DNA from: a virus
Length of the DNA: 38,677 bases
Virus record (IMG/VR): IMGVR_UViG_3300049437_000037
Reading direction: 5' to 3' (one strand)
Shown here: piece after piece, positions 1-38,677 of the stretch
Numbering within the stretch: the stretch's first letter is position 1
Layout of the letters: every line of letters begins with the position of its first letter
The notes under the pieces: generated by a model
Database searches by the model: none
What the model was told of the DNA's origin: nothing
What the model saw: only the letters and a program-made list of their open reading frames with translations
Made by a program: the position numbers and the translations under genes

Positions 1-127
1 GCCTGCACCGCAATGAATGCACGATGCCCGGTCTGCCGGCGACGGAACTGCACGACCAAACACCGCGTGGCGCGGCTGGCGCGGTTGGATCGGCGTTCGC
101 GGTCCTACGTGCGACACGGCGTGTCAC
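1..127. repeat. Left copy of an exact 127-bp terminal direct repeat (circular-assembly overlap)
   Basis: Bases 1-127 read identically to 38551-38677. The window starts and ends exactly on the repeat. Confidence 0.95.
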
Positions 128-165
128 GCGGCGTGTCACACGGCGCATCGCACGGCGCGTGGACG
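113..165. repeat. 12-bp-period tandem repeat (GGCGTGTCAC-type, about 4 units, degenerating) containing the palindrome GACACG-G-CGTGTC; candidate integrase arm-type or attP element
   Basis: GGCGTGTCAC occurs at 118-127 and 130-139, followed by degenerate units GGCGCATCGCAC and GGCGCGTGG. The palindrome spans 113-125. The repeat lies in the non-coding gap next to the int 3' end. Confidence 0.5.
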
Positions 166-221
166 GGTGGGGTAGGAATTTCCACGGAAATGGGCCCGGA
201 TCGGATCGCTCAGGAACGTCG

Positions 222-1541
222 TCAGGAGCGGCGCGGCCAGTTGGGCGCGGCGAATACCATGCCGGGTTCACCGCCGGGCGCGCCATCGGGCGCTGCGCTG
301 GGAGCGGTCTGCAGGTCGGACGGGCCTCCAGCTGGACCGCCAGATGGGCCACCGGTGGCCGGGCCGTCCGTGGCAGCGTAATACGGGCGCATGAGGCGTT
401 CCAGGTCCTCTTCATCCGCCGGTGCGTAGATCCGGCGGGTGGTGTTGATGGACTGATGCCCCAGGACAGCCTGCACGTCGTCGAGCTGTGCGCCCCAGTG
501 TTTCAGCCCGCGCGCCGTGTAGTGGCGGAATAGGTGCGGCCGCGCGCCCGGCACCCCAACGCCGGCGCCGGTGCGGCGCACGATGTCATACAGCCCGCTG
601 GAGGTCAGCGGGGCGGGGCGGACGCTGCTCCGGATCCACAGGGCCTCGATGTCGGTCATGACGGCCGTCTCGACCAGGTGCGCGCGCTCGACCAGGTAGG
701 CCGCGATCGAGGCCTGGGCGCGCGGCGAAAAGCAGATCGAGCGGATGTAGCCGCCTTTCCCCAAGATGCTCGCCGACTGGGCGACGGCGTGCCCGCCCGG
801 ATTCTCGCGCCACACGTCGGCGACGGTCAGGCTCATCAGCTCGGCGCGCCGGGCAGCGGTTGAGAACAGGGCGTCGATCAGGGCGCGGTTGCGCAGGACA
901 GTCAGCCGGTCGAACGGGTGGCGGTCGTCGGGCAGGGGCACGGTGTACCAGTACTCGCGCAGCCGCTCGAAGCCGGCCGGAACGCGCACGATCTGCACGA
1001 TGCGGTGCTCTCGGCCGCGGGCGTTCTTCAGGCGCTCGATCTCGTGCACGACCTGCACGCCGGCGGGCGCGCGGCCCAGGGTTTCGAGGTACAGCAGGAA
1101 GCGACGCAGCGCGGCGGTGTACAGCCGGCGGGTGGTCCAGGCGTAGCCGTCGCCGGCCAGGTCGGCATCGAACAGGGCCATGCAGCCCGGCGCGAGCGGC
1201 CGGGCGTAGTGGTTGAAGCGGTTGATGGCGCAGCGGTAGGCGCGCAGAGTGGCATCGGATGCCCAGCTCGTCAGCTTGAGCCATAGGTCCACGTCTTGGG
1301 CGTCAACGTCTTGGGGTTGGATGGGTGTCTCCTGTCCACTGGGTGGGGGCCCACCGGGTGGGGGCCTGCCCGGAGGCGCGCCAGGTGGCGGAACCAGGTT
1401 CCTCACAGGTTTAGGCCGGCCAGCGACCGGTCGGCCTAAAGGGGTGCCGGCACTCACGGTTCCCGGATCCGCGGAACCCGGTTCCGGAATGCCCCCATCG
1501 CTCGCGTCGTGTACGGTCGATGCGTCCGTGATGTGGTGCAT
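222..1541 (-). CDS. int: Tyrosine recombinase / phage integrase
   Basis: 439-aa ORF. It has box I 'TAARRAELMSLTVADV' and a C-terminal catalytic region 'HLFRHYTARGL...VLGHQSINTTRRIYA' (R..HxxR..H..Y pattern). The N-terminus is Pro/Gly-rich and the C-terminal tail is low-complexity. Confidence 0.9.
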   Translation of the reverse strand: MHHITDASTVHDASDGGIPEPGSADPGTVSAGTPLGRPVAGRPKPVRNLVPPPGAPPGRPPPGGPPPSGQETPIQPQDVDAQDVDLWLKLTSWASDATLRAYRCAINRFNHYARPLAPGCMALFDADLAGDGYAWTTRRLYTAALRRFLLYLETLGRAPAGVQVVHEIERLKNARGREHRIVQIVRVPAGFERLREYWYTVPLPDDRHPFDRLTVLRNRALIDALFSTAARRAELMSLTVADVWRENPGGHAVAQSASILGKGGYIRSICFSPRAQASIAAYLVERAHLVETAVMTDIEALWIRSSVRPAPLTSSGLYDIVRRTGAGVGVPGARPHLFRHYTARGLKHWGAQLDDVQAVLGHQSINTTRRIYAPADEEDLERLMRPYYAATDGPATGGPSGGPAGGPSDLQTAPSAAPDGAPGGEPGMVFAAPNWPRRS

Positions 1542-1591
1542 GGCGATGGGCCCCCATGATAGTCACTTGTTGTCGTTTTGTCATCCTGTCG

Positions 1592-3229
1592 TCAACGGGC
1601 TGGGCGGGTGTCTGGGCAGGTGCCTGGGCGGGTGCCTGGGCAGGCCCGCCGAATGGACCGCGTCAGTTGGGCGGCGGCGGACTCCTGGTATTGCTCGCTG
1701 CGCTGGAGGCGCTCGCGTTCATGCGCGGCGCGTCGGAGCGCGCCCAGGGCGTCGGTGCGCAGGCGGTGGCCGAGGGCCTGGAAATCGTAATCCGCCGGCG
1801 ACACGCCCAGCCAGCGGTCACCGGCGCGCCGGGCGAGGGTGGGGCCGACGATCTCGCTGTCGCTGAGGGTGGCCAGGGCCTTGCTGACGGTGCCCTTGGC
1901 GCGGCCGGTGCGCTCGACCAGCTCACGTTGGGTCAGGGGTTCGTCCTGAATGGCCATCCAGACGTCGTAGGTGGCTTTGCCGAGGCCGTGGTACTCCCAG
2001 ACGCCCCAAAACCGGGGGTGACCGGGCAGAGTTTCCTGCGGTCTCACTTCCTCATGTTTGGTAGGCAGGGAAGTGAGACCGCAGGAAACTGCGATACTTC
2101 CCCCAACGGGCCGAAGACGCCATTTTTGCGAGTTGTTGCCCACGGCGCGGGGTCCGGGATCCACCAGGCCGGCGCGCTGGAGTCTGCGATTGGCCTTGGC
2201 CATGGTGTGCTGGCTGTAGGCGTTGGCTTCTGACTGGGTTCGGCTGGCCAGGTGGTAGGTGAGGGCGCCCGAGTCGTAGCATCTCTGGCAGTGCATCAGG
2301 TAGGCAGTCCGAGAGCTGACACCGGTTCGGCCTGGCCATGGCGCAGCAAGCGCCCAGTCGTGGCAGGCGAGTGCGAGGTTCCGGGCCTGGGTCCATTCGG
2401 CCCGATCGGGCTTTGTCGAGGCCTTGTGGAAGAGGACGCGCAGGTAGGGTTCGGCCTGGTTGCGGTCTGAGGGTCGCAAGCTGTCTTTGTAGGTCAGGTA
2501 CTGGCTGGCGTGCTGGCTGTAGGGGATCCACGTTCTGACCTGGTCGTAGGTCCAGCCGGCCAGGTAAAGGCTCATGACCAGCGCGGCATCGAGTTCGCTG
2601 CGTGATTTATAGCGTTTGCCGGGGCCGATCTCGTCGTTGAGCTTGCCATCGGCGATGGCCTGCGCCAGGCGGGGCACTCGGTGGCGGGGTGCATCGTCGT
2701 ACTCCAGCTCGATGGGCAGCTCTTCGCAGACGGGGATGCTGGCAGGATGGCTGAGCCAGGTGTAGGGGTGGCCGGTTTTAAGGTTGGTGGAGGGTGGGGC
2801 GAGGACGTAGGCGCCCATGCCGCGCACTTCGCCCCAGTGGTGGGTCTTGGTGCGGACCTGGCGCTTCGAGCGTTCGTAGATGTGAACGCCACGCTGGGTC
2901 TTGACCACCCAGGTGTCGAGCTTGCCGGCCAGCGCGAGATCGAGCCAGGCCTGGTTGTTGAACTGGTCTGGGTGATCGACGTCGAGCGCGTAGCTGTTGC
3001 CGGATGGTTTGCCAGTGATGATGCCGACGTTCAGGGCGTCGTGCGAGAACCATTTCTCGACCTCGCTGCGGGGCTGGCGCCAGTAGTACCAGCGCCTCAA
3101 GGGGAAGCCCGCTGCGGGGCCTTTGCCCTCACCCTTGGGATCATTGGTCCCGTCGTTGCATGGGACCACGTTCCAGCCCATCCTGTGGAACTCCATGGCT
3201 GCGTCGTAGATCACATCGGGCGTCTGCAT
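1592..3229 (-). CDS. Bifunctional DNA primase/polymerase (PrimPol/AEP) with C-terminal winged-helix DNA-binding domain; replication initiator
   Basis: AEP motifs are present: 'YALDVDH' (DxD), 'TQRGVHIY' (sxH) and 'VRGMGAYVLAPPS'. The C-terminus 'LTQRELVERTGRAKGTVSKALATLSDSEIV' looks like a MarR-type wHTH. The ATG at 3229 is preferred over the GTG at 3265, which is the maximal ORF and has no SD. Confidence 0.8.
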   Translation of the reverse strand: MQTPDVIYDAAMEFHRMGWNVVPCNDGTNDPKGEGKGPAAGFPLRRWYYWRQPRSEVEKWFSHDALNVGIITGKPSGNSYALDVDHPDQFNNQAWLDLALAGKLDTWVVKTQRGVHIYERSKRQVRTKTHHWGEVRGMGAYVLAPPSTNLKTGHPYTWLSHPASIPVCEELPIELEYDDAPRHRVPRLAQAIADGKLNDEIGPGKRYKSRSELDAALVMSLYLAGWTYDQVRTWIPYSQHASQYLTYKDSLRPSDRNQAEPYLRVLFHKASTKPDRAEWTQARNLALACHDWALAAPWPGRTGVSSRTAYLMHCQRCYDSGALTYHLASRTQSEANAYSQHTMAKANRRLQRAGLVDPGPRAVGNNSQKWRLRPVGGSIAVSCGLTSLPTKHEEVRPQETLPGHPRFWGVWEYHGLGKATYDVWMAIQDEPLTQRELVERTGRAKGTVSKALATLSDSEIVGPTLARRAGDRWLGVSPADYDFQALGHRLRTDALGALRRAAHERERLQRSEQYQESAAAQLTRSIRRACPGTRPGTCPDTRPAR

Positions 3230-3397
3230 CTGTGCTCTATCTCGATTGGTGCACGTGGGTGTCACCGGTGGGTGGTGATGGTTACACTGAGTTGCGACAA
3301 TGGCGACCGTGACTGGATAGGTACACGAACAGGTGTTCGAATTGCTTCATTCGTAACAAGTTGGGTGGTTTCCCTACAGACGGGAGCGGGCCGAGGA

Positions 3398-3426
3398 TGT
3401 ATACTGGGGCTGTGCAGGGGTGCCAA
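3398..3426 (-). promoter_or_regulatory. Candidate sigma70-like promoter for the leftward PrimPol/int transcript
   Basis: On the minus strand: TTGGCA (comp 3421-3426), 17 nt, TATACA (comp 3398-3403). Confidence 0.35.
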
Positions 3427-3439
3427 ATCTTGCACGACC

Positions 3440-3477
3440 AGTCTGCTCGGGGTTACCGCTCCGGGCAGACTTTTTTT
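3440..3477 (+). terminator. Intrinsic-terminator-like hairpin plus T7 tract, oriented for the plus strand
   Basis: A 13-bp stem (3440-3452 paired with 3459-3471, including two G-U pairs) with loop TTACCG, followed by a T-run to 3477. On the minus strand the G-U pairs become A-C mismatches and an A-run precedes the stem. Confidence 0.45.
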
Positions 3478-3925
3478 ATGGAGCCGCCTGTGGCGTCGCC
3501 TGGGCCAGATGGGCGACGAAGAGACCGAGTTGGTTGGGATTGATGCGGGGGTAGCGGCGCATCGTGAGGGCTGCACTGTTGGCCAACCGGTTGGCTGTGC
3601 GGCTGGCCGGCCGGCTGGACTGATGATACCGGCTGTTAACATCAGTTGGACGATAACTAGGGTCCCCACTTCCCATAACGCTACCCCTCTTCGCTTTTGG
3701 GAGCGCCTCCACAGCTCGCCGGCTGGTAAACCGCTGAATGCGCGCATTGGGCATTTCGGTCAGAAACTGGAAGACCGGCAAATCTCCCATACTCATCGCG
3801 TTCGAAATGGCTGGGATAGACACGCCGCGCAGCCTGGCGGCCTCGCTTATGGATATTAGATCGTCCTGATCGACCTCGACTTGCGTCGGAATCCAGTCGT
3901 ATCGAAAGACTTGGATCTTGCTCAT
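3476..3925 (-). CDS. Excisionase-family (HTH_17-like) helix-turn-helix DNA-binding protein; candidate repressor or Xis
   Basis: 'ISISEAARLRGVSIPAISNAMSMGDLPVFQF' matches the excisionase/MerR-type HTH pattern. A strong SD (GGAGGAGGAA) lies 5 nt upstream of the ATG at 3925. The upstream in-frame ATG at 3970 lacks an SD. Confidence 0.65.
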   Translation of the reverse strand: MSKIQVFRYDWIPTQVEVDQDDLISISEAARLRGVSIPAISNAMSMGDLPVFQFLTEMPNARIQRFTSRRAVEALPKAKRGSVMGSGDPSYRPTDVNSRYHQSSRPASRTANRLANSAALTMRRYPRINPNQLGLFVAHLAQATPQAAP

Positions 3926-3941
3926 CAATTCCTCCTCCTGA

Positions 3942-4008
3942 ACCCTACAGCAGATATGCCTATTTGTCAATATACCGTATTGACTTTTGATTCATGAAGT
4001 TGTATATA
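3942..4008. promoter_or_regulatory. Back-to-back divergent promoters sharing one palindromic operator (candidate genetic switch)
   Basis: Rightward: TTGACT (3981-3986), 16 nt, TATATA (4003-4008). Leftward: TTGACA (comp 3965-3970), 17 nt, TAGGGT (comp 3942-3947). The inverted repeat GTCAATA-N5-TATTGAC (3966-3984) overlaps both -35 boxes. The region is an AT-rich island. Confidence 0.55.
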
Positions 4009-4055
4009 GAGTCAAGTTAGCAGGACAAGACCCAGAACACACAAGGAGCGTACGA

Positions 4056-4304
4056 ATGCCAAAGCAAACGAAGAAACCCAATCCCCGGCGGGCCAAGCTG
4101 GAGAAGATTCAGACCAAGCTGGCCATGTTCCTGGTCGAAGTGACGTTCGTCGAGGAGTCGGAAGTCCAGAAGGGGATCGGCGACGTGATCGTGGCGCTGG
4201 ACAAGGTCGGCGACATGATCGAGGCGAATGACGCGGCGGCAGAGGCTGCGGCCAGCTCGGGCGCGGCGGATCAAGGGGGAACCACCAGTGAACTGGAACA
4301 GTAA
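4056..4304 (+). CDS. Hypothetical early protein (82 aa), first gene of the rightward operon
   Basis: AAGGAG (4043-4048) lies 7 nt upstream of the ATG at 4056. The N-terminus is basic and the C-terminus is acidic and Ala-rich. Confidence 0.6.
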   Translation: MPKQTKKPNPRRAKLEKIQTKLAMFLVEVTFVEESEVQKGIGDVIVALDKVGDMIEANDAAAEAAASSGAADQGGTTSELEQ

Positions 4305-4599
4305 TCAGGCGGCTGAAGCGGTCGAGGCGCGGGTTTGTGCGCAGGAGCGTGAGGGAAGGGGGGGCCTGCTGACGTTGATGCTGGTGGTGGCGGCGTTGAC
4401 GGCGTTGGCGGTCGTCCTGCTGCTGATGTCGGCGAGGCCGGCGGGGGCATCCAGCGTGGGCGCGCCGGCGTCGGTGCCGGCGACGGGACTGCGGGCGTGC
4501 CCGTGCCCGCATGGGGTCCGGGGGCCGTGCCAGTGGCGGCTGGTGTCGATTGAGCCGCCGTGGTCGTCGTGTGTGCCGGTGAGCTGGCGGCGGCGCTAG
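4288..4599 (+). CDS. Hypothetical small membrane protein (one TM helix)
   Basis: The GTG at 4288 is preceded by AAGGGGGA. The hydrophobic stretch is 'LLTLMLVVAALTALAVVLLLM'. Third-position G/C is high. Confidence 0.45.
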   Translation: MNWNSNQAAEAVEARVCAQEREGRGGLLTLMLVVAALTALAVVLLLMSARPAGASSVGAPASVPATGLRACPCPHGVRGPCQWRLVSIEPPWSSCVPVSWRRR

Positions 4600-4638
4600 A
4601 AGCGGCGCTGACAGGCGCTGGGGCGTGAGTAGGTTGCC

Positions 4639-5049
4639 ATGATCTCGACTTGGAACATTCATCAGGCTAAGCAGGCGGCGCGCGAGGCCAGGGCATGGAT
4701 CGCGGCGCATGAGCCGGGGGTTGACGAGTTTCTGGCCTGGCGGGATCTGGTCGATACGTTGGAACTGCGGGCCGAAATGTTAGACGACTATCGCCTGCGC
4801 GACTATCGAACCATGCGCGAATGGTTGGCGCTGCATGAGCCAGGTGAGCCAATCGACGCAGGCTGGTGGGACTGGCACATGGCATTGGCGGCGATCGAGG
4901 GCGCGATTCGGTTGGTCGATGAGCGGCCGGTTTGGGCAGTACGAACACAGGAGACGCATGACGAAATCACCAGAGCAACGACGACGGCGGCTGAAGCAGG
5001 TGCGGGACAGGCTAACCGCGTTTCAACAGGCGATGACGTTCGAGGATGA
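4639..5049 (+). CDS. Hypothetical protein
   Basis: 136-aa ORF. Codon third-position GC is high until about 4955, then drops where the next ORF takes over. Confidence 0.5.
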   Translation: MISTWNIHQAKQAAREARAWIAAHEPGVDEFLAWRDLVDTLELRAEMLDDYRLRDYRTMREWLALHEPGEPIDAGWWDWHMALAAIEGAIRLVDERPVWAVRTQETHDEITRATTTAAEAGAGQANRVSTGDDVRG

Positions 5050-5209
5050 GGACCTGGTGCGGTCGGAACTGGACGGGGCGCTGCGCCACGTGGATCAGGC
5101 GATCCGGCACGTGGCGGACCGGGATCGCGAGGCGCGCCAGGCGGAGTTCGGTTTGCGGGCAGGGGCAGGCGCCCGCGCACGTGCGTCAGGAGGGGGCCAT
5201 GGGCGTTAG
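4958..5209 (+). CDS. Hypothetical protein (83 aa, helical, Arg-rich)
   Basis: AGGAGA lies 5 nt upstream of the ATG at 4958, and GC3 is high in this frame. Confidence 0.55.
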   Translation: MTKSPEQRRRRLKQVRDRLTAFQQAMTFEDEDLVRSELDGALRHVDQAIRHVADRDREARQAEFGLRAGAGARARASGGGHGR

Positions 5210-5576
5210 TTTGGAGCCGATCCGGCGAATCGAGGTGCCCGAGCGCGGGCATGTGAGCGTGATCCCGTACACCTCGCACACCACGATCAGCGCGTGTGTG
5301 GACAACGGGGTGGGGTGGTGGACGACGGAGGTGTATCGCGTGGACGTGACCGACGAGCAGTTCGCCCAGCGGGTGGACAGTGCGATCGGGCATGCCAAGC
5401 TGGTGTTGGAGCTGGAGGCGTTGCGCCAGGTGCGCGACGTGTTTATGCGGCTGGTGGAAGCGCGGCTGAAGTGCAGCGTGGCGCTGGCCGACGAAGCGGC
5501 CATGCCGCCGATGGAGCAGTACCACCAGGCGTGGACGGAAGCGCTGAAGACCTACGTGGGCCTGCGGCGCGAATAG
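5199..5576 (+). CDS. Hypothetical protein (125 aa)
   Basis: GGAGGGGG lies upstream of the ATG at 5199. This is the internal start of ORF 5046..5576. Confidence 0.6.
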   Translation: MGVSLEPIRRIEVPERGHVSVIPYTSHTTISACVDNGVGWWTTEVYRVDVTDEQFAQRVDSAIGHAKLVLELEALRQVRDVFMRLVEARLKCSVALADEAAMPPMEQYHQAWTEALKTYVGLRRE

Positions 5577-5606
5577 GGCAACGAATAGGGCAACGAATCA
5601 ACGAAT
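5570..5606 (+). repeat. CGAAT-periodic element, copy A (CGAATAGGGCAA x2, then CGAATCAA, CGAAT)
   Basis: CGAAT occurs at 5570, 5582, 5594 and 5602 (spacings 12, 12, 8). The element ends 13 nt before the ATG at 5620. Confidence 0.7.
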
Positions 5607-5619
5607 GGGAGAAGTGAGC

Positions 5620-6033
5620 ATGGGACAGATCACACGAGTTACCTATGGCCGGCTGACGAGTTTTGGCCGGTATGAAAACGAGCGCATTGGCGCCGATGCA
5701 GCCGTGGCCGAGGGGGAATCGCCGGACCAGGCGCTGGCGACCGTAACGGCGTTCGTCGAGCAGAAGATCGCCGAGCGTGCTGGCGCGCGTCAGCAGGTCG
5801 AACAGTTGGATGACTCGGTCATCCGGCTGCAGAACCAGATGCATGACCTCGAATACGAAATCGGCAAGGCGAAGGAACGCTATGAGACCGTGGCGCGGTT
5901 CATGGCCAAGCATGGCCTGAAGATGCCCGGCTGGCTGGACGAGGTTGAGCAGGAGGCCATTTTGGACGAGGAAGACGAGGAAGACGAGGAAGACGGATCG
6001 ATCCCGGTCAGCGAGCCTGGGTCGCCGTTCTAG
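5620..6033 (+). CDS. Hypothetical coiled-coil protein with a poly-acidic C-terminal tail
   Basis: GGGAGA lies upstream of the ATG at 5620. The C-terminus reads 'DEEDEEDEEDGSIPVSEPGSPF'. Confidence 0.6.
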   Translation: MGQITRVTYGRLTSFGRYENERIGADAAVAEGESPDQALATVTAFVEQKIAERAGARQQVEQLDDSVIRLQNQMHDLEYEIGKAKERYETVARFMAKHGLKMPGWLDEVEQEAILDEEDEEDEEDGSIPVSEPGSPF

Positions 6034-6073
6034 CGTTGCGATTGTTGAGATTGAAGCACGGAGGACCTGAGAG

Positions 6074-6562
6074 ATGAACGCGTTTATTGTGACCGATCCG
6101 GTGGTGGGGCACGTGGCCACGCTGGTCGATGATCCGCTGATTACGAAGTTGGCGAACCGGATGGTGATGGCTTACCTGCGCCAGGGCATGCAGGTGTCGT
6201 TTGAACGTGATAGGGGACTCCGCCTCGCGGAGCAGCCGGGAGATCCGCCGGCGAAAAAAACCATCAGGCGGTCGGCCACGCGCCGGCGTGTGGCGCGCGC
6301 GACGGACGAGGCCGATCAGGCCGGCCAGGCCGAGCCCACCAAGTGGGCGGTGGGCGACCGGCCGTTCCTGAAATGGATCAAGCTGGACGCCGAACAGCAG
6401 GTGCACCTGAGCCAATATGCCATGCAGCGCGGCGAGGTGGTCGAGATCGTGCAGGGGGCAGGTCGGGGCAGCCGGCCGACGTATCGCGTGCGGTTCAACG
6501 GTGACCCAGAGGCGATTGAGTTGAAAGGAAACCAGCTCAGCCGGTCGGCGTACATCAGCTGA
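6074..6562 (+). CDS. Hypothetical protein
   Basis: GGAGGA lies 9 nt upstream of the ATG. 162 aa, with a C-terminal SH3/Tudor-like segment 'GEVVEIVQGAGRGSRPTYRVRF'. Confidence 0.6.
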   Translation: MNAFIVTDPVVGHVATLVDDPLITKLANRMVMAYLRQGMQVSFERDRGLRLAEQPGDPPAKKTIRRSATRRRVARATDEADQAGQAEPTKWAVGDRPFLKWIKLDAEQQVHLSQYAMQRGEVVEIVQGAGRGSRPTYRVRFNGDPEAIELKGNQLSRSAYIS

Positions 6563-6601
6563 CCCAATGAAGTCGAAATGCAGTCGAACGGAGGTTCGAA
6601 C

Positions 6602-6802
6602 ATGGCAGGGAAACCAGCGGTACAACTGAGCCCCGACCGGTTGCAGGCCGGGGCGAAGGTGATGTGGCGGCGTGAGGGCAAACGGTACCCCAGCATCGTG
6701 ACGTTCGTTTCGGTGGCCAAGCAGGACGGCTATGTGATCGTGCGCGACCAGGAGCAGCGGCAGCACACGGTGCCGGTGGGGCAACTGGAGGCGCAGCGAT
6801 GA
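6602..6802 (+). CDS. Hypothetical small protein (SH3/Tudor-like)
   Basis: GGAGG lies upstream of the ATG at 6602. 66 aa. Confidence 0.55.
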   Translation: MAGKPAVQLSPDRLQAGAKVMWRREGKRYPSIVTFVSVAKQDGYVIVRDQEQRQHTVPVGQLEAQR

Positions 6803-7071
6803 CAGCGATGAGCAGGGGCGTGCGCAGGGGCGATCCGGGCGGCACGCGGCAGCCGGTGCTGAATCCGCTATTCCGATTGCTGACGGCTGTGGCAGTGGGG
6901 GCGGCAGTGCGGGCGGTGATCGAAGTGAGCTTGTTCGCCCGGCGGGTCCGGCCAGTGCGGGCGGCGCCGGCGTCGTCGGCCCCGGCGCGCGCCGGCGGCT
7001 CGGACGGGCGGCTGATCCGGTATTGGTACGTGATCCTGGCTGACGGAACGCTGATCCGGGCGAGGCGATAA
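6799..7071 (+). CDS. Hypothetical protein
   Basis: ATGA start/stop overlap with the preceding gene. 90 aa with one hydrophobic segment. Confidence 0.45.
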   Translation: MTAMSRGVRRGDPGGTRQPVLNPLFRLLTAVAVGAAVRAVIEVSLFARRVRPVRAAPASSAPARAGGSDGRLIRYWYVILADGTLIRARR

Positions 7072-7124
7072 GGCAACGGTGCTCAGCGGCGCGAGCGACA
7101 GTGCGCGATACAGGAGATTCACAG

Positions 7125-7340
7125 ATGGAACACGTGATGGTGATTGAAGTGGCTGACATGAAGGTGGCATCCTTTACGCCGGAGGGCTGGAATGAGCCGC
7201 AGCAGGTACACCTGATCATCGGCGTGCCGCTCCCTGGGCTGAAGGCGCTGGTGGTGCGCATTCATAGCCGGGCGGCGCTGGATGAGATCGTGGCGGCGCT
7301 GCAATCGCATGGGGATGAGGTGTTTGGCCATGGAAGGTGA
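7125..7340 (+). CDS. Hypothetical small protein
   Basis: AGGAGA lies upstream of the ATG at 7125. 71 aa. Confidence 0.55.
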   Translation: MEHVMVIEVADMKVASFTPEGWNEPQQVHLIIGVPLPGLKALVVRIHSRAALDEIVAALQSHGDEVFGHGR

Positions 7341-8925
7341 ACTGTGGTTTCTGGATCAGATCGACGACAACCCGTATCAGCCCCGGCGAGAGTATGCCGG
7401 CATCGAGGCGCTGGCCGAAGACATCCGGGTGAATGGGCTGCTGCAACGGCCGCGCGGTCGCGTCCATCCGGCGGACCCCACGCGCTTGCAGTTGCAGTTC
7501 GGGCACCGGCGCCTGCGGGCGTTCCTGTGGTTGGCCGATCGGTATCCCGATGAGTCGCGTTGGCGGGCGCTGCCGATCGACGTCGACGACATCCCAGATC
7601 GCGTCATGTTCGACCGGGTGATCGCGGAGAACGCGCAGCGCTCCGACCTGAGTGACATCGAGCGGGCGCGCTCGATCCAGCAATACATTGCCGAGTTCCA
7701 CGTGAGCCAGGCCGAGGCGGCGACGGCGTTCAACCTGAAGACGCAGGCGGCCGTCAGCAACCTGTTGCGGCTGCTGAAACTGCCGGCGCCGGTGCAGGAC
7801 CTGGTGCACGAGGGTGTGTTGCCCCAGCGCCTGGCGCGCCAGCTCACGGTGTATGCCAAGGTCGACGAGGCGGGCGCGGTGGAGATGGCCCAGGCCGTGG
7901 CGGGAGCGGTGGATAACAAGGACGAGGCCTGGGAGAGCGAGGCGCGGGCGTTTGCGGATCAGCGGCGGGCGGGCTGGCTGCCGCAGGCTCCATGGAAGCC
8001 GGAGTGGCCCAAAGAGCCGATCCCCATGTCCGTGGAAATACAGGCCCAAGGGTTGGCGGAGATTCGGGCGTGTGTGGGATGCGAGTTCAACGTGGGCCAC
8101 CGTGGGAACGGGTCGTGCCTGTGGAAGCTGTGCTGGGGCCAGAAGTTGGCGATCAAGCTGAAGGATGAGATCGCGGCGGCGGGCAAGAAGCTGGGCGTGG
8201 CGGTGGCGCAGCCGGGTGAGAAGGTGTCGCGGATCTACTCGGGAGGGTGGCAGGAGAAGGACATGCTGCGGGCGGTCCTGAGACTCAAACCGGGCGCGCC
8301 GGGGCATGACAGCCTGCGCGTGTATGGGCTGGAGCGCGAGGCTTACCAGGAGCGGGACCTGTTCGGGAGCGGCTGGGTGGGCCTGGGCACGGTGAACATG
8401 CGGGCGGTCAATGCGGCGTTGCCGAAGAAGGCGGTCGAGAAGGCCGAGCGCAAGGCGGAAGAGCAGAAAGAGAGCTATCAGGATCGGGAAAAGCGCAAGG
8501 AACGGGAGCGCCAGGCGGCGAGAGCGGTGTGTGAGGCGCTGCTGGATCCGGTCGTGGCGCGCCTGGCGGCGCACATTCCGGTCGGTGCGGTCGACCTGCT
8601 GGCCGCCGTGCTGAAGGGGAATGCGTGGCGGGCGATGGACGACTTCGCCGGCACGTATGAGAAGACGCCGCCGGCGCGCCGGCGTGAGCTGCTCGTGCGG
8701 GTGCTGGTGTGTGAGTTGGGTGACTATGACAAGTGGAACCCGAAGGAGAAGGCCGTCCGCGACGGGGCGTGGAAGATCGCCGAGCTGCTCGGTGTGACGT
8801 TGCCGGAGGGGTGGGCCAACGAATCGGGAACGAATAAACGAATGAAGGCGGCGAAGGGCGCGAAGCCGGCGACTCAGGCGGTTGGGGCGGAGAGTTCGCA
8901 GGCCGGCGGGAAGAAGGGGAAGTGA
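7330..8925 (+). CDS. ParB/Spo0J-like N-terminal (ParB nuclease/CTPase fold) domain protein with a long unique C-terminal region
   Basis: 'NPYQPR...IEALAEDIRVNGLLQRP...LQFGHRRLRAF...IAENAQRSDLSDIERA' matches the ParB N-terminal boxes, including the GxRR motif. This is followed by an HTH-like segment 'SQAEAATAFNLKTQAAVSNLLRLLKLP'. A Cys cluster 'CVGCEFNVGHRGNGSCLWKLC' is also present. Confidence 0.8.
   Translation: MEGELWFLDQIDDNPYQPRREYAGIEALAEDIRVNGLLQRPRGRVHPADPTRLQLQFGHRRLRAFLWLADRYPDESRWRALPIDVDDIPDRVMFDRVIAENAQRSDLSDIERARSIQQYIAEFHVSQAEAATAFNLKTQAAVSNLLRLLKLPAPVQDLVHEGVLPQRLARQLTVYAKVDEAGAVEMAQAVAGAVDNKDEAWESEARAFADQRRAGWLPQAPWKPEWPKEPIPMSVEIQAQGLAEIRACVGCEFNVGHRGNGSCLWKLCWGQKLAIKLKDEIAAAGKKLGVAVAQPGEKVSRIYSGGWQEKDMLRAVLRLKPGAPGHDSLRVYGLEREAYQERDLFGSGWVGLGTVNMRAVNAALPKKAVEKAERKAEEQKESYQDREKRKERERQAARAVCEALLDPVVARLAAHIPVGAVDLLAAVLKGNAWRAMDDFAGTYEKTPPARRRELLVRVLVCELGDYDKWNPKEKAVRDGAWKIAELLGVTLPEGWANESGTNKRMKAAKGAKPATQAVGAESSQAGGKKGK
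8820..8843 (+). repeat. CGAAT-periodic element, copy B (inside the 3' end of the ParB-like CDS)
   Basis: ACGAATCGGGAACGAATAAACGAAT. It is identical to copy C except for a 1-nt indel. Confidence 0.7.
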
Positions 8926-8927
8926 GA

Positions 8928-9071
8928 ATGGATTACTACGAGCGGCAGTTCCGCCTGATGCGGGCACAGAACCGTCGGGTGATTCGGCATATAGCTGTTG
9001 CCACAATGGTTTTCGCCGCATCCATACTGATTGTCATCATTGTGGCGCTGGACGTGGCGTCAAGATGGTAG
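8928..9071 (+). CDS. Hypothetical 47-aa tail-anchored membrane peptide
   Basis: Not in the ORF track because it is under 60 aa. AAGGGGA lies upstream of the ATG at 8928. Translation: MDYYERQFRLMRAQNRRVIRHIAVATMVFAASILIVIIVALDVASRW. Confidence 0.45.
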   Translation: MDYYERQFRLMRAQNRRVIRHIAVATMVFAASILIVIIVALDVASRW

Positions 9072-9328
9072 TGCAGATGCCGGTCAGGCACGCAGTCAGA
9101 TGGGCGCGGCGCAAACTACAACGTACCTACAGCATGGATTGGACGCGCTGGCACATCACGGATGATGCGTGCGTGACGCTGTGCGGAGTCCATATCGGCA
9201 TAGCACTTGCCGGGAGGTTTCTGCCTGAATCTGACGACGAATGGCAGTGCGTGGCGACCTGCAGGCGATGTAGGGATGCGGCACAAATGCCGGATAGCGC
9301 AAGGGAGAACCAACATGGGCAAGGTTGA
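9065..9328 (+). CDS. Hypothetical Cys-rich small protein (possible zinc-binding)
   Basis: Internal ATG of ORF 8882..9328. Cys patterns 'CVTLC' and 'CVATCRRC' are present. Confidence 0.4.
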   Translation: MVVQMPVRHAVRWARRKLQRTYSMDWTRWHITDDACVTLCGVHIGIALAGRFLPESDDEWQCVATCRRCRDAAQMPDSARENQHGQG

Positions 9329-9632
9329 CAAGATGGTGGACCGCGCGAATGCCGTAATTGCCAGCGCGCCGGCTGGGACTGATGCCAGTCAGATGGCGGA
9401 CGACCTGCTGGAGTTGGCCGGGATGTATCAACTGGCGCTTGAGGTTCCCGCGCGCACGTTGGGCAAGCTGGCGATCCGCATTCAACGCCTTGAGACGTTG
9501 CTGCAACTGTGCCAGCCGTACCTGTCCGTCGCGCCGGTAATTGAGCGCCAAGTGAGCAATGCGCTGAACATGGTCCGCGAGGTCACACAAACAACCGGTT
9601 TTGCAGTGGATGGGAGGGAACATGGGGAGTGA
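9315..9632 (+). CDS. Hypothetical protein (helical)
   Basis: AGGGAGA lies upstream of the ATG at 9315. 105 aa. Confidence 0.55.
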   Translation: MGKVDKMVDRANAVIASAPAGTDASQMADDLLELAGMYQLALEVPARTLGKLAIRIQRLETLLQLCQPYLSVAPVIERQVSNALNMVREVTQTTGFAVDGREHGE

Positions 9633-10239
9633 CCCAACGCAGGCCCCTGCGACAGGGATCACCGTCGCGTGGCTGTGCCTGACGTGCCACCAGACGGCGG
9701 AGAACGCGATGACGCCGGCGCAGATGCTCCAGCACATGCAAGAGGTGCACACCTACGCGCGCGAGAAGCTGCACGGCACGAAGCAGCTATTTCAGGCCAT
9801 GGATGGGCCTGGCTGGGGCGCAATGGTCTACGAGTGGCACGTGGGCGGCCCCGAGGGCGGTCCCGAGAGCGGCGTGGTGTTGCATCAGTCGATCCGGACC
9901 GAGAAGGGCCGGACGAAGGCGCCGGCGAAGGCGCCGGCGAAGGTGGCACCCAAGAAGGGCGCATTGGTGGACGTGATCGCCGCCTTGATGAAGAGCCCGA
10001 AGCCGGTGGTGTATCCGCTCAAGGGTGGCCTGGTGTTGACCTACCGGCCAGGCGCAACGTTCGCGGCCGGCCGGCGTGACGTGTATCCGAGCGATAAGGA
10101 GATCGAGGTCCTGGTGCGGGATGCGCAGGCGGCCGGGCTGTCGCTGAAGGCGGAGCCGGCGCGGCGCGAGGTGCCGATGGCGGATGGGACGGCCGTATGG
10201 CGCATCGTCCAGTGGCAGGTGGAGACGGTGAAGCTGTGA
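9622..10239 (+). CDS. Hypothetical protein with an N-terminal C2H2-like pattern and a Lys/Ala/Pro-rich linker
   Basis: GGGAGGGAA lies upstream of the ATG at 9622. Patterns seen: 'CLTCHQ...QHMQEVH' and 'KAPAKAPAKVAPKK'. Confidence 0.55.
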   Translation: MGSDPTQAPATGITVAWLCLTCHQTAENAMTPAQMLQHMQEVHTYAREKLHGTKQLFQAMDGPGWGAMVYEWHVGGPEGGPESGVVLHQSIRTEKGRTKAPAKAPAKVAPKKGALVDVIAALMKSPKPVVYPLKGGLVLTYRPGATFAAGRRDVYPSDKEIEVLVRDAQAAGLSLKAEPARREVPMADGTAVWRIVQWQVETVKL

Positions 10240-10323
10240 GGGAACGGGAATCGCCCAGCGCATGTCCGGGCGATCCCGCCAACGTGAGGTCCATCACTTT
10301 GGCAGAGTGAGTGTAGCACCAGG

Positions 10324-10914
10324 ATGGAAAACGAACCGGGCAACGCACAGGTAGAGGTCGATCAAGGCGCCGGGCGAGACGCCGAGGCGCGCGCCGAGCG
10401 CGACGCCCAGCGCGCGGCCGGCATCGCGGAGGCGCTGCGCGATCTGGCCGCTGTAGTGGTCGAGATCGTCAAAGACCTGGTGTACATCGTGGTCCGGTTG
10501 CTGCCTTATGCGGTGCGCGGGGCGTGTGTGGCGCTGCCGGTACTCGCCCTGGCAACGTCATTTCAGCCGGTGTGGGATGCGTTCGGCAATGACGTGCCGG
10601 CGCTGTTGCCCACGGTGGTCTTTTTGCTGCTGCCGACCGTCTATGTGATCGAGCAGCGGCCGAGCTGGGGCGGCCTGGCCGGCGCGGGCGTGCTGATCCT
10701 GGTGATCGGCGCCGTGCTGCCTGCCGTGGGCATATTTCGGTATCTGCTGGTGGTGGCCGTCATCGCCGGCGTAGTGATCAGTAGTCTTTTTCAGAAACGT
10801 GAGGTCCAAGATGAAACAGGGTTCGAGCATTCTCATATGGTTGATCGCGATCGGTCTGTTGATCTTCACCGGGTTCCGGTCGATTCACCTGGTGCAGTCG
10901 ACGTTGCCGGGTGA
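10324..10914 (+). CDS. Polytopic membrane protein (about 4 TM helices)
   Basis: 196-aa ORF with several long hydrophobic helices. The last ~104 nt overlap the next gene and have poor GC3 in this frame. Confidence 0.55.
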   Translation: MENEPGNAQVEVDQGAGRDAEARAERDAQRAAGIAEALRDLAAVVVEIVKDLVYIVVRLLPYAVRGACVALPVLALATSFQPVWDAFGNDVPALLPTVVFLLLPTVYVIEQRPSWGGLAGAGVLILVIGAVLPAVGIFRYLLVVAVIAGVVISSLFQKREVQDETGFEHSHMVDRDRSVDLHRVPVDSPGAVDVAG

Positions 10915-11521
10915 CGCGCAGGTGCTGGGGTTCGCCGCGTTGGCGGCCCTGGACTTCGGCGTGCTTGGTTGGACGTTCTACGCCAATGGTGGCGCACGGG
11001 GGTCGCAGCGCATGGTCGCGATTCTGATGGTGATCGTGGACATGGCGGGCGTGGCCGCGGCGGTGATCGCCGACACGTTGCTGGTCTCGACCGGCGACCA
11101 GTATGGCAGCCTGGTGACGACGGTGGCGGCGTGGATCCTGCCCATTGTCGTGGTGGCGAATGTGGCGGCGACGATCTCCACCAAGTTGATGGATCCGGAC
11201 GTTCTATTGGCCAATGCCAAGCGCGAGGTATCGGACAGTCTGGAACTGGGCACCATCAATCACCTGCGCCAGAATCAGCAGCAGATCGCTGCGCGGGCAA
11301 TGCCGGAGGCCGCGCAGCATGTCGAGGATGAGCTGGTGAGCGGGTTCCGGGGCCGGATGATGGGCGCCAGAGGCAGCACGCCCGCGCCGGCCACGCTGAA
11401 TGGTCACCAGGGACCGGTTACTCTGGGCAAGGATGTTGATGGCCCGGAGACGGTCATCCGGGTGTCACGGCCCAAGCGCAGAGCGATTTCGGACAGTGTG
11501 GACGACGACCCAAACGCGTAA
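10811..11521 (+). CDS. Polytopic membrane protein (about 4 TM helices) with a soluble C-terminal domain
   Basis: GAGG lies upstream of the ATG at 10811. GC3 is high from the start. Four hydrophobic helices are followed by a polar tail. Confidence 0.65.
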   Translation: MKQGSSILIWLIAIGLLIFTGFRSIHLVQSTLPGDAQVLGFAALAALDFGVLGWTFYANGGARGSQRMVAILMVIVDMAGVAAAVIADTLLVSTGDQYGSLVTTVAAWILPIVVVANVAATISTKLMDPDVLLANAKREVSDSLELGTINHLRQNQQQIAARAMPEAAQHVEDELVSGFRGRMMGARGSTPAPATLNGHQGPVTLGKDVDGPETVIRVSRPKRRAISDSVDDDPNA

Positions 11522-11537
11522 CCGCCGAGCCGGTTCT

Positions 11538-11756
11538 GGTGTTGCCCACTATCGCGCCGGTCAAGGCTAGTGGGCAACACCAGGCTTTGCCGACTGCCGG
11601 CAGTGCCGGTGCCGGTGGTGCCACCGGTGGCAGTAGTGGGCAGAGCGGCCCGTCTGGCCAGGATCGCGCTGAGTCCCCGGCGACGAGTTTGCCCACTACA
11701 TCTGCCGTTGTGCCCACTATTGCCAGTAGTGGGCAAGCTGAACGGCTAGTGGGCAA
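11538..11756. repeat. Iteron cluster 1: seven copies of TAGTGGGCAA or its complement TTGCCCACTA
   Basis: Perfect copies at 11542-11551(-), 11568-11577(+), 11689-11698(-), 11727-11736(+) and 11747-11756(+). 9/10 copies at 11634-11643(+) and 11710-11719(-). A 14-bp perfect inverted repeat pairs 11538-11551 with 11568-11581. Confidence 0.9.
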
Positions 11757-12036
11757 AGGGGGTTGGCGCGAGTATCGGAACACAGGTGGCCGGCTACGGT
11801 GGGCGATTGACCGGGAGTGGATCAAAGCGGGCGGTAGGTGGGCGAAGCAGGGACATAACCGGCGCGACCTGCCGCCGATGACGGAGGATGAATATGAGTC
11901 GTGGAAACAGTCGCGCGCGGTCGCGCGGGCAGACGCGAGGGAGCGACGCAGCGGAGGCGGCTCCGGCGGAGGTGGCACCGGTGCCGGCACCAGTGCCAGA
12001 TCGGCTGCAGGAGTTCGCCAAGTGGCTGTTGGCTGA
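11539..12036 (+). CDS. Uncertain ORF; the 5' third coincides with the iteron array, while the region from about 11760 to 11950 looks coding
   Basis: GTG start with no SD. GC3 is low across the iteron part and high from about 11761 ('GWREYRNTGGRLRWAIDREWIK...'). The true start is unknown. Confidence 0.3.
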   Translation: MLPTIAPVKASGQHQALPTAGSAGAGGATGGSSGQSGPSGQDRAESPATSLPTTSAVVPTIASSGQAERLVGKGGWREYRNTGGRLRWAIDREWIKAGGRWAKQGHNRRDLPPMTEDEYESWKQSRAVARADARERRSGGGSGGGGTGAGTSARSAAGVRQVAVG

Positions 12037-12277
12037 TCAGCGCGTGATCGAGGTGTGGGGCGCGCAGGCCGCCCGCGTGGCGCGCTTCGAGTGTGTAGCT
12101 GACGAGGCCCAGTCTCTGGAACTGGATTCCGGGGATTGGTTCCTGGTGCGTGTGTCTGGTTTGCCCACTACACCAGAGCCGGGCGGCATCATCCGGTTCC
12201 GACGCCTGGCAGAGGTCCGGGCAGTGGTCCAGTCAGCGGCCACGACTACAGCAGATGTTGGGCCGGGGCCGGCGTAG
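11888..12277 (+). CDS. Hypothetical protein flanked by the two iteron clusters
   Basis: GGAGGA lies upstream of ATGAATATG. GC3 is high. 129 aa. Confidence 0.6.
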   Translation: MNMSRGNSRARSRGQTRGSDAAEAAPAEVAPVPAPVPDRLQEFAKWLLADQRVIEVWGAQAARVARFECVADEAQSLELDSGDWFLVRVSGLPTTPEPGGIIRFRRLAEVRAVVQSAATTTADVGPGPA

Positions 12278-12314
12278 TGGGCAAAGGGTAGTGGGCAAAC
12301 CCGCTTGCCCACTA
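12161..12314. repeat. Iteron cluster 2: four perfect copies of TAGTGGGCAA / TTGCCCACTA
   Basis: Copies at 12161-12170(-), 12275-12284(+), 12289-12298(+) and 12305-12314(-). The last two form an inverted pair with a 6-nt spacer. Confidence 0.9.
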
Positions 12315-12376
12315 TGCGAGCCGGAACCTGGTTCCCGAACCTGGTTCCGGCCTGTCAGTCCCGGCGCACAACGCCA

Positions 12377-12405
12377 TTGACAGATGAAAACGTCTGTTCT
12401 ACTAT
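12377..12405 (+). promoter_or_regulatory. Near-consensus sigma70-type promoter driving a leaderless transcript
   Basis: TTGACA (12377-12382), 17 nt, TACTAT (12400-12405). The predicted +1 at about 12412 abuts the ATG at 12413, and there is no SD. Confidence 0.65.
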
Positions 12406-12412
12406 CCACGTG

Positions 12413-12664
12413 ATGGCTTCACATGGTGGCGACGTCAAAAACGATGGTGATGACGCTGACGTAGCGGTGTTCGCTCTGGAGATACAGCCCGAGACGTTAC
12501 AGCAGAAGCAGGCTGCGGAGTTCGTGATCGCAACCCTGAAGAAGCTGGCGCTGATCGGGCTGAACCGGAACTGCCAATTGCAGATCGACTGCCAGAACAG
12601 GAGCGTGCAGATCCGGGTGCGCGACGTGTACGTTCAGGGTGCGACGCTGCCGCACGTCACCTGA
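12413..12664 (+). CDS. Hypothetical 83-aa protein (moron gene 1, apparently leaderless)
   Basis: Internal ATG of ORF 12305..12664, located 7 nt after the -10 box. The region is visibly more AT-rich than its surroundings. Confidence 0.55.
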   Translation: MASHGGDVKNDGDDADVAVFALEIQPETLQQKQAAEFVIATLKKLALIGLNRNCQLQIDCQNRSVQIRVRDVYVQGATLPHVT

Positions 12665-12754
12665 CGCGTCACGTGATTTTCGGCCTGATATAGAATCTCC
12701 CTTGTCAAGCTCATTTGGCCGAACCGCTCGCACACTGGGCACACTGGAGTCATC

Positions 12755-13585
12755 ATGCAAGCCGTCAAACGCACGTGGGGTAGGGGAGTCAGAGGTAAGT
12801 TTCTCGTTGGCTGCGCCACACTGTTAGCCGGCAGTTGCCTGCTCAGTATCCCTATCGCGATCTTTTCGCCCAAGTCAACCCCGCGATCGACACCGGTCAG
12901 CCAGGCGCAGGTCATCCAGGTGACCATTTTGGTCACTCAGCCCCCAACGGTCGTGCCTTCACCCACCGTTCCGCCTACACCCGTGCCGACTGCCACGCCG
13001 GAACCCACAGCCACGCCGGCGCCGACCGAGACGCCGATCGCGCCGGTGGTGATGGAAGGCTCAGGCAGCGATGTGCTCGACCTGCCGGTCTTGGGGTTGA
13101 GCATTGTGCGGATCCAGGGCAACCAGGGCGGGCAGTACTTCGGCGTGGAGAGTTTCGACGCGTCCGGCGAGCATATCGACCTGCTCGTCAACACGTCGGC
13201 CCCGTATAACGGCGTGCGGCCGCTGAACTTCACCGTGAAAGTCGCGCGCCGGCTGCAGGTCAAAGCGTCGGGAAGTTGGCGCATCGAGATCGTGCCGTTG
13301 AGGGAAGCTCGGCGCATGACGGTGCCGGGCGCGGTCGAAGGCGATGGCGACGACGTGGTGATCGTCGGCTCCTCGGATGGGCCGAAGCCTGACACGGCGA
13401 CCATCGTGGGCAACGACAACGCCCGGTACTTCGGCGTGTTCGCATGGGGAGATCAGTTTTACGACCTGCTGGTCAACACCAGCGATCCGTATAGTGGGAA
13501 GGTCATCCTGAAGGCGGGCATGGCGGTGTTCGAAGTTCGGGCCGAGGGGCCGTGGTCGATCACTGTTGCGGCGCGATCCGGTTAA
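12755..13585 (+). CDS. Secreted or membrane-anchored protein with a Pro/Thr-rich linker and two tandem homologous beta-rich domains (moron gene 2)
   Basis: GGAG lies upstream of the ATG. The N-terminal hydrophobic segment is 'FLVGCATLLAGSCLLSIPIAIF'. The linker is 'PPTVVPSPTVPPTPVPTATPEPTATPAPTETP'. Shared motifs between the two domains are 'YFGV...DLLVNTS.PY.G' and 'A.G.W.I'. Confidence 0.7.
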   Translation: MQAVKRTWGRGVRGKFLVGCATLLAGSCLLSIPIAIFSPKSTPRSTPVSQAQVIQVTILVTQPPTVVPSPTVPPTPVPTATPEPTATPAPTETPIAPVVMEGSGSDVLDLPVLGLSIVRIQGNQGGQYFGVESFDASGEHIDLLVNTSAPYNGVRPLNFTVKVARRLQVKASGSWRIEIVPLREARRMTVPGAVEGDGDDVVIVGSSDGPKPDTATIVGNDNARYFGVFAWGDQFYDLLVNTSDPYSGKVILKAGMAVFEVRAEGPWSITVAARSG

Positions 13586-13661
13586 GTGATGTACAATCCC
13601 GCGTAACAAGCCCTGACAAGCCCTGCCGGGCATATATCGGCTGATCCGTTCTGAACTGAAC

Positions 13662-13699
13662 GCGGCCACACTCAAACGAGTGTGGCCGCTTTTGTTTTT
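13662..13699 (+). terminator. Rho-independent terminator
   Basis: An 11-bp perfect GC-rich stem, GCGGCCACACT (13662-13672) paired with AGTGTGGCCGC (13679-13689), with a 6-nt loop, followed by TTTTGTTTTT. Confidence 0.85.
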
Positions 13700-13712
13700 C
13701 TCAGAGGTGAAC

Positions 13713-14132
13713 ATGGTCGCAGTCATCGAATGGCTCAAGGCAGTGTTGCTCCTGGTCTGGAGCTATGACGGCGTCAAGGTGATCGTGATCGGCGTGCTGC
13801 TCAACGTGGTGCTGGCCGTGGCCGTGGCCATTCGCACCGGCACGTTCTCCTTCCAGGTCCTCGGCGAGTTCCTCACAAGACAACTGATGCCCTACGTGAT
13901 CGTTTACTTTGCCTTCAAATTGTTTGGCGAGGGTATCGGCATGGAGGGGGTCAGCCTGGCCGTGTGGGGGCTGATCGCAGCGATGATCGCCAGCTCGATT
14001 GTCGAGAAGTTGAGCGAGCTGGGCGTGCCAATTCCCGAGGGGGTGATGCGCATGGTTCGCCGGCCGCAGCGCATTGTGGAGTTCAGGCGGATCGACTCAC
14101 CGGCAGTAGCGCGAGCGGAGGTCATTCACTAA
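13713..14132 (+). CDS. Holin (Phage_holin_4_1 / TcdE-like family)
   Basis: GAGGTG lies upstream of the ATG at 13713. There are 3-4 TM helices. The C-terminal 'SSIVEKLSELGVPIPEGV' resembles the family signature '..SILEN..K.GLPVP..L'. Confidence 0.7.
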   Translation: MVAVIEWLKAVLLLVWSYDGVKVIVIGVLLNVVLAVAVAIRTGTFSFQVLGEFLTRQLMPYVIVYFAFKLFGEGIGMEGVSLAVWGLIAAMIASSIVEKLSELGVPIPEGVMRMVRRPQRIVEFRRIDSPAVARAEVIH

Positions 14133-14134
14133 GC

Positions 14135-14647
14135 ATGCCAGTCGACTATGTGGCGGTGCTGGTGGTGGCGCTTCTCGCAGTCACCGCAGCCGGGGTGGGA
14201 GTGACGGTAGTCTCAATCGTGTGGCTCATGCGCCGGCAGGACACGGCCATCCACACCATGGAGCGCGATCACAGCAATGAGATTGCGCAGATCGAGCAGA
14301 AACACCAGCGCGAAACCGAGGCGCTTCGGGCAAGGACTTTCATGCTGGAGAGTCAACAGGCCATAACGCTGCAACTCCTCCAAGAGCGGAATGTGTTCCT
14401 GCCGGCGGACGTGGCGCATGTGAAGGCGAACGGGCGCAACGATCCGGTCTTCACGGCGTTGCGCGATCTGTTCACGATGGAGCAGCTTGAGGTTCTAGCG
14501 GCTGATATTGGCATACGCCTGGAAACCCTGGGTGGCCAGTCGCTGCCGGTGGTCGCCAAGCGGCTCATGGAAGAGGCGTCGCGTGATAGCAAGTACGGGG
14601 CTCTGGTTGGCGCGATCCGTTTGGCGCGCCCGAACGCGGGAGTGTGA
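14135..14647 (+). CDS. N-terminal TM anchor, coiled coil and C-terminal EAD1-like (Death-like adaptor) helical module; occupies the position where an endolysin is expected
   Basis: The TM segment is 'VAVLVVALLAVTAAGVGVTVVSIVWL'. A heptad-like segment is 'EIAQIEQKHQRETEALRARTFMLE'. The C-terminus 'LRDLFTMEQLEVLAADIGIRLETLGGQSLPVVAKRLMEEASRDSKYGALVGAIRLARPN' fits the effector-associated-domain pattern. Confidence 0.5.
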   Translation: MPVDYVAVLVVALLAVTAAGVGVTVVSIVWLMRRQDTAIHTMERDHSNEIAQIEQKHQRETEALRARTFMLESQQAITLQLLQERNVFLPADVAHVKANGRNDPVFTALRDLFTMEQLEVLAADIGIRLETLGGQSLPVVAKRLMEEASRDSKYGALVGAIRLARPNAGV

Positions 14648-14648
14648 T

Positions 14649-15176
14649 ATGCCGACACAAGCCCCACATCCATGCGCCGCCCCAGGTTGCCCGGCCCTCG
14701 TTGAGCGGGGGCGGTATTGCCCCCAGCATGCCCCCCAGTATGTAGCCCCCCACGAGGCAGCCCGAGCCACGGCGAGCGAGCGTGGCTACGGCGCACGATG
14801 GCGCCGCTTGCGCACCATGGCACTCTCGCGCAACCCGATCTGTGCTGACCCCTGGGGCGTACACGCCAAAGCTGGCCAGGTGATTGCAGCCGTGGATGTG
14901 GACCACATTCTGCCGAGGTCACAGGGTGGCCAGGATGTGTTGGAAAACTTGCAAGGGTTGTGCCACGCATGCCACAGTCGCAAGACTGTGATGAGTGACG
15001 GTGGATTCGGTCGCGAAACCCAGGCCGGAGATGACGAGGGGAGGGGGAATCAAATCTCTGGCGCCTTTGAAGCAGAGACCGCGCGCCGCGCCTTCCGCAC
15101 GCGCCCGCAGGTTTCACCAGGGGGGTATGGCGTAGGCCCGCAGGCCACGCGGCATCCCAGGAGCGGCCAGCGATGA
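14649..15176 (+). CDS. HNH endonuclease (terminase-associated)
   Basis: An N-terminal Cys cluster 'CAAPGCPALVERGRYCPQH' is followed by 'VDVDHILPRSQGGQDVLENLQGLCHACHSRKT' (H-N-H core). It sits immediately upstream of TerS with an ATGA overlap. Confidence 0.9.
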   Translation: MPTQAPHPCAAPGCPALVERGRYCPQHAPQYVAPHEAARATASERGYGARWRRLRTMALSRNPICADPWGVHAKAGQVIAAVDVDHILPRSQGGQDVLENLQGLCHACHSRKTVMSDGGFGRETQAGDDEGRGNQISGAFEAETARRAFRTRPQVSPGGYGVGPQATRHPRSGQR

Positions 15177-15667
15177 CCAGGGGACCTGCACCCAAACCCA
15201 CGGCCGTGAAGCAGCTCGCCGGCAACCCAGGCAAGCGGTCGCTGAATGGCAGCGAACCGCAGTACACGCCGGAGCTGCCCAGCGCGCCGAGACACCTGTC
15301 GAAAGTGGCCCAGCGCGAGTGGCGCCGGGTGGGGAAGCTGTTGGTGGGTGCCGGCGTGATGACGGGCGTGGATCGCGCTGTGCTGGCGCTGTATTGCCAG
15401 GCGTATGGCCGGTGGGTCGAGGCCGAAGAGAAGCTGATCGGCGAGGACGGTGTCAGCGGCCTGACTGACCTGACGCCGAACGGCATGGTCATCCAGTCGG
15501 TGTACTTGCAGATCGCGAACAAGGCGATGGAGCAGGTCAAGCGGTACGGGGCCGAGCTGGGGCTGACGCCGGCGGCGCGCACACGGATCCACGTGCAGTC
15601 GGTCGAGGCGAAGAAGAGCCTGGCGGAGATGCTGTTCGAGGGGGTGGCCGATGGCCGCGGCGGTTGA
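15173..15667 (+). CDS. terS: Terminase small subunit, P27 family
   Basis: 'GPAPKPTAVKQLAGNPGKR...EW..V...L...GV.T..D...L..YC.AY....EAE' is the typical P27-family pattern. It is positioned upstream of TerL. Confidence 0.85.
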   Translation: MTRGPAPKPTAVKQLAGNPGKRSLNGSEPQYTPELPSAPRHLSKVAQREWRRVGKLLVGAGVMTGVDRAVLALYCQAYGRWVEAEEKLIGEDGVSGLTDLTPNGMVIQSVYLQIANKAMEQVKRYGAELGLTPAARTRIHVQSVEAKKSLAEMLFEGVADGRGG

Positions 15668-17249
15668 CCGTCTCGACGAGCGCGCAGGCGAGCGCTTCTA
15701 TTTCGATGAGCGCGCGGCCATCGTGGCGGTGGCGTTCTTCGAGCGACTGTTGCATCACTCGAAGGGCGAGTGGGCCGGGCACCTGTTTACGCTGGAGCCC
15801 TGGCAGCGGCAGATCATCCGCGAGATCTTCGGCTGGAAGCGGCGCGCCGATGGCACCCGGCGCTACCGCAAGGTCTACATTGAGATCCCGAGGAAGAACG
15901 GCAAGTCAACTCTGAGCGCCGGCATCGCGCTGTTCCTGCTGATGGCCGATGGCGAGAAGGGAGCCGAGGTGTACTCGGCGGCCGCCGATCGGGAGCAGGC
16001 CGGCATCGTGTTCCGCGAGGCGAAGGCCATGGTCAGCGACTCGCCGAGCCTGGCCGAGATGGCGCAGGTCTACAAGGGCTCAATCGTCATCGAGAGCGAG
16101 CGGTCGTACTACCGCGTACTGTCGGCGGATGCGTTCACCAAGCACGGCTTGAACGCGCACGGGGTGATGATCGACGAGCTGCACGCTCAGCCCAACCGGG
16201 AGCTGTTCGACGTGCTGGTCACCTCGACCGGTGCGCGCCGGCAGCCGATGGTGGTGATGATCACCACAGCCGGCTATGACCGCGAGTCGGTCTGCTGGGA
16301 GCAACACGAGTATGCACGCAAGATTCAGCAGGGCATCATCGACGACCCCGAGTGGTACGTGGCTATTTTTGCTGCGGACGAGGCGGACGATTGGCGCGAC
16401 CCTGCGGTGTGGGCTAAGGCTAACCCCAACCTGGGCGTGTCGGTCAAGGCCGATTACCTGGAGGCTGAGGCGAAGCGGGCCGAGCAGGTGCCTGCGTACC
16501 AGAACACGTTCCGCCGGCTGCACCTGAATCAGTGGACGCAGCAGGAGACCAAGTGGCTCGACTTGGCGATGTGGGATGCCTGCGGCGAGCCGATGGACAA
16601 GGCGCTGTTGGCTGGGGCGAAGTGCTACGGCGGACTTGACCTGGCCAGCTCCAGCGACATTGCGGCGTTCGTGTTGTGTTTCAGCGCCGAGCCGGGCGAG
16701 CCGGAGCACTACACGTGGCTGCCGCACTTCTGGATTCCGAAAGACAACATGGTTCAGCGCAGCCTGAAGGACCGCGTGCCGTATGACGCTTGGGTGCGCG
16801 ACGGCCTGATGACGGCGACCGAGGGCAACGTGATCGACTTCGAGGTGATCGTGCGCGACATCGAGGCGCTCGGCGAGGTCTACGACATCGAGGAGATCGC
16901 GTTCGACCGGTGGGGCGCGTTCCAAATCTCGACCAAGCTGACCGGCATGGGGTTCACGATGGTCGGCTTCGGACAGGGGTTCGTCAGTATGAGCCAGCCG
17001 ACGAAGGATCTGTTACGGCTGACCATGGCGCGCCAGCTCAGCCACGGCGGCAACCCGGTGTTGCGTTGGATGGCTGACAACATCGTGGTCGACCAGGACG
17101 CGGCCGGCAACGTCAAGCCGAATAAGGCCAAGTCGCGGGAGAAGATCGACGGCGTGGTGGCCGGGGTGATGGCGCTCGACCGGGCGATCAAACACTGGGG
17201 CGTCGACACGGGCAGCGTGTACGCGCATCGAGGGATCAGGACCATATGA
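15651..17249 (+). CDS. terL: Terminase large subunit (Terminase_1 family)
   Basis: 532 aa. Walker A 'IPRKNGKST' is present, along with 'FTLEPWQRQIIREIFGW' and a C-terminal nuclease region. Confidence 0.95.
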   Translation: MAAAVDRLDERAGERFYFDERAAIVAVAFFERLLHHSKGEWAGHLFTLEPWQRQIIREIFGWKRRADGTRRYRKVYIEIPRKNGKSTLSAGIALFLLMADGEKGAEVYSAAADREQAGIVFREAKAMVSDSPSLAEMAQVYKGSIVIESERSYYRVLSADAFTKHGLNAHGVMIDELHAQPNRELFDVLVTSTGARRQPMVVMITTAGYDRESVCWEQHEYARKIQQGIIDDPEWYVAIFAADEADDWRDPAVWAKANPNLGVSVKADYLEAEAKRAEQVPAYQNTFRRLHLNQWTQQETKWLDLAMWDACGEPMDKALLAGAKCYGGLDLASSSDIAAFVLCFSAEPGEPEHYTWLPHFWIPKDNMVQRSLKDRVPYDAWVRDGLMTATEGNVIDFEVIVRDIEALGEVYDIEEIAFDRWGAFQISTKLTGMGFTMVGFGQGFVSMSQPTKDLLRLTMARQLSHGGNPVLRWMADNIVVDQDAAGNVKPNKAKSREKIDGVVAGVMALDRAIKHWGVDTGSVYAHRGIRTI

Positions 17250-17446
17250 ACCGCTGGGATGTGCTGGTCGCGGTGGGGGTGATCCTGCTGGCCGTGGGCG
17301 CGGCGATGATCTCGATCCCGGCCGGGCTGATTGTGGCGGGCCTGGGATGCGCGGGGTTCGGCGCCGCCGGCGCGTGGGCCGAGAGTCGCGCTCTGGGCGG
17401 ACCTGCTGGCCCTGCCCGTGGGCCGAATGGAGGTGATCAGCCGTGA
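17246..17446 (+). CDS. Hypothetical small membrane protein between terL and portal
   Basis: ATGA overlap with terL and GTGA overlap with portal. Two hydrophobic helices. Confidence 0.45.
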   Translation: MNRWDVLVAVGVILLAVGAAMISIPAGLIVAGLGCAGFGAAGAWAESRALGGPAGPARGPNGGDQP

Positions 17447-18777
17447 TTGGGGCCATGACACGACCAGCGACTCGACCGACCCAGGCACCGCCCGGCGGGA
17501 TCCTGTCGCGGCTGTTTGCCCGGCGGGCGCTAACCGAGGCGAACGCGCAGGGCCTGCTGGGATTTCTCCAGGGGTTGGGCTCACTGTGGCAGACGACCAG
17601 CGGCGCGGTGGTCACGCCCGAAGGGTCGCTGCAATCGACGACGGTGTTCGCCTGCGTGCGCGTGCTGACCGGTGCGATCGCGTCGCTGCCGATGCTGACC
17701 TATCGCCGGCGCGCCGATGGCGGCCGGGATCGAGCCACGAATCACTACCTGTACCCCGTGCTGCACGACGTGACCAACGGCGAGATGACGGCATTCGAGT
17801 GGCGCGAGTGCACGGTCGGACACCTGGCGCTGTGGGGCAACGCCTACAGCGAAATTGAAGAGAACAACGCCGGGCAGGTGATCGGCCTATGGCCGCTGCG
17901 ACCCGACCGGGTATTGCCCCGGCGCAACCCGAGCACCAAGCAAATTGAGTACGTGGTTCAGGTACCGAAGGGCGGCCCGCCGGTGGTGCTGCCGGCTGAG
18001 CGGGTGATGCACGTGCGGGGCCTGGGCACGAGTGGGCTGTTCGGCCTGTCGCCGATTCAGATGGCGCGGCAAGCGATCGGGCTCAGCCTGGCGGCCGAGG
18101 AGTTCGGCGCGCGCTTCTTTGCGAACGGCGCGACGCCCGGCCTGGTGTTGCATCACCCAGGTCTGCTGTCTGACGAAGCTTACAAGCGGCTGAAGGAAAG
18201 CTGGAAGGAACAGCACGAGGGCCTGAGCAATGCTCAGCGCACGGCGATCCTGGAGGAGGGCGTGACGGTCGAGAAGATCGGCATCCCGCCCGAGGACGCC
18301 CAGTTCCTGGAGACGCGCAAGTTCCAGGTGGCGGACATTGCGCGGGTGTATGGCATCCCGCCCCACATGGTCGGCGACGTGGAGCGGTCCACATCCTGGG
18401 GCACGGGCATCGAGCAGCAGGGCATCGGGTTTGTGACGTACACGCTCGACCCGTGGCTGGTGCGGATCGAGCAGCGGGCCGGGATGTCGCTATTGATGCC
18501 GGCTGAGCGGCGCGAGTATTTCATCCAGTTCCTGGTCGATGCGCTATTGCGGGCCGACACGCAGGCGCGGTATGCGGCCTACAACACGGCGCGGCAGGGT
18601 GGCTGGATGTCGGTGAATGAGATTCGTAGCCGAGAGAACATGAACCCGATCCCCGGTGGCGACACGTATTTGTCGCCGCTGAACATGACGCCGGTGGGCG
18701 CGCCTGCGGGTGGCGATGCCGGCGCGCCTGCGAGCGACGCCGGCGGAGGTGCAGACGATGAAGGAACGACGGTTTGA
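17443..18777 (+). CDS. Portal protein, HK97 family
   Basis: GGAGGTG lies upstream of the GTG at 17443. 444 aa. 'WGNAYSEIE...GLWPLRPDRV' and 'FLETRKFQVADIARVYGIPPHM' are typical portal motifs. Confidence 0.9.
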   Translation: MIGAMTRPATRPTQAPPGGILSRLFARRALTEANAQGLLGFLQGLGSLWQTTSGAVVTPEGSLQSTTVFACVRVLTGAIASLPMLTYRRRADGGRDRATNHYLYPVLHDVTNGEMTAFEWRECTVGHLALWGNAYSEIEENNAGQVIGLWPLRPDRVLPRRNPSTKQIEYVVQVPKGGPPVVLPAERVMHVRGLGTSGLFGLSPIQMARQAIGLSLAAEEFGARFFANGATPGLVLHHPGLLSDEAYKRLKESWKEQHEGLSNAQRTAILEEGVTVEKIGIPPEDAQFLETRKFQVADIARVYGIPPHMVGDVERSTSWGTGIEQQGIGFVTYTLDPWLVRIEQRAGMSLLMPAERREYFIQFLVDALLRADTQARYAAYNTARQGGWMSVNEIRSRENMNPIPGGDTYLSPLNMTPVGAPAGGDAGAPASDAGGGADDEGTTV

Positions 18778-19384
18778 ACTGAAGATTCCGACGAACGCGC
18801 AGGGCCACGAGGTGCGCGCCTACGACGCGCGCATGGACACCGAGGACGGCAAGCTGCGCGGGTATGCCGTGGTGTTTGATGTGCTCAGCGAGGAGATGTG
18901 GGGATTCCGCGAGCGGGTGCGGCGCGGCGCGTTTACGGCGCACCTGGCCGAGGGTGCGGACGTGCGAGCCTTGTGGCAGCACGATGTGAACTATGTGCTG
19001 GGCCGGACCAAGTCCAAGACACTGGAGCTGGTCGAGGACATCCACGGGCTGCGCAGCGTGATCGATCCGCCCGACACCCAGTGGGCGCGGGATGCGATCA
19101 CCACGATCAAGCGCGGGGATGTAGACCAGATGTCGTTCGCATTCAAGGTCGTGACGGATGAATGGAACGTCGAGGACGAAGTTCTGATCCGCACGATCGT
19201 GGACGCGAAGCTGTACGACGTTTCGCCGGTGACCTTCCCGGCGTATCCCCAAACGTCGATCAGCGCCCGTGCGGACCAGGTCCAGGTCCGGAGTGTGACG
19301 GTACCAATCACAGGTGACGACGGCGGCTCGGCGCGGCTGGCAATTCTGCGCCGGCGACTAGAGCTGGCCGAAGTTGAGATTTAG
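18758..19384 (+). CDS. Prohead maturation protease, HK97 family (S78/U35)
   Basis: 'RGYAVVFDV.S......RERV.RGAF...L....DV.ALWQHD....LGRT' and 'L.DVS.VTFPAY' are present. It lies between the portal and capsid genes. Confidence 0.9.
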   Translation: MKERRFELKIPTNAQGHEVRAYDARMDTEDGKLRGYAVVFDVLSEEMWGFRERVRRGAFTAHLAEGADVRALWQHDVNYVLGRTKSKTLELVEDIHGLRSVIDPPDTQWARDAITTIKRGDVDQMSFAFKVVTDEWNVEDEVLIRTIVDAKLYDVSPVTFPAYPQTSISARADQVQVRSVTVPITGDDGGSARLAILRRRLELAEVEI

Positions 19385-19400
19385 GCAAAGGAGTATAGAG

Positions 19401-20726
19401 ATGAACCTTCGAGAACTGAGGCAGCGCCGAGCAAACTTGATCAGCCAGGCTCGCGCGATTGTGGATGCGGCTGACACCCGGCCCGAGGAGGCGCGCGGAC
19501 TGACGGCCGAGGAACAGACCCGGTACGACGCGCTCATGCGCCAGGTCACGGAACTGGGCGCGGACATCCAGCGCCGCGAGCAACTGGAGACGATGGAGCA
19601 CGACCTGCAACAGAGCACGCGCGATCCCCAGCGGGGCGACCCGGCCGGCGCGGCCGGCGGCGCCGTCGGCACTCAGGCCCGCTCGACCGAGTGGCGGTCG
19701 CGTGGTTTGCGTGGCCTGGTCGGCCAGGATCCGGAGTGGCAGACCCAGCCCGAATGGCAGACGCCGTTGCGCTCGACTGATCCGACGTATGCGCGGGCGT
19801 ATCGCACATTCCTGCGGCGCGGTGTGGTCGCGCCTGAGCTGCGCGCGCTGCAGGCCGACAGTGACACGCTCGGCGGCTACATGATGGCGCCGATGCAGAT
19901 GGTTGACCGGCTGATCGAAGCGGTCGATAACCTGGTGTACATCCGCCAGTGGGCGAGCGTGTTCGCTGTGCCGAACGCGGATTCGCTGGGCGTGCCGTCG
20001 CTCGACACCGACGTGAGCGACCCGGCCTGGACGACCGAGCTGGCAACCGGCACCGAGGACTCCTCGGTGGCGTTCGGGCGGCGCGAACTGCACCCGCACC
20101 CGCTGGCCAAGCGGATCAAGATCAGCCGCAAGCTGCTGGCCAAGGTGCCCGACTCTGAGGCGCTGGTGATTCGCCGGCTGGCGTACAAGTTCGGCGTGAC
20201 GCAAGAGGCGGCATTCCTCACCGGGTCCGGCGCGGGTCAGCCGCTCGGCGTGTTCACGGCATCGGTCGATGGCATCCCCGTGGCGCGCGACTACTCGACC
20301 GGCAACGCGCAGACCGCGATGACGTTCGACGGGCTGATCGGAGCGAAGTACACCCTCAAGAGTCAGTACTGGCCCAATGCCCGCTGGATGTTCCATCGTG
20401 ATGGCGTAGCCCAGATCGCCAAGCTGAAGGACGGCAACGGCCAGTACATCTGGCGCGACAGCGTCCAGAATGGCGACCCGGACCGGCTGCTGGGGCTCCC
20501 GGTGGCGATGAGTGAGTATGCGCCGAACACGTTCACGGCCGGATTGTATGTGGGCATCCTGGGCGACTTCTCGAACTACTGGATCGCCGACTCGATGGCC
20601 ATGGACATGCAGCGGTTGGTCGAGCTGTACGCCGAATCGAATCAGGTCGGCCTGATCGGCCGGCTGGAGACGGACGGCATGCCGGTGCTGGGCGAGGCGT
20701 TCGTGCGCGTCAAGCTGGCCCCATAG
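19401..20726 (+). CDS. Major capsid protein, HK97 family, with an N-terminal delta/scaffold-like coiled coil
   Basis: AGGAG lies upstream of the ATG at 19401. 441 aa. 'LGGYMMAPMQMVDRLIEAVDNLVYIRQWASVF' is typical of PF05065-type capsids. Confidence 0.9.
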   Translation: MNLRELRQRRANLISQARAIVDAADTRPEEARGLTAEEQTRYDALMRQVTELGADIQRREQLETMEHDLQQSTRDPQRGDPAGAAGGAVGTQARSTEWRSRGLRGLVGQDPEWQTQPEWQTPLRSTDPTYARAYRTFLRRGVVAPELRALQADSDTLGGYMMAPMQMVDRLIEAVDNLVYIRQWASVFAVPNADSLGVPSLDTDVSDPAWTTELATGTEDSSVAFGRRELHPHPLAKRIKISRKLLAKVPDSEALVIRRLAYKFGVTQEAAFLTGSGAGQPLGVFTASVDGIPVARDYSTGNAQTAMTFDGLIGAKYTLKSQYWPNARWMFHRDGVAQIAKLKDGNGQYIWRDSVQNGDPDRLLGLPVAMSEYAPNTFTAGLYVGILGDFSNYWIADSMAMDMQRLVELYAESNQVGLIGRLETDGMPVLGEAFVRVKLAP

Positions 20727-20809
20727 GCTGTCACTGTTCCTGTGGTTTGACCTGAGATTTGACCTGATGGGGCGCCGGTAAGGTCCGGCGCTCCAGGAGA
20801 TAGAGAGAC

Positions 20810-21253
20810 ATGAACCTGATTACGAGCGTCAAGATTGAGGAAGTCGGCGCGCCGGTGGCCAACGCGAACAACACCGACCAGAACAGCGACCGGCTCGACA
20901 TGAGCGGATGGGACGGCGTGGTGTTCATCGTGCCGATCACCGACTGCGTGCAGGCCGGCGTGGCAACGCTGAAGGTCGAAGAGAACACGTCGGACAGCGA
21001 CACGGGCATGACTGCGCTGACCGGCGCGACGGCCACGGCCACGTCGGCGGGCAACGACGACCTGAACAACATGCTGTTGGTGGTCGATGTGTATCGCCCG
21101 CGCGAGCGGTATGTGCAGGGCGTGATCACCTCGGCGACGCAGAACATCGCGTTCGGCAACACCATCGCGATCCGCTACCAGGGCCGCAAGCTACCGATCA
21201 CCGAGGCGGCGAGCATCGCCGATTCGGCCATCGTGATCAGCCCGGCTGAATAG
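20810..21253 (+). CDS. Hypothetical head-module protein (possible decoration or accessory)
   Basis: AGGAGA lies upstream of the ATG. 147 aa, beta-rich, directly downstream of the capsid gene. Confidence 0.55.
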   Translation: MNLITSVKIEEVGAPVANANNTDQNSDRLDMSGWDGVVFIVPITDCVQAGVATLKVEENTSDSDTGMTALTGATATATSAGNDDLNNMLLVVDVYRPRERYVQGVITSATQNIAFGNTIAIRYQGRKLPITEAASIADSAIVISPAE

Positions 21254-21324
21254 CGCTGCCGTTTGTGGATGGATGAATGGCGCGCCGGTCGTTTGTGGGC
21301 CGGCGCGCAGGATGGAGATGACAG

Positions 21325-21921
21325 ATGGCAGACCTTTCCTACACGGCCAAGGTATACGAGCAGCAAGGCGGCGAGCGGTTGGTGGTGGCCAGCGGCGGGT
21401 CGCTCGACGTGGAGTCGGGCGGCGAGATCGACATCGAGTCCGGCGGGTCGTTGAAGATCGCCGGCACGGCGTTGACAACGACGGCGGCAGAGCTAAACAC
21501 GCTGCACTCCCCGCCGGCGTATGCGGACGGGTTGGCGATTCAGGTGGCGCGATTCACGTTCGACCCGTCGCTGACGGCGGGCATGCGGACCATTGCCGCG
21601 CACGGACTGGGCGTGAGCCTGCCGGCTAAGGCGATCATCCTGGACGGCGTGATCGATGTGGTGACCACGTTCACGAGCGCGGGCGCCGATGCCGGCACGA
21701 TCGCGATCAGCGTCGAGGGCGCGAATGACATCGTGACGGCAGTCGCTATCGCGGACGGTGGCAACCCCTGGGACGCCGGGCTGCACATGATCATCCCTGT
21801 CGTGAGCGTGGCCACGATGGTGAAGACGACCGTGGCCCGCGAGATCACGGCGACGGTGGCCGTGCAAGCGTTGACGGCCGGCAAGCTGCACGGGTTCCTG
21901 CGCTACGTCGTGAGCGAGTGA
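21325..21921 (+). CDS. Hypothetical head-module protein with an N-terminal 'SGGSLDVESGGEIDIESGGSLKI' repeat
   Basis: 198-aa ORF with high GC3 in the head module. Confidence 0.55.
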   Translation: MADLSYTAKVYEQQGGERLVVASGGSLDVESGGEIDIESGGSLKIAGTALTTTAAELNTLHSPPAYADGLAIQVARFTFDPSLTAGMRTIAAHGLGVSLPAKAIILDGVIDVVTTFTSAGADAGTIAISVEGANDIVTAVAIADGGNPWDAGLHMIIPVVSVATMVKTTVAREITATVAVQALTAGKLHGFLRYVVSE

Positions 21922-21928
21922 GGCACCT

Positions 21929-22306
21929 ATGTACGCAGAGCGACATGTGGTGACGGTGACGACCATCGCGGACGGGTCGGCGACAGCCTATTCGCCGGTG
22001 ATCACGGGCCGGATCGTCTCGATCCGCTACGTCAAGCCGGCGCAGGGCGGATTCGATAACGGCGTGGGGTTCACGATCACGGCCGAGGCGACCGGAGAAA
22101 CGATCTGGGCTGAGGCGGCGGTGAACGCATCGGCCACCCGCGCGCCGCGCCAGGCCACGCACTCGACGGCGGGTGTGGCGGCTCTGTTTGCGGCGGGCGG
22201 GACGGCCGTCGGCGACGCGATCGTGCTGGCTCAGGACCGGGTCAAGATCGTAGTGGCGGCGGGCGGCAATGTGCTGACCGGCACGTTCCACATTCTGGTG
22301 GCCTGA
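21929..22306 (+). CDS. Hypothetical structural-module protein
   Basis: 125-aa ORF, closely packed in the head module. Confidence 0.55.
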   Translation: MYAERHVVTVTTIADGSATAYSPVITGRIVSIRYVKPAQGGFDNGVGFTITAEATGETIWAEAAVNASATRAPRQATHSTAGVAALFAAGGTAVGDAIVLAQDRVKIVVAAGGNVLTGTFHILVA

Positions 22307-22573
22307 ATGAGCAGAGTCAAACTCTTGACACTGATGGCCGGCCCGACTGGTGTGTTCCAGCCCGGCCAGATCGTGACCATTTCCACGGACATGGCGACGG
22401 CGCTGGTGGCCGGCGGATACGCCGAGATGGTCGACCAGGTCGCCGACCCGGTCGAGGCGAGTGGATTGCCGGCGGCGGCGCCCAGCGGCGGGCCACCTGT
22501 TGAGCTGGCGATAGACGTGGCGCCTGAGACGGCGACCGCACCTGCGCAACGTCGGCGAGGGCGCAAACCATAG
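22307..22573 (+). CDS. Hypothetical protein
   Basis: The ATG immediately follows the previous stop. 88 aa. Confidence 0.5.
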   Translation: MSRVKLLTLMAGPTGVFQPGQIVTISTDMATALVAGGYAEMVDQVADPVEASGLPAAAPSGGPPVELAIDVAPETATAPAQRRRGRKP

Positions 22574-22679
22574 ACGGCTGTGCGGTTTTGCGGACGGCCG
22601 CATAGCCGCTCCTCCTGACACCTGGCCGGGTGGAGGCGCGATGTGCGGGCATCGAGCTGCCCGGCCAGGCGAAATAACT

Positions 22680-23270
22680 ATGAGCGCGATCACAGTCATC
22701 ACAGGACCGATCAGTGAGCCGGTGAGCCTGGCCGAGGCCAAGGCGCAATGCCGCGTCGATGTGACCGATGACGACGCGCTGCTCACGGCCCTAATCGTGG
22801 CGGCGCGCGAAGAGGTCGAGCGGCACACCTGGCACGCCATGGTCAGCCAGACGCTGGAGCTGGTACTCGATCGCTGGCCGGCGTGCACGTTTGTCGAATT
22901 GCCCAGGCCGCCTTTGGCGAGCGTGACATCGATCAAATACAAGGATGCCGATGGCACAGAGACCACGTGGAACAGCGCGAACTACATCGTCGCGGCAGCT
23001 CACATTCCGGGCCGGGTGGTCCTGGCTGACGGCGCAAGCTGGCCGAGTGACACGCTGTACCCGACTGAGGCGATCCGCATCAGGTACGTGGCCGGGTGGG
23101 CGAGCGCGGCGGTCGTGCCGCAATCGCTGAAGCAGTCCATGTTGATGCTGATCGCGCACTGGTACGAGATGCGCGAGGCGGCTGTCGCCACGGGCGCGAT
23201 CCCGAAGGACGTGCCGTTCGGGGTGGATGTGTTGCTGGGTTCGTTTCGCGAGAGGGCGCGGTCAAGATGA
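22680..23270 (+). CDS. Head-tail connector protein (gp6-like / DNA-packaging family)
   Basis: 'VSLAEAKAQCRVDVTDDDALLTALIVAAREEVERHT' is the typical gp6-like N-terminus. Confidence 0.8.
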   Translation: MSAITVITGPISEPVSLAEAKAQCRVDVTDDDALLTALIVAAREEVERHTWHAMVSQTLELVLDRWPACTFVELPRPPLASVTSIKYKDADGTETTWNSANYIVAAAHIPGRVVLADGASWPSDTLYPTEAIRIRYVAGWASAAVVPQSLKQSMLMLIAHWYEMREAAVATGAIPKDVPFGVDVLLGSFRERARSR

Positions 23271-23590
23271 TACAGGCGGGCCAGCTCCGGCACCGGGTCA
23301 CGATCAAGTCGAAGACGGTCACGCAGAACGGCTTCGGCGAAGAGGTGATCACATGGGCCACGGTGGCCACGGTGTGGGCGGCAGTCGAACCGCTGAGCGG
23401 GCGCGAGCTGGTGTCGCAGCAGCGCACCGAATCGCTGATGACACACCGGATTCGCATCCGCCGGCGCACCGACCTGGACCCGACGATGCGGGTTCACGAA
23501 GGGGCGCACGTGTACCAGGTCGACTCGATCCTGGATGCGAATAAGCCGGGCGAGATGGTGCTGATGGGCACGGAAGTGGTCAATGGGTGA
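23267..23590 (+). CDS. Head closure / head-tail adaptor protein (SPP1 gp16 / Phage_H_T_join family)
   Basis: ATGA overlap with the preceding gene. 'LRHRVTI......QN.FGE....W..V..VWA.VEPLSGRE' is the family pattern. Confidence 0.8.
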   Translation: MIQAGQLRHRVTIKSKTVTQNGFGEEVITWATVATVWAAVEPLSGRELVSQQRTESLMTHRIRIRRRTDLDPTMRVHEGAHVYQVDSILDANKPGEMVLMGTEVVNG

Positions 23591-24080
23591 TGTGCTGGGC
23601 GTCAAGATGGAGGGCGGCGAAGAGATGCTGAAGGCGCTTGCCGACCTCGGCGAGAACGTTAAGAAAACGCTCAGAGGCTCCATGCGCGTCGGCGGGCGGG
23701 TCATCCAGGCCGATGCCGATGCCCGCGCGCCCAGTTCGAGGTCCGGAAAGAAGGCCGTGTTGAAGGTGTCATCGCCCAAGCGCGGCCAGGTCGAGGCGCG
23801 CATTCAGCCGTCGAAGCGGTTCTGGTATCTCAAGTTCGCCGAAACCGGCACGACCCGGCACGAGATCAAGGCCGGCGGCGGTAAGCCGATCACGTTCGAG
23901 GGCGATACGGGCCTGATTCGCACCGGTGTGGTGAGCCACCCCGGCGCGCCGGCGCGGCCCTGGTTGCGGCCTGCGTTCGACAGCAAATCGGGCGAAGCGG
24001 TTGACGCGCTTGGCGAGTCGCTGCGCGGGGCGGTCGAGGCGGCCAGGATTGCAGCCGAAGGGCAGGATGACGAAGACTAA
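23583..24080 (+). CDS. HK97 gp10-family tail/neck component
   Basis: 'ARAP..SG.....L........V..RI.PS.R.WYLKF.E.GT' and 'HPG.PARPWLRPAFD' are present. Confidence 0.8.
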   Translation: MGDVLGVKMEGGEEMLKALADLGENVKKTLRGSMRVGGRVIQADADARAPSSRSGKKAVLKVSSPKRGQVEARIQPSKRFWYLKFAETGTTRHEIKAGGGKPITFEGDTGLIRTGVVSHPGAPARPWLRPAFDSKSGEAVDALGESLRGAVEAARIAAEGQDDED

Positions 24081-24490
24081 TGACGGCTGAAGAGGGATTG
24101 GTGGTCTTGCTGACGACCGACACGGCGATCACGGCGCTGATCGGTGCGCCGCCGGTCGCGCGGGTGTACCCGCTGGTCATCCCGCAGGATGCGGACATGC
24201 CGGCCATCGCGTATCAGCGGATCAGCAGCGTCCCGAGCCGGTCGCACAGCGGGTTTTCAGGCATCACTCAGACGCGGTTTCAGGTGACGGCTGAGGCGGA
24301 TATGTACTCGACCGTCAAGGCGCTGGCCATCGCGATCCGACGGCGGTGCGAGGCGTATCACGGCGGCCTGGGCGGCGTGATGTTTCACTCTGTGTTTGTC
24401 GAAAACGAGACGGATGGCTGGGCCGACTTCGGCGAGCCGCCGGCGCCGGTGGTGAGGATCGATCTGATGGTCACTCACAGTGAGGTGTAG
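24080..24490 (+). CDS. Tail terminator / tail completion protein (DUF3168-like)
   Basis: TAATG overlap with the preceding gene. 'L..D.AITALIG....RVYP.V.PQDA..PAI.YQ.IS' is the family pattern. Confidence 0.75.
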   Translation: MTAEEGLVVLLTTDTAITALIGAPPVARVYPLVIPQDADMPAIAYQRISSVPSRSHSGFSGITQTRFQVTAEADMYSTVKALAIAIRRRCEAYHGGLGGVMFHSVFVENETDGWADFGEPPAPVVRIDLMVTHSEV

Positions 24491-24493
24491 AGG

Positions 24494-25861
24494 ATGGGTT
24501 TTTATCGTAATCGATACAGTGGCGCAAAGCCAGCCGTGGTCGTGGCTGTGCTGGCCGCATTCGTGGTGTTGGCCTGCATCGTTGGGCCGGCTGTGCCGGC
24601 GCTGTTCGCGCGCACGCCGCCGGCGGTGGGTGCCCAAGTGGGTGCCCAGGCCACCCCGCGAGTGGTGGACCACACCACGATCAACCTGTTCTATCAGCTC
24701 GCGGCGGATGATGTGGAGCTGGCTCGCTTACGTTCGTGGCTCGTGATGTACGGTGATAAGTCGGTCGGCGACAACATCCGCACGGGGCTGACGTGCCTGG
24801 CCGGCACGGGCCCGGACAGTTGCGCGCCGGCGCTGGAGCAGCTCGGCCTAACAGATCTGGCCGGGCCACGTTTCAGCATGACCAACATCCGCTACGCGAT
24901 GATGGACGAGGCGGGGTGCGGGAACTGGGACGAGCTGGGGCAGTGTTTCCAGAACGAAGTCAACGCCATGCCGGGCGACTACGCCGCGCTGTCCTGGGGC
25001 CACAGCTACATGGAGGTCGAGCAGCCGGACGTGTTGCGGTATTTCAACGACCTCGGCGCGCCGGGCAACGTGGTCGCATATGAAGGCTACCAGGACACGA
25101 AGGGCGTGCCGCGCTGGTACTGGACCAGCTCGCTGAACAACGGTTCGAACGATGAGGCGGCCAGCTATAACGCGGCGATGCGGGCTCGTGCGACCCAAAC
25201 GGGCGGTGTGTTGCTCGACACGGCTGACCTGTTGAGTTACGACCTGAACGGCGATGCGTGCACGTCGTTGCTGGGGTACATGCCGGGCCTGTGCAATCCC
25301 GCCTACACCATCCAGACCACGGTAGGCGGCGGGCATCTGACCAAGCTCGGCCAGGTTCGCGGGGCAATGGCGGTGTGGCTGTCCCTGGCGTTCCTGGATG
25401 GCTGGTCAGGCGCGCCGGAGCCGCCACCAGAGCCCAGCGCCACCGCGACCAGCATCCTACAAAGCCCGCTGGCCACGCCCACGCCGCCATGCGCGTGTGA
25501 GCCGTGTCCGTGCACGACGGTGACAGTGACGCCCACGGTGGTTCCTGCGACGGCTACGGCGACGGCGACCGCTACTCCGCGCCCAACGGCCACGTCAACA
25601 CGCACGCCCGCGCCGACAGTGACGCCCACGGCCGTACCCACGGCCGTACCCACGGCCGTTCCCACGGTCGCGCCCACCGCTACGGCTGGCGGAGTGCAGT
25701 GTGTGATGGCCGCCGACATGGCCGCGTTCACGGCGGACCTATACGAGACCGTTCTCAACTATCCATATCAGAACTGGAGCGCGATCGTCAACGGCGGCGC
25801 GATCACGCAAATGAAGGTGCGCGCTCAGAAGACGGCGTGCGAGGCGCAGGCGCAACGATGA
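24494..25861 (+). CDS. N-terminally membrane-anchored protein with a putative SGNH/GDSL-like hydrolase domain, a long Pro/Thr/Ala linker and a small Cys-containing C-terminal domain
   Basis: The Ala/Gly/Val-rich TM is 'AVVVAVLAAFVVLACIVGPAVPALFA'. Candidate SGNH blocks are 'YGDKSVGDN', 'GSNDEAASYNAAMRA...GGVLLDTADLL' and 'GGGHLTKLG'. The linker reads 'TPTVVPATATATATATPRPTATSTRTPAPTVTPTAVPTAVPTAVPTVAPTA'. Confidence 0.6.
   Translation: MGFYRNRYSGAKPAVVVAVLAAFVVLACIVGPAVPALFARTPPAVGAQVGAQATPRVVDHTTINLFYQLAADDVELARLRSWLVMYGDKSVGDNIRTGLTCLAGTGPDSCAPALEQLGLTDLAGPRFSMTNIRYAMMDEAGCGNWDELGQCFQNEVNAMPGDYAALSWGHSYMEVEQPDVLRYFNDLGAPGNVVAYEGYQDTKGVPRWYWTSSLNNGSNDEAASYNAAMRARATQTGGVLLDTADLLSYDLNGDACTSLLGYMPGLCNPAYTIQTTVGGGHLTKLGQVRGAMAVWLSLAFLDGWSGAPEPPPEPSATATSILQSPLATPTPPCACEPCPCTTVTVTPTVVPATATATATATPRPTATSTRTPAPTVTPTAVPTAVPTAVPTVAPTATAGGVQCVMAADMAAFTADLYETVLNYPYQNWSAIVNGGAITQMKVRAQKTACEAQAQR
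25625..25672 (+). repeat. 12-bp tandem repeat (CCCACGGCCGTA-type x4) encoding (PTAV)n in the linker
   Basis: Units at 25625-36, 25637-48 and 25649-60, with a degenerate unit at 25661-72. Confidence 0.8.
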
Positions 25862-26052
25862 ATGGGCTCACACCCCGGCACGTGGCGATCCTGCAACTGA
25901 TGGCCGAGGGGTTGACCTCGAAGCAGATCGGGGAGCGGCTGGGGATCAAGCGGGTGACGGTCGAGTCGCACCGGCGCACGATGGCCCGGCGCATGGGCGT
26001 GCAGGGGCTGGCACCGATGATTGTGCGGGCCGTCAAACAGGGGCTGATATGA
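25858..26052 (+). CDS. Stand-alone LuxR/GerE-type HTH transcriptional regulator (64 aa)
   Basis: 'LTPRHVAILQLMAEGLTSKQIGERLGIKRVTVESHRRTMARRMGV' is a near-textbook GerE domain. There are ATGA overlaps with both neighbours. Confidence 0.85.
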   Translation: MNGLTPRHVAILQLMAEGLTSKQIGERLGIKRVTVESHRRTMARRMGVQGLAPMIVRAVKQGLI

Positions 26053-26873
26053 GCGACTGGCCGTTGTATTCCGGATCCCGGCACACCACCTACGGCGCTG
26101 CGACGGCCGCTTCGAGCGGCACGCAGATCGCCTACACCGTCGCCAACACGAAGAGCGGCTGGAATCAGGTCACGGCATCGACGGCGCACGACGCGCACGA
26201 GATCTGGCTGTACGCCTACGGTGAGACGAGCGCCTGCGACATGCTGGTCGACATCGGCGTGGGCGGGGCCGGCAGTGAGCAGGTGGTGCTGCCTAACTTG
26301 GTGATCACCTCGCGCGACACGACGGCGGCCATGCCGAGTGCCATCAAAATGCCGTGCTTCATCCCAGCCGGCAGCCGTATCGCGATCCGGTTTCAGAACT
26401 CCGTGGGCGTGTCGACCATGCGGTACGTGCTGACCATCGTGCAACTGGGCGGGCTGTGGCCGCCCACATTTCAGCGCATCACAGCCTACGGGACCAACGC
26501 GGCGGACTCCGGCTCGGTATCAGTTGATCCGGGCGCAAGCGCCAACACGAAGGGGTCCTATAGCGAGATCGAGGATGCGACGGCCAACCCGATCCGGCTC
26601 CTGTGGATTGCGTTTGGCCTGCAGTCCAACACGGCCCGCACCGACTACACGTGGCTGGTAGACATCGCCATTGGCGGGGCCGGCAGCGAACAGATCATCA
26701 TCCCGGATATCTGGATTGCGATCTCTGCCAGCCGCGATACCGTTGTTCAGCAGTTCATCGGGCCGTTCGAGGTCAGTATCCCGGAAGGCACTCGGTTGGC
26801 CGTGCGGATGCAGTGCTCAGGCAACGACGCGGCGGATCGCCTGCTCGACGTGGCCCTGTATGGAGCGGACTAA
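26049..26873 (+). CDS. Hypothetical protein built from two homologous beta-sandwich-like halves
   Basis: The halves share 'LVDIGVGGAGSEQVVLPNLVI...IPAGSRIAIRFQ' and 'LVDIAIGGAGSEQIIIPDIWI...IPEGTRLAVRMQ'. Confidence 0.65.
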   Translation: MSDWPLYSGSRHTTYGAATAASSGTQIAYTVANTKSGWNQVTASTAHDAHEIWLYAYGETSACDMLVDIGVGGAGSEQVVLPNLVITSRDTTAAMPSAIKMPCFIPAGSRIAIRFQNSVGVSTMRYVLTIVQLGGLWPPTFQRITAYGTNAADSGSVSVDPGASANTKGSYSEIEDATANPIRLLWIAFGLQSNTARTDYTWLVDIAIGGAGSEQIIIPDIWIAISASRDTVVQQFIGPFEVSIPEGTRLAVRMQCSGNDAADRLLDVALYGAD

Positions 26874-26875
26874 CT

Positions 26876-27208
26876 ATGGCAGTCGGTTTGAAAACATCGG
26901 GCTCGCAGACGGCAACGCTCACGACCGAGCACACCCTGGCGACGATTACGGACGCCGGCACGTATGAGCTGTGGGTGGACACCGACGCACTGGTCAATGG
27001 CGAGACGGTGGTGCTCAAAGCCAAGTGCAAGCTGGCCGGCAGCGGCGACACGGCCAAGTTGGAATGGCAAGCGGTGTACGTGCATGATCAGGGCGCGGAC
27101 ATTATCAAGCGCAGTGGGCCGATCCCGGGCCCGTTCTCAATTGAGTTCACCCTGACCCAAACCGGCGGGACAGGGCGCGCCTTCCCGTGGGCGATTTATT
27201 CCTATTAG
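26876..27208 (+). CDS. Hypothetical protein (110 aa, beta-rich)
   Basis: Internal ATG of ORF 26603..27208, 3 nt after the previous stop. Confidence 0.55.
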   Translation: MAVGLKTSGSQTATLTTEHTLATITDAGTYELWVDTDALVNGETVVLKAKCKLAGSGDTAKLEWQAVYVHDQGADIIKRSGPIPGPFSIEFTLTQTGGTGRAFPWAIYSY

Positions 27209-27219
27209 GAGTGTGAGCA

Positions 27220-27822
27220 ATGTCGAAATCAGTGCATGATGATGTGCTCGATGGGGCGCTGAACATCGTCAAAAACAACGTCACGACGATGACCATGTGT
27301 TCTGTCGCGCCGACCACGCGCACCGAGGCCATCACGACCTACGCCCTGGCAGATGTGGCCGTTGGCAGTAGCGATGTGACGGCAGCCAACGGCGACACAT
27401 CGGGCCGGAAGATGACCGTGGCGGCCAAGACCGGCGTGACCGTGGATGCGACCGGCATGGGCACCCATATCGCGCTCGTGGATGGCACGCGGTTGCTGTT
27501 TGTGACCGAGGCCAACACCGTGAGGCAGAACACGGCCCAGGCGGGCGGCGCAAGCACGATCACGCTCGACGCGAGCGCCTCGGCAGTGGACAGCTTCTAC
27601 AACAACATGGCCGTGACCATCGTTTCGGGCGTTGGGATCGGGCAGACGCGGTACATCTCCGGCTATGTTGGCTCGACGAAGGTCGCCACGGTGGGCAGCG
27701 CGTGGTCGGTGACGCCTGACAACACCAGCGTGTTTCGCATCTATGGCCAGCAGCTCACCGCGGGCGGCGGGAACACCATCGACTTCGCGGCGTGGGATTA
27801 CGAACTAGCTGACCCGTCCTAG
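27220..27822 (+). CDS. Hypothetical virion-associated-like protein
   Basis: AGGAG lies upstream of the ATG. The motifs 'DALN.VKNN.T.M..CS..PTT..EA' and 'ASTITLDASASAVDSFYNNMAVTIVSGVGIGQTRYISGYVGSTKVATV' recur in phage appendage proteins, as recalled from memory. Confidence 0.55.
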   Translation: MSKSVHDDVLDGALNIVKNNVTTMTMCSVAPTTRTEAITTYALADVAVGSSDVTAANGDTSGRKMTVAAKTGVTVDATGMGTHIALVDGTRLLFVTEANTVRQNTAQAGGASTITLDASASAVDSFYNNMAVTIVSGVGIGQTRYISGYVGSTKVATVGSAWSVTPDNTSVFRIYGQQLTAGGGNTIDFAAWDYELADPS

Positions 27823-27841
27823 CGGACTCGCCTTCTGACTC

Positions 27842-28630
27842 ATGAGCACAATTCTCAGGCTGTGGACACCGGCAGTCATTGCCACGGTTGCCGGCGTGTC
27901 AGTGTCGCCGGTCGATGCAGCCAGCACGACCCTGGCCGATGCCGTCACTATCTCCCAGGCGCATCACGTCGCGCCGGTGGACGGCCTGAGTGCCGGCGCC
28001 GCCGATGCCGTATCGGTAGTGCAGCATCACGCGACAGCGCCCACTGATGCCCTGAGTGGTTCGGCAGTCGATGCTGTCGCCGTCGCGCAAGCCCATCACG
28101 CCGCGCCGGTCGACGGGCTGTCGTCTACGGCCGCCGAAGCGGTCTCGGTCACGCAGGTATCCCAGGTCGGGCCGGTTGATGCCACAAGCACAAGCGTGGC
28201 CGATGCCATCACAGTGACGCAGGCGCATCAAGTGACGCCTGTCGACGCAATGAGCGCAACCACTGCGGACGCGGTGACGGTTACGGAGATCGCCGCCGGG
28301 ACCATCGCGCCGGTGGATGCCACGACGGCGGGAGCGGCCGAAACAGTCACGGTCACGCAGACGTATGGCGTGAGCGGAGTCGACGCAACTTCGCTCACGA
28401 CTGCCGATGCGGTCACGGTCATAGTTCCGACCGTCTCCAACGTTGCGCCGGTAGATGGTTTGAGCCGGACTGCGGCGGACGCGGTGACGGTGACTGTGTC
28501 CAGCGGGCGGCTGACCTCGGCGACGGCCACAGTCACTCAATGGACGCTCACGGCCACGGTCACGCAGGCCACGCGCAGGGCGACGGTGACGCAGCGGACG
28601 TACACGGCGGAGGTGACGATCAATGGCTGA
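27842..28630 (+). CDS. Tandem-repeat protein (nine units of ~22 aa, 'PVD..S...ADAVTV.Q.H..') with a C-terminal 'ATVTQ' mini-repeat
   Basis: 262-aa ORF. The repeats are visible in the translation. No SD lies before the ATG, so the start is uncertain. Confidence 0.6.
   Translation: MSTILRLWTPAVIATVAGVSVSPVDAASTTLADAVTISQAHHVAPVDGLSAGAADAVSVVQHHATAPTDALSGSAVDAVAVAQAHHAAPVDGLSSTAAEAVSVTQVSQVGPVDATSTSVADAITVTQAHQVTPVDAMSATTADAVTVTEIAAGTIAPVDATTAGAAETVTVTQTYGVSGVDATSLTTADAVTVIVPTVSNVAPVDGLSRTAADAVTVTVSSGRLTSATATVTQWTLTATVTQATRRATVTQRTYTAEVTING
27908..28504 (+). repeat. Coding tandem repeat with ~66-bp period, 9 diverged units
   Basis: Units start at each 'CCGGT(C/G)GA(T/C)' (PVD) codon triplet. 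Unit lengths are 22-24 codons. Confidence 0.8.
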
Positions 28631-28979
28631 GCTCAATATGCACCGGGGCGATACGCTGTCGTTCGATCTGGCGGTCACGGATGGGGTCGGCGCGCCGGTC
28701 AATCTGGCAGGCGCGAGCCTGCGCTTCACGGCCAAGCGATCGACGAGCCAGGCCGACAGCGCGGCGCTGATCGCGCTGACGATTGGCGACGGCATCACGG
28801 TGACGGACGCGGCCGGCGGACTCGCCCACGTCGAGGCGACGCCGGCGAAGACGAGCGGGTTGGAGGCAGCGACGCTATCGCTGACCTGGGACGTGCAACT
28901 AACCACCGGGACGCAGGTATTCACAGTGGCCAGCGGCTATCTGACGGTGATGCCAGACGTGTCGCTGACCGTGCCATAG
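28623..28979 (+). CDS. Hypothetical Ig-like/beta-sandwich protein
   Basis: 'RGDTLSFDLAVTDGVGAPVNLAGASLRFTAKR' is a pattern common in small phage structural proteins. Confidence 0.55.
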   Translation: MAELNMHRGDTLSFDLAVTDGVGAPVNLAGASLRFTAKRSTSQADSAALIALTIGDGITVTDAAGGLAHVEATPAKTSGLEAATLSLTWDVQLTTGTQVFTVASGYLTVMPDVSLTVP

Positions 28980-29011
28980 GATGGGCCATCGGATGGCGCC
29001 ATAGGAGGATC

Positions 29012-29281
29012 ATGGAACCAGGTATTTCCACGGACATGCCCGCCGGCGAGCCGGTCGAACTCGTCGATGGACAGTGGCAGCCGGGCGTCTGGAATGAGCT
29101 GCAGCAACTGACCTGCGTGCAGTGCAAATGGGACACGCTCGACGGGATCGAGGCGGCGCGCGCGCACAAGGCCGCGTGCCCACGATGCGGGCCGGGCGGA
29201 TCTCCGCCCGCGTCGCCCAGCGGGATATTGATCGCGGATCGCTGGGGCAACCCAGTCAACACCAACACGGAGGGCAAATAA
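29012..29281 (+). CDS. Hypothetical small protein with a zinc-ribbon-like CxxC...CxxC
   Basis: AGGAGGA lies upstream of the ATG. The pattern is 'CVQCKW...CPRCG'. Confidence 0.55.
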   Translation: MEPGISTDMPAGEPVELVDGQWQPGVWNELQQLTCVQCKWDTLDGIEAARAHKAACPRCGPGGSPPASPSGILIADRWGNPVNTNTEGK

Positions 29282-29632
29282 ATGCCAAGACAAACACTGA
29301 CGAAGACAGCCGCGCCGGGCAACTGGGCAGCCGCCGGCGTGGCGGTGACGATGACGGCCGCCAACCCAACCGACAAGGAACAGTTCGTCGCGCAGGGCAA
29401 GGACTTGCTGCTGGTGCAGAACACCGACTCGGGCGCGCATACATTCACGCTCAATTCGACGGCGGACCCGTATGGCCGGACGAAGGACATCACGACGGAG
29501 TCGGTCGCGGCGGGCGCGATACGAGTGCTCGGCCCGCTAGAGCTGACGGGGTGGGTGCAGAGCGACGGGAAAATCTACCTGGAGGCCAACAGCGCCCTGA
29601 TCAAGTTCGGAGTCATTACGCTGCCGGGTTGA
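29282..29632 (+). CDS. Hypothetical protein (116 aa, beta-rich)
   Basis: TAAATG junction with the previous gene. Confidence 0.55.
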   Translation: MPRQTLTKTAAPGNWAAAGVAVTMTAANPTDKEQFVAQGKDLLLVQNTDSGAHTFTLNSTADPYGRTKDITTESVAAGAIRVLGPLELTGWVQSDGKIYLEANSALIKFGVITLPG

Positions 29633-29666
29633 GCCTGGCAGGCACATGCAGACGGAGGTATGAGAC

Positions 29667-30095
29667 ATGGCACTCAGTGCATTCGGTACGTTGTTGAAAA
29701 TCGGTGACGGCGCGGGGCCGGAGGTGTTCACCACGGTCGCCGAGGTCAAGGCGATCGGCGGGCCGACGATCAAGGTGGACACGGTCGACCTGACCACGCA
29801 CAGTTCGACGGGCGCCTGGCGCGAGTTCATGCCGACCCTGATCGACGCCGGCGAGTTGACGTTCGATGTCAACTTCATCCCGACCAACGCCACGCAGAGC
29901 CAGTCGACGGGGTTGCTGAAGGACCTGAAGAACCGCACGAAGCGCAACTGGCAATTGGTGTTCCCGGATGGCAGCAGCACCACGTGGGCGTTCGCCGCCT
30001 ATGTGACCGGGTTCCAGATCTCGGCGCCGCCGGACGACCTGCTCGGCGCGAGTGTGACGTTGCGCCTGACTGGGCAGCCGACGTTGGCCGGATAG
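29667..30095 (+). CDS. Major tail protein (TP901-1/phi13-like)
   Basis: GGAGG lies upstream of the ATG. 'FGTLLKIGDG.....F..VAEVK.I.GP......VD.T.H.S....EF.P.LID.GE..F' is the family pattern. The chaperone/TMP genes lie downstream. Confidence 0.8.
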   Translation: MALSAFGTLLKIGDGAGPEVFTTVAEVKAIGGPTIKVDTVDLTTHSSTGAWREFMPTLIDAGELTFDVNFIPTNATQSQSTGLLKDLKNRTKRNWQLVFPDGSSTTWAFAAYVTGFQISAPPDDLLGASVTLRLTGQPTLAG

Positions 30096-30100
30096 GCCCA

Positions 30101-30125
30101 CGAATCGGGCAACGAATAAACGAAT
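30101..30125 (+). repeat. CGAAT-periodic element, copy C
   Basis: CGAATCGGGCAACGAATAAACGAAT, lying between the MTP stop and the chaperone SD. Confidence 0.7.
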
Positions 30126-30138
30126 CATCGGGAGGATC

Positions 30139-30543
30139 ATGGCTTTTCTGACAAAGACACAAATCCTGGAGGTCGATGACCGCCAGACGGAAGTCGTCGC
30201 CGTGCCGGAGTGGGGCGGCGACGTGATGGTGCACGGGCTGACCGGCGCGGAGCGCGACCAGTTCGAGGCATCGGTTATCAGCCGGAAGGGGCGCGACACG
30301 AACGTGAACATGGTCAACTTTCGGGCCAAGCTGATCGCCCTGTCGGTGGTCGATGCTGAGACCGGCGTACGGCTGTTCGATGACTCGGACGTCGGCCCGC
30401 TGGGGCGCAAGTCGGCAGCGGCATTACAGCGCGTGTTCGACGCGGCGCAAAAACTCTCTGGCTTGAGCCGGGAGGACGTAGACGAACTCACAAAAAACTC
30501 AGAGAGCGAGCCGAACGGCGATTCTGGTTCCGGCTCGCTCTGA
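30139..30543 (+). CDS. Tail assembly chaperone (gpG-like)
   Basis: GGGAGGA lies upstream of the ATG. The gene sits between MTP and TMP and carries a slippery site near its 3' end. Confidence 0.8.
   Translation: MAFLTKTQILEVDDRQTEVVAVPEWGGDVMVHGLTGAERDQFEASVISRKGRDTNVNMVNFRAKLIALSVVDAETGVRLFDDSDVGPLGRKSAAALQRVFDAAQKLSGLSREDVDELTKNSESEPNGDSGSGSL
30492..30541 (+). other. Programmed -1 ribosomal frameshift signal: A_AAA_AAC heptamer plus downstream 11-bp stem-loop
   Basis: The heptamer at 30492-30498 is in the correct X_XXY_YYZ phase for the frame starting at 30139. The -1 frame is open from 30498 and in phase with ORF 30546..30851. The stem pairs 30503-30513 with 30531-30541. Confidence 0.75.
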
Positions 30544-30545
30544 GC

Positions 30546-30851
30546 ATGGGGCGCACGGTCGCCGAGTTGCAGGCGGCCATGAGCAGCCGGGAGTTCACCG
30601 AGTGGCAAGCGTACTTCGCGCTGGAGCCGTTCGGCGAAGAGCGGGCCGACATCCGGGCGGCGCTGGTGGCCAGCGTGATCGCCAACGTGAACCGCAACCC
30701 GAAGAAGCGGTCGAGCCCGTTCGCTGTGAAGGACTTCATGCTGAGGTTTGGCGAAGCGGCCGGGTCACGTGAGCAGAGCGTAGAGCAGCAACTGAGCCTG
30801 GTCGAGATGCTGAACGCGGCGTTCGGCGGAGTGGATAAGAGAAAACACTGA
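30546..30851 (+). CDS. Tail assembly chaperone extension (gpT-like); probably made mainly as a G-T fusion
   Basis: It is in the -1 frame relative to the 30139 gene. 'FTEWQAYFALEPFGEERADIRAA' resembles gpT-type segments. There is a TGATG junction with TMP. Confidence 0.7.
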   Translation: MGRTVAELQAAMSSREFTEWQAYFALEPFGEERADIRAALVASVIANVNRNPKKRSSPFAVKDFMLRFGEAAGSREQSVEQQLSLVEMLNAAFGGVDKRKH

Positions 30852-32752
30852 TGGGCACACTCGCGACACTGGTGGTCAAGCTGGTTGGTGATGTCGGCAA
30901 CTTCATCACCAACATGGACAAGGCCGGCACCTCGGCGAACAAAACTGCCGGCGCGATCGTCGACGCTATCCAGGGCGGGGCGAAGGTGATCGGCGGCGCG
31001 TTCGACGTGATCACCGGCGACTACTCCAAGATGGGCGACATGCTGGGCATGATCCCAGGACCTATCGGCCAGATCGGCAAGATGGCCGGCGACGCGCTGG
31101 GCTCGATCATCGAGGATACCGTCGAGGCGGCCGAGGGGTTTCGCAAACTGTCGGCGGCCACAGGCTCGTCGGTCGAGTTCCTGAGCGGCTTCACCGAGGT
31201 GGCCGATGACATGCGGGTCGACAGCGAGACAGTCGCGGCGGGGTTGGAGAAGTTCGCGCGCGGCCTGGGCGGGATTGTCGAGGCCGGCGAGGGCGTGAGC
31301 GAATCGACCAAGGGGATCGCCGGGGCGCTCAACAAGATGGACATCGCGCTGTACGACTCGACCGGCAGTATGCGCGACATGGAGCAGCTTATTCCGCAGG
31401 TGGCCGATGCGTTCATGCGGATGCCCGACGGCCCGAACAAGACGGCTATCGCGGTGCAACTGTTCGGCAAGAAGGGCGCGGAGTTGATCCCGATCCTGAA
31501 CCTGGGCAGCCAGGCTATGAAGGAAAACATGGCGGCGGCCAAGGCGATGGGGCTGGTCTACACCGATGAAACCGTCAAAGCGGTCGATAAACTGAAGGCG
31601 TCTCAGGACTCGATCGGCGATTCGTTCGAGGGGGTCAAGCGGTCGATAGGAATGGGAGTTCTGCCGGAGCTGGCCAGGCTGACCGGGCACCTGAACGAAA
31701 ACCTGCAATCGACCACACAGAGCGGATTCGGATTCGAGACGTTGAAAAAGAATGTCGAGTCGTGGGTGGCCGTGCTGACCGGCGCATCAGCCGACACGTC
31801 GACGGCCAAAGACATCCAGATCACGTACCACAACGCGGTTGCAGACACGGTGCCGAATGTCGACCGATTGATCGAGGCGACGAAGGCGAATTCGGTGTCG
31901 TTCGTGGAGTACAGCGAAGAGGCGATGAACGCGGCGACACGCGACCGTGAGCTGGCGCAGATCGTGGAAGAAACACGGGCAGCGCACGATCGGCTGCGGG
32001 AGTCCGTGAATCTCGCCACGGCGGCCTACACGGCGAGCACGGACCCGCTGAAGGCGTTGGAGGCGGCCCAGATCGCGTTCAAGATCGCGACGGGCCAGAT
32101 GACAGCCGAGGACTTGCTGCAACAGCAGGCCAAAAAGGAGCTGATACAGGAGTACCAGAACGGCATCCTTACCCTGCCGCAACTCACAACCCAGATGATT
32201 CAGCTCACCAATGGCACGTTGGGCGCGAATGACGTGCTGGCGCGGGGCACGCCGACGGCGGCGGGATATAGAGGCGAAGTGACTCAGATCATAGGCGCGG
32301 CGAACGATGCAGCCACAGCGGCGCAGAACCTGGTCACACCGCTGAACAACACCAACACGGCCGCATCGAACGCAGCCGAGGCGGCGGCGCGGCTGAAGAC
32401 CAAGCTGGGCGAGATCCCGTCGACTGTATCGACGACTTTGAGAATAGTTTTGCAGTCGGACATCCAATCGTCGGCGGATATCTGGGATGCGTTCTACCGC
32501 GCGGCCGGCGGCCCGGTCGAAGCCGGCCAGCCGTACATCGTGGGCGAGCGTGGGCCGGAAGTGTTCGTGCCGGATGTGTCGGGCGAGATCGTGCCCGACC
32601 TGGGCAGCATGAGCCACACGGCGCTACCCGACGACGGCGAAACGCGGCAGGTGACGATCACACAGCAGTTCTACGGCAAAGCAGACCCGGCCCAGGTGCG
32701 CGACGCGACGGCGGACGCGATTCGCAGCTCCGGACTGATGGTGGTGAACTAA
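30851..32752 (+). CDS. Tail tape measure protein
   Basis: 633 aa, helical and Ala/Gly-rich, in the canonical position after the G/GT chaperones. Confidence 0.85.
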   Translation: MGTLATLVVKLVGDVGNFITNMDKAGTSANKTAGAIVDAIQGGAKVIGGAFDVITGDYSKMGDMLGMIPGPIGQIGKMAGDALGSIIEDTVEAAEGFRKLSAATGSSVEFLSGFTEVADDMRVDSETVAAGLEKFARGLGGIVEAGEGVSESTKGIAGALNKMDIALYDSTGSMRDMEQLIPQVADAFMRMPDGPNKTAIAVQLFGKKGAELIPILNLGSQAMKENMAAAKAMGLVYTDETVKAVDKLKASQDSIGDSFEGVKRSIGMGVLPELARLTGHLNENLQSTTQSGFGFETLKKNVESWVAVLTGASADTSTAKDIQITYHNAVADTVPNVDRLIEATKANSVSFVEYSEEAMNAATRDRELAQIVEETRAAHDRLRESVNLATAAYTASTDPLKALEAAQIAFKIATGQMTAEDLLQQQAKKELIQEYQNGILTLPQLTTQMIQLTNGTLGANDVLARGTPTAAGYRGEVTQIIGAANDAATAAQNLVTPLNNTNTAASNAAEAAARLKTKLGEIPSTVSTTLRIVLQSDIQSSADIWDAFYRAAGGPVEAGQPYIVGERGPEVFVPDVSGEIVPDLGSMSHTALPDDGETRQVTITQQFYGKADPAQVRDATADAIRSSGLMVVN

Positions 32753-33507
32753 TGCGACTATCTGAGTTCGCCGGGGTGACGCTGCCGGACGCGCAGGCAG
32801 TGAGCGACCTGACGCGGGTGGCGGAGCGCGAAAAGCTGAAACCGGTCGGGCTGCCGATGGGCGAGTATGACCTGTACGGGTCGGAGTCGCCGATGGGGGC
32901 GCAGACCTATCGCGCTGATTTCGCTATGACGGCGGTGACGCAAGCGATGGTCGACGCGCTGATGGCCAAGGAAGGCACACGCGGGACGCTGAAGCAACTC
33001 ATGCGCGACGCCTCGACCCGGCAGGTCGACGCGAAGTTGTTGAAGGTGGCCCAGGGCGTGACCGTGGCCGACAAACATGGCGGCATCGAGCGGCTGAGCT
33101 GCACGTTCGAGGCTGACCCAGGGTGGTACGCCTCGGCACTCACGACCGTCAATTTCACGACGACGGCGGCGGTTGAGCTGAGCGGAGCGAATGTGCACGC
33201 CGGAAACCTGCGGGCGGTGCGGTATCTGGTGCTGACGATCACGACGGCCCTGGCCGGTGTGACCAACATCACGGTGCTGAACACGGGCGGGCTCAACCCG
33301 ACGCTGCAATACACACAGGCCACATCGGGCACGCTGGTGATCGACTGCGGCGCGCATACGGTCTATGAGGGATCGACGAACCGAATGGCGAAGATCAGCC
33401 GGCCCTATACGCAGGTGCCGTTGTTGTGGGTGGACCCTGGGGCCGCCTGGGTGACGTTCGACCGGTCGCTGTCGGGCAGCGTGGCGTTCAGGAGTGCGTG
33501 GAAATGA
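32752..33507 (+). CDS. Distal tail protein (Dit-like)
   Basis: 251 aa immediately after TMP, with a TAATG junction. Confidence 0.6.
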   Translation: MRLSEFAGVTLPDAQAVSDLTRVAEREKLKPVGLPMGEYDLYGSESPMGAQTYRADFAMTAVTQAMVDALMAKEGTRGTLKQLMRDASTRQVDAKLLKVAQGVTVADKHGGIERLSCTFEADPGWYASALTTVNFTTTAAVELSGANVHAGNLRAVRYLVLTITTALAGVTNITVLNTGGLNPTLQYTQATSGTLVIDCGAHTVYEGSTNRMAKISRPYTQVPLLWVDPGAAWVTFDRSLSGSVAFRSAWK

Positions 33508-35687
33508 GTGGATCGGGCTTTTACATCGACGTTTACTCAGCGGCCGGGGTGAAGGAAAACGGCACGGCCATCGACGTGACGGGCGTCAAGCTGACCGAGA
33601 AGGTCAACAGGATGGGCGAGCTCGTGTTCACCGTGCCGGCGTTGGTGGCGAACGCGGCCGGGATGGTGTTCGGTAAACAGTACAAGGTCCACCACGCGAC
33701 GCTCGGCCTGCTGGGCACGTTCTATCACCGGGTGGCCACGCAGAACGCGAGCCAACACACGACGACGATCACCTGTGACGACAGCACAAAAAAGCTGTGG
33801 GATCGCAGCGTGCATTTCAATCTTCGGTATGGCCAGGGCTGGTCGGGCAAGGGCGCTATTCAGGACGTGATCGCGAAGTTCAACGCGGCGACCGGCCTGG
33901 CCTGGTCGGTCGTGTTCGAGGTCGGGTTCCCCAACGACCCGGTGGCCATCCAGGGCCAGGGCGAGAGTTATCTGGCGTTCCTCGACCGGCTCCGGGCGCT
34001 GACGCGCGGGTTCTGGCGCCGCAAGAGCGACACGCAGATCGAGTTCGGACAGTTCAGGAACGTCGGCATGGTGCCCACGTACTACGACTCCGGCCCCTAC
34101 GGCAACACCATTTACGACACGCGCCGGTACGACTCCACGCCGGGCGACTACGACCCGAGCGAGGTGGCCGCCACGGTGATCAACGTGCCGGTGCTGTCGA
34201 GCCAGACCGAGGCGCGGGCCGAATATGCGCTGGTAACGGAGCTGACCAAGATCGCCGACGGCGCGAACGTCATCAATCGCGTGATCCCGATCGGGGCCGG
34301 GCAGGACCAAACCCAGCTCACGCTGGAGCGGTCCACGATGACGTATCCGTACACCATCGCGACCGGCGCGAACCCGGACGGCTCGGCGTACTACTACCTG
34401 CGCGAGGTGGCCAGCGAGACGCTGTACGACGTGGTCGAGCGGACGCTACCCTTCGACATCAGCCCCGTCACAAACTCAGACGCTGACCTGGTGCAGGCGG
34501 CCAACGCGCTCTACATCAGCGGCGCGGCCTACCTGCGGAAGTTCGCCTATGCCGGTGAGGTGTACAGCCTGAGTTGCGTCGACCTGCCGGCGACGGCGCT
34601 GCCGGGCGACCTGATCGTGCTGGATTACCGGGGCGTGGTGACAATGCCGGGCGGCGCGCAGGCCGAGATGACCATCGCCAACCAGCCGTTCTTCATCGTC
34701 GAGCGGGTGACAGACTTCGGCGAGTCGGGCAAGCCGGTGTACAAGCTGAGGATCAGCACGAACGGCGAAGACTCGGCGGATGTGGACGCGATCCTGACGC
34801 AGATGGTCGCCGAGCTCGACCGGTTTAAGGTTCGTCCCGATCCCACGCAAACGTACTGGCCGGTGCCGTTCCCGATCCTGCCGATCGACACGGAGCGGCC
34901 GGCAAGGTATCCGTTCACGATCAAGCGCAACGTGCTCTACATCAACGAAGCGAAACTGAAGTTTCGGCTGATGCCGTTGCGCAGCTACATCACCGTCGTG
35001 GCGGCCAGCCAGGATGACACCAGCGGGCCGAGTACTCGTGAAACAGCCGAGGATGGCGGGCAGGTAGGGAGTGGACCGAGCAGCAAGGTGACAGCCGAGG
35101 ATGGCGGGCAGGTAGGGAGTGGACCGAGCAGCACGGCCACGAGCGGCGGCGGCGGGGGTGGGTCTCCATCGAGCGGTCAGCAAAGTTCAACGCACACGCA
35201 TTATTACTTTGGCGACGCCGAGAGCACGACGCACTATCACACGATCACAGTGGGCGACCACGTCCACGGGATGGACCACAACCACCTTGGCGGCAAGCAC
35301 GGCCACGGGATGGATCACACGCACGTTGGCGGCAAGCATGGTCATAAGATGGACCATCACCACGTCGTTAAGGCGCACACGCACCCATCCTCGTTCGGGG
35401 TGTACGACGACCCGCTGACGCCGCAATCGGTGACGATCTGGCTCGACGGCTACCAGCTCATCAACCTGCGCAACGACGAAACCGGCGAGTTGTTGGGCAA
35501 CAGCGTGAGCGGCGAGGGTTTGTACGAGGTCGACCTGCTGTACCACGCGACGGCACAGCCGCACGGCCTGAGCCAGAAGCGCAACGTGGCGGGCAATCAT
35601 CGCATCGAGGTTAGGTGCGGGGCCGATCAGGGCCAGGTGTACGCCTGGATTGACGGCCGCGTGACCATTCAGCCGATTTCGGTATAG
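33504..35687 (+). CDS. Tail-associated baseplate hub protein (Tal-like) with a C-terminal His-rich HxH repeat region
   Basis: ATGA overlap with Dit. 727 aa. The C-terminal region contains 'DHVHGMDHNHLGGKHGHGMDHTHVGGKHGHKMDHHH'. Confidence 0.7.
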   Translation: MSGSGFYIDVYSAAGVKENGTAIDVTGVKLTEKVNRMGELVFTVPALVANAAGMVFGKQYKVHHATLGLLGTFYHRVATQNASQHTTTITCDDSTKKLWDRSVHFNLRYGQGWSGKGAIQDVIAKFNAATGLAWSVVFEVGFPNDPVAIQGQGESYLAFLDRLRALTRGFWRRKSDTQIEFGQFRNVGMVPTYYDSGPYGNTIYDTRRYDSTPGDYDPSEVAATVINVPVLSSQTEARAEYALVTELTKIADGANVINRVIPIGAGQDQTQLTLERSTMTYPYTIATGANPDGSAYYYLREVASETLYDVVERTLPFDISPVTNSDADLVQAANALYISGAAYLRKFAYAGEVYSLSCVDLPATALPGDLIVLDYRGVVTMPGGAQAEMTIANQPFFIVERVTDFGESGKPVYKLRISTNGEDSADVDAILTQMVAELDRFKVRPDPTQTYWPVPFPILPIDTERPARYPFTIKRNVLYINEAKLKFRLMPLRSYITVVAASQDDTSGPSTRETAEDGGQVGSGPSSKVTAEDGGQVGSGPSSTATSGGGGGGSPSSGQQSSTHTHYYFGDAESTTHYHTITVGDHVHGMDHNHLGGKHGHGMDHTHVGGKHGHKMDHHHVVKAHTHPSSFGVYDDPLTPQSVTIWLDGYQLINLRNDETGELLGNSVSGEGLYEVDLLYHATAQPHGLSQKRNVAGNHRIEVRCGADQGQVYAWIDGRVTIQPISV
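35042..35132 (+). repeat. Perfect 43-bp duplication at a 48-bp period inside the Tal gene (TAEDGGQVGSGPSS x2)
   Basis: 35042-35084 is identical to 35090-35132. Confidence 0.9.
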
Positions 35688-35694
35688 GAGAAAC

Positions 35695-37155
35695 ATGCCT
35701 ACCAACTGGCCAGCCGGCTATGACACCTTCACGGCCAAAACGCCGAGCATAAGCATTGTGACATCGAGCGACGGGAATAACTGGCAGGATGCCCTGGCAG
35801 CCATGCAGCAATCGTTGGGCGCGGCGCATGCGACGATCAGCGACACCAGCACGCCGCCGGCCGCGCCGGCCAACCAGGCCGAGTTCAACGACATGGTGGC
35901 GTACCAGTTGCGCCGGCTGATCGACGGCGCCGACTGGAAGGCCGCGCCGAGCGCTGCCGTCACGCAGCTCGTGAACCGGCCCTACATTACCAACGGCGCT
36001 GACGCGGTACTGACGGGCGAGACGGCGATCGGGACAGCCATCAACGCCGGCCCGTTGGGGTCGAGGCCGGCGGCAGCGTCGGGCAACACGGGCTGGGTGT
36101 ACGCCGTTACATCGGGTGGCGATGCGACCTCGCCAAACGGGAGCTGGGCCCGGTCGAATGGTTCGTCCTGGGTGACGTTCGGCTTCATGGTCTACGGCAC
36201 GCTGGCCGATGGCGACCTGGTGTTCTGGGATGACACGAACAAGCGGTTCACAAAGCTTGGCGTGGGCTCGGCTGGGCAGGTGGTGGGGTCTGTGGCGGGC
36301 CGGCCGGCCTATTTCACGCCGAGCGGGGTGATGGTCGCGTCGCCATCGGTGTTCGATCCGGTGTCGAAGACCTGGATGTCCTACAGCACGATTCAAGGCG
36401 CAGTCGACAACGCGACGACTGGGCAGGTTGTATGGGGACCAGACGCGGTATACGGCGAGTCAGTCACGCTGAAGGATGGCGTGCTGGTCTACATGCCGGG
36501 AAGTACGATCCATTTGACCGCGACAACGCCAACTGTGACGGGCGCGGACGGCGGTGCGTTGATCGTGGACACGATCCGCAATACAAAGCCGAATGGCCGG
36601 TGCGTCGAACATGCATCCGGCACGGCTCGCATTGTGGCACGGCAGGTGCTGTGTGCGCCGACAGCCGGGCATTCGGACGCTATCGCCGTCGACATGGGCG
36701 CCGGCACGCTGTACCTGACGAGTGATCGCATCTCGGCAATTACGACTGAGGTGATCAGCCAGGCGGTAGCCGTCAGACTGCAATCATCGTCGGCGGTGTT
36801 GCATCTGACAGCACGCGAAGTGTCTGCGGTGAGCAGCGGCACCCTCTTGAGTGACGCATGGGGGTTGTACACGCAATACCCGGGCGGGACGATCCACGCT
36901 CGGTGCGGGTCGATCTCGGCGAGCGGATCATCAGGCGGGATGAACGCGGCGGTGCGAGCGCATCTGTACGGCACGATCAATCTGTACGGCGGCGTGCTGG
37001 CTGGAGCAGACTATGACATCCACAACAACGGGGCCACGATCAACGTGCATGGCTGCCAGTACAACCCGGCCAAAGTGGCGGGCGAGATCACGTATCTGAC
37101 CGGCGACCGGATGCGGCCCGCGCAAGTCGCGCTGTTCGCTGGCTCGTTTGCTTAA
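35695..37155 (+). CDS. Tail fibre / tailspike with a probable right-handed beta-helix
   Basis: AGGAGA lies upstream of the ATG. The N-terminus 'WPAGYDTF......NNWQDALAAMQQSLG' is typical of a fibre N-terminus. The C-terminal half shows repetitive short beta-strand periodicity. Confidence 0.65.
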   Translation: MPTNWPAGYDTFTAKTPSISIVTSSDGNNWQDALAAMQQSLGAAHATISDTSTPPAAPANQAEFNDMVAYQLRRLIDGADWKAAPSAAVTQLVNRPYITNGADAVLTGETAIGTAINAGPLGSRPAAASGNTGWVYAVTSGGDATSPNGSWARSNGSSWVTFGFMVYGTLADGDLVFWDDTNKRFTKLGVGSAGQVVGSVAGRPAYFTPSGVMVASPSVFDPVSKTWMSYSTIQGAVDNATTGQVVWGPDAVYGESVTLKDGVLVYMPGSTIHLTATTPTVTGADGGALIVDTIRNTKPNGRCVEHASGTARIVARQVLCAPTAGHSDAIAVDMGAGTLYLTSDRISAITTEVISQAVAVRLQSSSAVLHLTAREVSAVSSGTLLSDAWGLYTQYPGGTIHARCGSISASGSSGGMNAAVRAHLYGTINLYGGVLAGADYDIHNNGATINVHGCQYNPAKVAGEITYLTGDRMRPAQVALFAGSFA

Positions 37156-37170
37156 GGAGAACGAAACAAC

Positions 37171-37521
37171 ATGGCACCACAAGCTACCTGTGAACTGATG
37201 AAACTATCCGGCTCCACGGACGGGCGGATGATCAAGGTCGTAGCCACGGCCACGGCAGGCACCACGATCCACACCGCCGGCGCTGGGCTGGATGAGGTGT
37301 GGTTGTACGCGGTGAACTCGTCAACCTCTGCCGTGAAGCTGACGATTGAGAAGGGCGGCACCACCTCGCCAGATGACACCATCGAGGTTACGATCCCGCC
37401 AGAGGCCGGCCTGACACCGGTTCTGCCTGGGATGCTGATGCAGAACTCGCTGGTCATCAAGGCATTCGCGGGGAGCGCGAACGTGGTGATGATCGACGGG
37501 TGGGTCAAGCGATGGGCCTGA
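37171..37521 (+). CDS. Hypothetical beta-sandwich protein, paralogous in pattern to the halves of the 26049..26873 product
   Basis: AAGGAGAA lies upstream of the ATG. 'DEVWLYAVNSS...IEKGG....D.IEVTIPPEAG' can be compared with 'HEIWLYAYGET...IGVGGAGSEQ...IPAGSR'. Confidence 0.55.
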   Translation: MAPQATCELMKLSGSTDGRMIKVVATATAGTTIHTAGAGLDEVWLYAVNSSTSAVKLTIEKGGTTSPDDTIEVTIPPEAGLTPVLPGMLMQNSLVIKAFAGSANVVMIDGWVKRWA

Positions 37522-38276
37522 ACCATAGCCGCACCGCCATGCACTATCCCGGCCCGCTGGAGCGGATCAGACGCCCGCGCGCGCCGGCATGGCGCTACGA
37601 TCAGATCGTGTTGGCTGATGCGCCGATCAGTTACTGGCGGCTGGACGAAACAGCCGGGACTGCTGCAGCGGATCGAATGGGTGCCAACGGCGGGACGTAC
37701 ACCGGCACGTACACGCTGGGCGCGCCCGGCGCGTTGGCCGGCGACCTCAGCGCGGGCGTTGGGCTGGACGGCTCGACTGCATATGTGGCCGTTGGCACGT
37801 TCACAGGTTTGCCGGTTGGCGCGAACGTCCGCACCATTGAGGCGTGGATCAATATCTCCGGCGTTGGCGGGACGGTGTTCGCGTATGGCAACGGGGCGAC
37901 GGCGGGCCAGGAGTTCATCGTTTCAGCGGTCAACGTGGCGGGCACATGGTATCTGTTCACAGACGGAACGAATGCCTCAAACAACCTCACGCTGACCGGA
38001 GCGGAGATCCCCAGCGCGGGCGTGTGGCATCACATCGCGTTCGTGTTGTCCAGCTCAACGGCCTGGGCGTACTACCTCGATGGGCAATTCGTGAAGTCAG
38101 GAACATTCGCTGTAGCAATCAACACGGCCACGGTCAACGCGGCGCGCATCGGCGATCGCGCGGATGTGGCCGGACAAACGTTTGCCGGCGTGCTCGATGA
38201 GGTTGCGGTGTATGCGGCGGCGCTGCCGGCGTCGCGCATCTGGGAGCACTATCGGGCCGGTGTGCGGCGGGGATGA
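37512..38276 (+). CDS. LamG / concanavalin-A-like lectin domain protein (Laminin_G_3-like)
   Basis: 'YWRLDE..G..A.D..G...G.Y.G....G..G' together with 'ARIG......Q.F.G.LDEVAVY..AL....I..HY' is the textbook LamG_3 pattern. Confidence 0.8.
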   Translation: MGLNHSRTAMHYPGPLERIRRPRAPAWRYDQIVLADAPISYWRLDETAGTAAADRMGANGGTYTGTYTLGAPGALAGDLSAGVGLDGSTAYVAVGTFTGLPVGANVRTIEAWINISGVGGTVFAYGNGATAGQEFIVSAVNVAGTWYLFTDGTNASNNLTLTGAEIPSAGVWHHIAFVLSSSTAWAYYLDGQFVKSGTFAVAINTATVNAARIGDRADVAGQTFAGVLDEVAVYAAALPASRIWEHYRAGVRRG

Positions 38277-38305
38277 GTTCGTGGCTCGACCGATAATGAC
38301 TCACG

Positions 38306-38566
38306 ATGAAGGAAGTTGCTAGAACCTTTACGGAGACGCGAACGTATACCGAATGGGAGCCGGGCGACCTGGTCCGGCTGCCAGAGGGGCACGGTAACTG
38401 GGAGCATGGCCACGGCCTGCCGCCCGGAGTCTATCGCGTAGAGCGGTTCGAGCCGCCGATGTGCGCCGCCGATGATCCCATTGTGTTTGTCGAGGGCCAT
38501 CTGCATGGCCTCCCGTCGAGCTGCGTCGTAGCGCCGGAGTCGGCGCCGGCGCCTGCACCGCAATGA
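38306..38566 (+). CDS. Hypothetical protein (last rightward gene, convergent with int across the circular junction)
   Basis: 86-aa ORF. The stop lies inside the terminal repeat. Confidence 0.45.
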   Translation: MKEVARTFTETRTYTEWEPGDLVRLPEGHGNWEHGHGLPPGVYRVERFEPPMCAADDPIVFVEGHLHGLPSSCVVAPESAPAPAPQ

Positions 38567-38677
38567 ATGCACGATGCCCGGTCTGCCGGCGACGGAACTG
38601 CACGACCAAACACCGCGTGGCGCGGCTGGCGCGGTTGGATCGGCGTTCGCGGTCCTACGTGCGACACGGCGTGTCAC
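38551..38677. repeat. Right copy of the exact 127-bp terminal direct repeat
   Basis: Identical to 1-127. It contains the last 16 nt and stop codon of CDS 38306..38566. Confidence 0.95.

Follow-up and report, generated by a model that had tools for sequence, protein, structure and literature searches.

We find that an array of short repeats in a temperate phage, a small gene bracketed by its two clusters, and the neighbours of that gene recur together in related mobile elements and belong to one conserved, previously undescribed module. The product of the small gene, gpA, most likely binds the repeats and controls nearby genes. To the more specific reading, in which gpA binds the copies as boxes and an autoregulatory operator-type complex arises where early genes give way to late ones, we give an even chance. 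The first-pass annotation of this DNA had proposed an iteron-type origin, a centromere or an operator array; a real, sequence-specific array of the protein-binding-site kind is indeed present, and of the three options the operator survives best.

The repeat array

The window, which is the whole stretch of viral DNA that was analysed (38.7 kb), contains nine exact and two one-mismatch copies of the 10-mer TAGTGGGCAA, all inside positions 11542-12314 (Table 1). This re-count agrees with the eleven copies first reported. The 9-mer core TAGTGGGCA is identical in 11 of 11 copies. When one mismatch is allowed, the chance expectation for the whole window is 0.9 +/- 0.9 and none of 100 shuffles reached 12, so that the array is, as had been claimed, far beyond chance; the sole further match at this threshold in the window is TCGTGGGCAA at 13404.

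Six copies lie on the plus strand and five on the minus strand, over a span of 773 bp in a region that is transcribed one way. Each unit, a 9-10-mer, is asymmetric and stands alone, in direct pairs, or in inverted pairs with a spacing of 14-66 bp. A perfect inverted repeat had been described as 14 bp long; it is present and perfect, and its true length is 16 bp (11536-11551 / 11568-11583). The tail-to-tail pair was found where it had been placed (12289-12298 / 12305-12314) and has a spacer of 6 bp. Cluster 2, the downstream group of copies, does not strictly abut the promoter at 12377, as had been stated, because the array ends 63 bp before the -35 hexamer. The earlier proviso that the motif might be a host-genome-wide repeat does not hold either, as relatives with flanking host DNA have the motif only beside the module; it was not found in the flanking host DNA of loci L034, L059 and L062.

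Table 1. Repeat copies, genes and signals in and around the array, with the variant boxes of divergent loci
Feature	Position	Strand	Remarks
4-TM protein gene (gp10799)	10799..11521	+	240 aa; four N-terminal TM helices (hydropathy); C-terminus ending DPNA; conserved upstream partner
Leader, non-coding	11522..11748	.	holds copies 1-6 (cluster 1); codon-position GC pattern not of coding type
Copy 1	11542..11551	-	exact; left arm of the perfect inverted repeat (16 bp)
Copy 2	11568..11577	+	exact; right arm of the same inverted repeat as copy 1
Copy 3	11634..11643	+	exact 9-mer core; G at position 10
Copy 4	11689..11698	-	exact
Copy 5	11710..11719	-	exact 9-mer core; C at position 10
Copy 6	11727..11736	+	exact
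Copy 7	11747..11756	+	exact; includes the gpA GTG start codon (11749-11751)
gpA	11749..12036	+	previously unannotated; 95-aa basic protein, pI 11.3, 5 Trp; proposed repeat binder
Putative degenerate repeat TACGGTGGGCGA	11795..11806	+	inside gpA; inferred from reading the sequence; shares GGTGGGCGA with 11834-11845
Putative degenerate repeat TAGGTGGGCGAA	11834..11845	+	inside gpA; relatives have an exact copy here, encoding SSGQ
gpB	11894..12277	+	127-aa acidic protein, pI 5.5; first-pass CDS with the start moved
Copy 8	12161..12170	-	exact; within gpB, coding for Leu-Pro-Thr-Thr
Copy 9	12275..12284	+	exact; supplies the TAG stop codon of gpB
Copy 10	12289..12298	+	exact
Copy 11	12305..12314	-	exact; tail-to-tail with copy 10
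Near-perfect palindrome GCCGGAACCTGGTTC / GAACCTGGTTCCGGC	12320..12351	.	candidate terminator-like hairpin closing the gpA-gpB operon, or second operator
Sigma-70-type promoter	12377..12405	+	near-consensus, TTGACA-17-TACTAT; 5' of the lysis/HNH/terminase block
L065 box			TAGGGGG(C/T)A; 8 copies
L044 box			TCGGGGGGCA; 5 copies
L066 box			TTGTGGGCAA; 6 copies
L068 box			TCT(A/T)GGGCAA; 6 copies

A hidden gene and its neighbours

The weak open reading frame first noted at 11539-12036 is partly a gene. Its 5' third is non-coding, while its 3' two thirds, from the GTG at 11749, are the conserved gene gpA; the reading frame aligns with relatives only from residue ~70 onward. Pairwise substitutions in gpA number 272/218/868 by codon position, and because of this third-position bias gpA is a real coding gene. 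It is conserved in every related locus, has 18 invariant residues and encodes Trp/Arg-rich proteins of 80-95 aa (about 9-10 kDa, pI 11.3-11.6). In at least 11 loci its GTG start lies in-frame inside a repeat copy, or box. In the window the 3' end of gpA overlaps the 5' end of gpB, which is in the +1 frame, by 143 nt. An overlap of 100-145 nt with the neighbouring gene, together with a start codon within a box, makes standard gene callers miss gpA. Its homologues amount to about 15 small proteins among 1.84 billion representative proteins.

The reading frame annotated as 11888-12277 most likely starts at ATG 11894, 6 nt after GGAGG. It encodes gpB, and the sequences indicate that gpA and gpB are separate overlapping genes, the latter with its own Shine-Dalgarno. 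A single frameshifted gene made of both frames was considered and rejected: homologues of the fused query match the gpB part only. Homologues of gpB (n=27) have 96-136 aa, 18 invariant residues and a family pI of 5.0-5.5. LPTT, VPTT or LPTI is kept in them at the position of copy 8, often twice, and these residues are encoded by repeat copies in their DNA. The product of this frame had been listed as a candidate binder of the repeats; it is acidic, and it is undetectable in two loci (L064 and L066) that still have arrays, which speaks against that role.

Neither gpA nor gpB has relatives in Pfam, PHROGs, NCBIfam, PADLOC or PDB sequences, and gpB had no match in any family library searched. The AlphaFold2 (AF2) model of gpB is of low confidence (pLDDT 55) and too poor for use. 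The model of gpA (pLDDT 70) predicts three antiparallel strands (residues 6-11, 16-27 and 30-37) followed by a single long helix. This order of secondary structure fits an Int-arm or AP2-like domain; a Foldseek search with the model against PDB and BFVD retrieved neither of these domains and nothing at E < 0.05, the best match being PC4/Sub1 (E 0.13). A profile search against PDB sequences gave noise only, and Pfam and model searches gave no Rep, winged-helix, lambda-O-like, HTH or RHH domain match. The model also differs from the ribbon-helix-helix fold, a dimer whose order is one strand and two helices.

A 4-TM protein of 233-279 aa is encoded 5' of gpA in nearly all related loci. The one in the window, gp10799, and its positional counterpart in phage contig L064 share 30.6% identity over 183 aa (E 3e-15); a profile comparison of gp10799 with the main family of 4-TM proteins (F3) by hhalign gave E 0.04. 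On the other side of the module, one relative (L051) has a canonical terminator 3' of gpB. Downstream of the 12377 promoter the window encodes a holin, an HNH protein, TerS and TerL. ATG 12413 begins 7 nt 3' of the -10 hexamer of this promoter, and the lysis/HNH/terminase block therefore probably opens with a leaderless gene.

Conservation and covariation of the boxes

Some 20 related loci, with a GC content between 45 and 65%, have the core TAGTGGGCA conserved around their gpA/gpB homologues. The 267 kb of these loci contain 106 occurrences, compared with about 2 expected. Almost without exception these lie no more than about 1.5 kb from the gpA-gpB pair, and at least 98 of the 106 fall within -1.7/+0.9 kb of gpA. 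The order and orientation of the boxes are alike across loci, and in the relatives they lie almost entirely within coding sequence. Divergent gpA subfamilies have altered boxes in which the GGGCA part is kept (TAGGGGGCA, TCGGGGGGCA, TTGTGGGCAA and TCTAGGGCAA), so that the motif covaries with the gpA subfamily. The L048/L054 subgroup has lost the local array and keeps gpA and gpB; one inverted box pair is left, which ends 12 bp before the -35 hexamer of a TTGACA-17-TACACT promoter heading the gpA-containing operon.

Bearers of the module are the temperate phage of the window and related integrated elements with Tyr or Ser recombinases. Its metagenome sources are groundwater and sediment, and its bearers there are phages and islands that carry defence genes. 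One of them (L060) is an island of roughly 7 kb that keeps the module and has no recognisable replication gene; in another (L044) the genes after the module encode a HerA-like ATPase and an integrase rather than terminase.

Several other searches were unproductive. A scan of IMG/VR for an exact two-copy DNA pattern returned 29 loci, none with gpA or gpB; from their GC content and tandem periodicity these are unrelated repeats. Nothing was found by single-protein locus searches of IMG/VR with gp10799 and gpB or by nucleotide BLAST of the 9-15 kb region against INPHARED phages. Nor did tblastn with gpA and gpB as queries yield anything from INPHARED phages or PLSDB plasmids, and searching the literature for the motif brought up primers and unrelated sequences only.

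A possible operator-type complex

The reading of the copies as gpA-binding boxes draws support from an array that is beyond chance and exclusive to the locus, and from the presence of gpA in every locus, gpB being undetectable in two. It is further supported by the recurrence of the boxes around gpA/gpB homologues, the coding status and basic nature of gpA, the covariation of boxes with gpA subfamilies, the start codon inside a box, and the promoter-proximal pair kept in the L048/L054 subgroup. We infer that gpA binds DNA at all, and likewise its stoichiometry, whether it activates or represses, and what the 4-TM protein and gpB do. In the proposed mechanism, gpA would recognise the box core TAGTGGGCA, with its invariant half GGGCA, and one monomer-sized unit of gpA would occupy a single box through its predicted three-stranded beta-sheet. 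The two clusters and the box inside gpB might then be joined in a higher-order complex bracketing gpA-gpB. Because the gpA start codon sits within one box, occupancy of the boxes may feed back on gpA synthesis. In the window, such a complex would stand at the end of the early operon, just 5' of the near-consensus promoter for lysis and packaging genes, where it could gate the switch from early to late genes. Both the 4-TM protein and the acidic gpB probably modulate gpA, perhaps by sequestering or antagonising it.

The module lies directly 5' of lysis/terminase genes in two phages, the window and L064. Several findings count against the operator-type reading: the cluster 2 boxes have their centres about 100-135 bp 5' of the start inferred for the 12377 promoter, too far away for direct contact with RNA polymerase; the gpA model gave no significant structural match; no promoter was detected immediately 5' of gpA; and one locus (L067) has gpA and no detectable array. 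Eleven boxes over 780 bp, many of them in coding sequence, also exceed the needs of a simple operator, and a pure transcription-factor model leaves the constant 4-TM partner unexplained.

Alternative explanations

An iteron origin with copy control seems to us unlikely. Here gpA, alone or with gpB, would be the initiator, cluster 1 the origin, and cluster 2 a site of control or handcuffing. The repeats are present and clustered, the role of binder or initiator being putative. The two clusters bracket the gene of the presumed binder, one box overlaps the gpA start codon, the module is retained in the ~7-kb island that lacks a recognisable replication gene, and the magnitude of the GC skew changes near 12 kb. 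In known iteron systems, iterons for the origin and for control go together with autoregulation (PMC6090056). However, the sign of the GC skew is constant across the window, and 60-bp and 40-bp GC profiles of the window and nine relatives reveal no AT-rich unwinding element beside the arrays: the lowest 40-bp GC there is 0.30-0.475 (0.35-0.475 except in L044), and the window's sole dip is the 12377 promoter. The relatives' boxes lie almost wholly in coding sequence, and gpA has only 80-95 aa, with no Rep, winged-helix or lambda-O-like domain. Furthermore, a PrimPol replication protein is already encoded elsewhere in the window, and the L048 subgroup keeps gpA and gpB with only the promoter-proximal box pair left. 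The likeness to lambda ori lying inside gene O, which had been suggested for cluster 1, fails because that part of the reading frame is a non-coding leader and because an AT-rich unwinding element is missing beside the arrays of the window and its relatives.

Another proposition, to which we attach little probability, is that the array, gpA and the 4-TM protein, usually with gpB, make up a new three-part system that tethers or gates mobile-element DNA at the membrane and is shared by a temperate phage and small integrative islands, so that both recognise each other's boxes. If true, this would be a membrane-coupled switch or a means of inter-element interference, with no counterpart in the known partition, origin or repressor families. 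In another, rather unlikely reading, the array would be a centromere-like or membrane-tethering site, where bound gpA links the DNA to the 4-TM protein with gpB as adaptor, for segregation, replication organisation or exclusion. Short-repeat clusters flanking the genes of their binding proteins are typical of plasmid centromeres (R1 parC, pB171 parC1/parC2), and the array's only invariant partners are gpA and the polytopic membrane protein encoded directly upstream. Against this, contact between gpA and the membrane protein is conjectural, the module contains no ParA, ParM or TubZ-type NTPase, and partition is not obviously needed because the elements are integrative, with Tyr or Ser recombinases.

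The boxes might instead mark a pac/cos-type region, or a RinA/LtrC-like late activator might act on them; gpA would provide the specificity, and helper phage and satellite-like islands would share the signal. We hold this to be quite improbable. In the window and L064 the module lies directly 5' of the lysis/terminase genes, the downstream boxes of L064 being about 450 bp before terS, and small integrative islands without capsid genes carry the same boxes, as expected of satellites that copy a helper signal. Yet the distance to terS varies (about 2.9 kb in the window versus 0.45 kb in L064), a HerA-like ATPase and an integrase stand in place of terminase in L044, and packaging genes were not seen within 8-10 kb in most islands. 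This explanation leaves the 4-TM partner unaccounted for, and an activator would be superfluous for a near-consensus promoter.

Sites for a host protein, such as a lineage-specific variant of the DnaA box, are very unlikely. On the other strand the motif, TTGCCCACT(A), resembles TTGTCCACA, which is the high-GC DnaA-box consensus, the L066 variant TTGCCCACA is one mismatch from it, and the same 9-mer is found across elements with GC from 45 to 65%. But the motif varies with the gpA subfamily, it is absent from the flanking host DNA of L034, L059 and L062, and TTGCCCACT departs from the DnaA consensus TT(A/G)TCCACA at positions 4 and 9, both reported to be critical.

Action as RNA or single strand, in which oppositely oriented copies pair and hairpins hide the gpA start codon, has a very small probability. 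The nested - - + + orientation 5' of gpA, the perfect 16-bp inverted repeat in the window and repeats of 14-15 bp in L037 and L048 would suit it. In 19 adjacent inverted pairs, however, complementarity rarely extends beyond the 9-mer, usually by 0-2 bp, with no systematic covariation. That every stem has one fixed sequence, whatever the locus, is a hallmark of sequence-specific recognition; copies also stand alone or form direct-repeat pairs, and Rfam gave no family match. An RNA hairpin was rejected as the main explanation, as complementarity stops at the core.

The two DNA-binding proteins that the first-pass annotation had put forward, the ParB-like protein (7282-8925) with the boxes as parS and the winged helix of PrimPol (1592-3265) with the boxes as an origin, are barely credible as binders: they do contain HTH_ParB and MarR-type wHTH domains respectively, and ParB-like genes occur in some array-bearing relatives (L037-L041, L044), but no related locus carrying the array has a Prim-Pol gene, ParB is missing within +/-8-10 kb in L034, L059, L060, L064 and L067, and ParB is rejected because its closest relatives (L030-L032, at most 43% identical) come without gpA and without the motif. 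The asymmetric 9-10-mer unit also differs from canonical parS, a palindromic site of ~16 bp, and neither the scanned ORFs of the window nor the Pfam tables for related loci showed a ParA/CbiA-type NTPase.

Significance

The general principle is not new, since short-box arrays to which a small protein binds are well known. What is new are the box sequence and the protein families, which are without Pfam, PHROG, NCBIfam, PADLOC or PDB relatives, and a functional gene overlooked by standard gene callers. Also new are the embedding of boxes in the coding sequence of three successive genes, as in the Leu-Pro-Thr-Thr of gpB, and the constant pairing with a polytopic membrane protein. Conservation over a GC range of 45-65%, in phages and islands, probably therefore reflects a core life-cycle function in poorly studied mobile elements. 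The box variants of divergent gpA subfamilies offer a ready system for study of a protein-DNA recognition code, and possibly orthogonal pairs of regulator and operator.

Comparison with known systems

In phage P4 the alpha protein acts on octamer boxes in ori and crr (TGTTCACC), which have both orientations, form two separated clusters and are bound by the C-terminal winged-helix domain of the primase-helicase. The P4 comparison lay behind the earlier PrimPol idea. Here, in contrast, the array travels with gpA and not with a primase, and PrimPol is found in no relative.

Arm-type sites of lambda attP are also asymmetric, ~10 bp long, in both orientations and in two clusters, and are recognised by a three-stranded beta-sheet packed on a helix, as found as well in Tn916 Int and AP2/ERF. 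The N-terminal domain of lambda Int has the same order of secondary structure as the gpA model, although Foldseek did not retrieve it. The present array differs in lying 10 kb from the integrase and in bracketing 400 bp of genes instead of a crossover core, and the relatives use Tyr or Ser recombinases.

Plasmid centromeres such as R1 parC (ParR), pB171 parC1-parC2 (ParB) and the pSM19035 omega heptads consist of 6-11-bp repeats, direct and inverted. They surround the promoter, or flank on either side the operon for the small binding protein, which also autoregulates. The window resembles them in having short repeats in both orientations around the operon of a putative small binder. Their proteins are of the ribbon-helix-helix type and work with a ParA or ParM NTPase, whereas the present module has no NTPase, gpA is predicted to fold differently, and a membrane protein takes the place of partner.

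Iteron replicons (P1 incC-repA-incA, F ori2-repE-incC and Vibrio cholerae RctB ori2) share with the module two repeat sets that flank the gene of the (here presumed) binder. In P1 and F this arrangement goes with autoregulation and with titration or handcuffing. Binding of RctB at its own gene likewise gives autoregulation, and extra repeats serve titration or handcuffing (PMC6090056). Iterons differ in being 11-22 bp long and in lying beside an AT-rich unwinding element and DnaA boxes, neither of which was found here, and their initiators, of 30-75 kDa, have winged-helix domains, none of which was found here.

The repressor of phage L5 and other cluster A phages is a two-domain HTH protein of ~23 kDa, while gpA has ~9-10 kDa, a predicted beta-sheet and helix, and no HTH match. 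L5 stoperators are distributed genome-wide in intergenic gaps with an orientation that follows transcription, in contrast to the single 0.8-kb locus described here, with boxes in both orientations and many in coding sequence. The likeness is in the multi-copy, short asymmetric site, of 13 bp there and 9-10 bp here. In L5 and cluster A these sites are bound by monomers, lie in promoters and transcribed regions, and have a specificity that evolves with the protein (PMC9283540; PMC6550527).

Repeat array and its genomic setting

The first and last 127 bp of the window (1-127 and 38551-38677) overlap exactly, which makes the sequence the circularly assembled, complete genome, about 38.55 kb long, of a temperate phage. 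The phage is tailed and has a GC content of 65%; none of 50,697 deposited phages is related to it at the nucleotide level. The plus strand shows positive GC skew throughout, the minus-strand PrimPol/integrase region included, and the mean skew roughly halves, with unchanged sign, after ~12 kb, where the array marks the border that separates the early rightward genes from the lysis/packaging block.

We found 12 matches to TAGTGGGCAA with at most one mismatch in the 38,677-bp window, where chance predicts 0.9 +/- 0.9; in 100 shuffles the count always stayed below 12. Eleven of them fall within 11542-12314, which bears out the eleven-copy array of the first-pass annotation, and the remaining match, TCGTGGGCAA at 13404, is such as arises by chance. 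The 9-mer TAGTGGGCA is exact in all 11 copies (hereafter boxes), with variation confined to position 10 (A in nine, G in one, C in one). Six copies lie on the plus and five on the minus strand, at start-to-start distances of 26, 66, 55, 21, 17, 20, 414, 114, 14 and 16 bp, a spacing too irregular for helical phasing. The inverted repeat first described as 14 bp long is present and perfect, but its true length is 16 bp (11536-11551 / 11568-11583).

Features of the window and of related loci (L numbers)
Locus	Feature	Position	Strand	Remarks
Window	Tyrosine integrase	222-1541	-	
Window	PrimPol	1592-3265	-	MarR-type winged helix
Window	ParB-like protein	7282-8925		
Window	Membrane protein, first of two	10324-10914		
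Window	Membrane protein gp10799, second of two	10799-11521	+	4-TM, (D/A)PN(A/V/G) end
Window	gpA	11749-12036	+	GTG start; conserved ORF family in related loci
Window	Near-perfect palindrome GCCGGAACCTGGTTC / GAACCTGGTTCCGGC	12320-12351		15-bp arms; between the last boxes and the 12377 promoter
Window	Near-consensus promoter	12377-12405		TTGACA-17-TACTAT
Window	Holin, Rz-like protein, HNH, TerS, TerL, then structural genes	downstream of array and 12377 promoter		
L064	4-TM protein	7108-7938		(D/A)PN(A/V/G) end
L037	4-TM protein	5549-6331		(D/A)PN(A/V/G) end
L048	4-TM protein	7125-7826		(D/A)PN(A/V/G) end
L044	4-TM protein	6627-7388		DPKA end
Conserved layout	1-2 boxes	in/after 3' end of upstream gene	-	
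Conserved layout	1-2 boxes	gpA	+	one holds in-frame GTG start, one inside gpA encodes S-S-G-Q
Conserved layout	1-2 boxes	gpB 3' part	-	encode L-P-T-T, V-P-T-T or L-P-T-I
Conserved layout	One box	gpB stop codon	+	
L065	Box TAGGGGG(C/T)A	8 copies		gpA strand-2 region VYYARDRWY
L044	Box TCGGGGGGCA	4 upstream, 1 in gpA at S-S-G-Q position		gpA strand-2 region KWFYPRDRWW; 37% identical overall
L066	Box TTGTGGGCAA	6 copies		gpA strand-2 region GWIEF...RYAKRRRW
L068	Box TCT(A/T)GGGCAA	6 copies		

Two overlapping genes within the array

In codon-position GC profiles, 11522-11750 lacks any coding signal, ~11760-11900 has a coding pattern in the frame of the weak ORF proposed earlier, and after ~11940 the pattern is in the frame of CDS 11888-12277. 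The weak ORF thus keeps its frame and loses its first part. When a fused query was used in a homology search, the 27 proteins retrieved (96-136 aa) aligned with its second part alone; the CDS product (gpB, with 18 invariant residues) is therefore a real conserved protein, and its start is likely ATG 11894, 6 nt after GGAGG.

Clustering all ORFs of related loci revealed a second conserved family, gpA, in the supposedly intergenic space 5' of gpB. Pairwise differences at codon positions 1/2/3 number 272/218/868 (first 27 codons, 13 loci); judged from sequence, this bias is characteristic of purifying selection at the protein level and marks gpA as a real gene. Its consensus, M-G-K-(R/K)-G-W-R-E-Y-R-R-T-G-G-x-L-R-W-A-I-D-R-E-W ... 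S-G-Q-W-R-K-R-G-H-H-R-R-D-L-P-P-x-T-E-x-x-Y-E-x-W-K, includes 18 invariant residues. gpA and the 5' end of gpB overlap, over 143 nt in the window and over 98 nt in L037. In every case gpB is read in the +1 frame, and the conserved gpA segment P-P-M-T-E-x-x-Y (PPMTExxYE) contains both the gpB start codon and its Shine-Dalgarno sequence; both gene starts are predictions. Conserved overlaps of such length are unusual. Standard gene callers nearly always miss gpA, which has one entry in 5.8 billion protein clusters and ~15 small homologues in 1.84 billion representative proteins.

gpA is very basic (pI 11.3-11.6, 4-5 Trp) and gpB acidic (pI 5.0-5.5). An AlphaFold2 model of gpA from a 16-sequence alignment predicts antiparallel strands 6-11, 16-27 and 30-37 followed by a helix at 46-69, with pLDDT 77-88 over these elements and a disordered tail. 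The predicted strands carry invariant Trp, Arg and Tyr residues, and the modeled elements are arranged in an order reminiscent of the arm-binding domain of lambda Int and of AP2 domains. Foldseek returned nothing significant in PDB or BFVD (best, PC4/Sub1, E 0.13, TM-score ~0.3), and we therefore describe gpA only as a small basic beta-sheet protein, with no family membership. The gpB model (pLDDT 55) is unusable. Neither gpA, gpB nor the 4-TM protein (four transmembrane helices) encoded upstream of gpA matched Pfam, PHROGs, NCBIfam, PADLOC or PDB sequences.

Conservation and covariation of the boxes

In contigs encoding gpB homologues, the 9-mer clusters around the gpA/gpB pair and is absent from the rest of the flanking DNA (up to 20 kb), host genes included, which removes the earlier concern that it might be a host-genome-wide repeat. 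Across 25 loci (267 kb) we found 106 exact copies where ~2 are expected; at least 98 lie within -1.7 to +0.9 kb of gpA, and the remainder belong to loci in which gpA was unplaced by pattern search but found by HMM search. The 9-mer is unchanged over loci of 45-65% GC, even though identity to the window proteins is just 45-70% for gpA and gpB. Box positions are also conserved, so that three consecutive genes carry boxes within their coding sequences, and the arrays of relatives contain hardly any non-coding DNA. The in-frame gpA start lies inside a box in at least 11 loci. These loci come from metagenomes, and the family census is a lower bound.

Divergent gpA subfamilies have different boxes in the same arrangement. 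In L066 the GTG start is again in a box, and two copies follow just after the stop. GGGCA is constant across the variants and the 5' half changes, as would be predicted for boxes read by a protein of the module but not for boxes read by a universal host factor. In L067 gpA is present and no array was detected; the association is therefore strong, not absolute.

At 5570-5600 of the window, just before a gene starting at 5620, we also observed tandem CGAATAGGGCAA (two copies) followed by CGAATCAA and CGAATGGG, which have GGGCAA in common with the main box. Of 100 shuffles, 3 attained two copies of this 8-mer. In L068, whose gpA is a distant relative, the box is TCTAGGGCAA, and a weak connection of the 5570-5600 repeats with gpA is therefore conceivable.

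Genes associated with the array

The upstream gene order is conserved and comprises an excisionase-family HTH protein (TIGR01764/HTH_17), sometimes a Cas4-like PD-(D/E)XK nuclease, the 4-TM protein, gpA and usually gpB, which is undetectable in array-bearing L064 and L066; gene content 3' of gpB is variable. Members of the 4-TM family (233-279 aa) have their four transmembrane helices at the N-terminus and a tail whose last residues are (D/A)PN(A/V/G), which may be a short docking motif. The 4-TM proteins are barely alignable outside this end. gp10799 is 30.6% identical (E 3e-15) to the same-position protein of phage contig L064, and its link to the main family is positional only (hhalign E 0.04).

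Most relatives are integrated elements with Tyr or Ser recombinases rather than complete phages, and they commonly carry defence cargo (CBASS, type III CRISPR or SNF2/UvrD helicases); the island L060 measures just ~7 kb. Beside the module in L034, L037, L041 and L067 we observed type III CRISPR RAMP and HerA, SNF2/NOV_C and UvrD helicases, CBASS SAVED with a DncV-like cyclase, and an ImmA/HTH_3 pair. These four look like defence islands or satellites sharing a regulatory module with the temperate phage. Two relatives are viral contigs, L044 and L064, the latter ordered 4-TM protein, boxes, gpA, boxes, a 116-aa ORF, TerS and TerL.

All promoter and terminator calls are consensus matches. The L048/L054/L058/L043 subgroup has gpA and gpB intact, the surrounding boxes gone and LHDE replacing LPTT in gpB. 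It keeps three boxes, two of them an inverted pair (TTGCCCACTA-6-TAGTGGGCAA). Only 12 bp separate the end of this pair from the downstream -35 of a promoter (TTGACA-17-TACACT) that heads the operon of HTH_17, 4-TM protein, gpA and gpB; by sequence, this is an operator-type position. In the window, 63 bp lie between the last boxes and the -35 of the downstream 12377 promoter, the only strong promoter in 2 kb. ATG 12413 starts 7 nt after its -10 with no Shine-Dalgarno sequence, so the first lysis/packaging gene is probably on a leaderless mRNA. The intervening palindrome, also readable as a 13-bp tandem CCGGAACCTGGTT / CCCGAACCTGGTT, may be the gpA-gpB terminator (a hairpin without a T-run), given that in L051 gpB is followed by a canonical terminator, or an operator of another dimeric regulator.

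Directly upstream of the 4-TM/gpA/gpB operon, L037 (4481-4681), L051 (5795-5977) and L048 (6891-7091) have a near-consensus promoter followed 120-150 nt on by a strong intrinsic-terminator hairpin. The element matches no Rfam family; an attenuator, a target of antitermination and a small RNA are all conceivable.

Possible functions and comparison with known systems

A binder's start codon inside its own box is a classical feedback-control arrangement, and the gpA start codon is so placed. We consider it highly probable that the copies form a specific protein-binding array tied to the gpA module, and probable that gpA binds them; that the output is transcriptional or translational control is a tentative suggestion. 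The best-supported full reading, to which we give even confidence, is that gpA boxes would assemble a multi-site complex bracketing gpA-gpB, which would feed back on gpA expression and in the window phage stand at the gate to the late genes, with the 4-TM protein and gpB as modulators.

The flanking-cluster layout also fits an iteron-type origin or copy control with gpA as minimal initiator, which is unlikely, however, with no Rep-like protein and no AT-rich unwinding element beside the arrays of the window or nine relatives. A membrane-tethering centromere would account for the 4-TM partner but has no NTPase, and we regard it as rather unlikely. A packaging or late-activator site common to helper phage and satellites agrees with box position in two phages but not in L044 or the islands, and is improbable. 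We give little credence to a host factor such as DnaA as reader of the boxes, and equally little to copies acting as RNA hairpins: complementarity extends only 0-2 bp past the core in 16 of 19 adjacent inverted copy pairs, so hairpins are not a selected feature. The binders first proposed, PrimPol and ParB, are scarcely credible, since PrimPol occurs in none of the related loci and ParB, present in L037-L041 and L044, is absent within +/-8-10 kb in array loci L034, L059, L060 and L064 (and in L067), its closest relatives sitting on contigs with neither gpA nor motif. Two of these contigs have palindromic repeats in the gene just downstream of parB (GATCATGATCATGATC at L030 6633-6648; TGATCGATCA three times at L032 7177-7214, in a gene with a DnaA_N-like domain); they are candidate parS or origin sites unrelated to the boxes.

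In design the array is similar to four known systems, each with at least one defining feature that fails in the window module when tested. L5-type repressors are monomeric and bind many asymmetric sites (PMC9283540); the window sites are likewise many and asymmetric but undispersed, with orientation untied to transcription and no HTH. In iteron replicons repeat sets flank an autoregulated initiator gene (PMC6090056), as the boxes flank the gene of their presumed binder, but the unwinding element and Rep domain are lacking. The array also resembles the ori/crr octamers of phage P4 and plasmid centromeres bound by small proteins, although, unlike the latter, the module has neither an NTPase nor an RHH fold. 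The general design is thus already known, and the module is a new protein/box family with an unusually compact overlapping-gene layout and a membrane-protein partner.

Follow-up and report, generated by a model that had tools for sequence, protein, structure and literature searches.

The gene that follows the holin in this phage raises the question of what an adaptor domain of bacterial suicide systems could be doing in a lysis cassette. Effector-associated domains (EADs) owe their definition entirely to comparative genomics, which cast them as the adaptors of NTP-dependent systems for suicide and immunity among multicellular bacteria (PMC7159879, PMC8195603), and the original prediction assigned such a domain, of the EAD1 type, to the C-terminus of a membrane protein occupying what it called the endolysin slot. 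We analysed the locus within a window of 38,677 nucleotides (the whole stretch of DNA in IMG/VR record IMGVR_UViG_3300049437_000037), which represents a complete circular phage genome of 38,550 bp. This temperate phage encodes an integrase at 222-1541, and the sequence relationships make a Chloroflexota host likely; a Chloroflexota MAG (70%) and Ca. Caldilinea saccharophila (63%) contain the closest relatives of its large terminase, and one cellular match of the domain described below, the NACHT-CHAT protein P0030 with four EAD7 copies, comes from an Anaerolineaceae MAG.

The target gene (14135..14647, + strand; delineated by ORF, Pfam, phmmer and AlphaFold2 analysis) codes for the holin's neighbour, a membrane protein of 170 aa whose C-terminal domain is an EAD7. 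Its reading frame runs from an ATG at 14135 to a TGA at 14645-14647 and is preceded by the sequence GGAGGT at 14117-14122; as predicted, it lies directly behind the holin, starting 3 nt after the holin TAA at 14130-14132. Residues 109-167 correspond to the peptide that the prediction had singled out. The full-length conservation of the protein in at least 20 diverged homologues and a dN/dS of ~0.2 against a 71%-identical relative indicated that it is a real gene under purifying selection overall. Resolved by region in one co-occurring lineage, dN/dS was 0.32 for the EAD7 part versus 0.10-0.12 for the TM helix and stalk, values of limited use because dS was saturated (>1), and the faster evolution of EAD7 appeared in only one of two close comparisons.

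Inspection of the surrounding operon revealed a strong intrinsic terminator just upstream of the holin (13662..13699, + strand), an inverted repeat with a 12-bp stem containing 9 G-C pairs, a 4-nt loop and a T-tract, and no further terminator-like site was detected at 13700-15800, the stretch covering the holin, the target, the HNH and the small terminase genes. This terminator stands at the head of the late operon and can be likened in this respect to lambda tR'. The holin (13713..14132, +; Shine-Dalgarno GAGGTG at 13704-13709) consists of 139 aa with multiple TM segments, scores 27.0 bits on Pfam Phage_holin_4_1 (cut-off 22.2), and has homologues of 35-63% identity in 9 other phage loci. Only 2 nt past the target stop codon begins the first packaging-associated gene, an HNH endonuclease (14649..15176, +; Pfam HNH 40.2 bits, phrog_144 E = 1.4e-27), followed in the same transcription unit as the target by the small terminase (15173-15667, +) and the large terminase (15651-17249, +), assigned by precomputed Terminase_4 and TerL_ATPase/TerL_nuclease matches, respectively, on identical genes. 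We found no promoter-like site of the target's own, and the holin and target-counterpart genes overlap by 4 nt in two relatives (L001 and L055). This arrangement shows that holin, target and packaging genes are transcribed together as late genes. The gene immediately preceding the terminator (12755..13585, +) encodes a 276-aa signal-anchored Pro/Thr-rich protein with two ~95-aa tandem repeats, which had no match in Pfam, PHROG, NCBIfam, PDB or PADLOC and is a possible candidate for a cell-wall-directed lysis accessory. In relative L001 an SH3_3 protein takes its place.

To which family does the C-terminal module belong? The best Pfam match was EAD7 (PF19960; E = 1.4e-6, residues 106-166, profile positions 2-62 of 62), at 28.4 bits, which is 3.6 bits lower than the gathering score of 32. 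The same profile was matched by 24 of 25 family members (best E-value 3.9e-20), with scores above the cut-off for P0007 (45.6 bits) and P0026 (56.5 bits), and the 75%- and 71%-identical homologues of the target carry it as a precomputed match. Searching 1.84 billion representatives with phmmer, the target reached cellular multi-EAD7 proteins at E-values down to 1.3e-9, and these proteins combine 3-5 tandem EAD7 copies with NACHT, CHAT, bDLD1 or pYEATS domains. Conversely, an HMM built from the phage sequences only recovered all 21 EAD7 repeats of five cellular NACHT/CHAT/bDLD1 proteins (i-E 1e-9 to 1e-22; up to 66 bits). Phage domain and cellular repeats aligned without gaps and have in common the signature F-x-x-E-E-L ... 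L-x-G ... R-P. Taken together, these sequence comparisons establish that the target bundle is truly homologous to the EAD7 repeats that NACHT/CHAT/bDLD1 conflict proteins carry in Chloroflexota. The prediction of an effector-associated domain was thus borne out, with a different subtype: EAD1 (PF19955) was not matched in the target by Pfam at E up to 1, and in relatives it was a weaker, secondary match (15 of 25; best E-value 1.3e-5). EAD1, EAD6 and EAD7 have been reported as distant relatives (PMC7159879). A sequence-profile search against the PDB returned spurious designed-repeat matches only, and neither PADLOC nor NCBIfam matched the target, any of the adjacent genes' products or the cellular proteins with EAD7.

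Structure modelling resolved four segments in the protein. Residues 1-32 (14135..14230, +; pLDDT 85-95) comprise an acidic 4-residue N-terminus and a single TM helix, with hydrophobic residues at 5-32 corresponding to the N-terminal TM helix originally proposed. Residues 33-85 (14231..14389, +; AF2 pLDDT >90) form a charged, Q/H-rich helical stalk, predicted to be cytoplasmic and ~8 nm long if straight; residues 86-103 (14390..14443, +; AF2 pLDDT 62-75) make up a lower-confidence linker with one short helix (90-99); and residues 104-170 (14444..14644, +; Pfam, HMM and AF2) hold the EAD7 five-helix bundle and finish, at the C-terminal end, with the RPN motif of the family. The AlphaFold2 model (mean pLDDT 89.5) showed one unbroken helix at 3-84, the short helix at 90-99 and the five-helix bundle at 104-164, in agreement with the proposed C-terminal helical module of ~60 aa. 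Bundle pLDDT was 87-95 in the full-length model and 86.9 in a domain-only model. The EAD7 domain, small, all-alpha and free of any catalytic motif, ends 4 residues short of the C-terminus. The segment described in the prediction as charged and heptad-like is indeed a charged helix, and the heptad periodicity, matched equally well by 1845 of 5000 shuffles, was not significant, so that a coiled coil in this segment is not supported. EAD7 is fused solely to the TM helix and the charged helix in the target, an arrangement that fits a membrane-active effector or a mere anchor.

Because the long helix dominated Foldseek searches with the full-length model, the domain was modelled alone. The top three PDB matches were a bacterial death-like domain (8srz, TMq 0.54), the FADD death domain (6aci_H, 0.53) and Fas-FADD (9ncq, 0.52), all weak (E 3.1-3.8, probability 0.33-0.38) and obtained with a model of five helices where the Death-like fold has six. 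A Death-like fold of the phage EAD7 domain is therefore weakly supported by the model.

The orientation of the protein in the membrane was predicted from charges flanking the TM helix. The target carries no K/R on the N-terminal side and RRQD on the C-terminal side, and across 26 family members the N side holds 0-1 K/R and the C side 2-6 K/R within 15 residues in all but one. This family-wide pattern predicts an N-out/C-in topology, and therefore the ~50-residue helix and the EAD7 bundle would face the cytoplasm. The predicted topology bears directly on the idea that the protein is an Rz-like i-spanin, whose membrane-anchored periplasmic coiled coil would fuse inner and outer membranes. A TM helix and a long helix encoded after a holin, together with a weak match to phrog_1403 (Rz-like spanin; E = 7.4e-4, residues 7-129), point in that direction; however, the match is explained by the TM plus charged-helix composition, the flanking charges across the family predict the reverse orientation, the C-terminal domain is an adaptor of cytoplasmic type, and no lipobox, and hence no embedded or adjacent o-spanin ORF, was found in any + frame of 13650-15200. 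Chloroflexota, the likely host phylum, are commonly considered to have no classical outer membrane. On topology and the missing lipobox, we rejected an i-spanin as extremely improbable.

We then asked whose position in the cassette the protein occupies. The claim of an endolysin slot did not survive comparison with related phages: in 7 of 7 loci with a homologous holin, the position is held by an EAD7-less membrane-anchored coiled-coil protein, which makes it the slot of a holin partner, and recognisable endolysins (Peptidase_M23, Amidase_2) sit further downstream. One such locus (L061), whose TerL is 54% identical to that of this phage, has the order holin, TM-helix protein, HNH, TerS, TerL. 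A membrane-anchored helical holin-partner slot is thus conserved for the Phage_holin_4_1-type family of this phage. Homology between the TM-helix part of the target and the EAD7-less partners was not demonstrable by alignment, which was co-linear with at most 23 bits and a strong compositional bias. The target itself was rejected as an endolysin, being entirely helical and without a peptidoglycan-hydrolase domain in Pfam, PHROG or NCBIfam.

Nor was a recognisable endolysin found elsewhere in the complete genome among the ~50 ORFs scanned with Pfam, PHROGs or NCBIfam, a set that takes in all gene-called ORFs from 118 aa upwards. This, and the presence of CHAT and other effector domains in cellular EAD7 proteins, would suit a recruiter that replaces the endolysin, its EAD7 drawing a lytic host effector fused to EAD7, for instance a CHAT protease, to the membrane and so achieving lysis. 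That no endolysin is recognised in a Chloroflexota phage is, however, weak evidence of its absence. Moreover, members of the EAD7 family occur alongside secreted proteins that are candidates for wall activity in three loci (L018, L019 and L054; in L018 and L054 encoded after the EAD7 gene) and with a weakly C39-like protein in a fourth (L053), the signal-anchored protein at 12755-13585, which lacks an assignment, adjoins the cassette here, and a phage whose lysis hung on an immune gene that varies between hosts would run a risk. We consider such recruitment very unlikely.

The target belongs to an undescribed family that forms, at 50% identity, at least 26 clusters. All 10 members with a readable context lie in the late region of a phage or prophage, where a holin-like gene with multiple TM segments precedes them directly or with one small gene in between, and by inspection at least three types without sequence resemblance to one another can be told apart among the holin-like neighbours of those ten. 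Word-indexed profile searches of a 5.8-billion-protein set added few members, a pattern scan of IMG/VR with the family alignment found no true relative, and tblastn with three EAD7 queries against 50,697 GenBank phage records gave no match. No EAD7 ORF was present in the TerL-related GTDB loci; the two Chloroflexota loci among them lack the upstream region, so that this result does not extend to Chloroflexota. A six-frame HMM search of the complete circular genome detected exactly one EAD7 domain and no second, partner EAD7.

The genomic setting also weighs on the proposal that the prophage supplies a defence effector, in which the TM-helix-EAD7 protein would disrupt the membrane when recruited by an EAD7 STAND system of the lysogen at superinfection, resulting in abortive infection. 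The EAD principle predicts separately encoded effectors with a membrane-active N-terminus and a terminal homotypic adaptor (PMC7159879), the Bab/Agp pair of prophage hotspots is analogous, with a Bell-domain effector that templated assembly triggers (bioRxiv 10.1101/2024.11.07.622273), the phage is temperate, and a PycTM defence gene lies near the cassette of a related phage. Yet all ten contexts are beside holins and not in moron or defence hotspots, and the holin-coupled position within a late operon headed by a terminator, with no promoter-like site of the gene's own, argues against expression in the lysogen, rendering this proposal improbable.

Steady adjacency to holins is no less compatible with a role in lysis alone than with one against host defence. 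The anti-defence genes known so far tend to be early genes and have no tie to holins. The protein might be a self-contained lysis regulator without a host partner, an antiholin or co-factor whose EAD7 self-assembly clusters or separates the anchors or the holin and so sets or sharpens lysis timing. Its strict adjacency to, and coupling with, holins of several families is consistent with this, as is the filling of the same slot by EAD7-less membrane-anchored coiled-coil partners; in PBSX, the membrane protein XhlA is required with the holin XhlB for lysis (PMC5589764, PMC6834076), and self-assembly has been proposed for death-fold and EAD domains (PMC8195603), so the phage EAD7 could serve self-association alone. 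Against this, related phages manage with a plain helix, and therefore the basic job is independent of EAD7. The full cellular EAD7 signature has also been kept, to the extent that the phage-only HMM gives cellular repeats the high scores reported above, as one would expect were heterotypic binding to cellular EAD7 still of importance. We regard the self-contained regulator as doubtful, if less so than the defence effector.

The explanation we put forward, tentatively, is that the target is a lysis-cassette holin partner that acquired an EAD7 domain and engages hypothetical host EAD7 proteins at the membrane. The partner would consist of a membrane anchor and a long cytoplasmic helix, present in plain form in related phages, with EAD7 gained in this one. 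EADs are described as homotypic adaptors that recruit effectors (PMC7159879, PMC8195603); since they are thought to bind only homotypically and a plain partner is sufficient elsewhere, the added EAD7 would most likely engage host proteins that carry EAD7, on the cytoplasmic side of the membrane and in the late phase of infection. It may do so as a membrane-tethered decoy, capping or sequestering the host proteins so that the abortive-infection cascade cannot recruit its effectors, or as a sensor that reports activation of host EAD7 proteins to the holin. Extended to phages of filamentous Chloroflexota generally, lysis may be wired into host EAD7 suicide signalling, either by capping or sequestration of NACHT/CHAT-EAD7 assemblies or by early triggering of the holin; this broader proposal is more conjectural still, though possible. 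In the trigger version, firing of the defence would pull the partner into the assemblies and activate the holin early, allowing virions to escape before abortive infection completes.

Homotypic EAD binding has, to our knowledge, been proposed and hardly tested, and outside this phage family EAD7 is, as far as we know, confined to the immune systems by which multicellular bacteria commit cell suicide. EAD7 on a holin partner suggests a link between phage lysis and host death signalling, and neither the two papers that define EADs (PMC7159879, PMC8195603) nor a full-text literature search yielded a phage-encoded EAD. The compact 170-aa protein with its single EAD7 is a natural reagent for probing EAD7 interactions, and it opens a view on the poorly known lysis cassettes of Chloroflexota phages, in which the endolysin is not even recognisable.

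Among known systems, Rz-type i-spanins resemble the target in having one TM helix that leads into a long helix, in their lysis-cassette location and in weak PHROG similarity, and differ in that the target has the opposite predicted topology, no o-spanin partner and no periplasmic domain. The Bab/Agp pair of E. coli prophage hotspots likewise joins a membrane-targeting N-terminus to a short homotypic templating module at the C-terminus. It is formed by a Bell-domain effector and a sensor with the shared amyloid motif BASS11, whereas the adaptor of the target is the helical EAD7, and the target lies in a late lysis operon, not a defence hotspot, and has no adjacent sensor gene. EAD7 is listed among the domains associated with the Bab/Agp amyloid motif (bioRxiv 10.1101/2024.11.07.622273). 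XhlA (PF10779) of the Bacillus subtilis prophage PBSX is, like the target, small, membrane-anchored and holin-adjacent, with a cytoplasmic coiled-coil-like helix, and both belong to phages of hosts regarded as monoderm. The anchor of the target is N-terminal and its gene lies downstream of the holin, whereas the XhlA anchor is C-terminal and its gene upstream, and EAD7 is an extra. No XhlA profile was matched by Pfam in the target at E up to 1; an EAD7-less counterpart (L058) gave a weak XhlA match of 18.8 bits.

Eukaryotic viruses encode decoys composed of a death fold only, such as the DED proteins known as vFLIPs and the pyrin-only proteins of poxviruses. The target resembles them as a virus-encoded lone homotypic adaptor of the type used in host death or immune complexes, but homology is nil beyond a possible helical-bundle fold (Foldseek E about 3), and the target is membrane-tethered, late and holin-linked, with a putative function. 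Should it act as an immune antagonist or sensor, the parallel with these decoys would extend to prokaryotes, and the capping version, if true, would be their first prokaryotic counterpart. The closest relationship is with the EAD7 systems themselves (vWA-MoxR/VMAP, STAND-NTPase and TRADD-N; PMC7159879, PMC8195603), in which the whole 62-position profile is homologous to the phage domain. Cellular and phage EAD7 alike are small, all-alpha, non-catalytic and located at a protein terminus; the cellular domains occur in arrays of 3-5 copies and are fused to an NTPase, a peptidase or a nucleotide-processing effector, whereas the phage EAD7 is a single copy within a lysis cassette, fused to an anchor and a helix.

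The gene under study (14135–14647, + strand) is an ORF of 170 codons whose ATG lies 3 nt past the TAA of the preceding gene, as the original prediction had it, with GGAGGT 12 nt ahead of the start. The upstream gene (13713–14132) encodes a multi-TM protein that matched Phage_holin_4_1 above threshold (Pfam, 27.0 bits versus a cut-off of 22.2). By its sequence the target is a real gene: its full length is conserved among numerous diverged homologues, and dN/dS is ~0.2 against a 71%-identical relative. An AlphaFold2 model built on a 25-sequence alignment (mean pLDDT 89.5) contained a single unbroken helix at residues 3–84, hydrophobic at 5–32 and then charged and Q/H-rich, followed by a linker of lower confidence that includes one short helix, and then a compact five-helix bundle at residues 104–164. 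This bundle confirmed the proposed C-terminal helical module, and the peptide quoted for it corresponds to residues 109–167. The heptad-like character claimed for the charged helix was not borne out, its periodicity being matched by 1845 of 5000 shuffles and thus not significant; the segment should be called a helical stalk, a coiled coil not having been demonstrated.

The top Pfam match of the protein was EAD7 (PF19960; E = 1.4e-6, profile positions 2–62 of 62), at 28.4 bits slightly under the gathering score of 32. The assignment is nevertheless secure at the level of sequence because four further lines of evidence agreed with it. First, both nearest homologues (75% and 71% identical) carry precomputed PF19960 matches. 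Second, EAD7 was matched in 24 of 25 members of the family, which combines a membrane anchor with a C-terminal EAD7, the best E-value being 3.9e-20. Third, phmmer, run over 1.84 billion representative proteins, returned 28 matches, 23 of them small and nearly all of the same architecture, and five of them large cellular proteins (P0010, P0016, P0018, P0021 and P0030) aligned only via approximately residues 96–169, with E down to 1.3e-9. These five contain 3–5 tandem EAD7 copies each, together with NACHT/NPHP3_N, CHAT, bDLD1, pYEATS or N_BRCA1_IG domains. Fourth, an HMM made from the phage C-termini alone recovered 21/21 cellular EAD7 repeats (i-E 1e-9 to 1e-22), and phage and cellular sequences aligned without gaps. 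The EAD class originally proposed was therefore upheld, but not its EAD1 subtype, which gave a weaker, secondary match in 15 of 25 family members; EAD1, EAD6 and EAD7 are distantly related all-alpha domains (Kaur et al., PMC7159879).

The Death-like fold suggested earlier fared less clearly. The best three PDB matches of a domain-only model (pLDDT 86.9) were a bacterial death-like domain, the FADD death domain and Fas-FADD, with TM-scores of ~0.5 but E of ~3, so that the relation is only suggestive; the PDB holds no solved EAD7 structure. The best viral structural match of this model was BFVD A0A2H4P853, a 63-aa protein of Pseudomonas phage ventosus (TMq 0.63, TMt 0.75, probability 1.0, E = 0.21), which could be an EAD-like helical bundle standing alone in an isolated phage. 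The phage genome of the window carries a single EAD7; an oligomerised phage stalk could mimic the tandem EAD7 array of the cellular proteins.

The ends of the window (1–127 and 38551–38677) form an exact 127-bp repeat and the window is therefore a closed circular assembly, a complete phage genome of 38,550 bp. The phage is a temperate HK97-like siphovirus with genes for an integrase (222–1541, − strand), Prim-Pol (1592–3265, − strand), HNH endonuclease (14649–15176), small (TerS, 15173–15667) and large (TerL, 15651–17249) terminase subunits, portal (17443–18777), capsid (19374–20726), tail tube (29667–30095) and tape measure (30851–32752). Between the tail-completion gene (24080–24490) and the tail tube gene, a ~5-kb stretch of ORFs matching no family (24494–29697), which includes a GerE/LuxR-type HTH regulator at 25504–26052, is an unusual insertion in the structural module and could be cargo. 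The best TerL relatives in genomes came from a Chloroflexota MAG (70%) and Ca. Caldilinea saccharophila (63%), and one cellular EAD7 protein came from an Anaerolineaceae MAG; a filamentous member of the Chloroflexota, a lineage in which EAD systems have been reported (PMC7159879), is therefore the probable host.

A strong intrinsic terminator (13662–13689 plus T-tract) directly precedes the holin gene, and a scan found no further terminator-like site up to 15800, across the holin, target, HNH and TerS genes. This layout, in which the lysis genes come first, resembles the lambda late operon and thus shows the target as a predicted late gene co-expressed with the holin. Such late-operon placement disfavours a membrane effector supplied by the prophage to serve the host's own EAD7 system, which we regard as improbable.

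The position after the holin had been taken for an endolysin slot, a view that the relatives of the holin contradicted. A homologue search with the window's holin yielded seven loci (35–44% identity), and in 7/7 the next gene encodes a small coiled-coil protein that has a membrane anchor but no EAD7. Five of these partners have an N-terminal TM, then a helix, with the charge pattern of the window protein; in the other two the helix precedes a C-terminal TM, and one of them has a weak XhlA match. Recognisable endolysins, namely Peptidase_M23 (locus L059) and Amidase_2 (L063), lie at least two genes downstream of the holin. In L061, whose TerL is 54% identical, the order of holin, TM-helix protein (81 aa), HNH, TerS and TerL is identical to that of the window. 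The position is therefore a conserved holin-partner slot, and the window protein represents a partner of this kind, extended at its C-terminus by EAD7; the equivalence is positional and architectural, homology of the TM-helix parts not being provable from sequence.

No endolysin domain was detected by Pfam, PHROGs or NCBIfam in ~50 window ORFs, including every gene-called ORF of ≥118 aa. An unrecognised endolysin is weak evidence for the protein recruiting a lytic effector from the host as an endolysin substitute, and we consider this reading very unlikely. The gene at 12755–13585, which immediately precedes the terminator and holin, encodes a 276-aa protein in which an N-terminal signal anchor and a linker rich in Pro/Thr accompany two ~95-aa tandem repeats (spacing of the DNA repeats 285–291 nt); it had no match in any library searched and is possibly an unrecognised wall-binding or wall-degrading protein. 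At the equivalent position, phage locus L001 encodes an SH3_3 domain and a Cys-rich tail. Three distant family members are followed by genes for large secreted proteins (L018 10612–12330, L019 10579–11403 and L054 10545–11981) that share a conserved Cys-rich segment, one also having a dockerin-like motif at its N-terminus; none could be assigned to a family, and all three are novel-lysin candidates.

All family members with readable context, in the window and nine lineages (L001, L050, L055, L048, L052, L054, L018, L019 and L053), were found in phage or prophage late regions, and no homologue was detectable in GenBank phages. Their genes lie immediately 3′ of a small multi-TM holin-like gene, or one small gene away, often coupled to it (4-nt overlap in L001 and L055, 3–4-nt gap in the window and L048), and the terminase usually follows a few kb downstream. 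By inspection, the holin-like neighbours are of at least three sequence-dissimilar types. A small single-TM gene (46–79 aa) immediately adjoins the EAD7 gene in six lineages (L001 4304–4471, L050 2265–2405, L055 755–994, L018 9804–9998, L019 9792–9998 and L053 10533–10718) and is possibly a third component of the cassette; the window lacks it, the gene directly after the target there being HNH. The phage of L019, which carries family member P0031, has a gene for PycTM (PF18967, a Pycsar-type TM effector; 7892–8377, − strand) ~1 kb upstream of its holin-like gene, as also seen in L020 and L021, which points to defence cargo close to the lysis cassette.

In 26 family members the N-terminal flank is short and acidic, with 0–1 K/R, and in all but one the 15 residues past the hydrophobic helix contain 2–6 K/R. 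By the positive-inside rule, this asymmetry predicts N-out/C-in insertion, which would place the stalk and EAD7 in the cytoplasm, as expected of an EAD. An i-spanin has the opposite topology, and no lipobox ORF occurs within 13650–15200; a spanin was accordingly ruled out as exceedingly improbable, the weak PHROG match to an Rz-like spanin (E = 7.4e-4) being explained by TM-plus-helix composition.

EADs have been proposed to act solely via homotypic binding that links effectors with core components (PMC7159879, PMC8195603). In other phages the plain partner is evidently enough for lysis, and the cellular EAD7 signature is kept very closely in the phage domains. For these reasons contact with host EAD7 proteins appeared most likely: we tentatively infer that during the late phase the added EAD7 would engage, at the membrane, conflict proteins of the host that carry EAD7, either as a decoy that blocks effector recruitment or, alternatively, by coupling their activation to the holin. 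A self-contained lysis regulator using EAD7 for self-assembly only is conceivable but doubtful, as related phages manage without EAD7. Genes of the P0001 type (window, 14135–14647) and P0003 type (L001, 3792–4304) co-occur in the same samples, and their products are 54% identical in EAD7 versus 83–84% in TM and stalk, with dN/dS of 0.32 versus ~0.1 at saturated dS. This contrast could reflect domain-specific diversification or recombination; faster EAD7 divergence was not seen in another lineage, and EAD7-specific diversification is only hinted at.

Both the EAD7 domain and a lysis-cassette partner of this general kind are known. In the lysin literature, "EAD" denotes the unrelated "enzymatically active domain". 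A full-text literature search combining holin with EAD terms returned nothing relevant, and neither of the two papers that defined the EADs (PMC7159879, PMC8195603) describes a phage-encoded EAD7 joined to a holin partner; "holin" and "prophage" are absent from both, and "phage" occurs in other contexts only. The nearest studied analogue of the holin partner is XhlA of PBSX, a membrane protein needed together with the holin XhlB and the endolysin XlyA for lysis (PMC5589764, PMC6834076).

Follow-up and report, generated by a model that had tools for sequence, protein, structure and literature searches.

A nine-gene block between the tail terminator and major tail protein genes of a temperate siphophage is a mosaic that includes a portable, putative accessory-fiber cassette

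RESULTS AND DISCUSSION

The nine genes (B1 to B9) that separate the tail terminator gene from the major tail protein gene in the phage described here form a mosaic of at least three separately inherited units. The full explanation that we favor, to which we assign about an even chance of being correct, is that the block would have been built up, at a boundary between modules of a temperate siphophage's late operon, from a portable accessory-fiber cassette (B3 to B7), an envelope-acting pair (B1 and B2), a gene of the phage backbone (B9), and an orphan (B8). All coordinates refer to the window, i.e., the entire 38,677-nucleotide stretch of IMG/VR record IMGVR_UViG_3300049437_000037 (Table 1).

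Table 1. Genes of the block and its upstream and downstream flanks
Feature	Position	Strand	Product and evidence
Connector	22680-23270		Pfam Phage_connect_1, 2e-10
Head completion protein	23267-23590		Pfam Phage_HCP, 2e-28
gp10-like gene	23583-24080		Weak Pfam match (0.0026), under cutoff
Terminator	24080-24490	+	136 aa; tail completion/terminator, SPP1 gp17 type; Pfam PF11367 Tail_completion_gp17, 1.6e-10
B1	24494-25861	+	455 aa; anchor, SGNH-hydrolase-fold core, linker, C-terminal domain
B2	25858-26052	+	64 aa (start corrected); stand-alone GerE/LuxR-type helix-turn-helix; PF00196 GerE, 2.6e-15
B3	26049-26873	+	274 aa; tandem jelly-roll, first cassette gene; AF2 pLDDT 88.6, alignment
B4	26876-27208	+	110 aa (start corrected); obligate B3 partner; adjacency in B3 loci
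B5	27220-27822	+	200 aa; highly conserved 122-aa core plus ~80-aa inserted domain
B6	27842-28630	+	262 aa; fiber- or rope-like repeat protein; repeat table, autocorrelation
B7	28623-28979	+	118 aa; small beta-rich protein, last cassette gene; phrog_1084, 7e-19
B8	29012-29281	+	89 aa; four-cysteine orphan; CVQC and CPRC (CxxC...CxxC) in translation
B9	29282-29632	+	116 aa; phrog_24894, 2e-8; phrog_16194 "tail protein," 3e-5
Major tail (tube) protein	29667-30095	+	142 aa; Pfam Phage_TTP_12, 3e-12; phrog_158, 2.5e-22

Genomic context of the block

The phage is temperate and long-tailed. Downstream of its major tail protein gene come the tail assembly chaperone genes G and T and then the tape measure gene. 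Positions 24494 to 29632 are filled by the nine co-directional, tightly packed ORFs, with intergenic gaps of -8 to +32 nt inside the block and 3 nt and 34 nt separating it from the terminator and tail protein genes, respectively. ATGA overlaps join B1 to B2 and B2 to B3, and at the B8/B9 junction a TAA is followed directly by ATG. The starts of B2 and B4 were corrected relative to the longest-ORF list and match the gene calls on identical metagenome contigs. GC3 within the block (0.75 to 0.88) is similar to that of the flanks.

The first-pass annotation had proposed that these nine genes interrupt the terminator/tail protein junction, a claim that is borne out by the Pfam assignments of the flanking genes and by the uninterrupted state of this junction in relatives. 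A terminator-like gene (~125 to 141 aa) is located directly 5' of the tail protein gene in every relative with upstream context, adjoining it directly in more than 20 of them. The terminator homolog was detectable in, among others, L011, L012, L030, L031, L137, L147, L148, L153, and L156, and the gene was called by size and position in L020 to L026, L028, L126, L129, L136, L150, and L158. At a few loci the junction contains a single additional small ORF or a homolog of B9; the block itself was found in none of the tail protein relatives compared, apart from near-identical ones, and no better tail tube candidate is present inside it. As B9 is a recurrent neighbor of the tail protein gene in these relatives, the insert more likely comprises eight genes, B1 to B8, than the nine originally proposed.

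B9 homologs are situated directly 5' (L015 and L135) or directly 3' (L014/L139 and L151) of the tail protein gene, while an iterated search placed members of the family among neck genes 1 to 3 kb upstream of it in Streptomyces prophages and in L016 to L026. No kinship was detected between B9 and the tail protein, HCP, gp10, terminator, or connector families. B9 is probably a backbone gene rather than part of the insert and may encode a small neck- or tail-associated protein. B8, initially labeled a Zn-ribbon protein, shows the paired CxxC motifs in its translation but had no family match and no homolog in the fetched loci except identical copies.

A cassette shared with an unrelated phage

Alignment of the window with an unrelated phage, L033, by blastn yielded a single homologous region, 26049 to 28906 (64 to 77% DNA identity), which begins exactly at the ATG of B3. 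The encoded proteins share 83 to 84% (B3), 67% (B4), 94% (B5), 51% (B6), and 59% (B7) identity, and none of the backbone proteins of the window has a match in L033. Because this DNA homology is confined to B3 to B7, the block is not one unit. The L033 copy of the cassette is preceded by the tape measure gene (Pfam TMP_3) and followed by genes encoding proteins of 1557 aa and >1000 aa. Judged from these comparisons and the family distributions described below, B3 to B7 appear to represent a traded cassette drawn from widespread, unstudied families.

It is quite improbable, in our estimation, that all nine genes constitute one system in which B2, the LuxR regulator, controls the production of an appendage and B1, the SGNH enzyme, matures or assists that appendage. 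Such an arrangement would fit the tight packing, the ATGA overlaps joining B1, B2, and B3, and the B2-like LuxR ORFs in L043, an unrelated locus in which the ORF precedes B3 by two genes, and near B3 in L051. The shared cassette nevertheless leaves out B1, B2, B8, and B9, no B1 homolog accompanies B3-B4 at more than 80 loci, and members of the B9 family occur without the rest of the block. The earlier suggestion of a virion appendage with its own regulator is thus retained in part: an appendage is the best-supported reading of B3 to B7, but B2 lies outside the shared cassette.

B3 and B4, a widespread jelly-roll pair

B3, previously described as a duplicated beta-sandwich protein, is indeed a tandem jelly-roll, the duplication being visible in the alignment, in the model, and in the DNA as a 40-nt repeat 411 nt apart. 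The family is large and unannotated (676 relatives at E<1e-3); the 120 relatives listed are all 261 to 289 aa in length, and none contains a Pfam domain. A B3 relative is encoded on 203 IMG/VR contigs, and tblastn against 50,697 GenBank phage records returned none. Foldseek searches of the PDB retrieved generic jelly-rolls, while the best matches in a viral library were minor tail proteins of Gordonia phages (TM-score on query, 0.39 to 0.45) and also cyanophage tail fiber-like proteins, these being weak matches (at most 0.45) to a generic fold. B3 domains also form the N termini of proteins of 762 to 1534 aa in L074, L078, and L116, which are giant and tail-like. B4, for which no Pfam, PDB, or B3-profile relationship was detected, adjoins B3 in 70 of the 84 tblastn loci, and jackhmmer placed the two side by side in 81 loci.

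The B3-B4 core occurs on more than 200 contigs of uncultured viruses. Its position within structural operons varies: it is located after the connector gene in L100, after the tape measure gene in L033, and between the capsid and head genes and the head-tail adaptor gene in L035, L041, L049, and L089. One of the neighboring families corresponds to Pfam Gp80, the fiber I protein of podophage GP4 (8.8e-30), and also matches phrog_240 "head protein." Close to the pair, a Gp80-like gene was present in 16 of 83 loci, a Gp77-like gene in 12, and a B5-core gene in 3; at least one of these was found in 26 of the 83 loci (duplicate contigs included), a recognizable fiber or adaptor neighbor being absent from about two-thirds. 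Most such neighbors are within ~2.4 kb of B3-B4, the Gp77-like gene of L060 being 7.4 kb away. Among loci fetched by means of the tail protein, only L031/L156 harbors a Gp80-like, Gp77-like, or B5-core gene.

The placement of B3-B4 immediately after the major capsid and head protein genes in the four phages named above, together with the "head protein" match of the Gp80-like neighbor, raises the alternative that B3 to B7, or at least B3 and B4, decorate or cement the capsid and reached the tail genes by a recombination accident. Some capsid cement proteins, such as that of Bordetella phage BPP-1, use jelly-roll folds. We nonetheless regard this alternative as unlikely: the same cassette follows the tape measure gene in L033 and precedes the tail protein gene in the window, giant tail-like proteins elsewhere carry fused B3 domains, minor tail and tail fiber proteins are the best viral fold matches of B3, and the GP4 and Bas63 homologs of the neighboring families are attached to the neck and not to the capsid lattice. 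Taken with the PHROG "tail protein" match of B9 and the proximity of B3-B4 and B5-B6 families to GP4-type fiber and adaptor genes elsewhere, the fold and fusions of B3 indicate that the initial statement that the block encodes nothing akin to a standard tail or neck component was too strong.

B5, B6, and B7

B5 has 1597 relatives, among which short 122-aa forms are 65 to 80% identical to its core. In L118/L119 and Microcystis phage Mae-JY22, a short form is encoded directly 5' of a Pfam Gp77 gene, specifying the GP4 fiber-tail adaptor (PDB 8jou_D family). B6 comprises nine repeats of 22 to 24 residues (PVDxxSxxxADAVTVTQxHxxx) followed by a short ATVTQ-type repeat tail; the repeat table, a lag-22 autocorrelation peak, and a 66-nt period in the DNA substantiate the ninefold 22-residue repeat noted from the translation. 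Its L033 homolog is longer (316 aa) and contains more repeats. The 22-residue period recurs in fiber-like proteins adjoining B5-core genes in L073, L117, L118, and L120, such repeats and B5-core genes occurring together in all six lineages seen. The phrog_1084 family matched by B7, a putative Ig-like protein in the first-pass annotation, is of unknown function, and B7 also has a weak match to phrog_5774 "head-tail joining" (0.0086). Informative homology for B4, B7, and B8 was absent from the family, structure, and profile searches that were run.

The portability of the cassette among junctions and backbones, the lack of a characterized structural homolog for any of its proteins, and the absence of the B3 family from cultured phages (GenBank phage tblastn) would also accommodate non-structural cargo, either a lysogenic-conversion or a counter-defense cassette riding in late operons. 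This we consider even less probable than the readings rejected above, since the cassette is always co-directional within structural operons and close to fiber or adaptor homologs, B6 is a fiber-like repeat protein of variable copy number, and B3 occurs in fusions with large tail-like proteins. PADLOC returned no match for B3 to B7, and the proposed counter-defense role finds no support across the block, where the only PADLOC matches were weak helix-turn-helix ones for B2. An internal promoter is likewise not apparent, no promoter or terminator signal in the block rising above chance.

B1 and B2, a candidate envelope-acting pair

B1 consists of an N-terminal hydrophobic anchor (approximately aa 13 to 39), an SGNH-fold core (approximately aa 45 to 325), a Pro/Thr-rich linker, and a C-terminal domain of ~60 aa without assigned function. 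Its earlier description as a membrane-anchored SGNH-like protein holds at the level of the fold but not of Pfam, as B1 has no match in Pfam (including its SGNH model), NCBIfam, or PADLOC. In the AF2 model (pLDDT 92.4), 13 of the top 14 Foldseek matches in the PDB are SGNH/GDSL-type proteins, including GDSL lipases, acylhydrolases, PatB, and the acyltransferase SsfX3 (OatA being ranked 21), with TM-scores on target of 0.51 to 0.68 for the top matches and E values of only ~5e-3. Ser46 (D[KR]SVGxNI), His237 (GGHL), Asp198, and Asp201 are invariant in the alignment, whereas the Asp usual in the DxxH motif of SGNH hydrolases is replaced in B1 (GGH).

An exhaustive phmmer search identified 226 relatives of the core, most being secreted or anchored proteins and some being fused to Laminin_G_3, dockerin, PKD, Big_9, or SLH domains, from which the family appears to be cellular and extracytoplasmic. 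One cellular homolog, P0137, is a fusion of a LuxR helix-turn-helix, a transmembrane segment, and the B1 domain. The assignment of B2 as a LuxR/GerE helix-turn-helix protein is upheld by PF00196; it also matches phrog_3282 "sigma factor" (2.4e-10). Both genes are restricted to L032 and near-identical contigs. With an SGNH fold, an anchor, and a GerE domain, B1 and B2 look like the envelope-targeted enzyme and regulator that had been suggested. They differ from a classical moron in having a GC content like that of the flanks, no promoter or terminator signal above chance, and translational packing with the adjacent genes.

We propose that B1-B2 is a host-derived pair in which B1 would be an SGNH-fold enzyme anchored in the membrane and exposed on its outer side, with B2 as a regulator of the stand-alone GerE type. 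The likeliest activity of B1 would be that of an O-acyl esterase or transferase with a cell envelope glycan as its substrate. Together, B1 and B2 would change the surface of the infected or lysogenic cell, at whichever of these stages B1 acts.

Proposed assembly and comparison with GP4 and Bas63

In the accessory-fiber model, B6 would provide a repeat "shaft" or "rope" of nine 22-residue units, to which its conserved partner B5 may bind like beads on a rope. B3, whose obligate partner is B4, would represent a lectin-like knob or adhesin, and B7 is a candidate small adaptor. Produced simply through co-transcription with the tail genes, these proteins would form fibers on the neck or tail that aid reversible binding to surface glycans.

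B3 to B7 are tied to the GP4-type system by gene neighborhood in other phages only: none of the window's proteins matched Gp77 or Gp80, and hhalign detected no link between B5 and Gp80 (probability, 7%) or between B7 or B4 and Gp77. The whisker dimers of Bas63 wrap around its collar "rope" as beads do around a string, and a separate rope protein is present in GP4 (PMC12609058). The beads-on-a-rope organization of whiskers in these two collar-whisker systems is the parallel that we propose, by analogy, for B5 and B6.

Genomic context and the interrupted tail gene junction

The window represents a genome of the temperate siphophage type with a GC content of approximately 65%, which encodes a tyrosine integrase and a large terminase (see table) as well as a Prim-Pol protein and a ParB-like protein, and whose portal, protease and major capsid protein were assigned, on contigs identical to it, to the Pfam families Phage_portal, Peptidase_S78 and Phage_capsid, respectively. 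Identical or near-identical copies of the window were present in several JGI metagenomes and in Logan assemblies. A near-match search of GenBank phages yielded no DNA-level similarity to cultured phages (0 matches), and a distant DNA search of the GenBank phages returned a single match of 158 nt, located within gene B5.

Table. Coordinates of the features of the window discussed in the text
Feature	Coordinates (nt)	Strand	Basis or remark
Tyrosine integrase	222-1541	minus
Large terminase	15651-17249
Four additional genes between capsid and connector genes	20810-22573		147, 198, 125 and 88 aa
gp6-like connector	22680-23270		Pfam
Head completion protein	23267-23590		Pfam
gp10-like protein	23583-24080		Weak Pfam match
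SPP1 gp17-type tail completion/terminator protein	24080-24490		Pfam
B1	24494-25861	plus
B2	25858-26052	plus
B3	26049-26873	plus
B4	26876-27208	plus
B5	27220-27822	plus
B6	27842-28630	plus
B7	28623-28979	plus
Palindromic repeat	28973-29006		B7/B8 gap
B8	29012-29281	plus
B9	29282-29632	plus
Major tail protein	29667-30095		142 aa; three tail-tube Pfam families and PHROG 158 "major tail protein"
G- and T-like chaperone ORFs	30139-30851 (region)
Laminin_G_3 domain protein	37500-38276		258 aa

The first-pass annotation had described nine genes (here B1 to B9) as splitting the junction between the tail terminator and major tail protein genes in the plus-strand late operon, and this description was found to be correct, as both flanks were confirmed by Pfam or PHROG matches and the block is unusual for the clade. 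The nine genes are co-directional, are separated by gaps of -8 to +34 nt with ATGA overlaps, and resemble their flanks in GC3. For comparison of the junction, relatives of the tail protein were fetched from viral contigs, genomes and metagenomes, and those with upstream sequence were scored. Wherever such sequence was present, a terminator-like gene of approximately 125 to 141 aa was located directly 5' of the tail protein gene, separated from it, if at all, by one small ORF or a homologue of B9, and in several relatives its product was a detectable homologue of the terminator of the window. A scan of metagenome contigs with the window terminator protein itself gave no match. Two tandem tail protein paralogues, 51 to 61% identical to that of the window, were present instead of one in several relatives (L007 to L010, L132 to L134, L146 and L149).

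The possibility that a better tail-tube candidate resides inside the block was rejected, since none of the products of B1 to B9 matched a tube family in Pfam or PHROG and comparison of B9 with the tail protein by hhalign gave a probability of 0.1%. As no block protein is tube-like, the placement of the major tail protein at position 29667 stands, its gene matching three tube families and being followed by genes for the tail assembly chaperones, G and T, and for a tape measure protein of 633 aa. The T-like ORF starts 2 nt past the stop of the G-like ORF, in its -1 frame, a layout which is compatible with the usual G/G-T programmed frameshift.

Homologues of B9 are located directly 5' of the tail protein gene in two loci (L015 and L135) and directly 3' of it in others (L014/L139 and L151), and members of its family, as retrieved by iterated search, are found among the approximately four neck genes of further relatives, Streptomyces prophages included. 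It is, therefore, proposed from this gene order that B9 is probably part of the phage backbone and that the insert proper comprises B1 to B8. Profile comparisons of B9 with HCP, gp10, terminator and connector families revealed no relationship, the alignments being shallow and the neck families also missing each other, so that these negatives carry little weight. A tblastn search of cultured phages with B9 gave no match, and a PDB sequence/profile search gave none of significance.

Two further regions of the window deserve mention. Four additional genes, none of which matches Pfam, are located between the capsid and connector genes, and this junction is thus also expanded in the present phage; the 198-aa product is matched at 51% identity by a protein of a Herbidospora prophage (L035) whose gene directly follows that of the capsid, and the 88-aa product has a homologue in L031/L156, contigs of a related backbone. 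Downstream of the tail-tip genes, a 258-aa protein harbors a Laminin_G_3 (concanavalin-like lectin) domain and is likely, by prediction, to be a tail protein which binds a receptor or a glycan. In the Mu-like prophage L118, a fibre protein bearing 22-residue repeats begins with this type of domain.

Evidence for mosaicism within the block

The internal structure of the block became apparent from comparison with L033, a 49-kb contig of an unrelated phage whose capsid, tube-like and tape measure proteins have no match to those of the window. In blastn alignments, homology between the two extends from exactly the start codon of B3 (26049) to approximately position 28906, within B7, and the proteins B3 to B7 are 83 to 84, 67, 94, 51 and 59% identical, respectively. 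The five genes in L033 are directly preceded by the tape measure gene and a gene for a 136-aa protein and are followed by genes for two very large proteins, one of which has weak "tail protein" PHROG matches. B1 and B2 were seen solely in L032 and other contigs near-identical to the window, and B8 had no homologue elsewhere among the loci searched.

The block is thus very probably a mosaic. The claim that the nine genes constitute one unit was rejected because the blastn homology to L033 covers B3 to B7 only, with its boundary at the start of B3. The same boundary argues against the related proposal that the block could be one regulated system, despite the tight packing of the genes and the recurrence of small LuxR-type ORFs, which are in its favor. 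Inspection of the block for flanking direct repeats indicative of site-specific insertion revealed none, the window contains no detected tRNA genes, and neither a sigma-70-like promoter nor an intrinsic terminator was found above chance between positions 22000 and 31000, where the promoter type of the host may differ. A short palindromic repeat, GCCATAGGATGGC, is present in 2.7 copies in the 32 nt separating B7 from B8, at the right-hand end of the cassette shared with L033, and overlaps the ribosome-binding region of B8.

B1 and B2: a probable envelope-directed SGNH-fold protein and a small regulator

The 455-aa product of B1 consists of an N-terminal hydrophobic anchor, a core of approximately 280 aa, a Pro/Thr-rich linker and a short C-terminal domain. 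It matched no family in Pfam, NCBIfam or PADLOC at an E value of ≤0.1, and a PDB sequence/profile search gave no meaningful match. A word-indexed search with the full-length protein produced one match, the Pro/Thr linker having apparently swamped the candidates; when the core by itself was used in an exhaustive phmmer search, 226 relatives were retrieved. Nearly all of these carry a signal peptide, lipobox or anchor, followed by a Pro/Thr linker and then the domain, and most have the appearance of secreted or anchored cellular proteins, some being fused to Laminin_G_3, dockerin, PKD, Big_9, cadherin-like or SLH domains. On the basis of this architecture, the core of B1 represents an extracytoplasmic domain of cellular proteins.

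The designation "SGNH-like" in the first-pass annotation holds for B1 at the level of the fold, but the sequence is divergent, being without GDS, DxxH or a Pfam match. The AlphaFold2 model of the core (pLDDT, 92.4) has the three-layer alpha/beta/alpha arrangement of the SGNH fold, and 13 of its top 14 Foldseek matches in the PDB are of the SGNH/GDSL type (probability, 0.89 to 1.0; TM-score normalized to the target, 0.33 to 0.68; modest E value of approximately 5e-3), with the peptidoglycan O-acetyltransferase PatB among the matches and OatA at rank 21. Across an alignment of 45 relatives, none of which has a match to a Pfam SGNH family, Ser46 (in D[KR]SVGxNI) and His237 (in GGHL) are invariant at the positions expected for blocks I and V, as are two Asp residues (Asp198 and Asp201) and two Cys residues. 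Block I is thereby a D[KR]S variant rather than GDS, and the Asp which would be located three residues before the His is absent, the sequence reading GGGH; Asp198 and Asp201 might substitute for it. B1 consequently shares its fold, its Ser and His positions and its extracytoplasmic location with the SGNH/GDSL superfamily (PatB, OatA and GDSL acylhydrolases), whereas its core is larger than the typical SGNH domain of approximately 200 aa. The chances that B1 is an active envelope esterase or transferase are about evenly balanced.

The assignment of B2 as a LuxR/GerE helix-turn-helix (HTH) protein is secure, as residues 4 to 56 match PF00196 at 56.2 bits, well above the gathering cutoff of 23.5, with a GerE-type four-helix HTH. 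At 64 aa, it harbors the HTH alone, without the sensor or receiver domain of LuxR or NarL, and is therefore of the stand-alone GerE type. A cellular B1 homologue of 367 aa (P0137) combines a LuxR-type HTH, a transmembrane segment and a B1-like SGNH-fold domain in one chain; with this layout it resembles a one-component regulator residing in the membrane, and it may serve as a "Rosetta stone" for the pairing of B1 with B2. Small B2-related LuxR/GerE-like ORFs were also observed near B3-B4 in two otherwise unrelated viral contigs (L043, 9280 to 9486; L051, 13662 to 14021). Together with P0137, these provide a thin hint that B1-type domains and small LuxR regulators may act together.

B1 and B2 have traits of morons, namely, cellular homologues and absence from the relatives retrieved with the tail protein. 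A comparable case is gene 15 of HK97, a moron located between the tail chaperone and tape measure genes of a temperate siphophage (PMC3594210) and, like B1, an envelope-targeted extra gene with cellular homologues between conserved tail genes. Classical morons, however, deviate in GC content and possess their own promoter and terminator (PMC3594210), whereas the GC (0.66) and GC3 (0.81 to 0.88) of B1 and B2 fall inside the range of the flanking genes, no sigma-70-like promoter or intrinsic terminator was detected above chance, and the two genes are translationally packed against their neighbors, with gaps of 3 and -4 nt which leave little room for such elements.

The shared cassette: B3 to B7

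The family of B3 (274 aa) comprises at least 676 clusters, relatives are encoded on 203 IMG/VR contigs, and the 120 members listed range from 261 to 289 aa, none of them with a Pfam domain. A tblastn search of 50,697 GenBank phage records with B3 gave no match. Its annotation as a duplicated beta-sandwich protein is borne out by a confidently predicted structure of two jelly-roll sandwiches (pLDDT, 88.6), by the occurrence of the motif NTKGSW..L.AST...LVDIGxGAAGSEQ...IPAGSR.A.R.Q twice, and by a 40-nt DNA repeat whose copies are 411 nt apart. Fold matches in the PDB were to jelly-rolls of a generic kind, namely, those of GH172/DUF2961, single-chain TNF ligands and capsid proteins of viruses; the best matches in the viral library were to Gordonia phage "minor tail proteins" and cyanophage tail-fibre-like proteins, with TM-scores normalized to the query of 0.39 to 0.45, the jelly-roll being a generic fold.

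B4 (110 aa) adjoins B3 in 70 of 84 loci, usually 3' and occasionally 5' of it, and B3 is often tandemly duplicated. Profile comparison of B4 with B3, based on shallow alignments, revealed no relationship, and PDB sequence/profile searches with either protein gave no meaningful match. ORFs of 762 to 1534 aa begin with one or two B3 units in three loci, where these are fused to partners without a named family. The pair is always co-directional and inside structural operons, in which its position varies: it is located after capsid or head proteins and before the head-tail adaptor in L035 (the Herbidospora prophage), L041, L049 and L089, after the connector in L100, after the tape measure in L033, and between the terminator and the tail protein in the window. 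Its position in several of these phages is in line with the suggestion that B3 and B4 could constitute a capsid decoration.

B5 (200 aa), with 1597 relatives, was resolved by alignment into a 122-aa core and an insertion of approximately 80 aa. Stand-alone 122-aa forms are 65 to 80% identical to this core across otherwise unrelated phages, which, at the sequence level, is unusually high for a phage accessory protein; this conservation (P0312 to P0391) spans Mu-like and lambda-like backbones and a Thermodesulfobacteriota metagenome-assembled genome. The B5 core gave no meaningful match in a PDB sequence/profile search, and tblastn against cultured phages identified three phages, in which the annotations are hypothetical only. 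The first-pass description of B6 (262 aa) as a protein of nine 22-aa repeats was upheld, nine repeats of 22 to 24 residues each being found, and the L033 homologue, at 316 aa, contains more of them. In every lineage examined (L033, L073, L117, L118 and L120), the B5 core is accompanied by fibre-like proteins whose C-terminal halves are made up of the same 22-residue period, with the motif xxDAxHxHxADxxxLTQxHxL, related to that of B6. The B5 core and a 22-residue-repeat protein therefore represent a conserved pair, with co-occurrence of this type in six lineages. B7 (118 aa) matched one unnamed PHROG only; it gave no meaningful match in a PDB sequence/profile search, and tblastn identified matches in two unannotated Streptomyces phages among cultured phages.

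Members of these families adjoin genes of a known fibre system. A family located one to two genes upstream of B3 in approximately 16 loci was identified as Pfam PF23140, "podophage GP4 fiber I protein gp80" (8.8e-30, with a weak match in a further search), and iterated searches identified homologues of PF23148, "GP4 fiber-tail adaptor gp77" (PDB 8jou_D), downstream of B3-B4 in 12 loci, at a distance of 1 to 2 kb in 11 of these. A Gp80-like, Gp77-like or B5-core gene was present near the pair in 26 of 83 B3 loci, with duplicate contigs counted, and in most cases within approximately 2.4 kb; a single lineage (L031/L156) among the loci fetched by tail protein similarity has such a gene. The short form of B5 is located directly 5' of the Gp77 adaptor gene in L117, in L118/L119 (the Mu-like prophage) and in Microcystis phage Mae-JY22, and in the lambda-like phage L120 it is one of six genes inserted between those for portal and capsid. 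In hhalign comparisons, for which the alignments were shallow and negatives therefore weak, B5 scored a probability of 7% against the Gp80-like profile, and B7 and B4 scored below 1% against Gp77. In L031 (approximately 1400 to 8200; equivalent to L156), the connector of which is 45% identical to that of the window, a 6.8-kb block (217, 459, 1046 and 93 aa) separates the capsid and connector genes, and its 217-aa product is Gp80-like (GP4 fibre I family). This looks like an analogous accessory-fibre block at another junction of a related backbone.

A proposed accessory fibre and its significance

No positive evidence was found that B3 to B7 could be non-structural cargo, and we lean slightly toward the view that they encode virion appendage proteins. 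In the model that we consider the best explanation of the block, and which we believe has roughly equal chances of being right or wrong as a whole, B3 to B7 would be co-transcribed with the tail genes and their products would together build an accessory fibre, attached close to the head-tail junction or along the tail. In this fibre, B6 would form an extended repeat element decorated by B5, its repeats being putative B5 binding sites by analogy with Bas63 and GP4, B3 and B4 would contribute a distal module resembling a lectin, and B7 would be a candidate for the adaptor. The fibre may aid reversible adsorption rather than primary recognition, as is the case for the fibres of A-1(L) (PMC10966104) and the carbohydrate-binding decorations of lactococcal phages (PMC6669499). 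B1 would act on an envelope glycan from the outward side of the membrane in infected or lysogenic cells, and B2 would regulate transcription. In a bolder version, which we consider unlikely, an undescribed "bead-on-rope" fibre would be formed, in which each of the nine B6 repeats binds copies of the B5 core and a tandem jelly-roll adhesin, B3 together with B4, forms the cap, B3 to B7 being a self-contained plug-in appendage that could be placed at capsid-connector, terminator-tube or tape measure-tip junctions and still attach to the particle.

If the accessory fibre model is true, it draws attention to the B3, B4, B5-core and B6-repeat families, which are large, common in uncultured phages and unannotated, with almost no cultured representative; the B5 and B3 families (1597 and at least 676 clusters, respectively; more than 200 viral contigs) are nearly absent from cultured phages. 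An accessory fibre module would then move as a unit between unrelated backbones and settle at varied boundaries of the structural operon, and a portable appendage of this kind would be of use in annotating metagenomic phages and in the engineering of surface adhesion or host range. On the same condition, B1 with its SGNH fold and the small regulator B2 would be a candidate host-envelope modifier inside a late operon.

Comparison with known fibre and decoration systems

The insertion of accessory genes at module boundaries of structural operons, neck fibres and side fibres are all well known, and the present findings extend, and do not overturn, current views of phage mosaicism. What is new is this junction, the portable five-gene cassette, the four large unannotated families and the possible repeat-rope/bead architecture.

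A close parallel is the GP4 system (gp77 adaptor, "rope" protein and gp80 fibre I), a multi-gene accessory fibre module around the head-tail junction in which the head-to-tail adaptor is ringed by 15 copies of an Ig-like adaptor, and these bear the fibres (PMC11445570). The likeness resides in the B3-B4 and B5-B6 family members which adjoin Gp77- or Gp80-like genes in other phages, whereas the window itself has no homologue of Gp77 or Gp80 detectable by Pfam or jackhmmer, and the accounts of GP4 consulted name no counterpart of B3 or B4. GP4 is, moreover, a podophage, whereas the window is a siphophage with the module between its terminator and tube genes. The whiskers of the myophage Bas63 are dimers with homology to GP4 fibre I and wrap the collar "rope" as beads on a string (PMC12609058), and this collar-whisker assembly, like that of Sf14, in which a small collar protein and whiskers on a rope are combined, serves as the model for the proposed B6/B5 pairing. 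The proposed pairing is drawn from the co-occurrence in six lineages and not from sequence or profile similarity. The Bas63 rope, moreover, extends the N terminus of the collar protein, whereas the repeat protein of the window is separate and much longer.

The bead-chain neck fibres of the Anabaena myophage A-1(L), gp82-gp81-gp80, are encoded by a small operon, self-assemble, carry a distal carbohydrate-binding module and are dispensable for primary host recognition (PMC10966104). They resemble the proposed B3-B7 structure as an accessory neck fibre from a small operon, but their beads are trimers stacked head to tail, without a rope, and their genome location is different; PDB sequence searches revealed no match to B3 to B7. 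Finally, in siphophages of the lactococcal 936 group, the neck, with its neck passage structure (NPS), and the tail tube may bear carbohydrate-binding decorations, which are optional and vary horizontally (PMC6669499). These decorations come from different families and occur as domains within fusions to the tail protein, Dit or NPS proteins, whereas those proposed for the window are encoded by stand-alone genes of unannotated families.

Follow-up and report, generated by a model that had tools for sequence, protein, structure and literature searches.

Within the late operon of an uncultured temperate siphovirus, which has a non-contractile tail, lies a genuine gene under selection whose 64-aa product is predicted to be a complete four-helix DNA-binding domain of the GerE/LuxR_C type (NarL/FixJ output-type), and nothing else. 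This gene, hereafter the GerE gene, was found in a 38,677-nt stretch of viral DNA (IMG/VR record IMGVR_UViG_3300049437_000037), referred to below as the window. In our preferred reading, to which we give slightly less than an even chance, the product would be a dimeric DNA-binding regulator that needs no signal; translational coupling would make it a late protein, and its target would probably be phage transcription. Control of a host regulon is a possible explanation and a serious rival.

Coding signal and domain architecture

With an ATG at 25858 and a TGA at 26050-26052, the ORF encodes a protein of 64 aa (MNGLTPRHVAILQLMAEGLTSKQIGERLGIKRVTVESHRRTMARRMGVQGLAPMIVRAVKQGLI), which includes the peptide quoted in the original prediction. 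Its GC content at the three codon positions (0.66/0.45/0.88) resembles that of other genes of the phage, and an independent gene caller identified the same 64-aa gene on eight metagenome contigs. The Pfam GerE model (PF00196), proposed earlier as a check, matched the protein with an E value of 2.6e-15 and a score of 56.2 bits, above the cutoff of 23.5, over positions 3-55 of the 57 in the model and starting at residue 3. The intact ORF, its coding composition and this match thus uphold the earlier claim of a real stand-alone GerE HTH. Two alternative frames were discarded: a longer ORF initiated at GTG 25504 was ruled out by the GC3 of the extension (0.66, not coding-like) and by the conserved 64-aa length, and a -1 frameshift fusion from the upstream 455-aa protein into the GerE frame by the lack of a slippery heptamer in 25504-25861.

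Alignments with the solved GerE, NarL-C, StyR and DosR-C domains extend from end to end of the protein. PDB alignments to the GerE family span residues 2-64, with residues 4-63 matching solved domains of 72-82 aa, and all four helices are present, the recognition and C-terminal helices among them. As previously claimed, the product is a GerE/LuxR_C HTH alone, with neither the N-terminal autoinducer-binding domain of LuxR quorum-sensing receptors nor the phospho-receiver domain of NarL/FixJ proteins; NCBIfam response-regulator models were matched only over their last ~60 residues, far below their cutoffs. The best solved-structure matches were the output domains of StyR (1YIO), NarL (1JE8) and DosR (1ZLJ), with E values from 1e-7 to 1e-4, and all four helices align, including the one that these proteins use to dimerise. 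In contrast to the window protein, however, their DNA binding is gated by a receiver through phosphorylation. At thresholds of E<=0.01 for Pfam and E<=0.001 for PHROG, the families listed for the 64-aa protein were limited to GerE, sigma region 4 and generic HTH. The secondary match to Sigma70_r4 was weak (25 bits, residues 1-39 only), as was the PHROG match to phrog_3282 ("sigma factor"), and region 2, paired with region 4 in sigma-70, would not fit into a protein of this length.

Genomic context and translational coupling

The GerE gene is carried by the late-gene strand, ca. 10 kb downstream of terS (15173..15667) and within the late operon (Table 1). Genes of the Phage_connect_1, HK97-gp10-like and Tail_completion_gp17 families are found 5' of the block to which it belongs, and the major tail protein gene, a tail assembly chaperone pair and the tape-measure gene 3' of it. 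With head-tail joining and tail genes on both sides and on the same strand, the gene is embedded in the virion operon, as had been proposed. Its position is also unusual, as the original prediction stated: in four related phages (L100, L101, L119 and L120) the block is absent and the gp17 gene directly adjoins the major tail protein gene.

Table 1. Location of the GerE gene, its junctions and its surroundings in the window
Feature	Coordinates	Strand	Basis
Tail completion protein (gp17-like), left anchor	24080..24490	+	Pfam PF11367, E 1.6e-10
455-aa gene, coupled, 5' of GerE	24494..25861	+	Translation
ATGA junction, GerE start with 455-aa gene stop	25858..25861	+	Sequence; SD scan
64-aa stand-alone GerE/LuxR_C-type HTH gene	25858..26052	+	Translation, Pfam match, structure alignments, GC3
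ATGA junction, GerE stop with 274-aa gene start	26049..26052	+	Sequence; SD scan
274-aa gene, coupled, 3' of GerE	26049..26873	+	Translation
Accessory block (455-aa, GerE, 274-aa, 110-aa, 200-aa and 262-aa genes)	24494..28630	+	Comparison with relatives
Major tail protein, right anchor	29667..30095	+	phrog_158, E 2.5e-22; Phage_TTP_12

Both gene overlaps described earlier were found. The TGA of the 455-aa ORF (25859-25861) falls inside a 4-nt ATGA overlap with the GerE ATG, and a second ATGA joins the GerE stop to the ATG of the 274-aa ORF at 26049. The SD scan detected no SD sequence 3-12 nt 5' of the GerE start (the nearest GAGG is 13 nt upstream) and none for the 274-aa gene, in contrast to most late genes of the phage, which have GGAGG-type sites. 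Having no SD of its own, the GerE gene probably depends for its translation on termination-reinitiation from the preceding membrane-protein gene. From this arrangement we infer that its product is made late, in amounts tied to those of the 455-aa gene.

The accessory block (ca. 4-5 kb) consists of orphan genes and is, from the comparison with relatives, a lineage-specific insertion between the tail-completion and major-tail genes. None of the 25 related loci carries its genes, and its right edge may reach 29281. The 455-aa protein has an N-terminal TM helix, a domain of ~270 aa, a Pro/Thr-rich linker and a C-terminal domain of ~60 aa. It had no match in Pfam, NCBIfam or PDB, and its sole PHROG match, with a family that has no assigned function, was sub-threshold (E 8.6e-4); at a pLDDT of 33, its AlphaFold model is of no use. 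The "SGNH-like" label formerly given to this gene thus finds no support. One homologue, P0002, is 75-80% identical. The 274-aa protein is predicted to be all-beta, with an internal duplication (repeat at 26243-26282 and 26654-26693 in the gene), and had no family or PDB matches; its AlphaFold model has a pLDDT of 39. Sequence searches of Pfam, NCBIfam, PADLOC and PDB with the other block genes were essentially empty, and PHROG matches comprised phrog_1084 (unknown function) for a 118-aa gene and a "tail protein" family for a 116-aa gene. Scans of viral contigs revealed no relatives of the 274-aa, 200-aa and 118-aa proteins.

HTH genes within structural operons are a known acr-aca signature in Mu-like Pseudomonas phages. 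This parallel, together with the orphan status of the flanking genes, would suit an Aca-like autoregulator belonging to an anti-defence operon among the structural genes, a role raised in the original prediction that we consider highly improbable. The block offers no promoter-bearing intergenic space, since the gap 5' of the 455-aa gene is 3 nt and GerE overlaps its predecessor by 4 nt, and no operator-like inverted repeat occurs at 24300-24600. Neither neighbour, one of 455 aa and membrane-anchored and the other of 274 aa, is like a small Acr protein; the PADLOC defence library returned nothing for them, and PHROG nothing defence-related. Moreover, the closest homologue of the GerE protein (see below) has entirely different neighbours.

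Homologues and conservation

Among 1.84 billion representative proteins scanned, a single relative of the 64-aa protein exceeded 50% identity. This protein, P0026, is also 64 aa long, is 67% identical to the GerE protein and is encoded by an otherwise unrelated phage fragment (SRR15603312). Downstream of its gene, at a distance of 26 bp, is a DUF5681 gene that holds the small-terminase position; a large-terminase fragment comes next. The start of the P0026 gene is in a GTGA overlap equivalent to the ATGA of the window gene. The recognition helix (TVESHRRxMARRMG) is the best conserved segment between the two proteins, with 13 of 14 residues identical, and comparison of the two genes yielded a dN/dS of 0.42. 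A phage variant with ~84% identity to the window (L009) has kept the order gp17, 455-aa gene and GerE gene; its GerE segment, with 96% nucleotide identity, ranks with the best-conserved parts of the alignment.

No GenBank phage matched the region in a megablast search, and word-index protein searches with the 64-aa protein or the two-member alignment found nothing beyond the protein itself and P0026. Alignment-based scans of metagenomes and genomes returned ordinary multi-domain LuxR-family proteins only, with identities of at most 52% and nearly all of 200-1000 aa; their sole short match (L016, 79 aa) has a chromosomal, non-phage context. The nearest non-phage relatives are the C-terminal domains of bacterial response regulators, with 40-52% identity. 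In another phage (L124), a GerE ORF of at most 125 aa (~97 aa from the first ATG) is directly upstream of an endolysin gene. The family of the 64-aa protein is thus tiny. The gene type is itself ordinary, as it belongs to a very common domain family with stand-alone versions already known in bacteria and a few phages.

These data bear on two further explanations. A short gene with no SD of its own might be seen as the non-functional remnant of a captured response-regulator gene, which we find barely credible: the domain is full-length, the frame intact and the GC3 0.88, the 64-aa length is the same in P0026, with a dN/dS of 0.42, and the gene is conserved in the L009 variant. A protein-protein decoy would either form heterodimers with a host LuxR-family regulator through the C-terminal helix or mimic sigma-70 region 4 and so poison host transcription. 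The retained C-terminal helix and the weak Sigma70_r4 and phrog_3282 matches are consistent with such a decoy, yet we regard it as very unlikely, since the strong conservation of the recognition helix points to selection on DNA contact, and the GerE model scores 56 bits against 25 bits for sigma, with sigma models reaching only residues 1-39.

A late regulator of phage or host genes

In our preferred reading, transcription of the late operon would be followed by translation of GerE by reinitiation after the 455-aa membrane-protein gene. Since the protein has no receiver or ligand domain and has kept the C-terminal helix by which other family members dimerise, the free domain would bind DNA as a signal-independent dimer, like the 74-aa GerE of Bacillus subtilis. 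The latter (PDB 1FSE) is also a stand-alone four-helix GerE/LuxR_C domain without a sensor and aligns to residues 4-62 of the window protein. Its synthesis comes late in its cascade, after which it modulates late genes, and we propose it as a functional analogue of the window protein. However, B. subtilis GerE is a cellular sporulation regulator, and the match, with an E value of 4e-4, is remote and holds at the level of the family. Target specificity is not transferable.

In the least certain step of this scheme, the GerE product would act as a terminal or feed-forward regulator of the phage's own transcription, for instance by tuning late promoters or by shutting off early promoters once the late operon runs. 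Three observations favour a phage-directed role: P0026 adjoins terminase genes, the classical place of late-gene activators; stand-alone GerE proteins occur in regulatory or late regions of other phages; and the window revealed no second gene recognisable as that of a dedicated small transcription factor. RinA, ArpU and LtrC, the small HTH activators of late operons in Gram-positive phages, are encoded immediately upstream of terS (PMC3753634, PMC3152322). P0026 occupies this same position relative to the gene in terS position, whereas the window GerE gene does not, and none of these three families appeared among the Pfam (E<=0.01) or PHROG (E<=0.001) results listed. Rhizobium phage RHph_I1_23 gp67 (70 aa) likewise consists of the domain alone, with 4-nt overlaps with both neighbours, but is only 33% identical and belongs to an early/middle region ~3 kb upstream of terS rather than to the tail genes. 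Vibrio phage versions differ by an extra C-terminal TM segment. In cellular genomes, a GerE regulator adjoins 25.8% of eCIS loci (PMC8213781), which associates GerE-domain regulators with structural gene clusters of the phage-tail type. Those regulators nevertheless stand beside the operon of a contractile system, sometimes with a histidine kinase, whereas the window gene is inside the operon of a phage with a non-contractile tail.

Co-location and coupling with virion-type genes are what would suggest virion cargo, that is, a protein packaged and ejected with the DNA to begin regulation immediately in the next cell. We hold this to be extremely improbable, as there is no packaging signal or fusion and no slippery site with the upstream protein, and as P0026 and other phage GerE proteins are found outside virion modules.

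Several results weigh against a role on phage DNA. A palindrome scan for the lux-box-like sites evoked in the original prediction detected no recurring lux-box-like motif or palindrome family in the phage DNA, and consensus promoters and terminators were at chance level. Two repeat families were identified, TAGTGGGCAA with 10 copies at 11542-12314 and ACGAAT triplets at 5577, 8815 and 30096, but both have other plausible binders or may be RNA elements. An activator encoded inside the operon under its control is also an odd design, and the recognition helix that two otherwise unrelated phages share would be explained equally well by a host target common to both as by a common site in phage DNA.

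The alternative is that the GerE protein imitates, in its free form, the output domain of a host NarL/FixJ/LuxR-family regulator and binds at host promoters, as a hijacker of a host regulon or the product of a moron-type conversion gene. Its action would come late in infection or, given an internal promoter, in the lysogen, and may be exerted jointly with the membrane-anchored 455-aa protein. The kinship with response-regulator C-terminal domains is in line with this, and the near-identical recognition helix of two otherwise unrelated phages would be natural for a host target. The accessory block may represent a cluster of conversion genes or morons: it is lineage-specific, absent from relatives and located in the tail region, a typical place of morons, and the TM anchor and Pro/Thr-rich linker of the 455-aa protein are envelope-like rather than those of a virion part. 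Yet the block shows no promoter-bearing intergenic space, no consensus promoter or terminator was found around it, its GC3 is indistinguishable from that of its flanks and of the rest of the phage, and a change of host regulon minutes before lysis has no obvious benefit. On balance, we consider this alternative rather unlikely. We would call plainly unlikely its specific form in which an always-on copy of the output domain, present late or in the lysogen, takes the sites of a host NarL/FixJ/LuxR-family regulator and runs the regulon without the host signal, the two unrelated phages carrying the same recognition helix for the same host sites. In a still bolder form, this copy would be packed into the virion and enter the cell along with the DNA.

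If phage genes are the target, as we tentatively prefer, the GerE protein would represent a terminal regulator inside the late operon, in a lineage with otherwise unrecognisable regulatory genes. If host promoters are targeted, the protein would amount to a viral imitation, in minimal form, of a two-component output domain. On either reading, the gene marks the interval between tail-completion and major-tail genes as an insertion hot spot, here with six orphan genes.

Beyond the GerE gene itself, the 11-mers that the P0026 contig has in common with the window are chance GC-rich matches only. A divergent region lies at 3748-4227. Searches for tRNA genes and Rfam families gave no matches.

Coding signal and domain identity of the GerE gene

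The GerE ORF was found as originally predicted, with an ATG at 25858, a TGA stop at 26050-26052, a product of 64 aa containing the quoted peptide, and overlaps of four bases (ATGA) at the junctions with both neighbours. Its GC content at the three codon positions (0.66/0.45/0.88) displays the strong third-position bias that marks real genes in this contig (65% GC). Independent gene calls on further metagenome contigs from this phage, eight in number, gave the same product. An in-frame extension from the GTG at 25504 was rejected: its GC3 is 0.66, and it runs over the 3' end of the 455-aa gene, which shows the proper bias. The Pfam GerE model (PF00196) matched at positions 3-55 of 57 (E 2.6e-15; 56.2 bits for a gathering cutoff of 23.5), while HTH_23 and Sigma70_r4 (ca. 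25 bits, residues 1-39) gave weaker cross-matches of the kind that is usual for this fold. Residues 2-64, including the last helix, align with the DNA-binding domains of solved StyR, NarL, DosR, SsrB, EL222, and B. subtilis GerE, and NCBIfam response-regulator models were matched over only the last ca. 60 residues, far under their cutoffs. Because these matches cover an output-type domain only, the protein comprises a complete domain of this type with neither receiver nor ligand domain, as had been proposed. The gene thus very probably encodes a genuine stand-alone GerE-type DNA-binding protein.

Genomic context and expression

The window is an entire metagenome contig of a temperate tailed phage (38,677 bp), with the genetic organization summarized in the table.

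Main features of the phage contig
Feature	Coordinates	Strand	Remarks
Integrase	left end	-	
Prim-Pol protein with winged HTH	left end	-	
ParB-like gene, holin, HNH gene			after the left-end minus-strand genes, before terS
terS	15173..15667		followed by terL
Portal, protease, capsid, connector, head-closure, gp10-like genes		+	5' of the GerE gene
gp17 (tail completion)	24080..24490	+	5' of the GerE gene
455-aa gene	24494..25861	+	stop overlaps GerE start by ATGA
GerE gene	25858..26052	+	64 aa
274-aa gene	26049..26873	+	start overlaps GerE stop by ATGA
262-aa gene	27842..28630		
Major tail protein	29667..30095	+	3' of the GerE gene
Tail assembly chaperone	30139..30543		3' of the GerE gene; pair with Phage_tail_T ORF
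Phage_tail_T ORF	30546..30851		-1 frame relative to chaperone gene
Tape-measure and distal tail genes			3' of the GerE gene

Intergenic gaps between 22641 and 28979 are all ≤20 nt, and scans of the window for consensus promoters and terminators gave chance-level matches only. Late, coupled expression of the GerE gene is likely. GGAGG-type sites occur upstream of most late genes, whereas no Shine-Dalgarno sequence was found 3-12 nt upstream of the GerE gene or the 274-aa gene, so that termination-reinitiation would be the simplest reading of GerE translation. Further downstream, an AAAAAAC slippery heptamer near the end of the chaperone gene (30492-30498) is the usual G/GT-type frameshift.

An inserted block between tail genes

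Among 25 viral contigs encoding relatives of the major tail protein, a recognisable gp17 was retained in four (L100, L101, L119, and L120), and in all four it is followed directly by the major tail protein gene. Relatives of the 455-aa, GerE, 274-aa, 110-aa, 200-aa, and 262-aa genes were found in none of the 25 loci. Since the 116-aa gene at 29282 does have relatives adjoining the major tail gene in two loci (L103 and L104), the insertion covers ca. 24494 to 28630, and its right edge may extend to 29281. The arrangement is shared with a single contig, L009, a variant of ca. 84% identity, from the same series of samples, that carries gp17, the 455-aa gene, and the GerE gene in this order; its GerE segment shows 96% nucleotide identity and three amino-acid changes in 43 codons.

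The other genes of the block are orphans: searches of Pfam, NCBIfam, PADLOC, and PDB sequences gave no match, and for 24494-28630 PHROG searches yielded a single sub-threshold match, to the 455-aa gene. This gene had been labelled SGNH-like, a label that we could not support, as it is an orphan in family searches and the AlphaFold models of both coupled neighbours are unusable (pLDDT 39 and 33). The 455-aa protein, with a single homologue (75-80% identical), combines a transmembrane helix at the N terminus with a Cys-containing domain, a Cys-rich motif (PPCACEPCPC), a long Pro/Thr linker, and a small C-terminal domain, an odd set of features for a virion-operon gene; the linker is specified by tandem repeats of 12 nt (25623-25677). 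The 274-aa orphan is an internal tandem duplication (VDIGVGGAGSEQVVLPNL / VDIAIGGAGSEQIIIPDIW) predicted to be all-beta, and the 262-aa orphan contains about nine repeats of ca. 22 residues (APVDGLS..ADAVSV.Q). A second orphan set, at 20810-22573, comprises four small genes (147, 198, 125, and 88 aa) flanked by the capsid and connector genes; GC-rich hairpins lie 3' of the capsid gene and of the 147-aa gene. Compared with relatives L105, L107, and L114, the region from head to tail genes has ca. 6 kb more.

Relatives of the GerE protein and its proposed role

An exhaustive HMMER scan, which covered 1.84 billion representatives of protein clusters, returned 9,104 matches (E≤1e-3), and word-index protein searches agreed with it. 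Only two proteins of ≤100 aa occurred among the best 150, the 64-aa protein itself and its closest relative, P0026 (64 aa, 67% identical, E 1.3e-16). All other matches listed were ≤48% identical and >130 aa, many ranking high only through several GerE repeats. P0003-P0025 are putative proteins in which 4-14 GerE-like domains follow one another in tandem; many of them are giant (up to 7,703 aa), and P0009 (740 aa) consists nearly entirely of ca. 45-residue HTH repeats. The 64-aa protein belongs to a new and very narrow clade within a domain family that is itself very common, and its gene is unusually placed.

P0026 is encoded on a 909-bp contig (L015), where an unrelated ORF lies upstream and the stop of that ORF shares the bases GTGA with the GTG start of the P0026 gene. 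A spacer of 26 bp separates the P0026 stop from a DUF5681 gene that occupies the position of the small terminase, and a fragment matching large terminase comes next (phrog_979, E 1.3e-6). P0026 therefore occupies the classical late-operon activator position of the RinA/ArpU/LtrC super-family (PMC3753634). Beyond the P0026 gene, this contig bears no resemblance to the window, and the GerE gene therefore travels on its own between phages. The dN/dS between the two proteins is 0.42, and we consider it highly doubtful that the gene is a remnant. The recognition helix (TVESHRRxMARRMG) is identical at 13 of 14 positions, against roughly half of the positions in the N- and C-terminal parts. This argues that selection acts on the predicted contact with DNA and that the two proteins bind similar sites; a decoy role has little to recommend it.

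Domain-only GerE proteins are already known in phages. Rhizobium phage RHph_I1_23 gp67 (70 aa, 33% identical) likewise overlaps the genes on either side; it follows RusA and a methylase and is located ca. 3 kb upstream of terS. Three Vibrio phages encode versions of ca. 100 aa (with a transmembrane helix, according to one record's annotation), in two IMG/VR contigs (L124 and L125) a GH108 endolysin gene is directly preceded by a GerE ORF of ≤125 aa (ca. 97 aa if counted from the first ATG), and GerE-domain regulators reportedly adjoin 25.8% of the phage-tail-like eCIS loci (PMC8213781). What is uncommon here is that the gene sits between tail genes, within the operon.

Based on the position of P0026, these phage examples, and the fact that no other small regulator could be recognised in the window, we tentatively favour a role as a phage-directed terminal regulator, a reading that falls somewhat short of an even chance. 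The functional ideas put forward earlier are reasonable proposals. Mimicry of a host regulon regulator is rather unlikely, and an Aca-like role or packaging as virion cargo far more so. Unless its target is a host regulon, the finding would be of modest significance.

Candidate target sites

The palindrome search suggested with the original prediction revealed no recurring lux-box-like palindrome. Two other repeats could be sites for the GerE protein, both absent from L015. The 10-mer TAGTGGGCAA occurs on both strands as 10 exact and two one-mismatch copies, among them inverted pairs spaced 6-7 nt apart, in an iteron-like array at 11542-12314, with no exact copy elsewhere in the window. This region, without clear coding signal, separates the early genes from the lysis and packaging genes, and is a candidate for an origin, a centromere, or an array of operators; it could equally well represent iterons of an origin recognised by the Prim-Pol/winged-HTH protein or the centromere of the ParB-like protein. 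Two one-mismatch copies also flank the GerE gene (41% identical) of L124, an unrelated viral contig (5797-5806 and 6298-6307), probably by chance, since ca. 0.7 such matches are expected per locus. The second repeat, a triple ACGAAT element (e.g., GGCAACGAATAGGGCAACGAATCAACGAAT; hexamer spacing 11-12 and 8 nt), is absent from related phages and occurs three times on the + strand (5577-5606, 8815-8843, and 30096-30125). Two copies follow a stop codon and precede the next ribosome-binding site; one of these lies between the major tail protein and tail chaperone genes. The element may act as RNA.
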